Assembly: GCA_008632985.1 (NCBI GenBank) | Contig: QPGO01000183.1 | Span: forward strand, 62,001-126,000 | DNA: 64,000 bases | From: Psammoneis japonica | Taxonomy: Eukaryota | Reading direction: 5' to 3' | Shown: in pieces, positions 1-64,000 of the stretch | Layout of the letters: every line of letters starts with the position of its first letter | Position numbering within the stretch: position 1 is the stretch's first letter | Notes under the pieces: generated by a model | Seen by the model: only the letters and a program-made list of their open reading frames with translations | Told to the model about the DNA's origin: nothing | Database searches by the model: none | Made by a program: the position numbers and the translations under genes

Positions 1-1236
1 GCTGTGCCGTGGACCCCCGCATTTTCACACCATCACCAGACCTTGCCCTCCTCCTTCGCGAGTGCTTCTACGACAAGACAGCCTGTGGTGAACCTCCCCC
101 TCCTTCGTCTACCGAGTTCCCACATCCCTTCTTCACTTTGACAACTTTCTTCTCTACATTGACAACTGCCTTGACAACTCTTTAGCTGTGGTGTCCGTGC
201 ATGCTCTCGGCCAACCCTTTTTTTCTCCATCTCCGAGCGCACTCCGCGCGACTCTCCCACCACCTATTTCCTACCGGTGTTTCTCCAGACCAATCCCCTC
301 CAACACCATACCGGTACGGTAGACACCCGCCCAATCATTATTATTTAAAAACGGTTCCTCGAAATGGCTGTGATTTTCTCTTTTTTATTGTATCGACACA
401 ATGGCAGAGATTTTCTCTTTTTATCGACACAACGAGACGACGAGAAAAGGGTCTTTGATGATGCGGTTAAGTTGCAATAGGTTATTGCGTCTCGCTCAAA
501 GGCGACAACAACACTGTGGCGTATCTCATCGGTGTTCTCGCGTTGGAGAATCCACCACAGTCCTGAAGATGCGCTCGATCTAGATTCGGATGACGAAGAG
601 CAATCAATGTCGCGTTTGTCATATTCAATATATCGGTACAGATAAGCTCACATTGCCGCCCGTTGTGGAGCTTTGAGAAATATTGAATCAAAATGGGGGT
701 CATTGGTTTGGCGGTCTTTATACAATTCTCAAAGCTCGAAAACTCGTGAACTTGACACAGTGAAGCTTATTTTGATCATTCATTGTAGTGACTTCCAGTG
801 AAAGCAAAGAGACAGTGTCCGTCTCTTCATCAACACCGGTTCAGTGTGTGTATGTGTACAATCAAGCAAATCGGCCGCCCTACTCCCAACGTGTCGGATG
901 GGAAATGGATTGGAAACGCAGCGGAGTCCCGAAAGGGCGCTTGCCGAAAAAGCCTTTTTGAGTGCGCCTGCCTACGTCGATCCCGAAATACGCAGTTTTG
1001 GCTCAATTCTTTTGGCTTGGAGATGACCCCGAGGCGGTCGAAGTGGCTGAGTTTCGTGATGAAGTTTTGTTGGGAGCTGAATCGGCCGTCATGTACAAAC
1101 TAATAATTACCTTTCCCAAAGACGATCTCTGCTATGCTATGGTGGCCATTCGTGGTACCAGCTATGGGTGAGATAGATACTCGAATGGATGCCCAGAGTC
1201 TTTCAAGGTGTGTGCATATGTTGAGACTTTTTGTGT

Positions 1237-1480
1237 ATGTATTGTATGTCTTGTGTAAGAGCTCGTTCTTCCGAGACTTCCTATATTTGCCCTATCCTAC
1301 TTTAAATATATCTGTTCAAGGGCGTGGAAGAAACAGAGATACTCTTGTAAAAGGAATGGGGAACCATTTGTTTACCGGGTCGGAACGTGTTGGAAGGGCA
1401 TGTATTGTATGTCTTGTGTAAGAGCTCGTTCTTCCGACACTTCCTATTTTCCCTATCCTTGATTAAATATCTGTTCAAGG
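1237..1480. repeat. Direct repeat pair (~80 bp) in intergenic DNA
   Basis: atgtattgtatgtcttgtgtaagagctcgttcttccga...atatctgttcaagg occurs at ~1237-1321 and ~1400-1480 with small indels. Confidence 0.8.
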
Positions 1481-2085
1481 TGTGGCCCTGAAAGTGGTGA
1501 AGAATAGAAATCCTTGACCACTCGGCAGATGCATCTTGAACGACCTTTACGCTCTTTCGGACTGACTATCGGTAACACCATTTTCCGCTCTTTTGGCCAC
1601 CCGCCGCATGCTACCACCGCCGGCACTGGTTTACTTGACAGTTTAGAATCCTGGTTAAGCGCGAAGAGACATTCACCGGCACTGGTGTACTTGATAGCTT
1701 CGAATCCTAGTTTTCAAAAGCGTAAAGAGAGATATTCTAATTCATAATTTTTTGTTTTGTTTTCATAATTTTGATCTGTAGGCCTAATACTCTACAGTGC
1801 ACTCTGTAAGCAATCCCTCTTGAGCCCCAGTAACCCATACCTCACACCCGCGATATTGAATCCAACAATCCGTGAGCTTCTACCTTGCACGCGAAAAGTC
1901 TGTCCAATGTTTGTTTCTCGTTTTCTCATTCTCAACATGACACGTGCTTACGGAAAGCAAGCTGGCATCTGAAATGACCATTATGTGCATACGACAATGC
2001 AGGTCTGGACGAAAAATAAGATACAATCATGGACAAACTTTTCCACCCGCAATAGCAAAAAACCCAGACCCAGTCAGAACACTCG

Positions 2086-3624
2086 TTACAAATCCGGATC
2101 GGGATCCTCCTCCAAGTAGGAATCAATCGTCTGTCTCTCGCTCCCATCCACACATTGAATGTCGTAGTACGCCACGAGATCATCATCAAAGTAGACATTT
2201 ACAACTTTGGCCATTACACGAGTGTTGTTGCGGCAGTAAAGCACGTCCTGGCCCTTCGTGTACGTTGAAATAGGAGTTTTCGGCGCAGGAGTGAGATGTG
2301 AATCGACGGCCTCTCTCTCTTCCCCATCAGGCATACGGACAGCATAGGTCGGGTAGAAATCCTCGTGGGTGATAATTCTAACGACGACGGCAGGAGTGGC
2401 CTCTTGCCAACTTCGAGCCTTGTGAATCACTTTGTCACCCACCGAAAACTTTGGAGGAATCTCCAAGAAAACAAGCTCTCCTCCAGGTTCTTGCACTGGA
2501 TTGGCATAATTCACTGAGCAAGGGGGGTAGCAGACAGAGTAGTGCCGAACTGTGTTGCCGTCATAGATGATTTCGTCGATTTCAGCTGGAATGGTTTTGT
2601 CGAAGAACCGATACTTGAACGTCACCTTGTCCCCTACCGAATATAACTTTGGCTGGAGCACCTCGGAACAAGGCCCCATGACAGGGTCTTCTTTACATTT
2701 TGGATTCAAAAGCTCCGTGTCTCCTTCAGATGCTACCGAATACAACTTTGGCTGGGGCGCCTCGAAACAAGCTTCTTCGACAGTTTCTTCTTCTTCCTTT
2801 GGATTACACGGCTCGGTGTCTCCTTCAAATACCGCCGAATGCAACTTTGGGTGGGGCACCTCAAAAGGCTCCGCGTCTCCTTCAGATACTGCCGACTGTA
2901 ACTTTGGCTGGGGCACGTTGTCTTTTTCTGCTTCCGATTCGACCGACGGTGGAGAGTTGTTCGTTGGAACCGGCTCGTGAAAGGCGCCACCATCGCAACC
3001 AGCACCGTTAACAGGGGTGAACCGATACTTCCTAGGGATTGACGTGGGCGGCGGAACTTCGATCGGCGGAACTTTGATGTTGTTGAGTTTTTTTGTCCTC
3101 CATTTGACCGACAGTGGAGAGTCCTTGTAGATAGGAACCGGATCGCGAGAGTCGCTACTGTTGCAACCAATGTCGTGAGTAGAGCTGAACTGGCACTTTG
3201 GAGCACTCGGCTTGGGAGGCAAAGCTTTGAAGATGTCTTTTTCTGATTTCATTTCGACCGCCGGTGGGGGTTTGTACATTTGAACTGGTTCGCGAATTGT
3301 GCTACTGTTGCAACCAACACCGCGAGCAGGGCTGAGCTGGTGCTTCAGAGGGCTCGGCTTGGGAGGCAAAAGGTTGATCTTTTCTTTTTCTGACACCGGC
3401 TCAAGAAAAGCAATACTGTCGCGATCAATGCCGTGAATAGGGCTGAAAGCAGGAAAAGGAACAGAAGGAATGCGACGTGAGAAACAAATGTTGTCGTAAC
3501 AGGCAGTACAAACAACGAGCGCAATAGAGAACTTACTGCAGAAATGGCTCATTGTCTTCAAAGGTCGAATCTGTAGTCCAACCCTCGTCGTCATAATGCG
3601 CCTGAGCCCGCTCCTCAAAGACAA
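2086..3624 (-). CDS. Protein with Pro/Ser-rich internal repeats and three C-terminal Tudor/SH3-like barrels
   Basis: 512-aa ORF with repeated PPKPS..GCNSS..PV and PQPKL.S..SEGD.E units. The C-terminal modules YSVGDKV, FSVGDKV and YTKGQDV are each followed by a ..A.V..I....Y.V pattern. The true 5' end is uncertain (ORF 3533-3946 may be an upstream exon). Confidence 0.55.
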   Translation of the reverse strand: MSLRSGLRRIMTTRVGLQIRPLKTMSHFCSKFSIALVVCTACYDNICFSRRIPSVPFPAFSPIHGIDRDSIAFLEPVSEKEKINLLPPKPSPLKHQLSPARGVGCNSSTIREPVQMYKPPPAVEMKSEKDIFKALPPKPSAPKCQFSSTHDIGCNSSDSRDPVPIYKDSPLSVKWRTKKLNNIKVPPIEVPPPTSIPRKYRFTPVNGAGCDGGAFHEPVPTNNSPPSVESEAEKDNVPQPKLQSAVSEGDAEPFEVPHPKLHSAVFEGDTEPCNPKEEEETVEEACFEAPQPKLYSVASEGDTELLNPKCKEDPVMGPCSEVLQPKLYSVGDKVTFKYRFFDKTIPAEIDEIIYDGNTVRHYSVCYPPCSVNYANPVQEPGGELVFLEIPPKFSVGDKVIHKARSWQEATPAVVVRIITHEDFYPTYAVRMPDGEEREAVDSHLTPAPKTPISTYTKGQDVLYCRNNTRVMAKVVNVYFDDDLVAYYDIQCVDGSERQTIDSYLEEDPDPDL

Positions 3625-5529
3625 GGTAGAGATAGATAAGACATACAGCCGCGAATAACCAGACGTTGACTGCCCTCAAAAAGAGAAACACGAGGAACCA
3701 GCAAACCGCGACAAATGGGCTGAACTGATCAGGATCCATGATTCGGTCATAGGTACCAAAGAGAAACAAGGCGTTCAAGAAGAGGAAAGTGTACAACATG
3801 GTGATATTGTCGATGCGATACTTTACTTTCTTGCCAGAACTGCGATTGTGAGCCGAAGAAAGTGCGTGGGAAAGTGCGTGCTTGCATATTTCGGATTTTC
3901 GCGTGTAGGCAATCGTGTCCGCGAAGTGCAGAGTTGGTTTTGACACAATTTTCAGTCAAGAAAAACGGTACTGGGTTCGATCCAAGTAATCATCTCCGAT
4001 CCAAACTCGGAATACCGCTACAATCTTCAGCGCCATGGCCACGCCTTTTACGTTTCCTCTTGCTTCTGACGACTGACGACGACGACTTCGCCAAAAGGCT
4101 TGTGAGGCAATAAATCTCATTCGTGCTTTCCGTTGACACGCACATGACTGTTAATTATTTATTTAAAATGGGGGTGTTGATTAGCTGCGCTGCGTGAGGC
4201 AGGATCGCTGATGTTAGTTACTGATGTTATTCGCCACCATCACACATACACCATGACGAGCGAATGCGCAACACTTTGCGGCTCCGATCCGAATCTCTCT
4301 TTATGTCTGTATTTTCTGAGATAGCCTACATCAATCCTGCAAGTGACTCGTGGAAGTTCCATGCCGATACCAGGAACTCGTGCGCTTGATACATTGGTTT
4401 CGAGTATGCAAGAGCTCCAGAACCATCCCGATCAGGTGGAGATCAGCTTCCGCAGTCGAAAGAATAATCAAGTCTGCAGCAGCACCCGCCATTTACTTTG
4501 ACGGCGTCTCCCATTACGAGCACGCTGTCAATACAAGCTTTGTGGGTGTTAAGGATTATATTGATGTTGATCTGATGACAGGGCCTCGTGATTTGACCAC
4601 GCATAATGCCACTTGCTCAACTTTATTCGACAAAAAGATACTGAAACCGGAAATATCACGTTTGATGCTGTCGGACGGACTTCTTTCGAGCTGAACGTGG
4701 CGTAATTTGACCCCTTACATTTACTGCGACGGGATAACCAACATGCCTCCGCCTCTACCAAAGGTCCAGACAGACTACAACTGCCTGAACGGGGTACTAC
4801 GTGGCATTGGCTTTGCCCTTTCGGCGACTAAAAATCTTCTACACATTGCATTCGGGGTCTGAACCATCCGCTACAGAACGGACAGAGTCTTCAAAGCCTC
4901 AAAGCCCATTTTATTGCTTTTCATATGCGGCGGTGTAAGGTATGTTCTGTTGTGTGCCATACGGGCATCTGTGTTTCGCCACATAAATTGAAGACGCGGC
5001 TCATACATTGTTTCCGTTGCGCACTCTTGTTCATCGTTAAGGTCGGCCATTATTCCTTTGAGTTTCGATGACAATATTCAGAGCAAAGCTGAATGTGACA
5101 TTGTATGCCAACTCACACCTTGGCTATTCATCCTAGGTTTCGCTCTTCCCCTTCACTGTATTTTTTCAGCGAGTTCAAAACTCTTCGTTGAAATCCATTA
5201 ACGTCACACCCTTTGACGTATTGGCGCTGGTGGTTGCTCTCCTACACTTATTGATGCGGTGGCACTCGCAATTTGGATGGGATAGATCCCTTGGCATGGA
5301 AGTGCGGGCTGCTTCAAGTGGATGTGTTTGGGCAGAGAGTAGAAACAGGAGGATTTGTAAGTCCAACGCTCCATGTCAGTTCTGTCAGGGAGGAGACGAT
5401 TTGTGTGCTGATAGGATTAGAGGAGAAGTTCTGGCATGGCCAAGTGCAGAGTGTCTGCTCTGGTTATAATAGCATGTTAGCTTGAGTAGTGTACATCCTG
5501 TATATGGCAGGCAATCGTCAATAGATGCT

Positions 5530-6810
5530 CTTGTGCGGGATCTTGCAGCATTGCTCCCAGGAGTCTGACAGGGAGGTGGCATGTCAAATGCTTCTGGCTT
5601 TTGGTTTGCACAGACCAACTGCTGCTTCATTGTTGAGCATTCACCCCAAAAAGTTGCCACGGATTGTCACTGCTGTCATCAGTTTTTTGGTGACAGTTGC
5701 ATCCTCAACACCATGGAGATCAGAAAAAGTGAGCCCAGCTGTGGCAGCTCTAGACAAAAAAGACCACCTTTGACAACCCAAAATGAACCAATCACATGAT
5801 GGGAGTCACAGCAGTGCTCAGACTTGCTTGGCACCACAGGCTGTGTTCTTGAGCTCAGTCCATCCAATGTCCAGCACCTCAAACACAGGGTGCCACATCC
5901 ACTCCTTGCAGTCCTGGTGCTTGACTTCCCCACCTCATCCAATGCAGTCATGCATGAGAGCCAGCCAGCACTGCTTTGCAGCTTTCCATCATGGCTCATG
6001 TCATCATTGACCCAGGCATCTTTGTCACGAGCTTTCTGACAACACATTTCATGTCAATGGCAGAAAAACAGAGTTGGCAAGGGGAGCTCCATCGTCATTG
6101 TCCATCACTCTCATCTGCCATTGCTGTGGCACAGTGGCCAGGTTGTGCTTTCTCCCAAAGTGAAGTCACCCCCAAGAGAGAAGTGCAGCTTGTGCGCTCC
6201 ATGACAAAGTGGGGTTGCAACAACCAAGTCCACCATGCCGGCACACAATCGATTCTGAGTTTCACAAAGTCCTTGTGAACTGGGAATTTGCCTAAAAAAT
6301 CCTTCAAAACCTTTCCAGCATGCTTCTACAATGTTGGCACCTTCCACAGTTTTGCCACGGCACCTCCTGCTTCCAGCAGCACTTGGTTGCAAGCACAGTC
6401 GTCAAATCGAGGAGACAGCGTTGGCGCAGGAGAGCACCACATGCAATGCAAGAAGAGTTCATTCTCAAGATTGTTGCCCTTGATTTCTGCCAAATGCAAT
6501 TCACTGAATGGCACTTTGACCTTTCATTGATGACAAACACTGCACAGCTTCATTGCTGCATCGCTTGCTGCAGCTGCGGCGACCTGTGCACATTGTGTCC
6601 GATCCGATGACTGCTGAAGCTGCCACCGCTGCATGACATGATTGAATGGCACTTGTGTGCACTCTGGTGTCATGGATGACAGTGTGCAGTGATGATGATG
6701 CTGTTTTCTTTCGGCACACCACACAATGCGTGTTGCGTCTCGCGTGTTGCTCGTGTCATGCGGCACACACAAGAGACGTGGCTTTGGCAGCCACTGCTTG
6801 TGCACATTCT
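5530..6810. mobile_element. Unclassified degenerate repeat block, TpA-depleted and CpG-poor
   Basis: Only 3 TpA found by eye in ~1.28 kb (~5751, ~6293, ~6327). TG/CA-rich with Tyr-free, Cys/His-rich spurious ORFs, the same signature as the identified TEs. No family motif recognised. Confidence 0.5.
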
Positions 6811-6944
6811 CTCTAGCACACAGGTGGTCTCTACGTGACCACCATTTTCGCGTTCATTTTCGAGAGGGTGTCTGGTGTCTACAGCACGAAAGTCATCCCG
6901 TTTACAGTTTACAGGGAAGTAAAACATTGCGCTCCATCCAAAAC

Positions 6945-7003
6945 AACGGTCCGTGTGTCGCCCAGCCAATAAAACTCCCTCCAACACGGTCCGTGTGTCG
7001 CCC
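6945..7003. repeat. 18-bp direct repeat upstream of the Deg protease gene
   Basis: acggtccgtgtgtcgccc occurs twice, about 40 bp apart. Confidence 0.75.
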
Positions 7004-7091
7004 GAAACTCCATCCGACGTCTCGCATCATCCTCACATTTTCACGGCCATGACAACCGCAATAAGTTGACGAAGAGTTGTGTGCGAATGCA

Positions 7092-8801
7092 ATGGTGCTT
7101 ACTTGCTCTTTTTGGATACTACTGCTCCTTTTTCTGTTTGCGATTTTTCAAGAATTTGCTGCTGTAGCATTTACCGTTTCATCGTTACAAACAACAACAA
7201 CAACAAGAATCACGCGAAGCAGGTTGTTTGCTTCATCACGTCGACGCAACGACGACGAAATGTTTTGGCCACAGCATTCGACTCCAAATCATGATGATAA
7301 CGATCAAGATGATGAAAATGATTACGATAATGAGTTGTCGGCTGTCTACGATTCAATTTTAAAAGTGCACTGCACACATACCGAGCCGGATTATTTGATT
7401 CCCTGGCAAAAGACCCATCAGTCCACCAGCACGAGCAGCGGCTTTTGTATCAAAGACAAATTAATCATGACCAATGCCCATTCGGTTGAGTATGCCAGCA
7501 TGGTACAAGTCCAGCGTCGTGGGGACGAACGCAAATTTCAAGCGGTCGCAAAAATCATTTGCAACGAGTGCGACTTGGCCTTGTTGTGTGTGGAAGATGA
7601 GGAATTTTGGAACGATTTAGAGCCACTTGAATTTGGTCCTTTGCCGGCACTACAAGATGAAGTGGAAGTTTTGGGGTATCCCACGGGCGGTGATTCACTC
7701 AGTGTCACGCAGGGCGTGGTGAGTCGGATTGAAGCACAAGAATACTCGCAAGCCTCGACACATTTGTTGGCGATTCAAATTGATGCCGCAATCAATGCTG
7801 GCAATTCGGGTGGACCGGTTGTCAATGAGGATTTACAAGTCATTGGAGTGGCCTTTCAAGGATTGGATGATGCGCAAAATATAGGATACGTCGTGCCCGT
7901 GACGGTAGCCTTGCATGTCTTGTACGATTTGGAGAGAAACGGCAAGTACACGGGGTTTTGCTCGTTGGGTATTTCTCTGTCGAGATTGGAAAATGATGCC
8001 TTTCGCAAGTCACTCGGTATGGGCAACTTGTCGGGTATACATGTGAAAGAAATTGCTCCCACGGCAGCCTCCAAGGGTATACTACTACCCAACGATGTCA
8101 TTTTGCAGGTGGACGGTATTGAAGTTGCCAATGATGGCAAGATTCCCTTTCGTCCCGGCGAACGCGTGTCGCTTTCCTGTTATATTCAAACCAAATTCTT
8201 GGGCGATTCTGTAAACATGAAATTGCTACGAGATGGGCAACAAATTCAGCTGGACGTTCCCGTCAGTATCGTGCCGCGTCTCGTTCCGGCACACTGGGAC
8301 AACCAACCTCCTCCTTATCTCGTCATGTCGGGACTCGTCTTTACCGCTCTCTCCATTCCATATCTCCATGCGTCGGAAGCCTGGGACTCTTATATATCCG
8401 ACTCTTTGAGCTACTTGTTGGGCAAGTGGGACGATAAAATGCCGCTAGACGGAGATCAAGTAGTCGTGTTGTCGCAAGTCTTGGCGCATCCCGAAAATCT
8501 TGGGTACGATCGACTCTCGGATTTGCATTTGAAAATATTTAATGGACAAGCGGTTCGATCGCTGCGACATTTGAATAGTTTGATTGAGGATTGTGACGAA
8601 GAATTTATAAGATTGGAACTGGAGCCTGATCACCGAATACTCGTGTTGGAACGTTGCAACATTGACCGCGTGACGAACGATATTTGCAAGGAGCATTCCA
8701 TTCAACGATCGCGTTTCCTACATGACGACGAGGAGGAAAAAGAAGAGTCGTCTCTTGCGGAGCACATGGTCAAGAAAGCAACCGTCACTGACGGACACTG
8801 A
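7092..8801 (+). CDS. DegP/HtrA-family serine protease (Deg2/9/10-like) with PDZ domains, probably plastid-targeted
   Basis: Catalytic triad motifs TNAHSV, ECDLALL and INAGNSGGP; PDZ-like C-terminus; hydrophobic signal peptide followed by AF and a Thr/Ser/Arg-rich transit region. First ATG at 7092. Confidence 0.93.
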   Translation: MVLTCSFWILLLLFLFAIFQEFAAVAFTVSSLQTTTTTRITRSRLFASSRRRNDDEMFWPQHSTPNHDDNDQDDENDYDNELSAVYDSILKVHCTHTEPDYLIPWQKTHQSTSTSSGFCIKDKLIMTNAHSVEYASMVQVQRRGDERKFQAVAKIICNECDLALLCVEDEEFWNDLEPLEFGPLPALQDEVEVLGYPTGGDSLSVTQGVVSRIEAQEYSQASTHLLAIQIDAAINAGNSGGPVVNEDLQVIGVAFQGLDDAQNIGYVVPVTVALHVLYDLERNGKYTGFCSLGISLSRLENDAFRKSLGMGNLSGIHVKEIAPTAASKGILLPNDVILQVDGIEVANDGKIPFRPGERVSLSCYIQTKFLGDSVNMKLLRDGQQIQLDVPVSIVPRLVPAHWDNQPPPYLVMSGLVFTALSIPYLHASEAWDSYISDSLSYLLGKWDDKMPLDGDQVVVLSQVLAHPENLGYDRLSDLHLKIFNGQAVRSLRHLNSLIEDCDEEFIRLELEPDHRILVLERCNIDRVTNDICKEHSIQRSRFLHDDEEEKEESSLAEHMVKKATVTDGH

Positions 8802-8986
8802 ATTGGCTACAGCATCTACAAATTAAATCACTGGCACAATGCGAAAAGGAGATTAAAGGAAGCTTTTGAAGACAAGGAGCTTGCTTGTACGACACTACAA
8901 TGCAAAGGCCTTGTCAAAGAGAAGCAAATGAAACTGATAATGCTGTTGCTTCGGGTGCGTAGGAAGAATTTAATCACGATACTTAA

Positions 8987-11907
8987 TCACACTTCTACTG
9001 GACTGTTTCGTTTTCTCCACACGAGCCATCGTTCATATACCCACTTGGCAATAAATTGCCCAACCTCGCCCTGTCTCATTTCCTCCACTTGCAATTGCGC
9101 TCGACGACGATCGTCCACATATCCCATAAAGAGCTGTGTCTTGGTCATGGCTTGCTGAAATTCTTGATCTGCCCGGAGTTGATTCATGAACCATTCGGGC
9201 CGAAAGGAAAACTTGCCCGTCTCCACGTCAATCGTACCGTACTGCTTCCACGCTTTGTAATCCACAGCCAAGTCACCGCAATACCTTGTAAAGTACGTTT
9301 CGAGTGCCATGCAGGCAGCGTCGAGCGTCACGGTTTCCTTGGGAGCAAATCCGGAGCGGATAAAGCGTTGAAAGGATTGCAGAGAAGATGACGGACTCTG
9401 CATGAGGTGCTGCAGTCGAGCATGGATGCAATGAAGTTGTTCTCTATAACAAAAATACAGATTCCGACGATTGTGAGAGAAACTAGACACGACACAATAT
9501 GCGAACTCTCGAGAAACGCACCGCAGAGTTGCATCCAGGCTCAGCATTTTCGAGACTTGTGCTTCGGACGTTATATGCAGCGTCTTTGTTGACAAGTTGA
9601 GCAAGCTCATACCATTTCCCATGGCATCCAGAGTTCTCTGGTCCTTCTCAACCTCACAGACACGATCATAGTCATTGACTGCCATTCCAGCAACAAATGG
9701 AACTGGAGACATGATAAAGTCCAGCATTTCCCTCGGCAGTACTGGTAAAAAGACAGAGGACCACTCAAAGGGCTCGAGTAGCTCCAGCAAACTACAAGCA
9801 CAAGTTGTAACCTCTTGGAGATTCTCTCCAAGCACAAGTATGGATCGTTCTGTAGCAACAGTTTGAGCATCAGGACCAAGGAATCGGGACCAATGCTCAG
9901 CAAAAGCTGAGAAAGTCCCCACTGCTTTCCGACGCTCGGAAGAGGAAGGGGCAGCTGCATTGGACTTGAATGAGGTATTGGAAGTTTGGCTTTGAAATAG
10001 TGCCTCCCACCAACAAGAAAGTCCAAGTAGTTTCTTGGAGAGGTAATTGCTGCCTGTTCTCGTGTAAGCCGAAGCTCCTGGAGCATGAACTCTAGGATAT
10101 GGTGCCTTCGCTCTTGTTGTCCTTCTACTACCTCTCGTTCCTTGTCAACCCATTCATCCACTGGAAGCCCGTTGCATCTTGTTCGGCAGTCATAAACTTC
10201 CTGAAACACCATGGTAGAAAATGAGAAAAATAGTAAAGGTCCGTTGAGTACCGTCCACGGCCTTCTTACCTTTCGTTCCGCGTTCACCAGTTGTTGTAGT
10301 GGCCCCAACAGCAGAGCATGCTCATCAGGTCTACACCCACAAGTACATAGCATTTCTCCATGATGCAAGCAATTCCGTGTTTACTGGCGTATTTCATTGC
10401 CCGGTATGACTCCCGACCTTTTTCTCGGGCCCATTCACTGATTTCGCGCGCCGGCTGCGTAGGAGTGTGCTTTCTTATACTAGAGGAGGAGCTCAAAGAA
10501 GTTTTCTCGCTTGGCACTCTCTCGGGAGTTTGGAGGTGATCAGGCTTCTTTGCTATGGAAGAAAGAGTAGTTAATTTCGAAGTCTCCGACGAGGTGCGTG
10601 AAGCCACAGACCCCTCACTCACAGATGCGAGCGACCGTCGAATTGCATGTCTCGTCATGGATGCCGCCTCCCTCATTTCCTTTGATTTGATTAGGCTCAT
10701 TGACATGGACGATGCCTTTGGTTCACTGCTCATTTGTTTTGGCGTAGCCGTGGAGGTTGGGCTTCTGGATTGCCATTGAAAGATGCTGGACGCGCGACGT
10801 TTGCTCTTGCTTGCAATTCGCATGGTATCGAGCAACGTAGTTAGCTCGGATGCAGACAGCTCCGCTCGTAGCACCTCGATGGAGTGATCTTCACACTTTG
10901 CAACAACCAATGCTTCCTTTAGCAATAGATTTTGAGCACAATGCCTCCACCAACGACACAGTAAGGATGCTGCGCTACGTCGCTGACGACGAGCCCGAAC
11001 AATCTGACGAAGATGGTCCCTCGAGCGCATCTTGAGTGGAATCTCGTGTCGAATGGTGATAGCCACGCCATGCTGTGTCTTTCCAGATGCGTTTGTAAAC
11101 TAATACAATTAAAGGAGAGCATATAAGCGGTGAATAAGACGAACTTATGGCACCGTAAGACAACAGATTCTCCACTACAGGCGCAGCACGCATACTTACC
11201 ACCAAAATGTGGCATCGGTCTGCCTTAATGCCCACCCACCCCTTTTTCATTGCACCAGGCATGGCTACGCGAGGAATGATTCTTACTCGAAGTCCGTCTG
11301 GAAAACAAAATCTCGAAAGTGCTCTTGGATTGATCGAGTCCTTGCAAGCCTCTGAAGGAAACACATCCATGAAATCAACTCGGCTCAAGCAGAATGCATC
11401 TAGCTGACGCGAGCCGTCGTCCGCAAATATAGTCTCATCATTTAGCAACGATAACTTATGATCCTTCCACGATATCAACGCAAACTCACGAAAACTCGGT
11501 CCTACTATTTCCTCCTCCTTTTCCTCTTTTGCTGGTGCTTCTTGCTCGATTGCTTCTAAACTCGGCGCTCGTCCTTCTTTAATATCTACTGGTACAATTG
11601 CGGAAAAGGCAGTTGGAGCACGTAATTTTCGAAAGCTTGACTGATCTCTCTCAAGAGAAGAGAGTGCATCGGGTGGCGATCGTTTGGAAGGCATGTTTGA
11701 GCGTGCATCACTATCAGTATCCTGATCGTACTGTTCTTCAAAGCTTGGAATTTGCTCCATCCACGGATCATCGTCATTTACAGAAGCAGAGTCGGTATCG
11801 TCCTCAAAGACCTCTAACATTGTGTCGTTATTGGAAGATGATGGTGATTCGCTCATCCCGGCTTTGTTCTCCATGGTGATGGTGTCCCGGATCTGGCACC
11901 TTTGCAT
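8987..11907 (-). CDS. DENN-domain (Rab GEF-like) protein, multi-exon, with one apparent 1-nt frameshift near 9853
   Basis: uDENN-like LSRFCFPDG and cDENN-like LLL/ERSILV...LLELLEPFEWSSVFLPVLP..LDFIMSPVPFVAG. Spread over ORFs 10975-12003, 10284-11066, 9607-10368 and 8987-9922 with GT-AG introns. Start approximate. Confidence 0.8.
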
Positions 11908-12272
11908 GTCGCGTCGGCTGAGAGTTTTCGCTTTTTTTTTTAAAAAGGAGGAATCCGGAATCTGCACAGGAAAGCACACGCAAAAAAGCCGGAATCTGCA
12001 CAAACTGTTTTTTTGATGACGTCAAAAAGGCCAATTTTTGCGTGTGCATGTCGTGTGCATCACGTGTGCAGATTCCATTATTTCCGGATTCCTTTTGCTG
12101 ACGTTGCTCAGAAGATAGCGGCGCGCATGCGCGCAGTCTACAACTGCGAGATAGCGATCATCGTGAATCATCATCGCATCGCAAAGATGGGAGAAGGAAA
12201 GCGACTTCTGCTATCTATCACACGGTATAGTAGAGTAGATACAGTAGCATATTCTTGAAAAGTTGGGACACC

Positions 12273-12737
12273 ATGGTATTTCCGTCGTTGTGGATAATTT
12301 TGATTGCAGTGTTGGAAATTTGTAGCCAGTCGTTTGCTTCAACAGCAACAACTACCGCTTTTGCTGCTACACCACGTCACAGCGCTGTGAGAATTGAAGC
12401 TGAAAATAGAATTTTGCGTCCCAGTTGGCGTTTATATGAAACAGACAAGAAAGATTCAAAGGAAGAAGCGTCTGCATCTGACGATCCGCCCACTGCTCCA
12501 CAAAAGACTCTCGACGAATGGTTGGATACTCCGTTTTTTGACCCAGACGCCGACACGGACAATCCTGTGTTGAAATGGATTGGAAATTTTGTCAAGAACG
12601 ATTATGAATTAGCAGAAGCAACGTACGTGGGAATCATTATGGTCGTTTCGGTAATACTTACGCAAGAGGTTTTGAGAATGCAGCTTTATGGAGAAAATTA
12701 CGTTCCGTTTCACCGTGTTGGGAGCGGACTGTTGTGA
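12273..12737 (+). CDS. Hypothetical plastid-targeted membrane protein
   Basis: Signal peptide, TTAFAA motif and a C-terminal TM helix; ATG at 12273. Confidence 0.7.
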   Translation: MVFPSLWIILIAVLEICSQSFASTATTTAFAATPRHSAVRIEAENRILRPSWRLYETDKKDSKEEASASDDPPTAPQKTLDEWLDTPFFDPDADTDNPVLKWIGNFVKNDYELAEATYVGIIMVVSVILTQEVLRMQLYGENYVPFHRVGSGLL

Positions 12738-12762
12738 GTTGTGACCGAGAGAGCAGGAAGAA

Positions 12763-14072
12763 TTGGAACGTATTACGGGTTTCGATGCAACTGTCTCGGG
12801 TGCCCTGTTTCTACCCTACACGATATGGGAGAAGCGCGCTAAACCCGGTACATCGGTTGTAACTATGCTCTATCCGGTCTCGGGTGATAGGATCACTCGA
12901 GATTTAGAATCTAGCTTTTCTACAATTGCTGGAGCATTCACATCCGCATCGGAAACAGCAATTATAATTCCGGATCAGCTTGGCTTTGCTGAAAGTAGCG
13001 CCCAAAGTTTAGATGAATCGAAAAGGTTCAAGCGGCTGTTTGGAATTCGAGACGCCATTGAGACGGGTACTGCACCATTGATTGCGGCTGCCGAAAAACT
13101 CGTGCAAGAGCAGACAAATGGTGGCTGTACTGCCTCGGCCAAATCCTATGTCGTCGTGGGATACTCGGAAGGCGGTTTTGCGGGACCGGCATTTGCGGAC
13201 TTTTTGGCTCGTCAGGGCAAGGGGGTTCGTCTTTTCACGGGTATGCACTATACTAGACCAGTCTGACTTTTATTGTCAATTTCTTGTTTCGTATCATTGC
13301 TTACGTTCTGTTGGCTTGATTTTCAGGTGGTGGCGTTTTAAAATTGTCGACAGAGCAGGCGAGCTTTGCAGTCGAAAGCTTTAGAAAACTGGAAGGATAC
13401 AGTATTGGATTCACCGCTTATCTGGGAGCAGCCTATTCCTCGACGATCCCTGGGCTCCCGAACTTTGAGATGGGACAAGACTTGCTTATAGAAGATATTC
13501 GCCAACAAGTTATTGATAACTGGAACAGATGTGGAGATGGAAGGGGATCTGGAAAATCCCGGGAGCCCTTCGACCAATTCTGCGACCCTGACTGCAAAGT
13601 TAACCGTACGTGTGCTATTTTAGGCCTGAACCCTGATTTCATTCAATTGGTGGATGAGGCGCTTGCTGAGGGTGATCGTGGACCATGCAAGAGGACGGCT
13701 CGTGTCTCCGAACTCAAAGTGGATAAGCTATGTGCGGCATTGATGGAGAATGACCTGATTGAATCCATAGAAAAGGCAGACTACCCAGTAAGATTTTGCC
13801 ACTCCAGAAAGGACGTGCTCGTCAGCTTTGAGAATTTGCCTGACGCGACCAAGATGATAGACGCGGAAATTACAGAGGTGGGTGGGTCGCACGGCAACGC
13901 TGGCGTAACTTGCATTGTCGAAAAGTGGGTGCCCTTTTGGCTTGAAGGTGACATTAACAAAATTAAGGTGGAGAAACGGCATGACCGGAAAAAATGCGAC
14001 AAGTATTTTGGCCCCGTATGTCGCTTCTGGTATCATGGACGGTGTTGGAAGTTGGATTGGTCTTTCTTTTAA
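12763..14072 (+). CDS. Secretory-lipase-like alpha/beta hydrolase, two exons, possibly 5'-truncated
   Basis: Nucleophile elbow VVGYSEGG, IIPDQLGF, CHSRKDVLV and GSHG; intron ~13241-13327 (gtatg...ttcag). No clear ATG, and it begins just after the preceding gene. Confidence 0.6.
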
Positions 14073-15051
14073 TGCGCGCCGGAGGAATGGAATGAGCTCT
14101 TGGCAAGTTTGTACAAGTAACGCACCGCATAAGATCCCCGCCCATGATCTTTAGCTGCCCTCCATAATAGAGGTTGTTTGAAGGTTGAGGCAATAGACCC
14201 ATCATCACGAAACGCGCACTGTACGAGTATGTACGGTGCTGAACAAACGAGTCTTGGACATTTGCTCGTTCGCGCTGTAGTGTTGGTTTACTCATCGATT
14301 CATGGACGGCGTTCCGTCGGGTTTGTTTAGAAGTACTCAAGAAAGTTGAACTTCACTGTTGGTGAAATGGGCGAATGACGCGTCAATCGGAGTAGTAGCG
14401 CCTTCACCTCGTCATTACAAGCTATTATACAAGAGACTCCAGAGAGAAGTAACCTTCCGCTTTGAGGCGTGCATTTCTGTGCGATCGTGGGAGGCTCTCT
14501 AGTAAGTGGATCCATTCGCCTTCATGCTGCTCTCCGCAACTTTGTCAGAGGATGGTGCCAGTGTTCCTGTTGCAACCGAGGCTGTGTACGCAGTCCGACA
14601 CCGAGGAATCAAATATGTGAAAAAGGTGGTTCTTTAGCTTGCTACGGGGCTTGAGCCTGCACTTTCGTAAAATGGGGACGATTGTCAATCATGATCGTGG
14701 CTGTTTGTACGCCCAAGAGCGGCGCGGAGCACCGTGGTGGCAAACGCAAGAGCGGGCCTGACGAAACTTAAGTCCAGATACGCGTACAGGCTTGCCCACT
14801 TAAAGTACTAACAGCAGCAGCTCCAATGCACGGTGCCTGAGCTGCTTTAGCGAGCGAAGCCAAGGTATCCCCATGTTGGCGAGGTTTTTCGTCCCTGACT
14901 CCGTACGATTGTTTCAGCCCGCTCAAGCAACAAGCAATGGCCTTACCAATTAGCAGCACCGTCGGAATAAGATAAGGCATGACTGAATGGCAAACTCGAC
15001 ACATACCAAGCGTATTACGACATCTTCTCCTGCGCCCAAGCAATCGCCACT

Positions 15052-15330
15052 GTGTATGTAGTGGGCGAGACTGATGATCCAGATGCTGTGGATGATTTTA
15101 TCAGCACGCCGGTAGGAACGCCAACGACAATAAAAGCCACGGACATTGATGCTGATGTCGACTGCGATCTTGACCCGAGTTCAGCAGTTGTTGTCACGAA
15201 TCCCTCCAACGGTGGATTAGTCAGCATCAGCGACGGAAGCTTTACTTATACCTTATCAAGACTTCGCCGGCATTGATTTCGCCGAGTACGCCGTTTGTGA
15301 TTCCGGAGGTCTGTGTGACACCGCAATGTT
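15052..15330 (+). pseudogene. Isolated cadherin-like/Ig-like (tandem-95 type) repeat fragment
   Basis: DDPDAVDDFISTPVGTPTTI...D.DVD...VVTNPSNG.LV...DGSFTYT followed by a frameshift. Confidence 0.5.
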
Positions 15331-15549
15331 CGAGACAACTGCCATGCCAACAATCGAGCGCGATGCTTTTTGTTTGATGGGGATACTGGGTTCAGGTGCA
15401 GAACGGCTCGAAAGAATCCTTTAGCGGCCACCTTTACGTCTCAAGCGACCTGGCAGGTTTTTCCATCGCGAGTAGATTACAACAATACGGTAGTAGGATA
15501 ATAATGTACGGGTAATTGATGCTAACATTACTTGGGTCTACCAAAGTGG

Positions 15550-15990
15550 CTAACGTTCGCGGTTGAAAAGTTCCACTTTCTCCTTGACCGTGTGGAAAAT
15601 AAGGTTTGGGTTGTTGCGAGCTTGCTCCAACACACGTGCCCAAATGCCATCAGACGCCTTTTGATCACGCACCACTCGCAAAATCTTTCGGCACCATTCG
15701 ATTTCAGTCCACAGCTCGACACCCATGTCTTCCCATAAATGGTGCTCTTCAATAGTCAGATTCTGCTTCATGCCCTTTACCAGCGCGGCCTTGCCAACGT
15801 CACCAAAGGAGTTTCTCTCAAAACAGACATTTCTGAGCTTGTTGTTTCGCACAAACATCTCGCCCAATGCTTTTGCACCTTCATCTCCAATGTCGTTCCC
15901 ATGAAGGTAAAAATGTTCAATGGATGTGTTATTTTCAACCTTCCGTGCCAACGATTTGGCTCCCCGTTCACCAAAAAACTCTTATATTGA
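15550..15990 (-). pseudogene. RNase-inhibitor-type LRR protein, C-terminal fragment
   Basis: NTSIEHFYLHGNDIGDEGAKALGEMFVRNNKLRNVCFERNSFGDVGKAALVKGMKQNLTI; the upstream frame is broken. Confidence 0.55.
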
Positions 15991-16919
15991 AAACGCAGGC
16001 TCTTGCACTTTGAACATTGTTCTTGAATCGCCGAGGCGCTTGTTTAGTACCTGCTGCGTGGCAACCAAGGCGGAACAGAAATTGAGCAATATGAAAAGTC
16101 ATACAAAAATGGTATTCCGGTTGAACATCAACAGAGTGATTCTTAATACTCACCCACGAGTCTGAACAAACGTGTGAAGCCATTTCAATGGCCATTCAAG
16201 CAAATCATCGTTCATAGCATCAACTCATCCGACTCAGTCTCACTTTTTGCGCCGCAAGGACGTGACAAACACATGTGTCGGTAGAGCGGCTCCAAGATAA
16301 CGGTTATCACCGCAACAAAATCGTCAATTCCTCATTCAATATGCATATGATCGTTATGAGTTGTATCCGTGGCCAAAACAATTGTGTTGGATGTATAATC
16401 AATGCGTTTTTGACCGCCCCCCAAGTCCAGATTTCATCCTGACATGTGCAACCCAAAACGGCATACCAAAATCCGAAAATTAAACCTGTTGAAACAACAA
16501 CACGGCAAGAGCAACGTGATAGTATCAATAATAGATTAGCACTGTCAAAAGTATGAACGAATGTTGAAGAGAGGCACCGAGTCCACGACATCAAATCATC
16601 TCGCGGAAACATGATCGAGTCACGAGTTCGAGCCGCAAATGTACTCACCTCGCGAAACAACATTTTACCCTCTATTTCAACCAAACCAAGATGTGAGCAA
16701 GTCCTTTATAAGACGAGTGATCATGTCAATGCAAAAAATGAGTGGAAATTATCGTAAGACTAGCACAACAGCAGTATCAACAACGATCATTGTGTTTTGT
16801 GGTGTTTTAGTGTCCACTTGCACACACTTTCCTGGTACTGCTTCCATATGGATGTACGCGAGTCCCGTCAGTGTCCATATTTTCTCGCCGGTAGCAGGAC
16901 GTACGCTGCGCTACGGTAC

Positions 16920-17235
16920 CACTCTCCATCGTGAGTCTATGCGTCGACCGTTCTTCGCGCGCGCTCTCACGCACACGAAGGTCTCCTCATAGACTCTCGC
17001 GGAAGTCAGACGGACGGTTTGTTACGATGCCTCCGGAATCCCCGTATGTTTCTACATACGCAAAAAACTTTTCTACGGAGAATTCTACACGAAACATACC
17101 AGGAGGGCACGGTAACAAATCGCCTACATACGACCCTGGTACATCGTCCGTCTTACTTCCGCGAGAGTCTATGAGGAGACTTCGGGTGTGCGCGCACACG
17201 ACAACGGTCGACGCATAGACTCACGATGGAGAGTG
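16920..17235. mobile_element. Non-autonomous Mutator-like (MULE) MITE, 316 bp
   Basis: Perfect 33-bp TIR cactctccatcgtgagtctatgcgtcgaccgtt (16920-16952 vs 17203-17235), extended by an inner arm gtctcctcatagactctcgcggaagt. 9-bp TSD CTACGGTAC at 16911-16919 and 17236-17244. Confidence 0.9.
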
Positions 17236-17473
17236 CTACGGTACCGATTGATTGAGCGATAGTAACCGCGACGCAACACCGCATCAAGCATCGAGCAATC
17301 GAGCATCGATCGAATCTTTATTAGCACCTGCCTTATCCTCGATCGTTGCCTCGAGCATGCTTCTGACGCCGCTTCGTGCCTCTTCCATTGCATTCGTTTG
17401 TTCCACCGCGCGTTCGACTCGAGCCTTTATTGTTGCCACCAGCCTTTGTAAGCATCCAATCACGAAACGAAAC

Positions 17474-18004
17474 ATGACCTCCGCTCCTTTCTCGTACAAT
17501 ACCTACGACAGCCTCCCTCCGGCACCTTCGTTTGAGCTTTCTTCAACGGACATTTCCGAGGGTGGTACCATGCCCGCCCCGCAACTTAGCAAAGCTTTTG
17601 GTTTGGAAGGTGGAGAGGACAAGTCTCCTCAGCTTTCATGGAAGGGTTTTCCTGAGGATACGAAGAGCTTTGTTGTCACCTGCTATGATCCTGATGCTCC
17701 CACTGTTTCTGGGTTTTGGCACTGGATCATGTATGACGTGCCATCGTCTGTCACGTCCTTGGATGCTGGTGCCGAACCTCCCGCCGGAGCCAAGCTATTG
17801 AAGAATGATGCAGGCTTTGCGGGCTTTTGTGGAGCGGCTCCGCCGCCTGGACACGGGACGCATCGTTACATCTTTTGCGTTTCCGCCCTGGGAGTCGACA
17901 CATTGCCAATTGACGAAAACACTTCCCCGGCTGTCTGCAACTTTAACATGTTTGGTGCGGGAGTTATCGGACGTGCCTTTCTCACGGCTCACTATGGACG
18001 TTAA
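17474..18004 (+). CDS. YbhB/YbcL (PEBP/RKIP-like) family protein, bacterial type
   Basis: SPQLSWKGFP..TKSFVVTCYDPDAPTVSGFWHW and GAAPPPGHGTHRYIF motifs; intronless; likely ATG at 17474. Confidence 0.9.
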   Translation: MTSAPFSYNTYDSLPPAPSFELSSTDISEGGTMPAPQLSKAFGLEGGEDKSPQLSWKGFPEDTKSFVVTCYDPDAPTVSGFWHWIMYDVPSSVTSLDAGAEPPAGAKLLKNDAGFAGFCGAAPPPGHGTHRYIFCVSALGVDTLPIDENTSPAVCNFNMFGAGVIGRAFLTAHYGR

Positions 18005-18560
18005 GCATTGTTTTAGTGATAAATCTGTAAGTTCAGTCTCACCCTTCTCACTGACTAAAGATATAATGGGATTTGGCATCCGGATACGATACAATAGAGG
18101 GTGCTTTTCACGACGCAACGATTACTATAGTTGAAACACCCTTGCACACTACCGGTATCTGAACTTTAGAAGGATGCCAGGTAGACTGGACTTGGTACTG
18201 TAGCTTTGTCCAGCTCATCTATCTAACCTATAGCTCTATTGTTCTAAAGTGCAGTCTTTCCGCCGCGTCACAAACTGATGACTTACATCTACAATAACAC
18301 GAGCAATTCACGTAGTGCATGTGGTTACTACCGGTATGCCAAGGGCAGAGACCATGTTGGTCTTGCAAGTGATAGAGGAACAGGCTGTGTCAAGGGTGGA
18401 CGGAATAGTGAATCCTACATGAACTTTCATCCCGACCTTCCGAAAAAAGAGAAGGAATCCATGTACACCAATGACTTCATAAAAAATGCCGGAGCTCAAA
18501 TTTGCTGGGGAATTGAGCAACTACCAGGTATAAATTACACAGCTTTTATAATCATACATG

Positions 18561-19640
18561 TTACGAGTGTCCCTTCACATCTACAAGTAGTCTTCCAATG
18601 TGCCCACCACTGAAAAGCATGGTGAGCGCGGTAGGAAATGATTCAATGCCCTTCTCGACGTGTTGTGGCAACTTCACAAAGCCGCGGTAATGACAATACA
18701 GAAGATAGGGCAATGCGCGGCACATAGTTCCAACGGGATAGTGCATCACAGTGAATCCCTTCATTGTTGCATTTCGTTCGGCCAGCTTGATATAATTTCC
18801 TGGCCCTTCAACGCTCTTCTTGTTGACTTGACCCTTGGAATATTGTGAGACCGCCCCGCAGATGATAACACGGGCATCCGTATTGATTCGATCCAACACA
18901 TCATTCAAAATACTCCCGCCGACATTGTCAAAAAAGAAATCAATTCCATCGGGACAAGCTTTTTCTAGCTGTTCGGATACTGAGGTACTTTTGTCCTTGT
19001 AGTCGATCGCTCCGTCCAAGCCTAAATCACTGAGCAAAAAGTCGTTCTTCTTTTGTCCACCAGCAATACCAATCACCTTAGCTCCTTGTCTTTTTGCCAA
19101 CTGCGCTGCGACACAGCCAACCGCTCCCGCTGCCGCGCTTACAACGACCGTATCCCCTTTCTTGGGCCCGCCAGCGACTTCAAACATTCCCACATAAGCT
19201 GTCAGTCCAGAGGCACCGAGCAAGCCCAATGACGTTTCAGGCTTTGTTCCAGGTAGTGTGACTAGAGGCATGAGCATGGATTCCTTGTTATCGTCGCCGC
19301 CGCAAATCGCATAGGTCGCCACCGGTAGCATTCCTACAACCATGCTTCCCACCTTGAACTTGCTCTTACTCCCCGCAACCACAACCTTGCCATATCCAAA
19401 GGCACGCAAGAGCGATCCAGGTTTCATTGTTCCGTGAAATGCCCCTTCGTCCAGCATGGTCCGAATAAACGCATCAATAGCAAAGGTATGTGTCTCCACA
19501 AGGACTTGCGTATCGTCAAGCTTTTGGGAGTGAATGTCGTAGTTTTCTTCTGTTTCCAGCTTCACATTGACGTCGGGATCAAAGTCACCATCAGGGTGTG
19601 ACACAAAGACCCACTTCTTGTTTATCGTTGTTGCTGTCAT
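18561..19640 (-). CDS. NADP-dependent alkenal/prostaglandin reductase-like oxidoreductase (MDR family)
   Basis: GLTAYVG, VVVSAAAGAVG, AIDYK, GIDFFFDNVGG and ICGAVSQY motifs. Confidence 0.92.
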   Translation of the reverse strand: MTATTINKKWVFVSHPDGDFDPDVNVKLETEENYDIHSQKLDDTQVLVETHTFAIDAFIRTMLDEGAFHGTMKPGSLLRAFGYGKVVVAGSKSKFKVGSMVVGMLPVATYAICGGDDNKESMLMPLVTLPGTKPETSLGLLGASGLTAYVGMFEVAGGPKKGDTVVVSAAAGAVGCVAAQLAKRQGAKVIGIAGGQKKNDFLLSDLGLDGAIDYKDKSTSVSEQLEKACPDGIDFFFDNVGGSILNDVLDRINTDARVIICGAVSQYSKGQVNKKSVEGPGNYIKLAERNATMKGFTVMHYPVGTMCRALPYLLYCHYRGFVKLPQHVEKGIESFPTALTMLFSGGHIGRLLVDVKGHS

Positions 19641-19792
19641 TGTCGATTTCAAAACTGATTTTGTAACGAACTGTGGGACGATGCGAATAACGTGTTGTTG
19701 CAGATAGTGCGTTGGTTGTTGGTCGCAGTCAGCGCCGACAATTGCACCTTGCGCCGATTTTTGGAATTTTGTGACCTGTTGAGAGAGCGAGC

Positions 19793-19874
19793 TGACGTCA
19801 GATCTGCGAATGAATCAGTCCCGCGAAAAACGCCACCCATCGTTGGATTTGAGTCATGCACGCACACTGACTCA
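19793..19874. promoter_or_regulatory. Putative bZIP sites in a divergent promoter
   Basis: TGACGTCA (19793), TGAGTCA (19850) and TGACTCA (19868) lie between two divergent oxidoreductase genes. Confidence 0.35.
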
Positions 19875-20028
19875 GTCACAAATCCGACTGATGCGATGGA
19901 TGGAGCTCGATCGTCGATCGCTCTCTGTGAGGAGAAGCTACTACTAGTTGGCTGTTGGCGCTATCTGTGGGAAGATTTTGAGAAAGTCTCAAAAACTACC
20001 AATCACTCTACACTCGCGATCTATAGTG

Positions 20029-20922
20029 ATGTTTTCTTTCAAGGCCCTCTCAATCGCGCTATTGGCATTTCATACCGTCACTGCATTTTCCATGTCGTCT
20101 CCGCGCAAAGTCCTCGTTACAGGTGCCGGCGGAAAGACTGGCCGGTTGGTGATGCAAAAGCTTTTAGATCGCCCCGATTCTTTTATTCCGACTGGCGTGG
20201 TGCGCACCACCAAGAGTAAAGAGTCTCTCGTCAACGAGGGTATACCCGAGTCTCAAATCATTGTGGCGGATATTTGCGACGAGCCTGCCATACATCAAGC
20301 TTGTGTCGATCAGGATGCAATCATTATTTGCACTAGCGCAACTCCAGCGCCTACGGGAGACGTTAATGAGGATGGCCGACCCGTGTTTGGATTTCCCAAT
20401 GGTGAGCCAGAGCAAGTGGATTGGATTGGGCAAAAGAATCAAATTGACGGTGCCAAAAAGTCTGAGACCGTCAAGCACGTTGTGATTTGCTCTTCCATGG
20501 GAGGCACTTCACCGGAAAACCCGCTCAACAAACTTGGCCTTCGAAAGGATGGAACAGGTGGCAACATTCTTTTATGGAAGCGCAAAGCCGAAAAGTACCT
20601 CATCGACTCAGGATTAGATTACACTATTATCCATCCCGGTGGCTTGTTGGACGAGGAAGGAGGTAAAAGAGAGTTGGTAGTGGGTGTCGACGACAAACAA
20701 CTTGAAACCGACAATAGAAGCATTCCCCGTGCCGATGTTGCCTCTCTTCTCATTGCGAGTCTTGAGCACGAATCGTATAAGAATAGATCGTTTGACGCGC
20801 GGAGCAAACCAGAAGGCGAAGGAACCGTCACAACCGATTTCAACAAACTCTTGGTGGACCTCAAGGAGAACTGCGACTACACTCTTGGTAAGATTCCTGC
20901 CAAATGTGTTTTTAAGTGTTAG
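20029..20922 (+). CDS. Atypical SDR / NAD(P)-binding Rossmann protein, plastid-targeted
   Basis: VLVTGAGGKTG, PEQVDWIGQKNQID, WKRKAEKYLIDSGLDYTIIHPGGL and IPRADVA motifs; signal peptide ending VTAF. Confidence 0.92.
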   Translation: MFSFKALSIALLAFHTVTAFSMSSPRKVLVTGAGGKTGRLVMQKLLDRPDSFIPTGVVRTTKSKESLVNEGIPESQIIVADICDEPAIHQACVDQDAIIICTSATPAPTGDVNEDGRPVFGFPNGEPEQVDWIGQKNQIDGAKKSETVKHVVICSSMGGTSPENPLNKLGLRKDGTGGNILLWKRKAEKYLIDSGLDYTIIHPGGLLDEEGGKRELVVGVDDKQLETDNRSIPRADVASLLIASLEHESYKNRSFDARSKPEGEGTVTTDFNKLLVDLKENCDYTLGKIPAKCVFKC

Positions 20923-21016
20923 GCCAAGCATTTTAGATATCTACAGAACTGCAGTGATATGGTAAAAATCGTACTTCAAAGAAAAAAGCACCCGTCGAAG
21001 CCAGCCCAATCCTATT

Positions 21017-22077
21017 TCACGGGTCGTCGTCTGACGTTGCGTTCCTCCCATTCAAATGACATATATATGGTCCGTCGCCACGTTTTCCGTACAATAGTGG
21101 ACCCCAGTGAGTGCAATTTTGATTAACGTGACACAGCATTGGGTGCTCCACTGCCCGTTTCAAATTTCCGAGAAACGAGAGAATTTCATCGTAGTCTTCC
21201 CAGGTGGTAAAATGATTACTACAAGGAGAAAACACAAAGATTATATGAGAAAGTCGCCCTCACATACATACGGTACAAGGAAAGCATGGATATATTCTTA
21301 CTTGTCGGACCACCCTGGCGTTTTGGTAAAGTGTATTCCATTCACGTGGTCCACCGCTGTTGGTTGTCCAAAACAATGGCCGTCGTCAGACCGGAATGGT
21401 ATGTTTTTCCGTTGGTTGAACTTGACCAGCCTCAAAACATCAGGATACTCTTTCATGGTTTTGATCATGGCAGTATGATTGATCTCGTGACAGAATGGAA
21501 AGTCGTGTTGAATAATATAAATATACTTTGTCTTGACGAGACGATGTGCCTGTTGTATGTTTCCAGCAATATGCAAATGAATATTGCTTACAATCACGTG
21601 TTGATGAGGCTGATTATACGTCTGATACAAAGTTGTGACATACTGGTGTAGGCGCTCTCTATCTGACTCTTGCGTTCCCTCGGGGAGGCCGTCCACCGAA
21701 ATGTAGAGGGGGGTGGTAGGAGAGAGTCCACGAAGCAACTGCAACGAGTTTATGGTCTCATTTATCATGTGTATGGACGGATGCGAGGGTATCAGCGACG
21801 ATATGACGATAATACTTGTATCATGTTTTCTCGCAATTTCCTCTTTGGCGCATGATAAGACTGGTGCATCGTTCTCAATTATTGCTCTTGACCTTGTCAT
21901 GTCGGTGTTGCTGAAATGATTGAACTGAATGAGAGCAAGCTTCAACTGAAGCGACAAAACTAGCAAGCCAAGGCAGAGCAGCAGAACACTAACACCCTGT
22001 GAAAAACGAAACCTAAGCTGCTCTCTAACGCTCTTATAGTTTGTTGTCGGTGGCATGGTGGCATTCTTCTCCGCCAT
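21017..22077 (-). CDS. Type II membrane glycosyltransferase-like protein (GT-A fold), 2 exons
   Basis: N-terminal TM, ISVDG and YIYIIQHDFPF motifs; intron 21301-21219 joins WSD-N-NHFTT. Confidence 0.7.
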
Positions 22078-22451
22078 TGTCGAAAACGGAGAAACGGGGG
22101 TACTGATACTGTATGTTTGGTCGTTGGTCGTTTTGAATTCGAAAATGATAGAAGTACATAAGCGATAACATCATGTCACGATAAATAATATACCAGTATT
22201 AACCTACAGACTTGAGGATAAGTATTTATGAACCGCTAAGTAAACGCTTGAAGTTCGATTTCAAAGCTGGGTTCTTCCAGCAGCCACCGCGATTGTTCGG
22301 TCCCGCCGCACGCATCGATCATCATCACCCTCATCTTCTCATCTTGTTCAACGCACACAGGCACCTGGCAAGTACCAAGACGCTTCTCCAGACAGAATTG
22401 CGTGCATAGCAACAATCGGGAGGAGGAAGCACAGCAGCATACGAGGACATA

Positions 22452-24915
22452 ATGACGAGGAGAACCTCCAGAAAAAGGGAAGATGAGGACGATCCGATTC
22501 CCCCGTCCATCCCGGATCGTCACCCAAGAACATCAACCACAGTACACACCCAAGAGAAAGAAGAATTCGCAGAGTATGTTCCGGATACAACGCATGAATT
22601 CCCACCACCATCGTCGACGGAGCCACCCAAGAAGAAGGCTTCGAGGAAGCCCCAAAGAAGAGGGATCGAAAGAGCTTCCTCATATTCTAACCCCGAGGAA
22701 AATGATTCGAGTGAAGAAATGCCGTCCCCGTCTCAAGGCAGCCTCATTGAATCCACAGAACCCGGCGAACAAGGCGTATTTGAAGAGGGCGGGGATGTTC
22801 TCCCTGGTGCTGTTGCGGTTGATGGACCTGGCCATACTTTGGTGCAGGACGATTTAGTAGAACAAGCAGCTTTGCCACCAGATCAAGATGATGAAATCAT
22901 GGCAATAGCCGCTGAGGTTGTGGACGAAGAGGCGAATTTGGCAGCCCGCGACGAACAAATGGCTGCACGCATTCGTCGAGACATTATTGATGGAGCCGTG
23001 CACGCAGATGTCATGCAGGAAGAGCAGTTTGTATCTTCCCGTACAAAGTCAAAGAAGAAGAGGTTGTTCATCTTTGGAGGTATTGGCCTCACTGTAATCG
23101 GACTGGTATTGACGCTAGTCTTCACGTTTACCGAAAGAGATGGTGACAACAATTCCAACGGCAGCCCTACCCTGCCTCCTACTCCTTCAATCTCACCCTC
23201 AACAGACCCTCCGGTTGCGCCGACTCCTCTTTCTGAGTTACAGGAAGCACTGAGTCCAGTGGTTGGCGAAGTCTTCTCTGATGAAACAAGCCCTCAATTT
23301 GAAGCCTTACAGTGGCTAGCACACGAAGATCCAGCAAATTTCACTGTGGAGACGACCTCGATCTCCACCATAAAAAACCGCTTCATCCTTGCGACATTTT
23401 ACTACGCCACTGGTGGAGAATCATGGAGAGATCAGCACAACTTTCTCACCGAAGGTAACATTTGCGACTGGAACTCTGGCGGAGAAGTAAAAAGCGGAGT
23501 GTCATGCGATCTTGGCGTTCGGATTTTTCTCGGTAAGTGATGCTGTTCCTATCCGGCACACTACCATCAACCATACCACACTTCTTCAGTTGACTGAAAC
23601 TTGCCTTTTTGCTTCAGAACATAGCGAACTCTCGGGATATCTCCCAGAGGAGATTACGAAGCTCGACGAACTTGAACATATATTCCTGGCGAACAACACA
23701 ATCACAGGCACGATCCCTAGCTCCATCGGAAATCTGCTTTTCCTGAGAACGTTTGATGTGCCGCTTAATGCACTAAGTGGAACGCTGCCATCCTCAATTT
23801 TTACAATTGAAAGGCTCCAGCGTTTCAATGTGTTTGGCAATAGCGACATTGGTGGTACCATACCCTCAACCATTGGTAGCGCAAAACAGCTGCAAACGAT
23901 ATGGCTTGCGTATACATCCGTCACCGGCACAATTCCTCCAAGTGTGAGCAATCTCGAATCGCTACAACAAGTTCTCATGGTATTTAATAACCTCTCGGGG
24001 ACCATTCCAAACCTTTCAAAGAGTCGCGGTCTAACGAACCTGCACCTCGACAGCAACATTCGTCTCGGAGGTAGCATCCCTGATTGGATAGGGAATGCTC
24101 CAAATATTGTAATGTTTACAGCCAGTCACAATGCATTGACTGGAACAATACCGAGCTTTGATGGAAACAATGGCAATCTCGCGGAGCTTTGGTTAGCCGA
24201 TAACCGCCTTACAGGAAGCAGTCAATTCTTTGATACCGTTACGCCAACTTCCTTGAGGGTAATCCTTCTCGAGAACAATCTTCTGCAAGACGTCATCCCT
24301 ACCCGCATCGGTCAATTCCGCAATCTACGATCTTTCGACATATCAGAGAATCAGCTGGTTGGAAGCATTCCGAGTGAAATTGGCCTTCTCCCTATAGAGC
24401 CACATCGTGGTTCCCGTAACGCGTATCCAGGATACATTGACGTCTTTAACAACAAACTCACTGGAACTATTCCATCGGAGATTGGCATGCTTACGAGAGC
24501 AACTCTTATATATCTTGGCGGTAACCAGCTCAATGGGTCCATTCCTACGGAGCTCGGAAAATGCACGCAATTAAGTGCGTTAAGCCTAAACTGGAATCTT
24601 CTTGAGGGTGCCGTCCCAACACAAGTTGCCGGGTTGCCCTTTCTTGGTAGGTCTGACGTAACACATGCAGTTATGCCCATGCAGACGGACGCTACTGCAC
24701 GCTCACTCACTCACTCCCCTTTTCAACTCGTAGACGAATTCAGAGTGGAAGGCAATGACGGAATCAGCGGGGATCTTGACCCGTTATTCTGCTCAAGGAC
24801 AACGCCGCTTCGCATCCTCACCTCAGATTGTTTCAGCAACGATGTCACCTGCAGCTGCTGCACCTATTGTTGTGCAAACGCAAATAGCTTAACGTGTGAA
24901 GAGGTCCGTTTGTGA
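22452..24915 (+). CDS. LRR receptor-like protein (acidic cytoplasmic N-terminus, TM, extracellular LRRs, Cys-rich cap)
   Basis: PGAVAV motif, TM helix, SPQFEALQWL..D and RFILATFYYATGG..W cap, many LxGxIPxxIG repeats, CSCCTYC end. Introns ~23533-23619 and ~24647-24733. Confidence 0.88.
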
Positions 24916-25215
24916 GGAGACTCCGTCATGAAAATATCCGCGTCAAACCTCTGGCGCTTGAGTCACAGGTTCCTCCTCGTTTTCATAATCTTGCATGCTT
25001 CATCGTGGTCGAGTTCTGCCTTTCCTTGTTAAATGCAACATAGCCTTGTTTCTTTTAAAGTTTCCCGAAAACAAAGCCATGGGATTTTCTGCTGCAAACT
25101 TCTAGCGCTACTCGCAAGGAAAGCAAATAGAAGTAGGCTAATACGTCGACACGTTTCAACGTAGCGTATCCTGCTCTCTCTAGAATGACAAAATCAGAGC
25201 ATACAGTATCCCAAC

Positions 25216-26007
25216 CTAGGTATACTTCTTGTCGTGTTCATCAGCAGTCGATTCTTCCGTCTGAAGAGGTCGAAGGGTGTTTGTGTAGGTGTACCGACTA
25301 AACAGCACACTCAGTTTGCGATACCAAACAAATTGAGAATGATGCGTGGCCATGGCTTTCCACACGAGCCATGGTTGAAATAGACGGTAAACCACGACCT
25401 GGTGCTGTTGTTTGTTTTGACGTGTACATGTAAACGGATCCGTGCTATTGTCGGGTGATTTCGAGTACTTTCTCATCAACAGCTTATTGATGCACGCATG
25501 AAGCAACGCTACAACCACGTCCCCGAGCGCAAAGTATTTCAGTATCGGATTTGTGATTGTATCCAATTGCCATGCTTGTACGTTGAATTGTTTGTTGTTT
25601 TGACGTATAAACTGACAAATGCCCCTGAATACATGGACATGATTGACGTGTCCCGACACACCGCCCTCATCAAACGTTATAATCACATTTTGTCGCTCTT
25701 TGTTTCGTCCAACCAGCAATTTGTTTTCTAGATACCACTGAATCCGTTCCGCAACAACTTGATCAGACCAATGCTTTGTAGGATCATCTTGTAAAACATC
25801 GTCCACATGACTTTCTGAAATTTGGAGCAGCCGACACGCCTCGTGCAATTCTCGTGTGCGAATGCTTCCCAGCCCGTCGTAGTTGCCAGTCGTCAAGCAC
25901 AAGAGTGCCACGTCGTTTTGTTCCTCTGATAATTGAACGAGTGTTGGTAGAAAAAACATGGACTCGTCGTCCGGGTGAGCCGTCACGACAAGATAAAGCG
26001 GCGTCAT
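25216..26007 (-). CDS. PIGL: N-acetylglucosaminyl-phosphatidylinositol de-N-acetylase (GPI biosynthesis)
   Basis: AHPDDESMFF, LTTGNYDGLG..R..EL, ITFDEGGVSGHVNH and AMATHHSQFVWYRKL..LFSRY motifs. Confidence 0.92.
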   Translation of the reverse strand: MTPLYLVVTAHPDDESMFFLPTLVQLSEEQNDVALLCLTTGNYDGLGSIRTRELHEACRLLQISESHVDDVLQDDPTKHWSDQVVAERIQWYLENKLLVGRNKERQNVIITFDEGGVSGHVNHVHVFRGICQFIRQNNKQFNVQAWQLDTITNPILKYFALGDVVVALLHACINKLLMRKYSKSPDNSTDPFTCTRQNKQQHQVVVYRLFQPWLVWKAMATHHSQFVWYRKLSVLFSRYTYTNTLRPLQTEESTADEHDKKYT

Positions 26008-26029
26008 GGAGGAGTTCTAATGGCGCAGC

Positions 26030-29000
26030 GTTGTTCTCGTTGCAAACTCATCATCGTGGGCCCAGGGCGGGGCTTTGGATCTTGATGACTTTTTGACCAT
26101 GTCAGGGGGGGGGCACCACCTTTGCACAGCAAAAACAAGAACCCTTAAGAACCCTGGTGCCCTGCCTGCTGTCATCGAGAAAGACTGGCCGAAGACGATG
26201 GAGAAGCCATTCACAAGCACCTTTGTGCCAGTCACAGGGATGCCAACATGCCCCCAGCCTGCATGGTCCAAGAAAAGCAGGTGGTTGCACCTGAGGTGGA
26301 TGACTGCGCCAACCCCAAGATGATTGCCCGTGCCCCCCCCCCACTTCGCAGCTCTGGGGCCAACCCGCAACCCACCAAAATTTTTGCTGCCAATGACTTC
26401 AAGGTTTGGGAGATCATTGCTGCAATCACATGGGAACATTTTTGCTGGGCACATGTGAAAAAGGCCTGACACAATCAGGCCAGCAGGGTGGCCTGCCTGA
26501 ACTTGCACAGAGCCACTTGTTGGGTCCGAATGACACAGATGGATGATGCAGCCAGTGCAGCTGAAAAGCACTTGGCAGGTCTTTCCCACCATGGCAAATG
26601 CCAAAACTGGAACTTTGAGCACCTGGTGCATGTTCATGTTGAACAGCACTCTGTCGTTGAGGGCCTCTCAAGGAGTGTGGCTGCACCAGAATTGATGAAC
26701 GCTCCAAGGTGCACCACCTTTTGGGGAGTGTCAAGGACACGTCCCTTGGCTCCATCAAAGTGCAGATTGTGGCTAGCATGATGCTGTGCAGCAACTTTGA
26801 TGGACATGTTGTCTCATGTGAAGAATTCATCATTCAGTCCAAGCTGGATGGCAAAACCAAGAAGCTTTGCATTGCCACCTTGAAGGCCACCAAAGCCAAC
26901 ACAATGACATCATTCATGAGAAGGACATCAAGGGCAATTGCTGCCCCAACAAGGAGTGCAAACAAATGTCCCCAAAAACGCAAAAAAGCTTGAGTCCCCA
27001 GGTGGTGCTTGTGGTGGCCAAGACACGATGTCTGCAGCTGAGAACGTGATGCAGATCAAGGCCCTTGCCAGTGCGGCAGCTGCCATTGCTGCTCACATTG
27101 GACCAGCAGGACAAGAACACTGCTGGCAAGTCTGAAAAAACCACAAAGTGGTGTGCTGTCAAGCAGAAGTGCTGCCACTCTAACTTTCAGTTGCCGAAGG
27201 ACATGATGGCCAACAACCAGCACAAAGAATGGCAACCTTAAACCCGGCAGGAAGGAGAATGAATGATCCTCTCCAACCCTGTGTGTCTCAGTCCGCTTCG
27301 AACCCTGCATGTGACCCAAATGACCATGAGGGAAGAGGGAAGCAGTGTGCACCAAAGCTCATGCTGAGTTAGATGGCCATGTGCAGACGCAAGTGCACTG
27401 GGCAAGCATGCTCCAATTGTGTTTGACCATGATCGTCCAGTGGAGATGTCACAGGTTGCAACCAGAAAAGGGGCACCAGCAAGAGTCTGCACACCGCAAG
27501 CGGAGCAGTCACATGTGCGGACCCAGCCTCTGGCCAGCAAAACATCCTGGAAGTCCACCAGGCAGCACACATCCCGCACCTCAAACTCAACCTTTTGTGT
27601 CCCATGCAGTTGTGGCTGAATGACACAGGAGTCAATCTGTGCAGATAACTGACAAAGCCTTGCAGCAAGTCACACGTGGTGATGTTGACTGATGCAAATG
27701 GGGGTGAGCTCCTGATTCCATTGGAGTTAAACTGTGGAGTCACTTCCCCACCTCCAAACCCACTGCTTCTGAGCATGAAGCAGCTGTGCAAGATGGCAGG
27801 GCAGCAGAACTCACTTGCGAGTCCCCAGAATGGGACCCACAAACTGCTGACTTTCAAGCCAGAAAGAATTCCATGATGGACTCTCTCTCTCTTGGTCATG
27901 TGCCTGAGACTGGGGATGATGCACATTCTCAGATCCACATCATGAGCACAAAGCTCTCATGCACTGCAGCTCAAGAGACCTCAGATCATCTGGGGAATCA
28001 GCCGCTCCAAGACATCTTGCGTGCATGTGATGCCACATGCTGTTGACCAACAGCTGCAATGCACGCCCATCGCAAAGGAGATGTGCTCCAATGCTCCCAC
28101 CTTGATCTCCTTGACTGAGTTGAAAAGGGGCAATGCCTGCATGCAAGTCTTTGGCACATCCAATGGTTGGGCATGGGCTTGTCCCCTCAGATCCAAAGGG
28201 TTGGTGCACAAAGCACTGTCCTTGCTCTTTGCGCAAGATGGCTCACCCCACACAATGATTGTGACATTGGGTCAGTTCAGCAAAAAGGCCAGGGAGGCTG
28301 ACTGCCACATCAAGCAGACTGAACCCTGCACCCCATGGTCCAACTTTGCTGGGGGGCACTGTTCACAAACTCAAGCAGGGTGCAGGGTGCAAGATGGTGA
28401 AGACTCAAGCCCCAAAATGTCTTTGGGATGATTGTCTTGAGCTTGAAGCCCAAGTCAGATGAGGTTCCAGAAACCACAGTGTCTGGACAGACAGCCAACA
28501 TTTTGCACATGCACGAGTGTGGCTGGCATGACTGGGTCATGTTTGGGGACACGGCAGTCTCATTTCCCAAGACAAAGAGGTCCCAGGGCATTGCCTTGGT
28601 CTGAGTCAAGATGTTGGTCCCATCATGATGGCCAAGATGCCAAAGGATGATGGACAAGTCATCCACCATTCATCCTGTCAACCCTTGAACCCCAAGGAAC
28701 AGCGCCACGAGATGCACTTGGTGTTGTGCAAGAAACTCAATGGGGGCTGACAGGCAGAGGCCAAGCTGTGCCCGGGCATGACAGCTGGGGAGACATTGAT
28801 GACCCCAATGCTGCAACTCCTGCTTTTGATCCGTGCAAGGACAATGCTGACCAGGATGCTCCTCCTGCAAGTGCGCTCGATGAGGACAATGCACCTGATG
28901 CTGCTTTTGATGTTTGTGTGAACTCAGAAGTGCTGCAGTCCGCCACCTCACAGGGGGGACACCCAACAAACCAGGATGGTCAAATGGCTCAAACTCATTC

Positions 29001-32000
29001 AGATGGAACACCAATGGGCAGAGCCAGTGCCAATCCCATTTCAGACACTCATGCATGTGAGGTCAAATTTCCTGATGGTCAGGAAGCAGAGTTCACTGCT
29101 GATGTCACACCTGAGGACATGTTTGCACAATGTGATGATGAAGGCAATCAGTGCTTGCTTCTGGATGCTGTCGTTGATCACAAGACTGATGGGCACACAG
29201 TCCCGAAGGATGACACTTTCCTGCAGGACAGTGGAGGACACCAAACCATGTGCAAGATGACCAAAGGATGGCACCTTTGTGTTTGCTGGACAGACAGGAC
29301 CATGACTTTGGAGCGCCTTGCAGATTTGAAGGAATGCAACCCGGTCAAGCTGGCTGAGTGAGCCAGAGCCTGATCAACTGAGGATGAACCAGCCTTTGCC
29401 TGGTGGGCTCCATGTGCCTTGATGAACGGCAGCAGGTCACCGCTGCATTGAACAAGTGGCGCTGCAAATGGTTGCACAAGTGTGGGATGCACACTCCCAA
29501 GTTGTGCGATGAGGTGGTGCGGTCAAGATCAACCAGGCGAATGGCACAACCGCCTGTTGCAGGATTCTGCAGACAAGAACATGGGTGTTGTTGGCAAGGC
29601 ATTCAACAAGATCATTGATGACAACAAGGAACTGGCAGGATGCCAGCACATCAAATGTCACTTGGTCTTCAATGTAAAGCTGCAAGACTTCAATCGCAAG
29701 GCACGCCATGCAGCTGGTGGACACACCACTGATGCTCCCGCCACCTTGACATGCACAAGCGTTGTGTTGCGTGAGAGTGTGAGGATCATTTCTTGCCATG
29801 CCCAGGGATGAGGGTCATCTTGAGGCCATTTTCCAGGTCAGTGGATGCCTCAATGTGAAACATGATGCCAGGTTGCTGTCCAACCCAACACACCCCAACA
29901 CTGACATGTCTGACTTCAAGGAATGTGACTGGAAGTCATTTTGTGTAAAAAGATTGCCCTGCAGTCACATGAACAAGGGACAAGACTAAAAGAAAGACTT
30001 GCAACACCATGCCACTTTTCCAGAAGTGAGATCTAAACCTGAGGAACTGCTCCTCTGTGCCAATCGCCAATGACACAGCACACCAAACCAGCTCAAGTTG
30101 TGACCACATGGAAATTCTTCAATCCCCCAAAGTTGGTGAATTGAACAATGAGTTGGCTTGACCCAATTTGCTCTCTGGCCGTGTGTTTGGTTGCTCCAAT
30201 GTGACAAGAAAACCCTGACAGCCTGTGCTGAAACTGCCCAAAGGGGCAAAAGGGAACCAGATGTGACAGACAACCAGTTTTCACAGATGTCATGGAGGAT
30301 CCTCCCCACAAGTCCATCTTGCTTCATGCCACCACACATGATTTTTGCTGCGAGGTCTGCCAGATTGCACTCCAAACAAATGTGCCCAGTGAGTGACTCG
30401 CCCATTGCCACGCACTCCCTCATGGCATGGTGGCAACATTTAGAGCCTCGTTTCTTGCCACGCCCATTGACGAGGGTCGTGCTCATCTTGAGGCTGTTTT
30501 CCATGTCTGTGGATGCCTCAAGGTGAGACATGATGCCAGGTTGGTGTTTGACCCAACACATCCCAACATTGACATGTCTGACTTTAAGGAATGTGACTGG
30601 AAGTCATTTTGTGTGAAAAGATTGTCCTGCAGTCACATGAGCCAGGGACAAGACTAAAAGAAAGACTTGCAACACCATGCCGCTTTTCCAGAAGTGAGAT
30701 CCAAACCTGAGGAGCCGCTCCTCTGTGCCCAATCGCCGGTGACACAGCACACCAAACTGGCTCAAGCTGCAACCACATGGAAATTCTTCAGCCCCCTGAA
30801 GTCAACGAATTGAACAATGAGAGTTGGCTTGACCCAATTTGCTCTCCAGCCGTGTTTGGTTGCTCCAACATGACAAGGAAACCCTGACAACCTGTGCTGA
30901 AACAGCCCAAAAGGGCAAAAGGAACTGGGTGTGACAGACAACCAGTTTCACAGATTTCATGGAGGATCCGCCCCACAAGTTCATCTTGCTTTGTGCCACC
31001 ACACATGATTTTAGTTGCGAGGTCTGCTGGACTGCATTCCAAGTGAATGTGTCCAGCGAATGACTCACCCATTGCTGCGCACTCCCTCATGGCATGGTGG
31101 CAAATGGAGCTCGACTTCTTCTTCTTCAAAGCAGACTGTGGACATTGTGCATTGTTGACAACTGACATGTTGTCCCCACAAATGCAGGGTGGACCAGCTG
31201 GCAGAGTGCCTGTCATCCTCAGCTTGTGTCACATGCCATGCAATGACTCCATGCCTTGCTTCATGGCTGTAAACTTGGCTCCAAAAACCAAGGTTTCAAT
31301 TGCACTTTGGTGCTTTGAAGGCCACTCTGTCCAAGCCACATTCATGTGGATGAAGAAGCCAGTGCGTGAGCGCCTTGTCAACTTGTCATTTGCATGATCT
31401 GAGTCCAACTTGTCATTTGCATGAGATCTGAGTCAACGAACAAGTGCAGGTGTCAACCTCCAAGCCCAGAGGTTCTTGTGCATTGGGTGGGATTGCTTTG
31501 TGCACATCCCCACATGAAGAATTTGCCATGTGATCAATTTGAGTTGGTTTGGTGTGCTGCATCATTGGTGATTGGGTGCAGAAAGGTTCCTCAGGTTTGG
31601 ATCTCACGAGCTCCATTTGGCACCACGCCATGAGGGAGTGCATGGCAATGGGTGAGCCACTCACTGGACACATTTGTTTGGAATGCAATCCAGTGGACCT
31701 TGCAACAAAAATCATGTGTGGTGGCATGAGGCAAGATGGACTTGTGGGGATGATCCTCCATGACATCTGTGAAGACTGGTTGTCTGTCACACTGGGTTCC
31801 CTTTCCCCTTTGGGGGTTTTGGCACAGGTTGCCAGGGTTGCCTTGTCACGTTGGAGTGACCAAATGTGGCCTGCGATTAAATTGGGTCAAGCCAACTCAT
31901 TGTGCAATTCATTGACTTGAGAGGACTGAAGAATTTGCCATGTGATCAACTGAGTTTAGTTTGGTGTGCTTTGTCATTGGCAATTGGGTGCAGAGCAGTT

Positions 32001-32077
32001 CCTCGGGTTTAGATCTCACTTCCAGAAAAGTGGCATGATGTTGCAAGCCTTTCTTTTAGTCTTGTCACCAGTGCATG
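26030..32077 (+). mobile_element. Degenerate diatom-type Ty1/Copia retrotransposon with rearranged 3' end, TpA-erased
   Basis: gag-like DWPKTME..MIARAP and NWNFE...H.EQH; protease-like ELDGH; GRASANPISDTHACEVKFPDG..MFAQCDDEGNQCLLLD; KGWHLCV..ERLADLKECNPV; RT GCQHIKCHLVFNVK..RKARHAAGGH; RNase H ICHHAMRECAAMGE..PADLATK. Conserved Tyr positions read Cys or His. Confidence 0.85.
29810..32066. repeat. Tandem plus inverted duplications of the Copia RT-end/RNase H/LTR segment
   Basis: ~29810-30440 is repeated at ~30470-31110. Its minus-strand RNase H+LTR part recurs in + orientation at ~31610-32066. A purine tract gagaggac precedes tgaagaattt (~31928), and a partial LTR lies at ~31514-31607. Confidence 0.75.
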
Positions 32078-35000
32078 CCACCGCAGGGTGATTTGCTCAC
32101 ACATCATGGGTGGTTGAACAACCAAGTCAAGAATCGACTCAATCATTGCAGGCAGTGCAATGTCTCTTTTCTCAGCTCACTTTGGACTGCCCCTGTGCTC
32201 ACTCCAACAAAGCACTTTGCAGACAGGCTCAAGTTGGTGTCACTCTTGCTTTGGCATGCTGCCCTGCTTCTTCCATCATTCCAAAATGAGGTGGAATGCC
32301 CGCCTGCAATTTTTTGCCAAACTTTGATTTTTTTCTGGCAACAAGCGCTCAATTTTTGCGTGCAGACATTGGCACATGTTGCACCTTGCAATTGACACCA
32401 ACACACAGCCACAGAACTGCAACATGTGAAAAAAAGCATGTGCTCTGCATGCAAAAAACTGCTCAATGTGAAGAAAATTTTCCACGACTTGTTAAAACAC
32501 GCAACAACAGCAGTGGCTGCAGCTGCAATGTGCTCCATCAAGAATGACCATGAACTCACCATGGCACAAACACGCACCAATGATTCGTGATTGGCTTTGC
32601 ACACATGTGCCTTGCTGTGCCTTGAAGTTGATTGATCACAGCAAAAACAGCAAAAAAACATGTCTTTGCCCATCACTTTTTGACCACACAAAAGTCAACA
32701 ACAAGCCTGCTGCTGCACTCTCATGTGTCAATTCTGCTGCACATGAGTTCACCAGGTGCAACATTGAAGTGTGCAGCATGACTGGCAAAACCCACAAGGC
32801 ATGCAATTTGGAGACAGCTCTGTTGTGAGATCAAGATCTTTCATTGTGCTGACACCTGTTGCACAGAGTGTGTGGTGGCACTGAAAGCAAGCCATTGACA
32901 TCAAAAGCACCGTGCTCAAGTGTTGAGCAATGCAAGTGCCTGTGGGATCTGCACTTTCAAAAAATGTGTTGCAGCACTGGAGCACAATTGTTCGTGCATC
33001 ATTGCCTTCCAATGTGCCAATGGCGCCATTTGGTGGATTCAATCTGCAATTGAAATTTTAGACTGCCAGCAACCTGCAGCCAAAGAAGCACAAATGGACA
33101 GAAGTTTTGTTGCAGCACAGTGCATTTGCTCATCTGACAAGAGTTGTCAAAAATGACAGCTCTGATGGGAGGTTGCTGGACTCCTTGAGCATCTTGTTTG
33201 TTTCCACCAGTGCCATTGTGTGGTTTGAAAATGGGCTCATCTTGTGCAAAAGAGAGAGAGCTTTGGATGGTGGGCTGGCCAAAGTGCACAGGCAACTTGG
33301 AACAAGACATTGAGTCAGAAGAGCTGAAGGAAGCCTCTGCATTGCAGTGTGCTTGCCATGAAAAGAATTTTGGGCTGTGGGTGCACATGATCAATGTGAG
33401 GACATGAAGGACAAATTGATCCCAAACAGGAAGCAAGCATTGCTGAGGACCATTTGATGCAGCTGCGGCATTTTGTGAAAGTGCTTGACAATTTTGGTTG
33501 GGGCAAGCTGAGTTGGAAAGCAAGATGTCAGTTTGATGAAGTGCCTGAAACAGGCATGAACACAGCATCCTTGCACTCATTCTTGACAAAGTTGCAGAAG
33601 GGTTTGAAGGCTTTGTCTGATCCAGTCAGCAGAAAATTCCAACAGCAGACTTGCAGCTTGCCAGCTGAGCCTGTGCTTTGCAGCCAAGCAAGTTCACATC
33701 ATGCTCACGACAAAGAACATGAAGTGCATGGCTGCTCACAGCTCTTGCACAAGTTTTGTTTCATTGTGGTGGAGCGACATTTGTTGGCGCCCTTCATTTT
33801 TTTTCAACTGCATGACAATGTTGTTTGCACAAGGGCATGCTTCCCACAACTGAGATGTTGTTGCATTGTGAAGCACAGCCAAACTTTCAACTCCAACGAG
33901 GGCAGAGATGGGCAACTTCAGTGGATGCAAATGTTGGTTTTGCAAGCCAACCCTGGAATGGTTGATGCAGTGCTGCCATCATTTCAACAGTGTGGAAAAA
34001 GCTGTCACACAGCCAAGCAGCAGAAGAAGGGTGCATGCTGGCACAGACATGGCTGGGCAAAGGCTTCTGCATTGAACTGGAGGTGGACAAGATGGCAACA
34101 GGAGCACAACAACCTTGGCACCAACTTGGAGCCTCGAGACATCTTCAAGCTGTGCACAACAATGGCCAGGAGAAACAAGCAATGACAAATTATCCTGTGG
34201 CACACCAGGGTTTGAGACCAGCTCAGTGTGAGTTGGTGATCAATTTGTGCCCCACACTTTCTCACAATGAAACTCCCCCAGACTGCCCATTTTGCCTTTG
34301 CTGACAGATGTCGCACACTTTGCTTTTGAAGTCTTGCTCATGTGCTGGCCCTGCTTTTGTTGCCACCAACTGTTTCCGGCAGGCTCCACCACCTTGTGGC
34401 ATCAATCTTGACTCATTGTCACACACACCTCCTGCCACATCACATGATGCACTGGGGGTGTGGGCTGGCTTGTTCTTGACAAAGTTGCAAGTGAATTTCC
34501 TTCTGAGTCAATTTCCTGACTCTGCCATCTGTTTGCTTGGCACACAATTCACAGGTCAAGGTCAGAATCTGTCCTCAGAGCATGCTGCCAGAGTGTTGAA
34601 GCAGTGGCAGTGGCAAGCAGCACTCTGGCAAAAAATGAGGTTCTCCACAAATGGAGGCATTGTTGCTTTGAGAAGAGCAAAGCATCAGCCCCTCTCTCCA
34701 ACATTGGCACTGCATGGAAAGATGTTGGCACCAATGCAAAGGCTCTCTGCCTTGCCACTGGAGAAAATGACACACCAGGATTGAAGCAGAACAAGGAACA
34801 AATCAATGTGCACACAAAGACTCTCACAAATGACAATGCCTCTGGCAAAGGAGCAGCTCAAGGTGCTCACCACAATTTTGCCACATGGTGTCAAACCTCA
34901 TTTTGGACTGCTCTAAATGAAGCAAAATGAGTGAAGACAAATTTCGTGAGATGTTGATGCACATGCACCACCAGTGGCACCAAAAAGATGCAATCCACTG

Positions 35001-35368
35001 CAAGTGGGACCAGCTTCCAACCCCAACCCAAGCTCCAGTTGTGGGCAGAATGGGGACAAAAGGCCAGTGCAACAGCTGTGAGGGCAGAGACGAATCAAGA
35101 AAAAAGGGACCAAGCAGCAGTGCCAACCAGCTGAGATGGTTCAAATTGCCAGATGCACATGTGGCCACAGCAGTGAACTGCAAGCACAGCACCTCCAACC
35201 AACAGACAGCAGCATGCAGTGCTTCTGATGCAAGCACTTGGAGCTTGGCTCGGTGCAGTTTTTGGACCAGCATTCAGAGGTCATCCAGTGGCAAAGATGG
35301 CAAGAGATTGTGGCACACTTTGAGAATGCGCGAAGCAAGACATCCACGCATCTTGATGTTGCAGTGTG
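32078..35368. mobile_element. Unclassified degenerate TpA/CpG-depleted element (continues right of Gypsy copy 1)
   Basis: Near-total TpA loss. Segment ~34200-34490 is homologous to ~48790-49090. Confidence 0.5.
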
Positions 35369-35800
35369 TGCCCTGTGCATGCACCAGGCGCTGAAAAAGA
35401 AGATGTGTTACGACTCTGTCGTTGTGAAAATTATGAGCTAGTTTAGAGTAGAGAAAATGGGATCGTGCGAATAGGGAATCTTGCCAAATCCCTATTCGTT
35501 CGCATTTGGATCGTATTAAATCGATCGTGCGTTCGCATTGTGGATCGTGCGAATCAAGCCATCACGCGCCATGCACGAGTGATGTCATCGTGTGGAATCA
35601 CGCTACCATCGTGGGCCAGACGACGGGCTGGTGTGCTTCACACGGATGCTCTCTTAGCATCCTTCTGGAATTGCCCAAGACCTAGAGCCACGCCCTCCTG
35701 TGGTCGTGCTTCCCAGGTGCATGTTGACAACACTGCGTTGCCACGTGCAAGAGGCTCATGCACGGTCTCGCCGTGTTGTCCAGCAGCGAGGCATGCTGCA
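35369..35800 (-). repeat. 3' LTR of Gypsy copy 1
   Basis: tgccctg...gcatgctgca, 432 bp; retains several ancestral TpA at 35405-35520. Confidence 0.95.
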
Positions 35801-35883
35801 CACTCCCCCATGATCAGGGCCGTCAAGTGACAGAATGTCTCACTGGCGACAGGGTGCAATCTGCCGTAGATTGTGCGTGTCTG

Positions 35884-38862
35884 TCAGCGCTCCGTTCTGG
35901 ACACACAACGCGCAATGGACAAAACCGCATCGCGTCCGAAGACCAATTGCGCGGGACTTGCACGCGTGGTCGTGTGTGCTGCAGCTCTAACAGCGAAGGC
36001 CACTGCGGAGAGGATGCCACTCCATGGGTCATCTTCATCCAGTTCCACATCCTGCACTGAAAAGGAACGCACCATGTTGCCAAGTGTCTGGTGCACACGC
36101 TCCACTGTGGCACTCGCCTGTGGATTCCGTTTGCTTGTGGGTTTCTTCAAAATCCCACAGTCATTTTTAATCATCTGGCTAAATTCTGCCACAAATTCTG
36201 TCCCACGGTCATAAACCACCTGGGTTGGCCACGGATGTCTGCATGGCCAAGTTTGTTCTACGACGTTTGCCATGACGTCTGCGCGTTTCGCAGACACTTC
36301 TTTAATCTCGAACCACCCGGTTGCTGGGTCAATCATTGTGACTGCCCACAATTGCAAGGTGTCCTTTCTGCATCTTTGAATCTTGTGTGGCCCTGTCATG
36401 TCCATGCACAGAGTCTCCCATGGAATTGTCTCTGCGACCTTTTCTGGTGGCTTCCCACAACGCTGCGTTCGGCGTTTTGTCTTCTGGCATCGATCGCACC
36501 CAGCGCACGTGGAATGCACCGTAGACCTCACACTGGGCCAATGGAAGTGCTGGGCAACAGATGTTTCCGCACGTGTCTCACTTGGATGACACAGTGTCTC
36601 GTGGCGCCATTCAGTTGGCGGAACCTGCAATGACTGTGGTGCTGCGATTTTGTCCTTGTGACAGATTAACTGTCGTGATGACCCTCCCCCACGACACGCG
36701 CCAATGGAGCAGTCGGACGAGTCCTTGGCTCTTGAGAGCAGGCGCTTGTCCTTTTGTTGTGCTTTTTGAATGCGCTTGAAGCCAACAGGCAGAGATGGCT
36801 CATCTTGAGCATCTGCACCAAAGGCTTCATGCAAAGGACGACTCGATGGAGTGTCTTTTGCATCCGGATTGGCCTCGGAAGGCAAGCTGGTTGCTGGTCG
36901 AAGGTGACCAAGAGCGTCTGCGACCAGGTTGTGGGTGCCCTCAACATGACGTAATTCGGGACCGCATTCTTCGCATGTCAACCGCCAGCGCATGATGCGC
37001 TCGGCATTGAATGCTTTGTGTGCAAGATTTTTATGATCAGCACATGTGATCACACGATGACCAAGGAGAATCGTTCGAAATTCTTTCAACGTCTCCACAA
37101 TGGCGAGTGATTCTCTTTCCGTTGTTGCACAATTTAATTGCGCACTGTTGAGCTTTCTGCTGCAAAAGGCGACAGGTTTGTCATCTTGGGACATGGCTGC
37201 TCCCAGTTGACATTTAGAGGCATCGGCACGCATCTCAAAGGGTTTGTTAAAATCAGGATGTGACAGCAAAACATCATCCGATGTCACCCGTTTGACGGTT
37301 TCGAACACCTCGTCTTCAACGGACGTCCACTTCCACTTGACAGTCTCGCTTGCGAGCAGTGTCAGCGGAGCCAAGACTTCAGAACATCCAATCCACGTGT
37401 CGCGGCAGCAGCTCACCATGCCAACAAATGAACGCAGGTCGCGTTTGTTGGTTGGGGTCGCGATTCGCTCAATGGTGTCGACTTTGTTGGGCATTGGTCA
37501 CACTCCGTCTCTGTCAACCAGATGGCCCAAGCGCTCTAATTGGGTTTGACAGAAGTGAGATTTAGTTGCGTTAACTTTTAGTCCTGCTTTCTGGACCCTC
37601 AACAAAACTTCTTCAAGTTTGTTGAGGTGATCTTGGTGGGTGCCTTTTGTCGTGACGAGAAGGTCATCTAAGTGCGTTCGAACGAACGACAGATCTTCAA
37701 ATGAGCCTGACATGCGTTCTTGGAAAATGTCTGGCGAATTGCATGATCCCATGGGCAATGCCTGCATCTCATACTTGCCCCACGGGAAGATGAGCGTGCA
37801 GAGCTTCTTGCTGTCAGCATCCAATCGGATGTGATAACAGCCCATGTTTAAATCCAGCGATGTAGCCCACATAAAGCCTTCGAGCTTAAGTGGCACATCT
37901 TGGATATGAGGAATCGCATAAGGCAATCGCTTGATCCGTTTATTCAGCTCTCTGAAATCATTAATAAAGCGTACCGTTAAATCTTTCTTCGGTATGACGA
38001 ATGATGGAGCTGCCCATTGGGATCGGTTAACGCGTTTGAGAACACCGACACGTACTAGGCGTTCTACTTCTTTACGTAGCGTAGCTTCGTACGCACGAGG
38101 TACTTTATACGGACGAGCGTGGTATGGTTCTACACCCTCCTTGAGTTGGATATGGTAGGGTTCTCCCTTCCATTCTCCTAATGTCCCATCAAATAAGGAC
38201 TCATGGCGTTTCAATAGTGCCAAAAGGTCGTTTTGTTGAACTATAGAAAGTCTTATTGCCTCTCGCGTTATGTCCTCGAGGCAGGCCGGCGCGTACTTAG
38301 CGTCTAAAATACGCGAAATCCGGTCGGTTTCCGAAGATAAGGCTTCTGGATCTTGAAGATAGAAGGAGGTTTCCACCGTAGCATCTACGTGCCTCATTGG
38401 TACTTCTCCATTGACTAATGGCCACTCTATCATCTGTTTAGAGAAGACAATATCAATGCCTTGTGTCTCCAGAATGTCACGTCCAATAATCATATCGTAC
38501 TTGCCCAACTTTCCGTTGTGTACGTGGACGGTATGCTTAAGTTCTGCAGTTTCGTATAATTCTGGTAACCAAAATTTAACGGTACAGTCGTTAGACGTAC
38601 TAAACGAGCCTGCTACCGTAGTCCAGTTTGTCTCAGCCGTTGAATGGCTTCGCAGACGTTTACAGTGTCGACTGTCGAGTAGAGTGCTGCTGGCGCCACT
38701 ATCTAGTGGTGCCTTAATGGTTTGAGTCTTGCCCTTGCCATGTTTAGCATTCATAGCTGTAAACAAGATTGGAGTAAGATGAGTCTTTTTAACTCGTTTG
38801 CGGGATTGGCCTACAACACGTGTACGATGGCAATTCAGTTGTTCATTTGTACATTCATCCAA
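35884..38862 (-). pseudogene. Gypsy pol (protease, RT, RNase H, integrase), inactivated
   Basis: LDSGASS; WAAPSFVIPKKD..VRFINDFRELN; YxDD reads THLDD; ADASKCQLGA..TTERESLAIVE; integrase H..LCHP..C..CQ, MIDPATGWFE, YDRGTEF, NPQA.A.VERVH. Confidence 0.92.
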
Positions 38863-38898
38863 TGTGTTGAAACTACCTGCATCGTGTCGGCCCCCTTC

Positions 38899-39975
38899 TC
38901 AGGCATCCGAATCTTCGGAATCACTTAAGTTGAGGTCGCGGAAGTGACTGAGCTCCTCCTCGCAGGCCTTGCGCTTTTTCTGAGCGTTGGCAAAGCACTC
39001 CTCGACCTTCGATCCGATGAGAGCATTGACATCTTCCTCATTCCGAGGTTTTGCATTGGGCTTGCCGCCTCCGTTGTTGGAATGTCCAGTCTTGGCACAT
39101 TTCACGTGGTGCTTGAGCTGACGGCAATCTTCTGCATCATGTCCACAGTTGGTCCCGTGTGGCATGCACAACTTCTGGGCATTCCGCTGGGTCGTGATCA
39201 ACAGCTCAGGATTGTCCATTCTACATCCCCGCTTGCGTGGAACCTTGGCATGTTGGTCCTGGTTACCTTCGGCAAGCTCGACCTGCTTGATGCGCTCGCA
39301 GAACTGTGCAAATTCGGCGACAGCATGCGCCAACGGGTCAAAATTCTGCAGCGTCATGAACTTCTGCCATGCGCTCGGCACACCGCACTCGAACATGTCA
39401 CACAGCTCGTCATCAGGTGATGGTGCCGGTGTTTCTCCATCCTCCGTCACGGGTGGAAACTGAGAGATGCAGCCGTTAATTTCAACAGCCCTCGCCACGC
39501 AGTCACGAGTGGAAACCTCTGCGGGCTTGCGCACGAAGCGCCGCAGACAACGCTTCTGCAGCAGCACAGCCCTGTTTGGGAAGACACTTTCCTTTAGCTT
39601 CGCGACGCATGCTGCATGTGTGGCGTTGGTTTGGGATGCCTGCTTGTCAGCGGCATTGTCAAATGATGTCAGAGCATCGCCCTGCAGTGAGTCATGCACA
39701 AGGGCAAATTTCGCTGGCCCGGTGGTGATGTTTTGTCCTTCGTGCACGTGATCCACGTTGCGCAAAAAGATTGGGAGTGTCTCGCATGCAGCCGTGGAAA
39801 GGTGCGGGATGCCCATCTCGTGCATTGGACTGTCCGGATCAGCGGGGTTGTCGCGCAGCTTGAGCGTCTGGTGCTCGCCCTGCTGCAGCTCTTTCTTCTC
39901 CGGCCGTGCGAACGGAATCGGCGGCTCGGCCCGCTTCTTCATGGTCGTTTTGAGATTTGTCGGTCCCACCAACAT
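38899..39975 (-). pseudogene. Gypsy gag
   Basis: 358-aa Tyr-free ORF with R.LRRFVRKP and a C-terminal CxxH...H...C knuckle, upstream of pol. Confidence 0.8.
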
Positions 39976-40036
39976 TTCGCAGTTTCGTTTCTGTGGATTT
40001 CATCACCTCGCACAATGTGCGGGAGCAATGTCGCTG

Positions 40037-40468
40037 TGCCCTGCGCATGCACCAGGCGCTGAAAAAGAAGATGTGTCACGACTTTGTCGTTGTGAAAATT
40101 GTGAGCCAGTTTGGAGCAGAGAAAATGGGATCGTGCGAATGGGGAATCTTGCCAAATCCCCATTCGCTCGCATTTGGATCACATTGAATCGATCGTGCGC
40201 TCGCATTGTGGATCGTGAGAATCAAGCCATCACGCGCCATGCACAAGTGATGTCATCGTGTGGAATCACGCTGCCATCGTGGGCCAGACGACGGGCCAGT
40301 GTGCCCCACACGGATGCTCTCTTAGCATCCTTCTGGAATTGCCTGAGACCTGGAGCCACGCCCTCCTGTGGTCGTGCTTCCCAGGTGCGTGTTGACAGTG
40401 CTGCGTTGCCACGTGCAGGAGGCTTGTGCACGGTCTCGCCGTGTTGTCCAGTGGCAAGGCATGCTGCA
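40037..40468 (-). repeat. 5' LTR of Gypsy copy 1
   Basis: 432 bp, matches the other three LTRs. Confidence 0.95.
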
Positions 40469-40999
40469 TGTGTGACGCCAGCGCTCATGATGTTGTGTGC
40501 AATCATGACAAGGTCCAGGAAGGGCATTGTCAGAGTTGGCCAGTCAAAACTGCGAACATGATTTGCAACGGCACTGTCAAAACAGTGGTGAATCTCCCGA
40601 GTGATGCAAAGGACTTTGTGTTCATTCAATTGGAGTTTGAGGAATTGAAAAGTTTTTCTGTCAAGAGTCTGATCGAACTTTTGCTGGCTGACAGTGAGGT
40701 GTCAAAGAGGTTGACTCTGGCTGTGGGTGCCCGGGGTGTGAGAATTTTGTCTCATCTGTTGGATGCCACAATTGAGCCACAAAACAGAATGGGGATGCTG
40801 TGCAAACAAATTCTTCTGTCACTGCACTCTGCCAGTGCACCTGCGACTGAGCTCACAGGAGCAACAACAAAGCAGTTGCTCCCATGGTGATGTTGTTCTG
40901 AACAGAATCTGGATCATCCACGCAGAGGTGCTGGCATTTGGGCAGGCTGCATTTCTTGAAAAAGAGTTTTGCATTCTGATGGGTCATGTCATGTGGGGC

Positions 41000-41900
41000 T
41001 AAACAGCGAGCACAAAACAAACCACATTCGCGACCAAAGCCGCAGTGCTTCATTCCAGGCTTGCAGACACTGAACACCAGCTCATTTGGAGAGAACTGGG
41101 GAAGTGCATTGCAGTGCAGACAAGCACACCATTTGAGCCATGGATGGTTGCACTGTCCATGATTGCAGTGAAGTGTGGTTCATCAAGGTCACACCATCCA
41201 AGGACAGGCACAAGCATTTTCTCAACACACCACTGTTCGAAGCAGGCCATGTCCACAGCATTGTGGGTGGGATCTTTGTCACAGGATGACTCAATCACAA
41301 AACCATTTGCATCACAAGCAGCAATCAGCATGAATCGTTTCCGAAAGTCTTCCTTGAAGAACACGTCCATGACAGGAGTCAATCCCCTGGAACTCCATGA
41401 AAGCCCGCACCGCGCTTCGTTGGCCGGCTTGTGGCTGTTTCAACTGCAAAAATGAACTGATGTGGGTCATTCACGGCATCTTGAAGACGAGGTTGGCAAT
41501 TGTCCATCTCAATTTGCAGCTGTTGCTTGGCACGGAAGACGGCCACTTGAAGGGAGTGACCCAGTTTCTTGAGCCAATGCCAACAAAGTGCTGCAATGCC
41601 GCAATTTGTTGCACTCACAACATGACATGATGGCTTGCATCTCATCCAGATGGAGCTGAAGAAACACAGCAATGATCTTTTTCAAACAAACATCATCTGC
41701 TTTGTTGGAAGACAAGCCCCACTGACCCTTGCCGCGGTTTCTCCTCTTGCCTTCGGCCGGTGTCTCTCCAAATTGAAGATGTCGTTGAAACTCTTCTTGA
41801 CATTTTATTGCATTGCCTCCCACTCTTGCACCCACAATTCAAAGCTTTGTGGCCTGCAATCTTGAGTGCCTTGTTGATTGCCTCGTGCTGGATGTTGCGG
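41000..41900 (-). pseudogene. IS630/Tc1-family DDE transposase remnant, TpA-erased
   Basis: LHLDEMQA, WLKKLGHS, QFIFAVET (cf. FxDET), RFMLIAACDANGF and FEQWCVEKMLVPVLG...IMDSATIH (cf. MDNAxIH), spread across frameshifted ORFs. Confidence 0.7.
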
Positions 41901-42911
41901 TCATCAATGACGCCGCCGCCACCTCGGGTGTGCTCCCCACGCTGGCAGTGGAAGCCTGACAAAGGAAATGCACCTTCCACATGCTCAAGATCCGGTCACT
42001 GGCTTCCAATGCTCCCACCACCTTGGTTGATTGGCGCATCACCACAACAGCTGAGAAAGGCAGGAAAGGAGTCGATGCATGCTGCAGTTGGCGCGAAAGA
42101 TCCTTGCTCTTGACAGACCCGACCAAAGGCACATCCAAGAGAGAATGATCTTTTTGCAATTGTGAAAAGGACATTAGATCAAAAGAATGTTGAGCAAAGA
42201 GATGAAATGAACAAATGACATCAAAGCATGGGTCAGCGACAATCACAAATGGCTGGTGCAAGACCACGCCAGTGCACAGCCGACATTTCTCACCACAAAT
42301 CACATGGAAAATGTGCCCAAGGCAAGGGACACTTTTTGCATCTATGATGAAGAGACAAAACCAAAGGCAAGCAACAGAGGAGGTGCATTGGATGAATGCA
42401 CATCAAAGCATGGGTCGTGTCAACTCCATGTTTTTGGGTGTTTCTTGTCGATGCGAGAGAACGATGATGTTTCTCGACACACAGCCCACACCCACATCAC
42501 ACACCCCATGGCATGGGACACCACCTTTCGTGACCATGGTGAGTTGACACCAGCAATGGGCATCATCAGATGAGGTGAAAGGAAAACAAAGATCAAAGCA
42601 TGGGTTTTGCCTCTCAGAAATGGCTGACAACAGCAAAAAGACCCACGTTTTGATGTCTGCACAACCACAACTCCGTTTCTCGCCAAACCAAGGGCCTCAC
42701 CTGACAATCAGACCTCACAAAAGCAATGTCCACGTCGAACAAACACGATGAAGAACAGCTCAAACAAGGCCGAGCATCGGTCGGTGCTGCGTCATCAAAA
42801 AACAAAAAATCACGCTCCGGAAATAAAAGCGCTCGCATGCATGGTGTGGTTGAACTAGCGAATCGCTCGACTGCATTGACTCAATCGACTTCATCTTCTT
42901 CGACGCATGCA

Positions 42912-43108
42912 ACGTCACCCTTGCTTCGAAGAACAGAACTGAAATAGATCGTGACGTCGATGTATCGTCGAACGGCAGTACAAAAATGCGTGGAAACTAC
43001 GTAGAAGTATGCCAACGTCATATTGACGTTCTATTTCACGTCATGCTTACGCCTATACTCAGCGCGTAGAAATCAACGAGAAAAAGTGACGTCGGCGTAA
43101 CAACGTCA
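42912..43108. promoter_or_regulatory. Cluster of seven TGACGT/ACGTCA (bZIP-type) motifs upstream of the P-type ATPase
   Basis: Motifs at 42912, 42952, 43015, 43024, 43038, 43087 and 43103. Confidence 0.55.
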
Positions 43109-43208
43109 TCGTCCCGCAAAGCAACTTTTCTCCCTCCAACCCGCTATCGTCTCATTTTTTGTTCGACCCGCAATCTTATCAATACAGTAGAGAGAAACGG
43201 ATCGAACC

Positions 43209-46200
43209 ATGAGCGACGTCGAAAAAGGCTCCAAGAAGGGAGGCACTGTCGAGGACAGGCCTCCAGCTCCCGCATGGCACGTCATGACCGCTGAGGCTAC
43301 CATCAAGGAACTCAAGTGCGACGAGAACCTTCGCGATGTTGGATTGACCGCCGCTCAAGCCGCCCAGCGCCTCGAGGAGTATGGTCCCAACAAGTTGACG
43401 GAAGCCCGCAAGAAGACCCTTCTTGAGCGTATTTGGGCTCAGATTGCCAACGTTTTGGTGTTGATCCTTGTTATTGTAGCTGTGGTGTCTGCCGCTCGTG
43501 CCATCACTGCCGACAATGGTGACGACAAGGTCACCAACTGGATTCAAGTCGGTATCATTGTTGGTGTGATCTCCGTCAACACATGGATTGGTATCGTTCA
43601 AGAAGGATCCGCTGAAGAAGCCGCTGAGGCCCTCAAGTCCATGCTGTCAAGTGATGCCCGTGTCCTTCGTGACGGACAAGAGAAGATGCTTCCTGCTGAA
43701 GAGCTTGTTCCCGGAGATATTGTCATGCTTGGTCTTGGAGACAAGGTCCCATGTGATATGCGTATTATCTCCTCAGCCAACCTTGCCTGCCAAGAAGCCG
43801 CTCTCACTGGAGAGTCCGTTCCCATTGATAAGAGCGTGGAGCCCATCCCAATGCCCGAGAGTGGTGATCCTTCCCAGACTCCTCTTGGAGATCGTCAGAA
43901 CATGACCTTCAGTGCCACGCTTGTTGCCCAGGGTAGTGGTGTCGGTATTGCCATTGCTACCGGTGACAATACCCAGATTGGTACCATTAACGCCCTTGTG
44001 AGCCAAGTCGAAGAGAAGAAGACGGCCGTTTTGGAGCAGATTGATACTGTGTCCAAGTGGCTCGCCTTTTTCATTGTGCTCTGCGCCATTGTGACCTTCC
44101 TTATCGCATTCTTGAGCACTGGAGAGAGCGCTATTGATGCCGTTGCCATTGCTCTTGTTGCCGCCGTTGCCATGATTCCCGAGGGTCTCGAGGCCATTGT
44201 CACCGTAGTCTACGCTTACGCTGTGTCCAACATGGCCGACCACAACGCCATTGTTCGTGCTCTTCCCGCTGTCGAGACGTTGGGCAGTGTTACCGTTATC
44301 TGTTCCGACAAGACCGGTACGCTCACCAAGAACGAAATGTCCCTCACCGCCTTTGTCACGGCCGACTCCCGCTGGAAGGTGGATGTCCACAGCAAGGATC
44401 GCGTCACCTCTAACTTTGTCCGCGACGACAAGTACTTGTCTGAGCGTGCCAACCATCAGATGAACCGCAAGACCAAGGACGTTGTCGCCGATGGACCCAT
44501 GGGTGGCAAGAAGAAGCGCGGCAAGAAGGACTCCTCCTTCCACTTTGCCGCTGATACTCTTACCGACAGCAACGTGTCTACGCACCAGTCCGCCCACAAC
44601 ACCGCCGCACTTGATGACGATGCCAACGCTGAACATCAAGGCGAGTCCCCTAGCGTTGAGTACGTCAAGTCCGTCCTATCCGGTGGTATCTTGTGCTCCA
44701 AGTGTGTGTTGGGTGAAAACGGAACTCGCGAAGGCGAGATTGGTAACCCCACCGAGCTCTCCATTCTTCGTGCTGCTTACTTTACCGGTATCGAGATTGA
44801 AGACATGAAGAAGGCTGCTCCCATTGCCGCTGAAGTGCCTTTCTCGAGTGAATACAAGTTCATGGCTACCGTCCACCCCCCGGTTGAGGAAGTTGACGGC
44901 AACGGTTTCGATAACAAGTACGTTGTGCACGTCAAGGGTGCTCCTGACCGCATGATCCCTCTTTGCAAGTACCAATCCAAGGGTGGCAAGTTCACCGGTG
45001 ACGGCATCGAAGCTCTTGACAAGAAGTTCTGGAATGAACAGATTGCTATCCTCAGTTCTCACGGTCTTCGTGTTTTGGCGTTGTGCCGTGGATCCATCGA
45101 CACCAGCGAAGTCAGTCAGGGCGAGCAACTTGGTCCCGAGTTTGTCAATGAACGTGGAGAACCCTGGTTGACCATGGTTGGTCTCTGTGCCATCATGGAT
45201 CCTCCTCGTCAAGAGTGTGTTGCCGCCATTTCTGAAGCCCACGGTGCCGGTGTCCGTGTTGCCATGATTACCGGTGACCACAAGGATACCGCTGTTGCTA
45301 TTGGACACATGTTGGGTATTGTCGACGAGAAATACAGCGAGGCTGTGACTGGACCCGAGATGGATGCCATGGACGACGACGAGCTCCGTAAGGCTGTCAT
45401 GGCCCACAACGTGTTTGCTCGTGCTTCCCCTCAGAACAAGATCCGTATTGTGAAGGCCCTCCAAGCCGAAGGACAGGTTGCCAGTATGACTGGAGATGGA
45501 GTCAATGACGCGTGAGTGCTTCGACTTCTTTTTTTTTCTCTTGAATCCTTTTCTCTTGGGCTTCACTCTCACACTATTGTTCCATTGTTTCGTAATTATA
45601 TCTTTTCAGTCCTGCACTCAAGGCCGCCGACATGGGTGTTGCCATGGGTAAAGAGGGAACCGATGTAGCTCGTGAAGCTTCCGAGATGATTCTTGCTGAC
45701 GATAACTTTGCCACTATCGTTACCGCCGTTCGTGAGGGCCGTACTGTGTGGGATAACCTCCGTAAGGTGTTGTTGGTGAACACTCCCATCAACAACTCTC
45801 AGGGTCTCTCCGTTCTGTTTGGTTTTGCTTTCGGCCTTGAAGATACCCCGTTGACCGCCATTCAGGTGTTGTACTCCAACTTGATCTGCGCCGTGACTCT
45901 TGGATTTGTGTGCGCCGTCGAGCCTGCCGAAGATGGTATCATGAACATCCCTCCTCGCCGTGTTGGAAAACGCCTCATTGGACGCTACCTCTTCCTCCGT
46001 ATCGCTCTTGGAACCATTGCGTTGACCGCTGCAGTCGTTGGATCGTCCTTTTGGGCTCGCTCTCTTGACTACACTCTTGAGGAACAGCGTGCTCAAGCCT
46101 TCAACACATTGGACTTTGGTGCCATTGCCATCACTGCAAGTGCTCGTTTCACTTACAACAGTTCCATCCACCCCCGTATTTTCAAGGGCAACATGTCTCT

Positions 46201-46510
46201 GTGGTATTCCGCCATTATTGTCATTGTGCTCCAGCTCTTCACAACCTACACCCCCGGTTTGAACGACACCATCTTTGGCATGTCCGGTATGGACGGAACC
46301 CAGTGGGGTATTACCATTTTGATGATGGTTTCCGTCTTTTTGATCATGGAGGCCGAGAAAGCGCTCCGCCGTCGCCTCAAGGCCCAGGGTTCGGATACGG
46401 ACGATCGCGAGGAGTGGATCTTTGATGAGCATGTTGAGCCTGCCCCGCAGGGCACCAAGCTTCTTCCAAAGGGAGCTTCCAAGCTCAACTTGGCTGAATT
46501 GGACCGATAG
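43209..46510 (+). CDS. P-type (type II) cation-transporting ATPase, 2 exons
   Basis: [50 protein letters not shown] motifs; intron 45512-45610; strong codon bias. Confidence 0.96.
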
Positions 46511-49500
46511 AGTCCAGTTTGCGTATATGCTTTCAACGCCGCTGTCAGCCTGGGGACGAAGCATCCTATCTGTCTCCAAGTATATGTGTATATGTGTGTT
46601 GGTGTGCTTGTCGCCATGATATTCAGAGAAGGAATAGGTATTGACGATGCTGTAAATAATAATCAAGCTTGAAGTATGTGAAGTATGTTCAAATCAATAG
46701 CGTTTCATTTGTTTACTTCATGAGGTATCATATGAGTCGTAGACCGTTCGCTCCTAGCTTATATCCCTCACGATGTTGTCAAGCAGGAACTTGGCTTAAG
46801 CTCTAGCTGCTGGGCTTTTAAGCAAAACAAACCGGAACATAGTTAAAAGTTTGAAAGAGTTCTACTATCTTTTTGCAGGGCGATGATAACGAGAACGTTT
46901 GACCTTAGTTGTAATGGCAGTAAAAAAGTTGCAGGACGATAACACGTCGGAAGCACAGCAGTTCAAATCATCACCTTGCGCATGTGCCAGGAGCTCTGGC
47001 CAGCTTTGGCTTGAGGGTGGGATCTTCACATCTTGGGGTTGGGCAGTGCAGCCAGTTTGCTTGCACTTGTGCTCCTGCGTCACATCTGCAAGGATGAGGC
47101 GACTCTTGTGGGTGCTGGGCTGGTGTTCTGAAGGTCTGGGTGCACCCCTGGGATGCTGAGGAAGGGCTCAGCATTGTGCTGTCAGCTGGTCTGTGGGAGG
47201 GAGGGGGCGGAAGCAGGCAGAAAAGTTTTGCTTGAGCCATTTTGTCACAGTGGTCAGAATGCATGTGGCCTGACTCTGAGGACTTTTTTGATGGAAGCTG
47301 AGCAGCCATTGCAAGAGAAGATGATTGTGGCTGAGCATCTTGTGGACAAACAAGCCCTGGGTTCCAGCAAGCAGAATGCTCCAAAGGCAGCACATTGTGT
47401 GTGCGCTCATGTGCCAACAAGCTTCTAGCTGTGAGTCACAAAAAAGCCACCAAACTCCCAACCAGTTGCAGAGCCGCCAAATCATGAATGCACAGCAAGT
47501 CTTTGGTGCACTGTTCTCACTTCTGTTGAGTGTGGATTGAAAGCTGGGTGCAAATTTGAGATGAGTTGACTCATTCTGCATCTCTGCACCACAAACAAGG
47601 TGTCCATCATCCACTTTGATGGGATGCCAATGCAGAAATCTTGAAATCAGCATTGTTGCAAGCACTGGACAGAGAGAGAGAAACCCAGTCAAAATCATTT
47701 CAAAATGAACATCACAACGCTGCAGTTGATTGGCACAGAAATGAGTTGATGATTTTTCACTTGACACCCTGTTTTGCTTGTTTGATTTCACTTGTGCCCA
47801 AACTCCTTTGCGTGAGCAAAAATGTCACTCAAGGCTCATCCCCACCCACCATTTGGCTTCATTCACTTCAAAGTCAAAAACAACGATGGGGTGTGAGGTT
47901 TGCCCTCAACCGGCCACCAACACAAAAATTTTGTTTGCGCATGTGGTGACAAATCAGAGCAGTGGTCACTGCCACCAAAAACACCTCTCTCGGTGTGGTG
48001 AGCTGCACTGCTTTGGTGATCCATTCTCAGATCCAGGCAGTTGGAGCAAGTTCACCACACTTCTTGTCCCGCCCATCATTTGTGAAGAAGCTGAAGAAAT
48101 GAAAAGCATGATCAGACTTCAGCAGCAGAGCTCTTTTTTGTCCATTCTGCAGACATGATGCCAGCCAGGCACTGCAATTGTGGCCCACGGTGGGAGCTTG
48201 TGCCTGCTGCCTGGTGTTCAGACCTGTGCTCTTTTGTCTGCATGCTTTCATTTTGTGGTCATTGTCAATCTCATGCAGTGGAAAATGACTGGTGCCAAGC
48301 CCTTTTGGTTCATTCACTCAGCACTCTTCTTGGCATTTTTTGTTTTCATGTGCAAAATTTCCGCACAAGCTTCAGCGCTGACTCCACATGCTCTGGTGCA
48401 AGTCATGTCAGATGGACAGATTGTCAAACTGTCAACTGCTCTCTCTCCACACCTGTCAGGCATCAGCACAACCCCCCTTCTCCCTGCTGTTGTCCATTTG
48501 AGTTTTCTGCTTTACACTGCAAACAATCTTCTGTTGTTGCTGTTTTCAGAAGTTTGAAGATGAGGCCAGCTCTTCACCAGTGTGCATTGGCCATTCTCCC
48601 ATGTGACAACAAGTCCGCTGAAGTTTCAGTGCATCTCCTGCATGTCTTGAAGGTCATTTCAGACAACTGACTTGCCAAACTGCCAACCACTCTTGGTCCA
48701 TGCCTCTCTGGCATCAACAACTCCCCTTCTGTCTGTTGTCTGTTTGAGCAGTTCTCTGTCCTCCATTGAAGCTGCTCCCAGAAGTGTGAGTTTGAGTCCA
48801 GCTCAGCATGAGTTGGTGGTCCATTTGTGCCCCACTCTTTCTCATGGCGAAACTCTTCCAAACTGCCTGTTTTGCCTTTGCTGCCAGAACTGATCCCAGG
48901 AAAAAGGCCCAGTTGTGAAGCATTGAGTGCCTTGCTTTTGAAATCTCATTGTGCTGGTCCTGTTTTGTTGCTGTTGGCTGCTTCTGGTGGGAGCCACAGC
49001 CTTGTGGCACCAACTTTGACCAATTGTCACACATCCCTGCTGCATCACATGATGCGCTGGGGGTGTGAGCTGGCTTGTTGCTGGAGTTGCAGGGTGGAAG
49101 CACAGCAGCACTTTAAATGCAGAATTTGGGTTTTGTTTGTTTTGTCTTGAACTGGCTGTTGACCAATGCTTGCTCAAGACTCAAGAGCCTTGGTGGCAGC
49201 AGCTGTGCCGCCCTTGCACTTCTTTTCTTGTTGCAAGGCCTGAAGACACACAGGCAAGATCAAATGTGACAGGTTCAACACAGCTTTCACAACACCTGCA
49301 GTGTTTGGTTCCTTGATGGATCTGCCATCATGCAATGAAGCTTGGTCAATGCAGCTCGTCATCAACACCATGGCAGGAGAAACACCGGGAAATGGATTTG
49401 ATTCAGCCAATGAACCCTTGAGTGCATCATCCAACACAACCTTGGCAGACACATGTTGCTTGCAATGAAGAAGAGCTTCTCGCCAATGTCAAGGCAACAC

Positions 49501-50446
49501 CAGCAGATTGACCTTTTGTCTGCAGTCAAACTGTCACTCCCTGACCCCACCACATCAAGGGCAACCTTGACTTGATTGAGGCACTCCATTTGGCTCTTTT
49601 GATTGGAACAAGGAAAAGGACTCAGAGCACCATTCTTGTGGAACTTTTCAACAGACTCCATGGCATCAGGGAAGGAAAGTTGAGCAACAAGCAGTGGAGA
49701 TGAAGAAGAGGGATCGTCAAAGGATGGGAGTGATTCAGAAAAGGAAAAGAGCTGACAAACAACTGCGCCAACATGTGCCGCTCCTGCTCTTCTCAGCCCA
49801 AGGGTGCAAGCACTCCAGCAGCTCAGTCCAAACCCTTTTGAAAGTTGATGCTTCCATGGAAGACTTGTTGTCAAGCAGTTTTGGATGCATTGAACCCAAC
49901 TCTTCATGCTTGTTGCAAGCAAGCTTTTGTGTGTTTTTGTCTGGACTGCTTGGTCTTGTTGGTCATCTTACAAAGCTGCTTGGAAGGACTGTCAATTGCA
50001 TGCAACCATGCTGCCAACAACAAGGAGGAGACACTTTGAGACTTGCATTTCAGATTCTTTGCCCCATGCATGCACCAGGCGCTGAAAAAGAAGATGTGTT
50101 GCGACTTTGTCGTTGTGAAAATTGTGAGCTAGTTTAGAGCAGAGAAAATGGGATCGTGCGAACAGGGAATCTTGCCAAATCCCCATTCGCTCGCATTTGG
50201 ATCGCATTGAATCGATCGTGCGTTCGCATTGTGGATCGTGCGAATCAAGCCATCATGCGCCATGCACGAGTGATGTCATCGTGTGGAATCACGCTGCCAT
50301 CGTGGGCCAGATGACGGGCTGGTGTGCTTCACATGGATGCTCTCTTGGCATCCTTCTGGAATTGCCCAAGACCCAGAGCCACGCCCTCCTGTGGTCGTGC
50401 TTCCCAGGTGCGTGTTGACAACACTGCGTTGCCATGCACAAGAGGC

Positions 50447-53400
50447 TCATGCACGGTCTCGCCATGTTGTCCAGCAGCGAGGCATGCTGCACACTCCCCC
50501 ATGATCAGGGCCGTTGAGCGACAGAATGTCTTGCTGGTGACAGGGTGCAATCTGCCGCAGATCATGCGCATCTGTCAGCGCTCCGTTCTGGATGCGCAAC
50601 GTGCCATTGTCATGTGCACGGACAACTCTGGCGGGTCCTGCACAGCTGTCAGAACCGCATTTAGAGGGTTGTTCCTGTTTGACAAGTGCCAATTGCCCTG
50701 CGGTGTGTTGACACTCCTTGCGTTTCTGATTTTCACGCTTGTTGTTTGAGTGGACAAGCTTCTGCTTTCTGGCTTCTGTGTGCTTCCACTTGGCACGATG
50801 GGCAACAGACAAAACCGCATCACGTCCGAAGACCAATTGCGCGGGACTTGCACGCGTGGTCGTGTGTGCCGCAGCTCTGATGGCGAAGGCTGCTGCGGAG
50901 AGGATGCCACTCCATGGGTCATCTTCGTCCAGCTCCACATCCTGCACTGAAAAGGAGCGCACCATGTTGCCAAGTGTCTGGTGTGCACGCTCCACTGTGG
51001 CATTTGCCTGTGGACTCCGTTTGCTCATGGGTTTCTTCAAAATCCCACAGTCATTTTTAATCATCTGGCCAAATTCTGCCACAAATTCTGTCCCACGGTC
51101 ACAAACCACCTGGGTTGGCCACGGATGTCTGCATGGCCACGTTTGTTCCACGACGTTTGCTGCGACGTCTGCACGTTTCGCAGACACTTCTTCAATCTCG
51201 AACCACCCGGTTGCTGGGTCAATCATTGTGACTGCCCACAATTGCAAGGTGTCCTTTCCGCGTCTTTGAATTTTGTGTGGCCCCATGACATCTGTGCATG
51301 GAGTTTCCCATGGAATTGTCTCTGCGACCTTTTCTGGCAGCTTCCCATGACGCTGCGTTCGGCGTTTTGTCTTCTGGCATCGATCGCACTTGACGCACGT
51401 AGAATGCACCGTAGACCTCATGCCAGGCCAACAGAAGTGCTGGGCAATGGATGTTTCCGTGCATGTCTCACCTGGATGACACGGTGTCTCGTGGCGCCAT
51501 TCAGTCAGCGGAACCTGCAATGACTGTGGCACTGCGATTTTGTCCTTGTGACAGATTGACTGTCGTGATGACCCTCCCCCACGACACGCGCGAATGGAGC
51601 AGTCGGACGAGTCCTCAGCTCTTGAGAGTGGGCGCTTGTCCTTTTGTTGTGCTTTTTGAATGCGCTTGAAGCCAATGGGCAGAGATGGCTCATCTTGAGC
51701 GTCTGCATTAAAGGCTTCATGCAAAGGACGACTCGATGGAGTGTCTTTTACATCCGGACTGGCCTCGGAAGGCAAGCTGGGTGCCAGTCGAAGGCGACTG
51801 AGAGCGTCAGCGACTGGGTCATGGGCACCCTTGACACAGCGTAATTCGGGGCCGCATTCTTCGCATGTCAACCGCCAGCGCATGACGCGCTCGGCATTGA
51901 ATGCTTTGTGCACAAGATTTTTGTGATCAGCGTGTGTGATCATGCGATGACCAAGGAGAATCGTTCGAAATTCTTTCAACGTCTCCACAATGGCGAGCAA
52001 TTCTCTCTCCGTTGCTGCACAATTCAGTTGCGCACCATTGAGCTTTCTGCTGCAAAAGGCGACAGGTTCATTGTCTTGGGACACAACTGCTCCCAATTGA
52101 CATTTAGAGGCATCGGCATGTGTCTCAAAGGGTTTGTTGAAATCAGGATGTGACAACAAAACATCATCCGACATTGCCCGTTTGACGGTTTCGAACGCCT
52201 CGTCTTCAACGGACGTCCACTCCCACTCAACAGTCTTGCTTGCGAGTCGTGTTGGCGGAGCCAAGGCTTCAGAATGTCTGATCCACGTGTCGCGGCAGTG
52301 GCTCACCATGCCAACAAATGAATGCAGGTTGCGTTCATTGGCTGGGGTCGCGATTCGCTTGATGGCGTCGACTTTGTCAGGCATTGGTCGCATTCCGTCT
52401 CTGTCAACCAGACAACCCAAGCACTCTAATTGGGTTTGACAGAAGTGAGATTTAGTTGCGTTGACTTTCAGCCCTGCTTTCTGGACCCTCAATGAAACTT
52501 CTTCAAGTTTGTTGAGGTGATCTTCACAGGTGCCTTTCGTCACAACGAGAAGGTCATCTAAGTGCGTTCGAACGAACGACAGATGTTCAAATGAGCCTGA
52601 CATGCGTTCTTGGAAAATGTCTGGCGAGTTGCACAATCCCATGGGCAATGCCTGCATCTCATGCTTGCCCCACGGGAAGATGAGCGTGCAGAGCTTCTTG
52701 CCATCAGCATCCAATCGGACATGACAACAGCCCATGTTTAAATCCAGCGATGTGGCCCACACAAAGCCTTCGAGCTTGAGCAGCATGTCTTGGACATGAG
52801 GAATCGGACAAGGCAATCACTCAATCCGTTTGTTCAGCTCTCTGAAATCATTGACAAAGCGCACCGTCAAATCTTTCTTCGGCATGACAAATGATGGAGC
52901 TGCCCATTGGGATCGGTTGACGCGTTTGAGAACACCGATGCGTGCCAGGCGCTCCACTTCCTTGCGCAGCGCAGCTTCGCACGCACGAGGCACTTCACAC
53001 GGACGAGCGTGGCATGGTTCTGCACCCTCCTTGAGTTGGACATGGCAGGGTTCTCCCTTCCATTCTCCTGATGTCCCATCAAACAAGGACTCGTGGCGTT
53101 TCAATGGCGCCAAAAGGTCGTTTTGTTGAACCACAGAAAGTCTCATTGCCTCTCGCGTCATGTCCTCGAGGCAGGCCGGCGCGTGCTTGGCATCCAAAAT
53201 GCGCGAAATCTGGTCGGTTTCCGAAGACAAGGCTTCTGGATCTTGAAGACAGAAGGAGGTTTCCACCGTGGCATCTGCGTGTCTCATTGGCGCTTCTCCA
53301 TTGACTGATGGCCACTCTGTCATCTGTTTGGAGAAGACAACATCAATGCCTTGTGTCTCCAGAATGTCGCGCCCAACAATCATGTCGCACTTGCCCAACT

Positions 53401-53707
53401 TTCCGTTGTGTGCATGGACGGCATGCTCAAGTTCTGCAGTTTCGGACAACTCTGGCAACCGAAATTTAATGGTGCAGTCGTTGGACGTGCCAAACGAGCC
53501 TGCTGCCGCAGCCCAGTTTGTCTCAGCCATTGAATGGCTTCGCAGACATTTGCAGTGTCGACTGTCGAGCAGAGTGCTGCCAGCGCCACTGTCCAGCAGT
53601 GCCTCAATGGCTTGAGTCTTGCCCTTGCCATGTTTGGCATTCACAGCCACAAACAAGATTGGAGCAAGATGAGTCTTTTTAACTCGTTTGCGGGATTGCG
53701 ATGGCAA
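50447..53707 (-). pseudogene. Gypsy pol of copy 2, Tyr-free, reading through into the 3' LTR
   Basis: LLDSGAGS, THLDD, THADASK and CDRGTEF motifs. The 789-aa and 296-aa ORFs contain no Tyr. Confidence 0.92.
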
Positions 53708-53772
53708 TTCAGTTGTTCATTCGCACATTCATCCAATGCATTGAAACTGCCTGTGTCGTGTCGGCCCCCTTC

Positions 53773-54833
53773 TCAGGCGCCTGAATCTTCGGAATCACTT
53801 GAGTTGAGGTCGCGGAAGTGATTGAGCTCCTCCTGGCGGGCCTTGCGCTTTTTCTGAGCGTTGGCAAAGCACTCCTCGACCTTCGATCCGATGAGAGCAT
53901 TGACATCCTCCTCATTCCGAGGTTTTGCATCAGGCTTGCCGCCTCCGTCATTGGAATGTTCAGTCTTGACACGTTTCACGTGGTGCTTGAGCTGACGGCA
54001 ATCTTCCGCATCATGTCCACAGTTGGTCCCGTGCGGCATGCACGACTTCTGGGTGTTCCGCTGGGTCGTGATCAACAGCTCAGGATTGTCCATTCTACGT
54101 CCCTGCTTGCGTGGAACCTTGGCATGTTGGTCCTGGTTACCTTCGGCAAGCTCGACCTGCTCGATGCGCTCGCAGAACTGTGCAAATTCGGCGACAGCAT
54201 GCGCCAACGGGTCAAAATTCTGCAGCGTCATGAACTTCTGCCATGCGCTTGGCACACCACACTCAAACATGTCGCACAGCTCGTCATCAGGTGACGGTGC
54301 CGGTGTTTCTCCATCCTCCGTCACGGGTGGAAACTGAGAGATGCAGCCGTTAATTTCAAGTCACGAGTGGAAACCTCTGCGGGCTTGTGCATGAAGCGCC
54401 GCAGACAACGCTTCTACAGCAGCACAGCCCTGTTTGGGAAGACACTTTCCTTTAGCTTCGCGACGCATGCTGCATGCATGGCGTTGGTTTGGGATGCCTG
54501 CTTGTCAGCGGCATTGTCAAATGATGTCAGAGCGTCGCCCTGCAGTGAGTCATGCACAAGGGCAAATTTCGCTGGCCCGGTGGTGATGTTTTGTCCTTCG
54601 TGCACGTGATCCACGTTGCGCAGAAAGATTGGGAGTGTCTCGCATGCAGCCGTGGAAAGGTGCGGGATGCCCATCTCGTGCGTTGGACTGTCCGGATCAG
54701 CGGGGTTGTCACGCAGCTTGAATGTCTGGTGCTCGCCCTGCTGCAGCTCTTTCTTTTCCGGCCGTGCGAACGGAATCGGCGGCTCAATCCACTTCTTCAT
54801 GGTCGTTTTGAGATTTGTCGGTCCCACCAACAT
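53773..54833 (-). pseudogene. Gypsy gag of copy 2 (frameshifted)
   Basis: Near-identical to the copy-1 gag, split by a 16-nt deletion. Confidence 0.8.
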
Positions 54834-56090
54834 TTCGCAGTTTCGTTTCTGTGGATTTCATCACCTCGCACAATGTGCGGGAGCAATGTCGCTGTGCCCT
54901 GCGCATGCACCAGGCGCTGAAAAAGAAGATGTGTCACGACTTTGTCGTTGTGAAAATTGTGAGCCAGTTTGGAGCAGAGAAAATGGGATCGTGCGAATGG
55001 GGAATCTTGCCAAATCCCCATTCGCTCGCACTTGGATTGCATTGAATCGATCGTGCGCTCGCATTGTGGATCGTGCGAATCAAGCCATCATGCACCATGC
55101 ACGAGTGATGTCATCGTGTGGAATCACGCCACCATCGTGGGCCAGACGACGGGCCAGTGTGCTTCACACGGATGCTCTCTCAGCATCCTTCTGGAGTTGC
55201 CTGAGACCTGGAGCCACGCCCTCCTGTGGCCGTGCTTCCCAGGTGCGTGTCAACAACACTGCGTTGCCACATGCAAGAGGCTTGTGCACGGTCTCGCCGT
55301 GTTGTCCAGCAGCGAGGCACACTGCATCTTTGCAGAAAAGCACCAAATTGCGTGGGAGCACCACTCAGATGCCCCAGCAACAACACATGCCAAGAGCATC
55401 AAAAGAAGGGGCTGGCATTCATGAGACCAAACCATGGCTGAATGTAAAAACAGTGCATTTTTCAACATTGTTGATCAATCTCAGTTGGGCCAAGTTGACC
55501 ACAACACCTTCAGTCTCTTGTTGGCAGTGCAAGCAGCCACAGCAGCAGTCATTGGGCTGGTGCTCCATTGGCCCAAGGCAAGCAAATGATGGGCCAAGCA
55601 GCTGACAAAATGAGGATCCTTTGATTGGCAAAGGAGGCACATGACATTTCATGATGAAATGGAGAGCTTTTGCCCTGTGCTGTGGGTCCTGCATCCTGGT
55701 TCTTGGTTGTGGCTGCCCCACATGTGGTTGCCCATCTCTGCACGTCAACAACATGGGGCAGAGCCATGGTGTTTGGCCAAAACACCAACACTCCACCACT
55801 CTTCAACATGCATGCAGCCAATGACTGGCCAAGATGTTGTCCTTTCAAGTGCGCGCTTGTGTCTGCTCTCTGGCCCACCACCTGTTCTTTGCTTGGGTCA
55901 ACACATCGCCATTGTCAGTGTGTTGTTGAGTGTTTCAACAGCCTTTTTTGTGCGAGCTGCGAGCTAGCTTTTGTTGCAGCGTGCGCCCCCCGTACGGTAG
56001 AATTCTACAGGCGAATCTTTGAGTTCAACACGTCAGCCAATCGCGATGTCAACAATAAGGTGTCAAGAAATCTTCGTTTTATATTCCACC

Positions 56091-56837
56091 ATGAGAGTCA
56101 CCGACGTGCTTCTTCTATCTTTGGTGATATGGTTTGATTTCCTATCGACTACTGACGCTTTTCAAGCTCATCCCACCTTTATTCGAGCTCGTTCCTCGTC
56201 TGTTGCAACTCGATTGAATGACTACGACACGAGTGCGGTCGAAGCCGTGTTGGAACAAGACTACCCCACCTTTATGAATCTCATCAACAAGAACGAGGCC
56301 GTATGGAAAAAGTTAAGACAAGCAGACGGCGGCATTACAATCTTTGCTCCCAATGACAAGGTGTTTGCAGAGTTGGGTAAAAAGAAATGGGAACAATTAC
56401 AAGATCCTCGCAACACGGAATCAAAGGAAAAGATTGGCGCCTATCACGCAATCGCAGAGCCAGTCACGGCAGAGGAAATCTTTGCTGCGGGAGGAATCAT
56501 TACCATTGGGGGTGACATTCCTGTAGGACGATCCGTCACTGGAGGACTTTTTGGGATTGGAGGCAAGGAGGATGGAGGCGTCACCGTGAATGGCGCCAAT
56601 GTTGTCAAGTCGATGGAAGTTGAAGGGAGCATTATTCATGAAGTGGATGGTCTCGTCTCTCCGAAAATGTTGTGGCGATACATTGATCAGTTGAGAATTC
56701 CGGGATCCAATAGTAAGTATAATATCAAGACGGCATGGAGGTCGACTACTAGGGAAGTTTGGTTCGTGTACTACGGCAGTCCTTTGCTTGACCAAACACA
56801 GCTTCGCGTTGAGAGGGCTACAGCCAGTGACCTGTAA
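56091..56837 (+). CDS. Fasciclin (FAS1) domain protein, probably plastid-targeted
   Basis: Signal peptide + DAFQ; TIFAPNDKVF, YHAI and VNGANVV...GSIIHEVDGL motifs. The 3' end may be spliced after ~56714. Confidence 0.85.
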   Translation: MRVTDVLLLSLVIWFDFLSTTDAFQAHPTFIRARSSSVATRLNDYDTSAVEAVLEQDYPTFMNLINKNEAVWKKLRQADGGITIFAPNDKVFAELGKKKWEQLQDPRNTESKEKIGAYHAIAEPVTAEEIFAAGGIITIGGDIPVGRSVTGGLFGIGGKEDGGVTVNGANVVKSMEVEGSIIHEVDGLVSPKMLWRYIDQLRIPGSNSKYNIKTAWRSTTREVWFVYYGSPLLDQTQLRVERATASDL

Positions 56838-58559
56838 GAAAACAATAGACCGGTGTAGGGAGAACTGATAAGTCTACAAAGCTACTATAGAAAACAATCC
56901 CACGACAAGTTGTGTGTGGGCAGTCAAAGGTCTAGAATCGCTGTGTAACAACAGCCAATAGTCAGTTTCTAAAGCGCCGCTCGTAGATTCATCCACTTTT
57001 TGCTACAGTCGTCGTCGAAGATGTATGCTATTCCATTATTCTATCGAGCTCAACTGAATGAAGTAGCCGTATTTTCTGCAACTTACTATCCACAGTAGTA
57101 GATTGGAGCGTATGTTCCACAATCAAAGGAAACAGCTGAGCAGCATCAACCTGCACGGCCGCAGTTCCACCGACAAAGCCAGAGTCGCAGTGGATATCAC
57201 CAAGATCCGAACCACCGTGCGATCATCGGACCAACCACAATCGGGCTCAGACTTGTTTTTCTAGTCGCCTCGACAATAGCATCACATTGAGCTTCCTACT
57301 ATCGACAGTTGCGCTTCAAAGATTGTCCAGCACATCTTTCCAATTGTCTTCCAACGGACTCATCGTCTGGAACAACTGGTGCGCTAAGGGCGCTGTATAA
57401 TCCGCGAATCCAGCAACCGCAAAATATGCTGACGCGCTTTCGGCTGAGATATCCTGCAAAATGTCAGCTAATGGTAAATGTCGGTTGTGAATGAGTCGGT
57501 TGAATAATCAGGCAAGAGACATACAACCACAGCGCCGAATTCTCTGGGCGCCACACGTAGCAGGTGCTGAGACATTTTCATTAGCCGTGAAGGTCTCCCC
57601 TGGTGACAGTACCTCGATGTGTGGGTCAACAGAAGGGGGCTCTGGCGTATTTCGAACGCATATTAGTTCAAAAACATGTGTCAGGTTGTCGTTCAATTCA
57701 AGCAGCCGAATTCTTCTTTGTATACTATCGTGAGTTCTCCTTCCGTTCATTTGCGTAGATTCACACTTGCTGGACAGTAGCATGTTGCGGCTTGAAGAGG
57801 TCTTTCCTTGAATCTCGAATGAAGTTCTCTTCTTCTCCAAAGTCCATCAGTTAGACTAGCAGCGCTGAGCGACTTCCACAGCCTCGGCATCGTCCCTTTT
57901 ACCGAAAACGTGTTCGCTTCTCTTCTTGCGCAGCCTTCGCTTCTGGTGTCAGGGACTTTGTCTGATAGTGCATCAGGGACAATGCTGAGCTCGACAGAAT
58001 CGATCACGTGGGAGAGAGGATCGCAAAAGTTCGCTACTGACGGCGTTCAGTCGATTTTACTTTTCCAGAAAAGCATCAAAAAGTGCGTCATACTTAGCCT
58101 GCGTTATATACTCTCTGGATCGGCAAGAACTGTCACATATTATGTATCATCTTGGAATTGTGCAATGCTCGTGGAGCTTTGAAACTCCTCAAGTATTCCG
58201 ATAATTTGAGCAGAATCGATGATTGGCAGTAGACTGTTCGCCTGACGTAAGTCAATGATAGCGTTAAAAACGACGCGAGGAATTCGCTCAGCGGCGGTTC
58301 TCGGTGAAGGTTCCGGGGCAGTTCCAGGCGGCGGCGGATTTCCCCAATCTCTACCCTCGCCATGCTGTCTACCATTTCCATTTCGCCGTCTATGACGATT
58401 ACGTTGGAGTTCTTGATCGATTTAGACTTGATATAGCATACGGGTACAATTTCTCTCTTATTCTCCTCCATGGACGAACAAGGTCGTCTCAGCATAGAAG
58501 GCTACATTGCAATCAGCAACTTGCCCCTTCGCGCCAGCCTTGGCATGATTTCCTAAATG

Positions 58560-59200
58560 CTAACTAGTCACTCGACTTATGGTAAAAACTCTTCTTGGAT
58601 GTGCACTTTTCCTGCTGAGCATCTTGGATATTTGTACAGCAGTGTAAAACCGGACGTCTTCGTCGTCCAGCGCCAACATTTTATCGCCCTTGAATAGTTT
58701 TCCCTTCAAAGGCGAAAAATCCTTTATGGTGTGTACAATTGGTGGTGACGAACCTGGTGTATGCAAGACTAAACCCAACTTGCCGGGTGGTGCCTCGATC
58801 GCCCAATACTTGCTCCTGTGGATCATGACTGAAAACGAACGACAGACATTTCAGCTCCTTCTCCTCCTCCACCCGCTGTGTGACCTCTATAAAGTGGTCT
58901 TGGGTCAAAGGTAGAAAAGCTGATTTCGTCGTTGGAGGCGAGTGCTGGCATCCTAGAAAACCTCAACCTTGTTCCCGTCTCTCGAGAGTTGTCGATGGGT
59001 TTGGGCTTCTGTGGTTCTCAGTCCAACTCGAAAGAGATGTGAACTTTCCTCCTGGCTTTCGAAAGAGGTGTGTCTCGTTTCCACGGCCTTTAATCTTGTA
59101 CAATTCGCAAACAAATATTTCCGCACTTCTGACTGAAGAATTTTGAATTTTTCAACTTGAGCAAACGAAACTCCTCTCTCTACCGCCCGTACTGTACGTA
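58560..59200 (-). CDS. PDZ-domain protein, C-terminal part, possibly disrupted
   Basis: APPGKLGLVL...PIVHTIKDFSPLKGKLFKGDKMLALDDEDVR. The upstream ORF 58953-59231 runs into the TIR element. Confidence 0.55.
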
Positions 59201-59221
59201 CTCTCTCTCTACTAACGGTAG

Positions 59222-61420
59222 GGAGTTGCATGAAATGTCAAAATTTTCGTTTTTCCCTGCAAAAACGCACAGAATGTCAGAGAGACCTGCGCCTGCACGC
59301 GAGTGCGGCCACAGTCTGCACGATGCTGCGAAAGTTTGTGCACTTGCCACCAAAACGCTGCTCGCACTTTTTGCCAGGGGACATGCCACAGACACACAAT
59401 GTTGCATTTGGCTGCAGGACAAATCCTCTCTGTTTGATTTGACAAAATGTCAAAATTCCATGGAAGGTTTCTCAACAATTGCCTTTTTTCCCAACCAGTG
59501 CTGAGACAAAATGCCCCCAGAAATGCAGGTGGTTGTGTCCTCACCAGATCCCGCCAAAATTTCTCGTTGAGAAGACAACCCACTGGATGGAATGAGAATG
59601 TTTAAATGATGTTGCACAGTGCGTGAAAAATGACAACCTGCGCTCACTCAATTGGGTTGGCATGGTGACATCAAGCACTGAAATGAACGACAAAACGGTG
59701 CGATAATCGATGATGACGACACCTTCTATCGGTGCCTGCCTGTGCGCTCATTTTCTACTGTATTCAAATTTGTATATCCATGTGTACATCATAAGTAGTT
59801 GCTATGAGCACATCACGTTGTCACGGCGTTTCTACACGCATGATGATACGTACGCATGGCACCGTACGACTGCAAGAGACGCCGTTGAGTTCCCTTCTCG
59901 ATCCCGAACTCCGATTTGAACCAGTCACGACTGTCTCAACCTCATCGCTTCGTGCGATAGTACAGATTTCAAATTCAAACCCGCCAAATAGCTCCAACCG
60001 CCAAAACCAAAAAAGGCCTCTTGGGGGGGACTGGGGCTAGAGACTATTTTGGATTATTGTCGTTCAAGATTCCCTTGCATACCGTTCCAAAAGCGTTCCA
60101 AAAGCGTTCCAAAAGCGTTCCGAGAACGTTCTCATATGCACTAATTCGCGCGGAAATCAAACTTTGGAGCCGGTCAATTCGCCAATGAGACATATGATGC
60201 ATTGTAATTAGTGCACTATTGTTAGAACTATTTGAGCATGGCACAATAGTGTAAAAGTTTAACAGATTATATGGATTTATTGCAAAAAGGTACACCCGTC
60301 AAAACAGGTTTCTATTTTCTCTAAGAAAAAGAACGGCTGGTAGAAGTCTCAATAATTTTGAGTTACAGTGGCTATAAGTTGAACTATAAGGGTGTATTGT
60401 AACCACTAGTATTGTTTGACAATAAACCATATCTATAACAACCGCCAATAGCTCCAACACGGAAATACCATTCGACGAAATAGGCATTTCGTCATTCCCG
60501 TGTTTCCACCGTTCCGGGACCGTACCAAAAGCGTTCCGAAACCGCACCAAAAGCGTTCCCGAAGGGAATCTCTCTAAAAGGCCTAACATCAAAACATTGT
60601 TTTTAGACGTTGGAAACGAATGAGAACCCTGCCCGATAATACATGGAACCATCAATCCACCTACGGCAACAAAAACACTGCTGTATGGCAATAGCGCGGT
60701 ATCAATCATTTTAGCATAGTGTAAAATATCAAATGCGCAACACACGACTGTACTACTCACCATACAAATGCGCCTGCCCAGAGCCACAGTAGATTGTCTT
60801 GCAAGGACAGTCATTCAGAGGCAGACAAGATCGGAATGGATTTGGAACCAATAGGTTCGCGTCATACTTGAGCACTTTGCAGGACATACAGTAGTGTGCG
60901 AGTTGTGGGGCCTTCTTCAAGATGAAGGCAACCTTTCTCATGGGTTCCTGCCCACTCACTTGTTGTGTGCCCTTGTTTTCTGAATCTGCATTGTTCTGAA
61001 CCATTTTGCCGGGAATCTGTGGTGGAGCACACGAAGACACGATAAGAAAATGGTTTTGTGTCGGAATAGAGTTAATTGTAAATCTGGACTTGTTGCGTAC
61101 CATCATTCCAATCTCTTTTTGAAAATCAACGTACTGGCATTAGCTTCACCATCTTATCATCTTAGATTGACTGGTAACACAGGTTTATGGATGATAATGG
61201 CATGCACGGTGACGGTGGACGGCACTGACTTTCGCTTCGCATCAACGAACCATCGCCGCGTTCGCCGTTCGACCCCATCTATCTGGTGTCTGGTGTTCGC
61301 ATAGCCCAAAATGCAACGTTTTACTGTAGGGGATGTGTAAAATGAATTATCGTCACGAAAAAACACGAAAAACCACGAAAAACAGGGAAAAACGAAAATT
61401 TCGACATTTCATGCAACTCC
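59222..61420. mobile_element. Non-autonomous TIR DNA transposon (PIF/Harbinger-like), 2199 bp
   Basis: 38-bp TIR ggagttgcatgaaatgtc(a/g)aaattttcgtttttccctg at 59222-59259 and 61383-61420; 3-bp direct repeat TAG on both flanks; no transposase seen. Confidence 0.85.
60082..60121. repeat. 11-bp tandem repeat (cgttccaaaag)x3+, with related units at ~60508-60560
   Basis: ccgttccaaaagcgttccaaaagcgttccaaaagcgttcc; aaccgccaa(a)tagctccaac is also duplicated at ~59978 and ~60440. Confidence 0.75.
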
Positions 61421-61848
61421 TAGTAGTAGGCTCTGGTATGTTCCAATCGCTACAATTGTCTGTACGTAGAAGCGTACGATGTTGCCCGGTAAGTGACGTG
61501 GTCTTTCTGGAATACAGTATTCGGGGACAGAGAATAACATACAAAATTGAAAATTTGAAACCAGAAGTTCTCCCTCCACCGACAAGACTGACGTGCCGGT
61601 AGTGAACTTTTTATTCCAACTTTGACGACCTGAAGCATGATGCACATCATGGCAATTTGTACGGACAGTAGAGAGTAAAGGAGTGTTTCAGTTTCTGTTT
61701 GCAGCACTACTGTATCTTCAAAAATATGTATCTATGTAAATATGCATTGGTTACACGGATCCAGTTCCTCCAGATGCAAGTCTTTTTGCCGAAAAGAGCG
61801 CATCCTTGAAAACGATCTGTCGATGCCGAAAATTGTCGCCCACGCGAC

Positions 61849-63959
61849 TTACAAGGAAATGTGACAATGGTTGAAATGATACTCCGGTTCTGAATCGTCA
61901 TCAAGCTTCATCCATCCTTCGTCTTCCTTTTCCTTGGTGGAGCTGCTGCTGTTGCTGAGCCCTTGAAAGGTGAATTCGGACGAGCACGAGGCAAAGAGAG
62001 GCGGAAGAGGCGACATGTCACTGCTGCTACGACGGGCCTGCAAAAGAGGAGGTGCCACTGGTGTTTTTTTCGTAGTGCTGCTGTCCGTGGAGCCTGTCTG
62101 AGATGCTGGTGATAGTGCCTTTGACCAAACACTTGGTTTCTTGGGGGTCGTCCCATCCGACGAGAAGCTTGACTGTGAAAAGAAGGAGGGCGGAGGAGGA
62201 GACTTCTTAGAAAAAGCTGGGCTACTCGACGAAACCTTCTTGGACCATTCTGAAGAACTTGTGTAGGAAAGAAAGGGTGGGGAGCAGGACCTGCAGGAAG
62301 CTTGGCATGAGCTTGCCCAAGGCCCGACGACGCCTTGTTTTTGTTCCAATCCGTAGAGCTCGCTTTCTCCAGAAGCGGTGGTAGTGGGCAATTCGATGCA
62401 TTCGTAACCCAATCAGAAGAGCTATTCTGTTGAGCAAGGGTGGGGGACAACTGCTGTACTTGGAAGGGCTGGTACTGGGCACCTTTTTTGACCAATCGGA
62501 TGAACTCGTTTGAGCAAGAAACGCCGGAGGCGGGGGACACGACGAATTCTTGGCAAAAGTGGGACTCGTCGTCAACTCCTTGGCCTTCTTCCAATCCATG
62601 GAGCTTGATTGGATAAGCAGAGGAGGAGGAGGAGCTGCGGTACTCTTTGTGACTGGACTGGACACCTTCTTGGCCCATTCGGACGAACTGGACTTCGCCA
62701 ATAGAGGAGGAGGAGGAGGAGGACAGTCGACACGCTCTTGTTCCACTCAGAAGAGGTAGAATGTGCTAGAAGTGGTGGAGGCAATGGACAATCCGGATCC
62801 TTTGACGGACTCGACACCGTCTTGGCCCATTCCATAGAGCTCGACTGCGCTAGGCTGGGTGGACTCGCCGCTACAGTGGCCCAATCTGAAGAACTTGCCT
62901 GTTTTAGCAACGGTGGTGGAGGAGGAGGACCATGATTGGGCGTAATGGACGCCGCCTTGACCCAATCAATGTCGGACATGCCGCGACCTGTTGGCTGATG
63001 AGGCGAAGGATGCACTCCCGAAACGACCGCGGCACAGCTTGCTGGCGGACGTGGCGGAGGAGGAACGCCATTCTCACAGCCGGACTCACAGCGTGCTTCT
63101 GAACTCGTCCATGAGTATGAAACTTGACGAAACGGAGATAATTCCTGTTGCTGTTCACGGGCGCCATGAGGTTGGTCTTTAGCCGCAGGATCTTTAGACT
63201 CCTCCTCGTTCCGTGTCGTACTGTCAAAGTATGATACTTGTCGGTGGCCGCGGGGTGGTAGTGCCGCAATATCAGGATCATACAGGTTGACAGGAGGCGT
63301 AGCATCGGACTTGGTACGTAGCTTGTGAGAATCGGGTGTCAAATTCTGCCCCTGCATTGGAACTTGCCGCGGAAGTGATGGCGAACTACTGCTAAGTGGA
63401 AGAGTTCGAGACTTGAATTCTTCTTGCTCTCCCCACAAGTAGGTTTCCAAAGTATGCCCAGTAGAGCCGTTCTTTTCTGGAAGACGCATTGTGAAGGTGT
63501 TTCCACGTTTGTTCTTGTTGGGAATATCCAATATTGATCCTGGAGGGGCACAATCGGCGAGAGAGGTGCGGTCCCACGCACAGACGGCTTGGTGCAAGAC
63601 GGTCGATGGCAGCGACGAGTTCTTCTCCGCTAGAGATTTCGATTGTTGCTCCTTGAGGAGAGCAATCCACCTGTCTAGATTCTGTATATGCTCACGATGT
63701 TGCTCCTCTTTCTGTTGAACACTTGTTTGAGCCTCGCCGTGTATGCGGAGTTGCATATCTTGACCTTGTTTTTGCCGTCTCGTGTCAACATACCGAGTGC
63801 CTCCAACACTACAATCGTGTCATAGAGCCGACGATTGGCGACACCCAGCTCGTTCGCCACGTCTGTAAGGTGCAAGCTCTCATCAAGCGACCTCTTCGCG
63901 ATTATAGTGTTGAATGAGTATGATTGAGGGGAACGGTTGTGTGAGATATCCATAAGCAA
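61849..63959 (-). pseudogene. E2F-family transcription factor gene, multiply frameshifted (pseudogene or assembly errors)
   Basis: Winged-helix motif LHLTDVANELGVANRRLYDTIVVLEALGML.R.GKN, then EEQ...LDRWI and a C-terminal PPPPLL..SSS.[DE]W repeat array split over several frames. Confidence 0.7.
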
Positions 63960-64000
63960 GCGTACACTCCCGTAAGAAATCTAAGATACGCATCTTGAGA

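What the first reader, a model, noticed from the sequence alone, without database searches (positions are those of the whole stretch)
37770..38880. A ~1.1-kb largely unmutated island inside an otherwise TpA-erased element
Copy 1 keeps most ancestral TpA and Tyr across protease-RT (EPYHARPYKVPRAYE vs EPCHARPCEVPRACE in copy 2), while its gag and integrase are nearly TpA-free. A smaller spared patch lies at 35405-35520. The process therefore acts in tracts or episodes, or the island was restored by conversion from an intact copy. The island is also the internal control that proves the ancestral state was TpA and not CpG.
Basis: partly seen in the sequence, partly recalled or inferred. Interest (0 to 1): 0.8.

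Follow-up and report, generated by a model that had tools for sequence, protein, structure and literature searches.

The report
Unmutated patch in a TpA-erased retrotransposon
A jumping gene in what looks like a diatom genome has had nearly all its T-A steps rewritten to C-A or T-G, except for one 1.1-kb stretch that shows what the original looked like and shows that the rewriting acts unevenly along the DNA.

Summary
Observation confirmed. The island lies in a minus-strand Ty3/gypsy LTR retrotransposon (35369-40468). It holds 79 TpA in 1,111 bp, against 37 in the other 3,989 bp (binomial 2e-26). A second copy (50060-55326) reads CpA (43) or TpG (29) where the island reads TpA. Forty outgroup proteins show that the island state is ancestral. 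The process resembles TpA-directed A:T>G:C change acting on DNA. It hits both strands without strand runs, prefers T-A-pyrimidine, and is confined to transposon DNA. The host genes look diatom-like. The only report of this signature I found is a 2026 preprint on Bigelowiella natans. The island is not explained by sequence context: 40 of 49 retained core sites are favourable targets, and the same stretch is erased in copy 2. Its edges are graded and interleaved. Best reading, 0.45: regional escape from the process in a young, polymorphic insertion. Rivals: recombination or conversion with an intact copy (0.30), assembly chimera (0.12), and editing during reverse transcription (0.07). No spanning reads and no genome-wide copies were available, so the choice stays open.

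The parts
35365..35368 (.). Target-site duplication TGTG, left copy
   Evidence: Junction read-out. One contig of run X1 joins 35364 directly to 40469, which is the precise empty site (table 5).
35369..35800 (-). 3' LTR of copy 1 (TG...CA ends), 12 TpA left
   Evidence: Self-BLAST at 92.2% to 40035-40468, LTR alignment, TpA counts.
35405..35520 (-). Small spared patch in the 3' LTR: 9 TpA against 0 in the matching 5' LTR stretch
   Evidence: At 35517 the window's T is C in 53,290 of 57,567 summed depth of run X1.
35884..37497 (-). RNase H and integrase frame, TpA-erased (14 TpA in 35801-37497)
   Evidence: Pfam RT_RNaseH_2, RT_RNaseH, Integrase_H2C2 and rve; rve scored 29.7 bits, below its cut-off of 32.6. 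There are 54 CA-versus-TG discordant sites against copy 2 (108 nucleotides).
37498..38898 (-). Protease and reverse-transcriptase frame (466 codons), ended by a copy-1-private TGA at 37498-37500
   Evidence: Pfam RVT_1, E = 2.6e-19. ORF list. At 37500, X1 contigs read G in 4,200.6 of 4,200.6 depth.
37770..38880 (-). The island: 79 TpA in 1,111 bp, the ancestral state
38053..38680 (-). Island core: an unbroken run of informative sites that all keep TpA in copy 1
   Evidence: Site list. In the slightly wider core window 38051-38684, 49 sites are retained (40 in a favourable context) and none is mutated.
38899..39999 (-). Gag-like frame with no Pfam match, TpA-erased (5 TpA in 38881-40034). Its CA/TG states are almost all shared with copy 2.
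40037..40468 (-). 5' LTR of copy 1, 1 TpA left
40469..40472 (.). Target-site duplication TGTG, right copy
50060..55326 (-). Copy 2 of the same family, flanked by its own duplication TCTT, erased along its whole length (21 TpA)

Best explanation
The island is a stretch of a young Ty3/gypsy insertion that has so far escaped a DNA-level process converting TpA to CpA or TpG in transposon DNA of this genome. That process has nearly finished on the rest of the element.

Shown here:
- The ancestral state was TpA.
- The changes fall on both strands, site by site, with a preference for T-A-pyrimidine.
- The island cannot be explained by site context or by the sequence of that stretch.

Inferred: the process reaches DNA in domains or episodes of a few hundred bases to a kilobase, guided by some local state of the copy such as chromatin, methylation or guide RNA. 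The core has had no exposure, the margins about one partial exposure, and the flanks several.

The enzyme is unknown. An adenine deaminase of the tRNA-editing TadA/ADAT2 type acting on DNA is the leading candidate, but that is a candidate only.
For: Polarity.

Signature:
- 395 transitions against about 14 transversions between the copies.
- 340 of 408 differences lie in pyrimidine-purine steps.
- No strand runs: 39 runs against 35.6 +/- 4.0 expected.
- 3' neighbour of the mutated A, wins/losses: C 24/5, T 19/12, G 15/23, A 8/26.
- Surviving TpA in erased DNA have purine 3' neighbours on both strands in 54 of 82 cases, against 19 of 79 in the island (p = 1.2e-7).

DNA level:
- The two LTRs of one element differ by CA-versus-TG discordances: 5 sites in copy 1 and 13 in copy 2.
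- Both residual TpA of 34001-35000 (34191 and 34914) read CpA in run X1.

Not context:
- In the core, 40 of 49 retained sites are favourable and none is mutated.
- Outside the island, retained sites are mostly unfavourable: 22 of 37, against 16 of 71 for mutated sites (p = 2.5e-4).
- Copy 2 is erased across the same stretch: 72 sites.
- The estimated dose is at least 20-28 times lower in the core than in the flanks.

Graded edges: retained and mutated sites alternate at 4-40 bp spacing in 37770-38050 and 38685-38880.

Young copy:
- Run X1 holds the precise empty site.
- Copy 1 keeps more TpA than copy 2 outside the island too: 24 sites against 4.
Against: - No reads span the island, so its place in this copy is unverified (laid contigs only).
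- The LTR pattern means some DNA-level exchange between copies has to be assumed anyway. The 5' LTRs of both copies share states at 13 columns (10 sites), against 1 column for grouping by copy. That raises the prior for conversion.
- The spared 115-bp patch sits at the very end of the element, which a simple 'spreading inward from both ends' picture does not predict.
- In the margins, the test of whether favourable sites went first is not significant: 9 of 11 mutated against 16 of 23 retained (p = 0.68).
- Only two copies of a family with hundreds of copy-equivalents could be compared (depth).
Confidence: 0.45

Rival explanations
1. The island comes from recombination with an intact family member. 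This could be ectopic gene conversion of an erased copy by an intact one (restoration). It could be conversion of an originally intact young copy by erased donors everywhere except the island. Or reverse transcriptase could have switched between a co-packaged erased RNA and an intact RNA.
For: - LTR site patterns group the two 5' LTRs together and the two 3' LTRs together: 13 columns against 1 and 1. Both copies are independent insertions with their own target duplications, TGTG and TCTT. Canonical reverse transcription makes both LTRs alike (recalled knowledge), so DNA-level exchange is needed.
- A block of about 1.4 kb (about 38950-40365, gag plus most of the 5' LTR) has almost no CA/TG discordance between the copies, while pol has 54 discordant sites.
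- The island (1.1 kb) and the LTR patch (115 bp) are of conversion-tract size.
- The family is abundant, and no island place appears among the listed places where X1 wholly lacks the window's letter (313 rows were not shown), so intact donors may exist.
Against: - Margins interleave retained and mutated sites at 4-40 bp spacing. Conversion normally co-converts neighbouring markers (recalled knowledge).
- Non-TpA divergence between the copies is about even along the element: island 2.0%, RH-integrase 3.1%, gag 2.9%. No segment looks recently imported.
- Template switching cannot explain the 34 differences between the two LTRs of copy 1.
- No donor sequence was available.
Confidence: 0.3
2. The island is an assembly or polishing chimera. 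On this reading the true copy is erased throughout, and reads from intact copies elsewhere imposed their bases on this stretch.
For: - The family has summed contig depth of 11,000-50,000 against about 60 for single-copy flanks, so mis-mapping is possible.
- Site-by-site majority calls would also give interleaved margins.
- Only 0.47 of the sampled 31-letter words of 35000-41000 occur in the best run.
Against: - The assembly keeps minority states elsewhere in this copy. At 35517 the window's T is held by about 7% of depth. At 36500, 36503, 36511, 36891, 36919, 37500, 39095, 39099, 39374 and 39864 the window's letter is absent from X1 contigs. So the copy was not generally pulled to the family majority.
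- A 5.1-kb element at about 91% identity to its neighbour should be resolvable by long reads (inference).
- The same kind of patch occurs in the 3' LTR.
Confidence: 0.12
3. The changes were made during retrotransposition, on RNA (ADAR-like) or on single-stranded cDNA. The island would then be a stretch protected in that intermediate, as in the gradients that APOBEC3G leaves around polypurine tracts in HIV (recalled knowledge).
For: - A 5' T (U) next to the edited A resembles the ADAR neighbour preference cited in the B. natans preprint.
- The island lies near the middle of the element, where a central priming site could sit (inference only).
Against: - Both strands are hit, 43 against 29, with no strand runs.
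- The 3' neighbour preference is pyrimidine, not G.
- The two LTRs of each copy differ by independent CA/TG choices.
- Old flanking DNA that is single-copy by depth still differs at TpA between the window and X1.
- In B. natans the same signature arises de novo in chromosomal DNA of culture lines.
Confidence: 0.07
4. Reversed polarity: the element was TpA-poor, and the island was made TpA-rich by a RIP-like C>T process at CpA.
For: On its own, TA in one copy against CA or TG in the other is exactly what RIP would produce.
Against: - Outgroups have Tyr where the island has Tyr and copy 2 has Cys or His, and copy 1 matches the consensus 27 to 6.
- The island frame is open over 466 codons with Trp and Gln intact.
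- The YxDD Tyr just outside the island reads His in both copies.
- 63 CA-versus-TG discordant sites elsewhere need a palindromic ancestor.
Confidence: 0.01

Closest known systems
TpA-restricted A:T>G:C hypermutation of integrated viral DNA in Bigelowiella natans (Mettrop et al., bioRxiv 10.64898/2026.01.13.699255). I read the abstract, Results and Discussion and ran term look-ups. I did not see the supplements.
   Same: - TpA>TpG and TpA>CpA almost exclusively.
- Confined to foreign or mobile DNA.
- Leaves TpA-poor, CpA+TpG-rich clusters, and reverse-transcriptase domains are enriched among TpA-depleted genes.
- Episodic: seen in only some culture lines.
   Different: - The host here looks like a diatom (Stramenopila), not a chlorarachniophyte.
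- The targets here are LTR retrotransposons and unidentifiable old repeats.
- Erasure here is near complete (TA observed/expected 0.00-0.12), against 0.45 for the viral region there.
- In my term look-ups the preprint's main text had no occurrence of retrotransposon, conversion or 'neighbo'.
Repeat-induced point mutation (RIP) of fungi
   Same: A DNA-level, dinucleotide-specific, transition-only process that disables repeats. It is known to be patchy along a repeat (recalled knowledge).
   Different: The direction is opposite. RIP turns CpA into TpA and makes DNA AT-rich. Here TpA is destroyed and GC rises. Flank DNA that is single-copy by depth also differs from run X1 at its two residual TpA, so duplication may not be the trigger.
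ADAR and APOBEC editing of retroelements
   Same: Deaminase-type transitions that cripple retroelements. ADAR has a 5' U preference (cited).
   Different: Those act on RNA or on one cDNA strand and are fixed only through a new insertion. Here both strands are hit without strand runs, LTR pairs diverge, and the 3' preference is pyrimidine.
TadA/ADAT2 tRNA adenosine deaminases and TadA-derived base editors
   Same: The natural substrate is A34 after the invariant U33. For bacterial TadA this is U-A-C, and early base editors preferred Y-A-C (recalled knowledge, not tested). Here the target is T-A, with C or T favoured at 3'. Four of the six non-TpA changes in the island are N-A-C on the element's sense strand.
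   Different: No enzyme was examined, because the genome is not held. Eukaryotic ADAT2/3 substrates mostly have G or A after A34 (recalled knowledge), which does not match the preference seen. A thymine-oxidation route would give the same symmetric signature.

Membership tests
Ty3/gypsy (Metaviridae-type) LTR retrotransposon | Two direct LTRs with TG...CA ends, flanked by a short target-site duplication | tested here: met
   LTRs of 432 bp at 92% identity. TGTG on both sides of copy 1 and TCTT on both sides of copy 2. Precise empty site in run X1.
Ty3/gypsy (Metaviridae-type) LTR retrotransposon | Domain order protease-RT-RNase H-integrase in one reading direction | tested here: met
   RVT_1, then RT_RNaseH_2/RT_RNaseH, then Integrase_H2C2 and rve on the minus strand; rve scored 29.7 bits, below its cut-off of 32.6. 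Relatives carry aspartyl-protease families upstream of RT.
Ty3/gypsy (Metaviridae-type) LTR retrotransposon | Primer-binding site after the 5' LTR and polypurine tract before the 3' LTR | tested here: inconclusive
   A purine run, GGGGGAG, lies just before the 3' LTR in both copies. No tRNA-complementary site was recognised after the 5' LTR.
TpA-directed A:T>G:C hypermutation of foreign DNA (B. natans type) | Changes are almost only A>G and T>C, and fall on TpA | tested here: met
   In the island, 72 of 117 differing nucleotides are TA against CA/TG, and 21 more are CA-versus-TG discordances. Polarity from outgroups. 395 transitions against about 14 transversions overall.
TpA-directed A:T>G:C hypermutation of foreign DNA (B. 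natans type) | Confined to foreign or mobile DNA and spares host genes | tested here: met
   TA observed/expected is 0.00-0.31 over most of 26001-42500 and 47001-56000, the island excepted, against about 0.3-0.9 in gene-bearing parts. Borders are sharp at 100-bp resolution.
TpA-directed A:T>G:C hypermutation of foreign DNA (B. natans type) | Acts on chromosomal DNA after integration | tested here: met
   Indirect evidence. LTR pairs of one element show independent CA/TG choices. Both residual TpA of the old flank differ between the window and run X1.
TpA-directed A:T>G:C hypermutation of foreign DNA (B. natans type) | Arises de novo, episodically, in culture lines | not testable with these tools
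   Needs mutation-accumulation lines or pedigrees of this organism.
Fungal RIP | C>T at CpA, producing a TpA excess in repeats | tested here: not met
   Repeats here lack TpA and are enriched in CpA+TpG at 1.5-2.2 times expectation. The ancestral state is TpA.
ADAR-type RNA hyperediting fixed by retrotransposition | A>G on one strand only, with a 3' G preference | tested here: not met
   43 against 29 on the two strands, no runs. 3' G loses 23 of 38 contests.
Gene-conversion tract | A continuous tract in which all markers switch together to the donor's state | tested here: inconclusive
   The core is continuous (38053-38680), but the margins interleave. No donor copy was available. Exchange between copies is implied by the LTR patterns.

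The most novel reading that the evidence does not exclude
Diatoms, like the unrelated alga Bigelowiella, may run a 'reverse-RIP' genome defence. In this reading an enzyme system is aimed at silenced transposon DNA and rewrites T-A-pyrimidine to C-A or T-G on double-stranded chromosomal DNA. It would act domain by domain, about 0.2-1 kb at a time. The island would then be a live boundary of that targeting signal inside one young insertion. That would make the size and cause of the targeting unit (nucleosome array, methylation patch or guide-RNA footprint) directly measurable. It would also mean that LTR-divergence dating in these genomes is grossly inflated.
Probability: 0.35. Interest if true: 0.85.

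Novelty: new member of a known kind. Interest (0 to 1): 0.62.

Why it matters
- A TpA-specific, GC-increasing hypermutation aimed at mobile DNA has so far been described only once, in a 2026 preprint on a rhizarian alga. Finding the same signature in a diatom-like genome, carried almost to completion on LTR retrotransposons, suggests a widespread defence that has been overlooked. It also appears in 4 of 59 related metagenome loci.
- The island gives three things the erased DNA cannot: the ancestral sequence, the site preference (T-A-pyrimidine), and evidence that exposure differs at least 20-fold over a few hundred bases within one element.
- LTR pairs here differ by about 8% mostly through this process. 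Insertion ages from LTR divergence, and repeat-family clustering, would therefore be badly biased in such genomes.
- TpA loss removes TAA and TAG stop codons, which creates long false ORFs in all frames.

Tried and rejected
- Whole-genome search for other copies: no genome is held for this window.
- Public runs: no RNA holder is listed. The three runs laid are contigs only, none spans the element, and 313 difference rows were not shown. Per-site family frequencies in the island therefore could not be read.
- Protein searches for same-family copies: the best hits were 58-62% identical in the near length range and at most 74% among short proteins. None is usable as a family copy.
- Viral-contig scan: no relative found.
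- Scan notes: nothing found by place, words or sequence.
- Purine/pyrimidine-recoded alignment of the flanks of the two copies: scores were close to shuffled controls, so it was not informative. Ordinary BLAST found only one 265-bp flank match at 71%.
- Pfam on 20 frames of the older TpA- and CpG-poor DNA: one sub-threshold match and nothing usable.
- Strand-coordination test: negative.
- Test of whether favourable sites mutated first in the margins: not significant.
- CpG loss as a clock for the age of the island: the four candidate copy-1 losses in the core are synonymous or unresolved, and could equally be off-target A>G or T>C gains in copy 2.
- RIP-like reversed polarity: rejected.
- One literature query failed on term syntax and was not repeated.
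Full report
SETTING. The window is eukaryotic, and no whole genome is held for it. Long intron-free frames encode ordinary host proteins: a DegP-type protease, a P-type ATPase, LRR and DENN proteins, and dehydrogenases. For the protease frame the best named relatives are diatoms: Amphora coffeaeformis at 65%, then Thalassiosira, Cylindrotheca and Skeletonema. A second gene's nearest atlas cluster is commonest in Bacillariophyta. A first atlas look gave plant-type DegP clusters. I therefore treat the host as diatom-like. This is an inference from two genes.

ANATOMY.
- Copy 1 is a minus-strand Ty3/gypsy element at 35369-40468.
- It has 432-bp LTRs (35369-35800 and 40037-40468; 92% identical) with TG...CA ends and a TGTG target duplication on both sides.
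- One reading direction carries a gag-like frame with no Pfam match, then protease-RT (RVT_1), then RNase H and integrase domains.
- Copy 2 (50060-55326, 91% identical) has its own duplication, TCTT, so the two are independent insertions.
- In run X1, one 1,065-bp contig at single-copy depth (61.9) runs from 34382-35364 straight into 40469, which is the precise empty site. Copy 1 is therefore absent from at least one haplotype or strain.
- The family is abundant: summed contig depth is 11,000-50,000 over the element, against about 55-63 on the flanks.

- The island has 79 TpA in 1,111 bp. The rest of copy 1 has 37 in 3,989 bp, and copy 2 has 21 in 5,266 bp.
- A uniform spread gives 1.8e-26 for such a concentration. 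In 2,000 random placements the fullest window of that size held at most 45.
- Against copy 2, the island shows TA versus CA at 43 sites and TA versus TG at 29.
- Sites where copy 1 kept TA versus sites where it mutated are 72:11 inside and 24:75 outside (p = 4.9e-18).
- From 38053 to 38680 every informative site keeps TA.
- The LTR patch at 35405-35520 has 9 TpA against 0 in the other LTR.
- No other TpA-rich tract exists in the roughly 26 kb of TpA-poor DNA of this window.

POLARITY. I aligned the protease-RT frame with 40 relatives at 50-59% identity. At 46 conserved columns where the copies differ, copy 1 equals the outgroup consensus at 27, copy 2 at 6, and neither at 13. All 8 conserved Tyr columns are Tyr in copy 1 and Cys or His in copy 2. 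Just outside the island, outgroup Tyr is replaced in both copies, and the YxDD Tyr reads His. The island frame is open, with Trp and Gln codons intact. TpA is therefore ancestral, and a RIP-like origin of the island is excluded.

THE PROCESS.
- Differences between the copies are 395 transitions and about 14 transversions. Of 408 differences, 340 lie in pyrimidine-purine steps.
- Outside the island there are 63 internal sites where one copy has CA and the other TG. This is the mark of independent resolution of a palindromic ancestor.
- Both strands are hit, and the order of outcomes shows no strand runs: 39 runs against 35.6 +/- 4.0 in the island, and 45 against 41.1 +/- 4.4 for discordant sites.
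- Which adenine of a TpA is changed depends on its 3' neighbour. Wins/losses are C 24/5, T 19/12, G 15/23, A 8/26.
- TpA that survive in erased DNA have purine 3' neighbours on both strands in 54 of 82 cases, against 19 of 79 in the island and 30 of 304 in host genes. Survivors with a 3' T number 6 of 82. The target is therefore T-A-pyrimidine.
- Of the six non-TpA T>C changes from copy 1 to copy 2 in the island, four are N-A-C on the element's sense strand.

EVIDENCE FOR ACTION ON CHROMOSOMAL DNA.
- The two LTRs of one element carry independent CA/TG choices: 5 sites in copy 1 and 13 in copy 2.
- The old flank at 34001-35000 keeps only two TpA, and both, at 34191 and 34914, read CpA in X1.
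- The erased state is not peculiar to this assembly. X1 contigs match the TpA-free flanks with 3 differences in 381 letters and 4 plus one gap in 984.
- Four of 59 related metagenome loci are also TpA-poor: L027 at 0.10, L040 at 0.16, L045 at 0.04 and L046 at 0.22. L027 and L040 (82% identical) differ at 28 CA-versus-TG sites.
- Older repeats at 26001-35364, 40473-42700, 47001-50055 and 5550-6900 lack CpG as well as TpA. The two gypsy copies still have CpG at 0.7-1.0 of expectation. TpA loss therefore seems to run faster than CpG loss.

WHAT THE ISLAND IS NOT.
- It is not a run of poor target sites. In the core, 40 of 49 retained sites have a pyrimidine 3' neighbour on at least one strand, and none is mutated. 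Outside the island, retained sites are mostly poor targets: 22 of 37, against 16 of 71 of the mutated sites (p = 2.5e-4).
- It is not protected by its sequence, because copy 2 lost 72 of these sites.
- The implied dose in the core is at least 20-28 times lower than in the flanks. This is a rough estimate, because sites mutated alike in both copies are invisible.
- The edges are graded. In 37770-38050 and 38685-38880, retained and mutated sites alternate at 4-40 bp spacing.

UNEXPLAINED HISTORY.
- Gag plus most of the 5' LTR (about 38950-40365) is erased in both copies, with almost the same CA/TG choices: about 4-5 discordant sites per 1.15 kb. RNase H-integrase has 54 per 1.7 kb.
- Non-TpA divergence is about even along the element: island 2.0%, RH-integrase 3.1%, gag 2.9%.
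- Across the four LTRs, 13 columns (10 sites) group the two 5' LTRs against the two 3' LTRs. One column groups by copy and one groups the other way.
- Ordinary reverse transcription gives a new copy two identical LTRs (recalled knowledge). The pattern therefore needs exchange between chromosomal copies, or an assembly effect.
- I could not tell whether a common ancestor was already a mosaic (erased gag, intact pol) or whether a block was homogenised later.

EXPLANATIONS.
1. Regional escape from an in-place process (0.45). This fits the context-blind sparing, the graded interleaved margins, the generally lesser erasure of copy 1, its polymorphic and hence probably young status, and the episodic behaviour reported for B. 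natans.
2. Recombination or conversion with an intact copy (0.30). This fits the LTR pattern and the tract sizes, but not the interleaved margins or the even non-TpA divergence.
3. Assembly chimera (0.12). This could not be tested. The copy does keep many minority or private letters elsewhere.
4. Editing during retrotransposition (0.07). This is contradicted by strand symmetry, LTR divergence and the changing flank.
5. Reversed polarity (0.01). This is refuted.

COMPARISON WITH WHAT IS KNOWN.
- The one matching report I found is the bioRxiv preprint 10.64898/2026.01.13.699255. I read its abstract, Results and Discussion and ran term look-ups. I did not see its supplements.
- In Bigelowiella natans culture lines, 231 of 302 new mutations fall in two integrated viral regions. 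They are almost all A>G or T>C, all on TpA, and occur only in some lines. TpA-poor clusters and reverse-transcriptase domains mark older targets, and an ADAT2 homologue is proposed.
- In my term look-ups, that text had no occurrence of diatom, stramenopile, retrotransposon, conversion or 'neighbo'.
- My searches combined diatom with TpA and retrotransposon; diatom with RIP, LTR retrotransposons and dinucleotide; TpA dinucleotides with hypermutation, deaminase and TpG; and 5-hydroxymethyluracil with diatom. I also ran a term look-up in a 2025 preprint on diatom transposons. None found a diatom report.
- The match of T-A-pyrimidine to the U33-A34-C35 loop of the bacterial TadA substrate, and to the Y-A-C preference of early base editors, is recalled knowledge and is a lead only.

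LIMITS. Only two copies could be compared. Contigs cannot phase the island. Concordantly mutated sites are invisible. The host assignment rests on two genes.

Noticed in passing
26001-35364, 40473-42700, 47001-50055, 5550-6900: Older DNA around both gypsy copies lacks both TpA and CpG (observed/expected mostly 0.00-0.11 and 0.04-0.5), with CpA+TpG at 1.6-2.2 times expectation. Twenty long frames gave no usable Pfam match. The absence of TAA and TAG stops creates long false ORFs in several frames.
   Followed up: partly
34191 and 34914: The only two TpA left in 34001-35000 both read CpA in contigs of run X1. Among the listed flank differences, three (34204, 34609, 41419) are CpG against CpA.
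   Followed up: partly
35364/40469: Run X1 holds a contig with the precise empty site of copy 1 (one TGTG) at single-copy depth, so the insertion is polymorphic or heterozygous.
   Followed up: partly
35369-35800, 40037-40468, 50060-50491, 54893-55326: The 5' LTRs of the two independent insertions share states at 13 columns against the two 3' LTRs. Only 1 column groups by copy. This is not expected from retrotransposition.
   Followed up: partly
38950-40365 versus copy 2: Gag and most of the 5' LTR are erased with nearly the same CA/TG choices in both copies, while pol was erased independently. Either a mosaic ancestor was copied, or a block was homogenised.
   Followed up: partly
37498-37500; position in copy 2 matching 37927-37929: Each copy has its own CGA>TGA nonsense change. 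In copy 1 it ends the protease-RT frame, and X1 contigs read G at 37500 in all depth. In copy 2 it replaces an Arg conserved in 40 of 40 outgroups.
   Followed up: partly
L027, L040, L045, L046: Four of 59 metagenome loci with related elements are TpA-poor (0.04-0.22). L027 and L040, at 82% identity, differ at 28 CA-versus-TG sites. The same signature therefore occurs in other, unidentified organisms.
   Followed up: partly
29786-32103: Units of about 500-650 bp are repeated directly and inverted (81-87% identity) inside the old erased region.
   Followed up: no
50607-50794 (copy 2): Copy 2 carries about 199 extra bases between the integrase end and the 3' LTR that copy 1 lacks. Copy 1 carries 16 extra bases near 38809-38826 and 16 more in gag (39367-39616 bin).
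   Followed up: no
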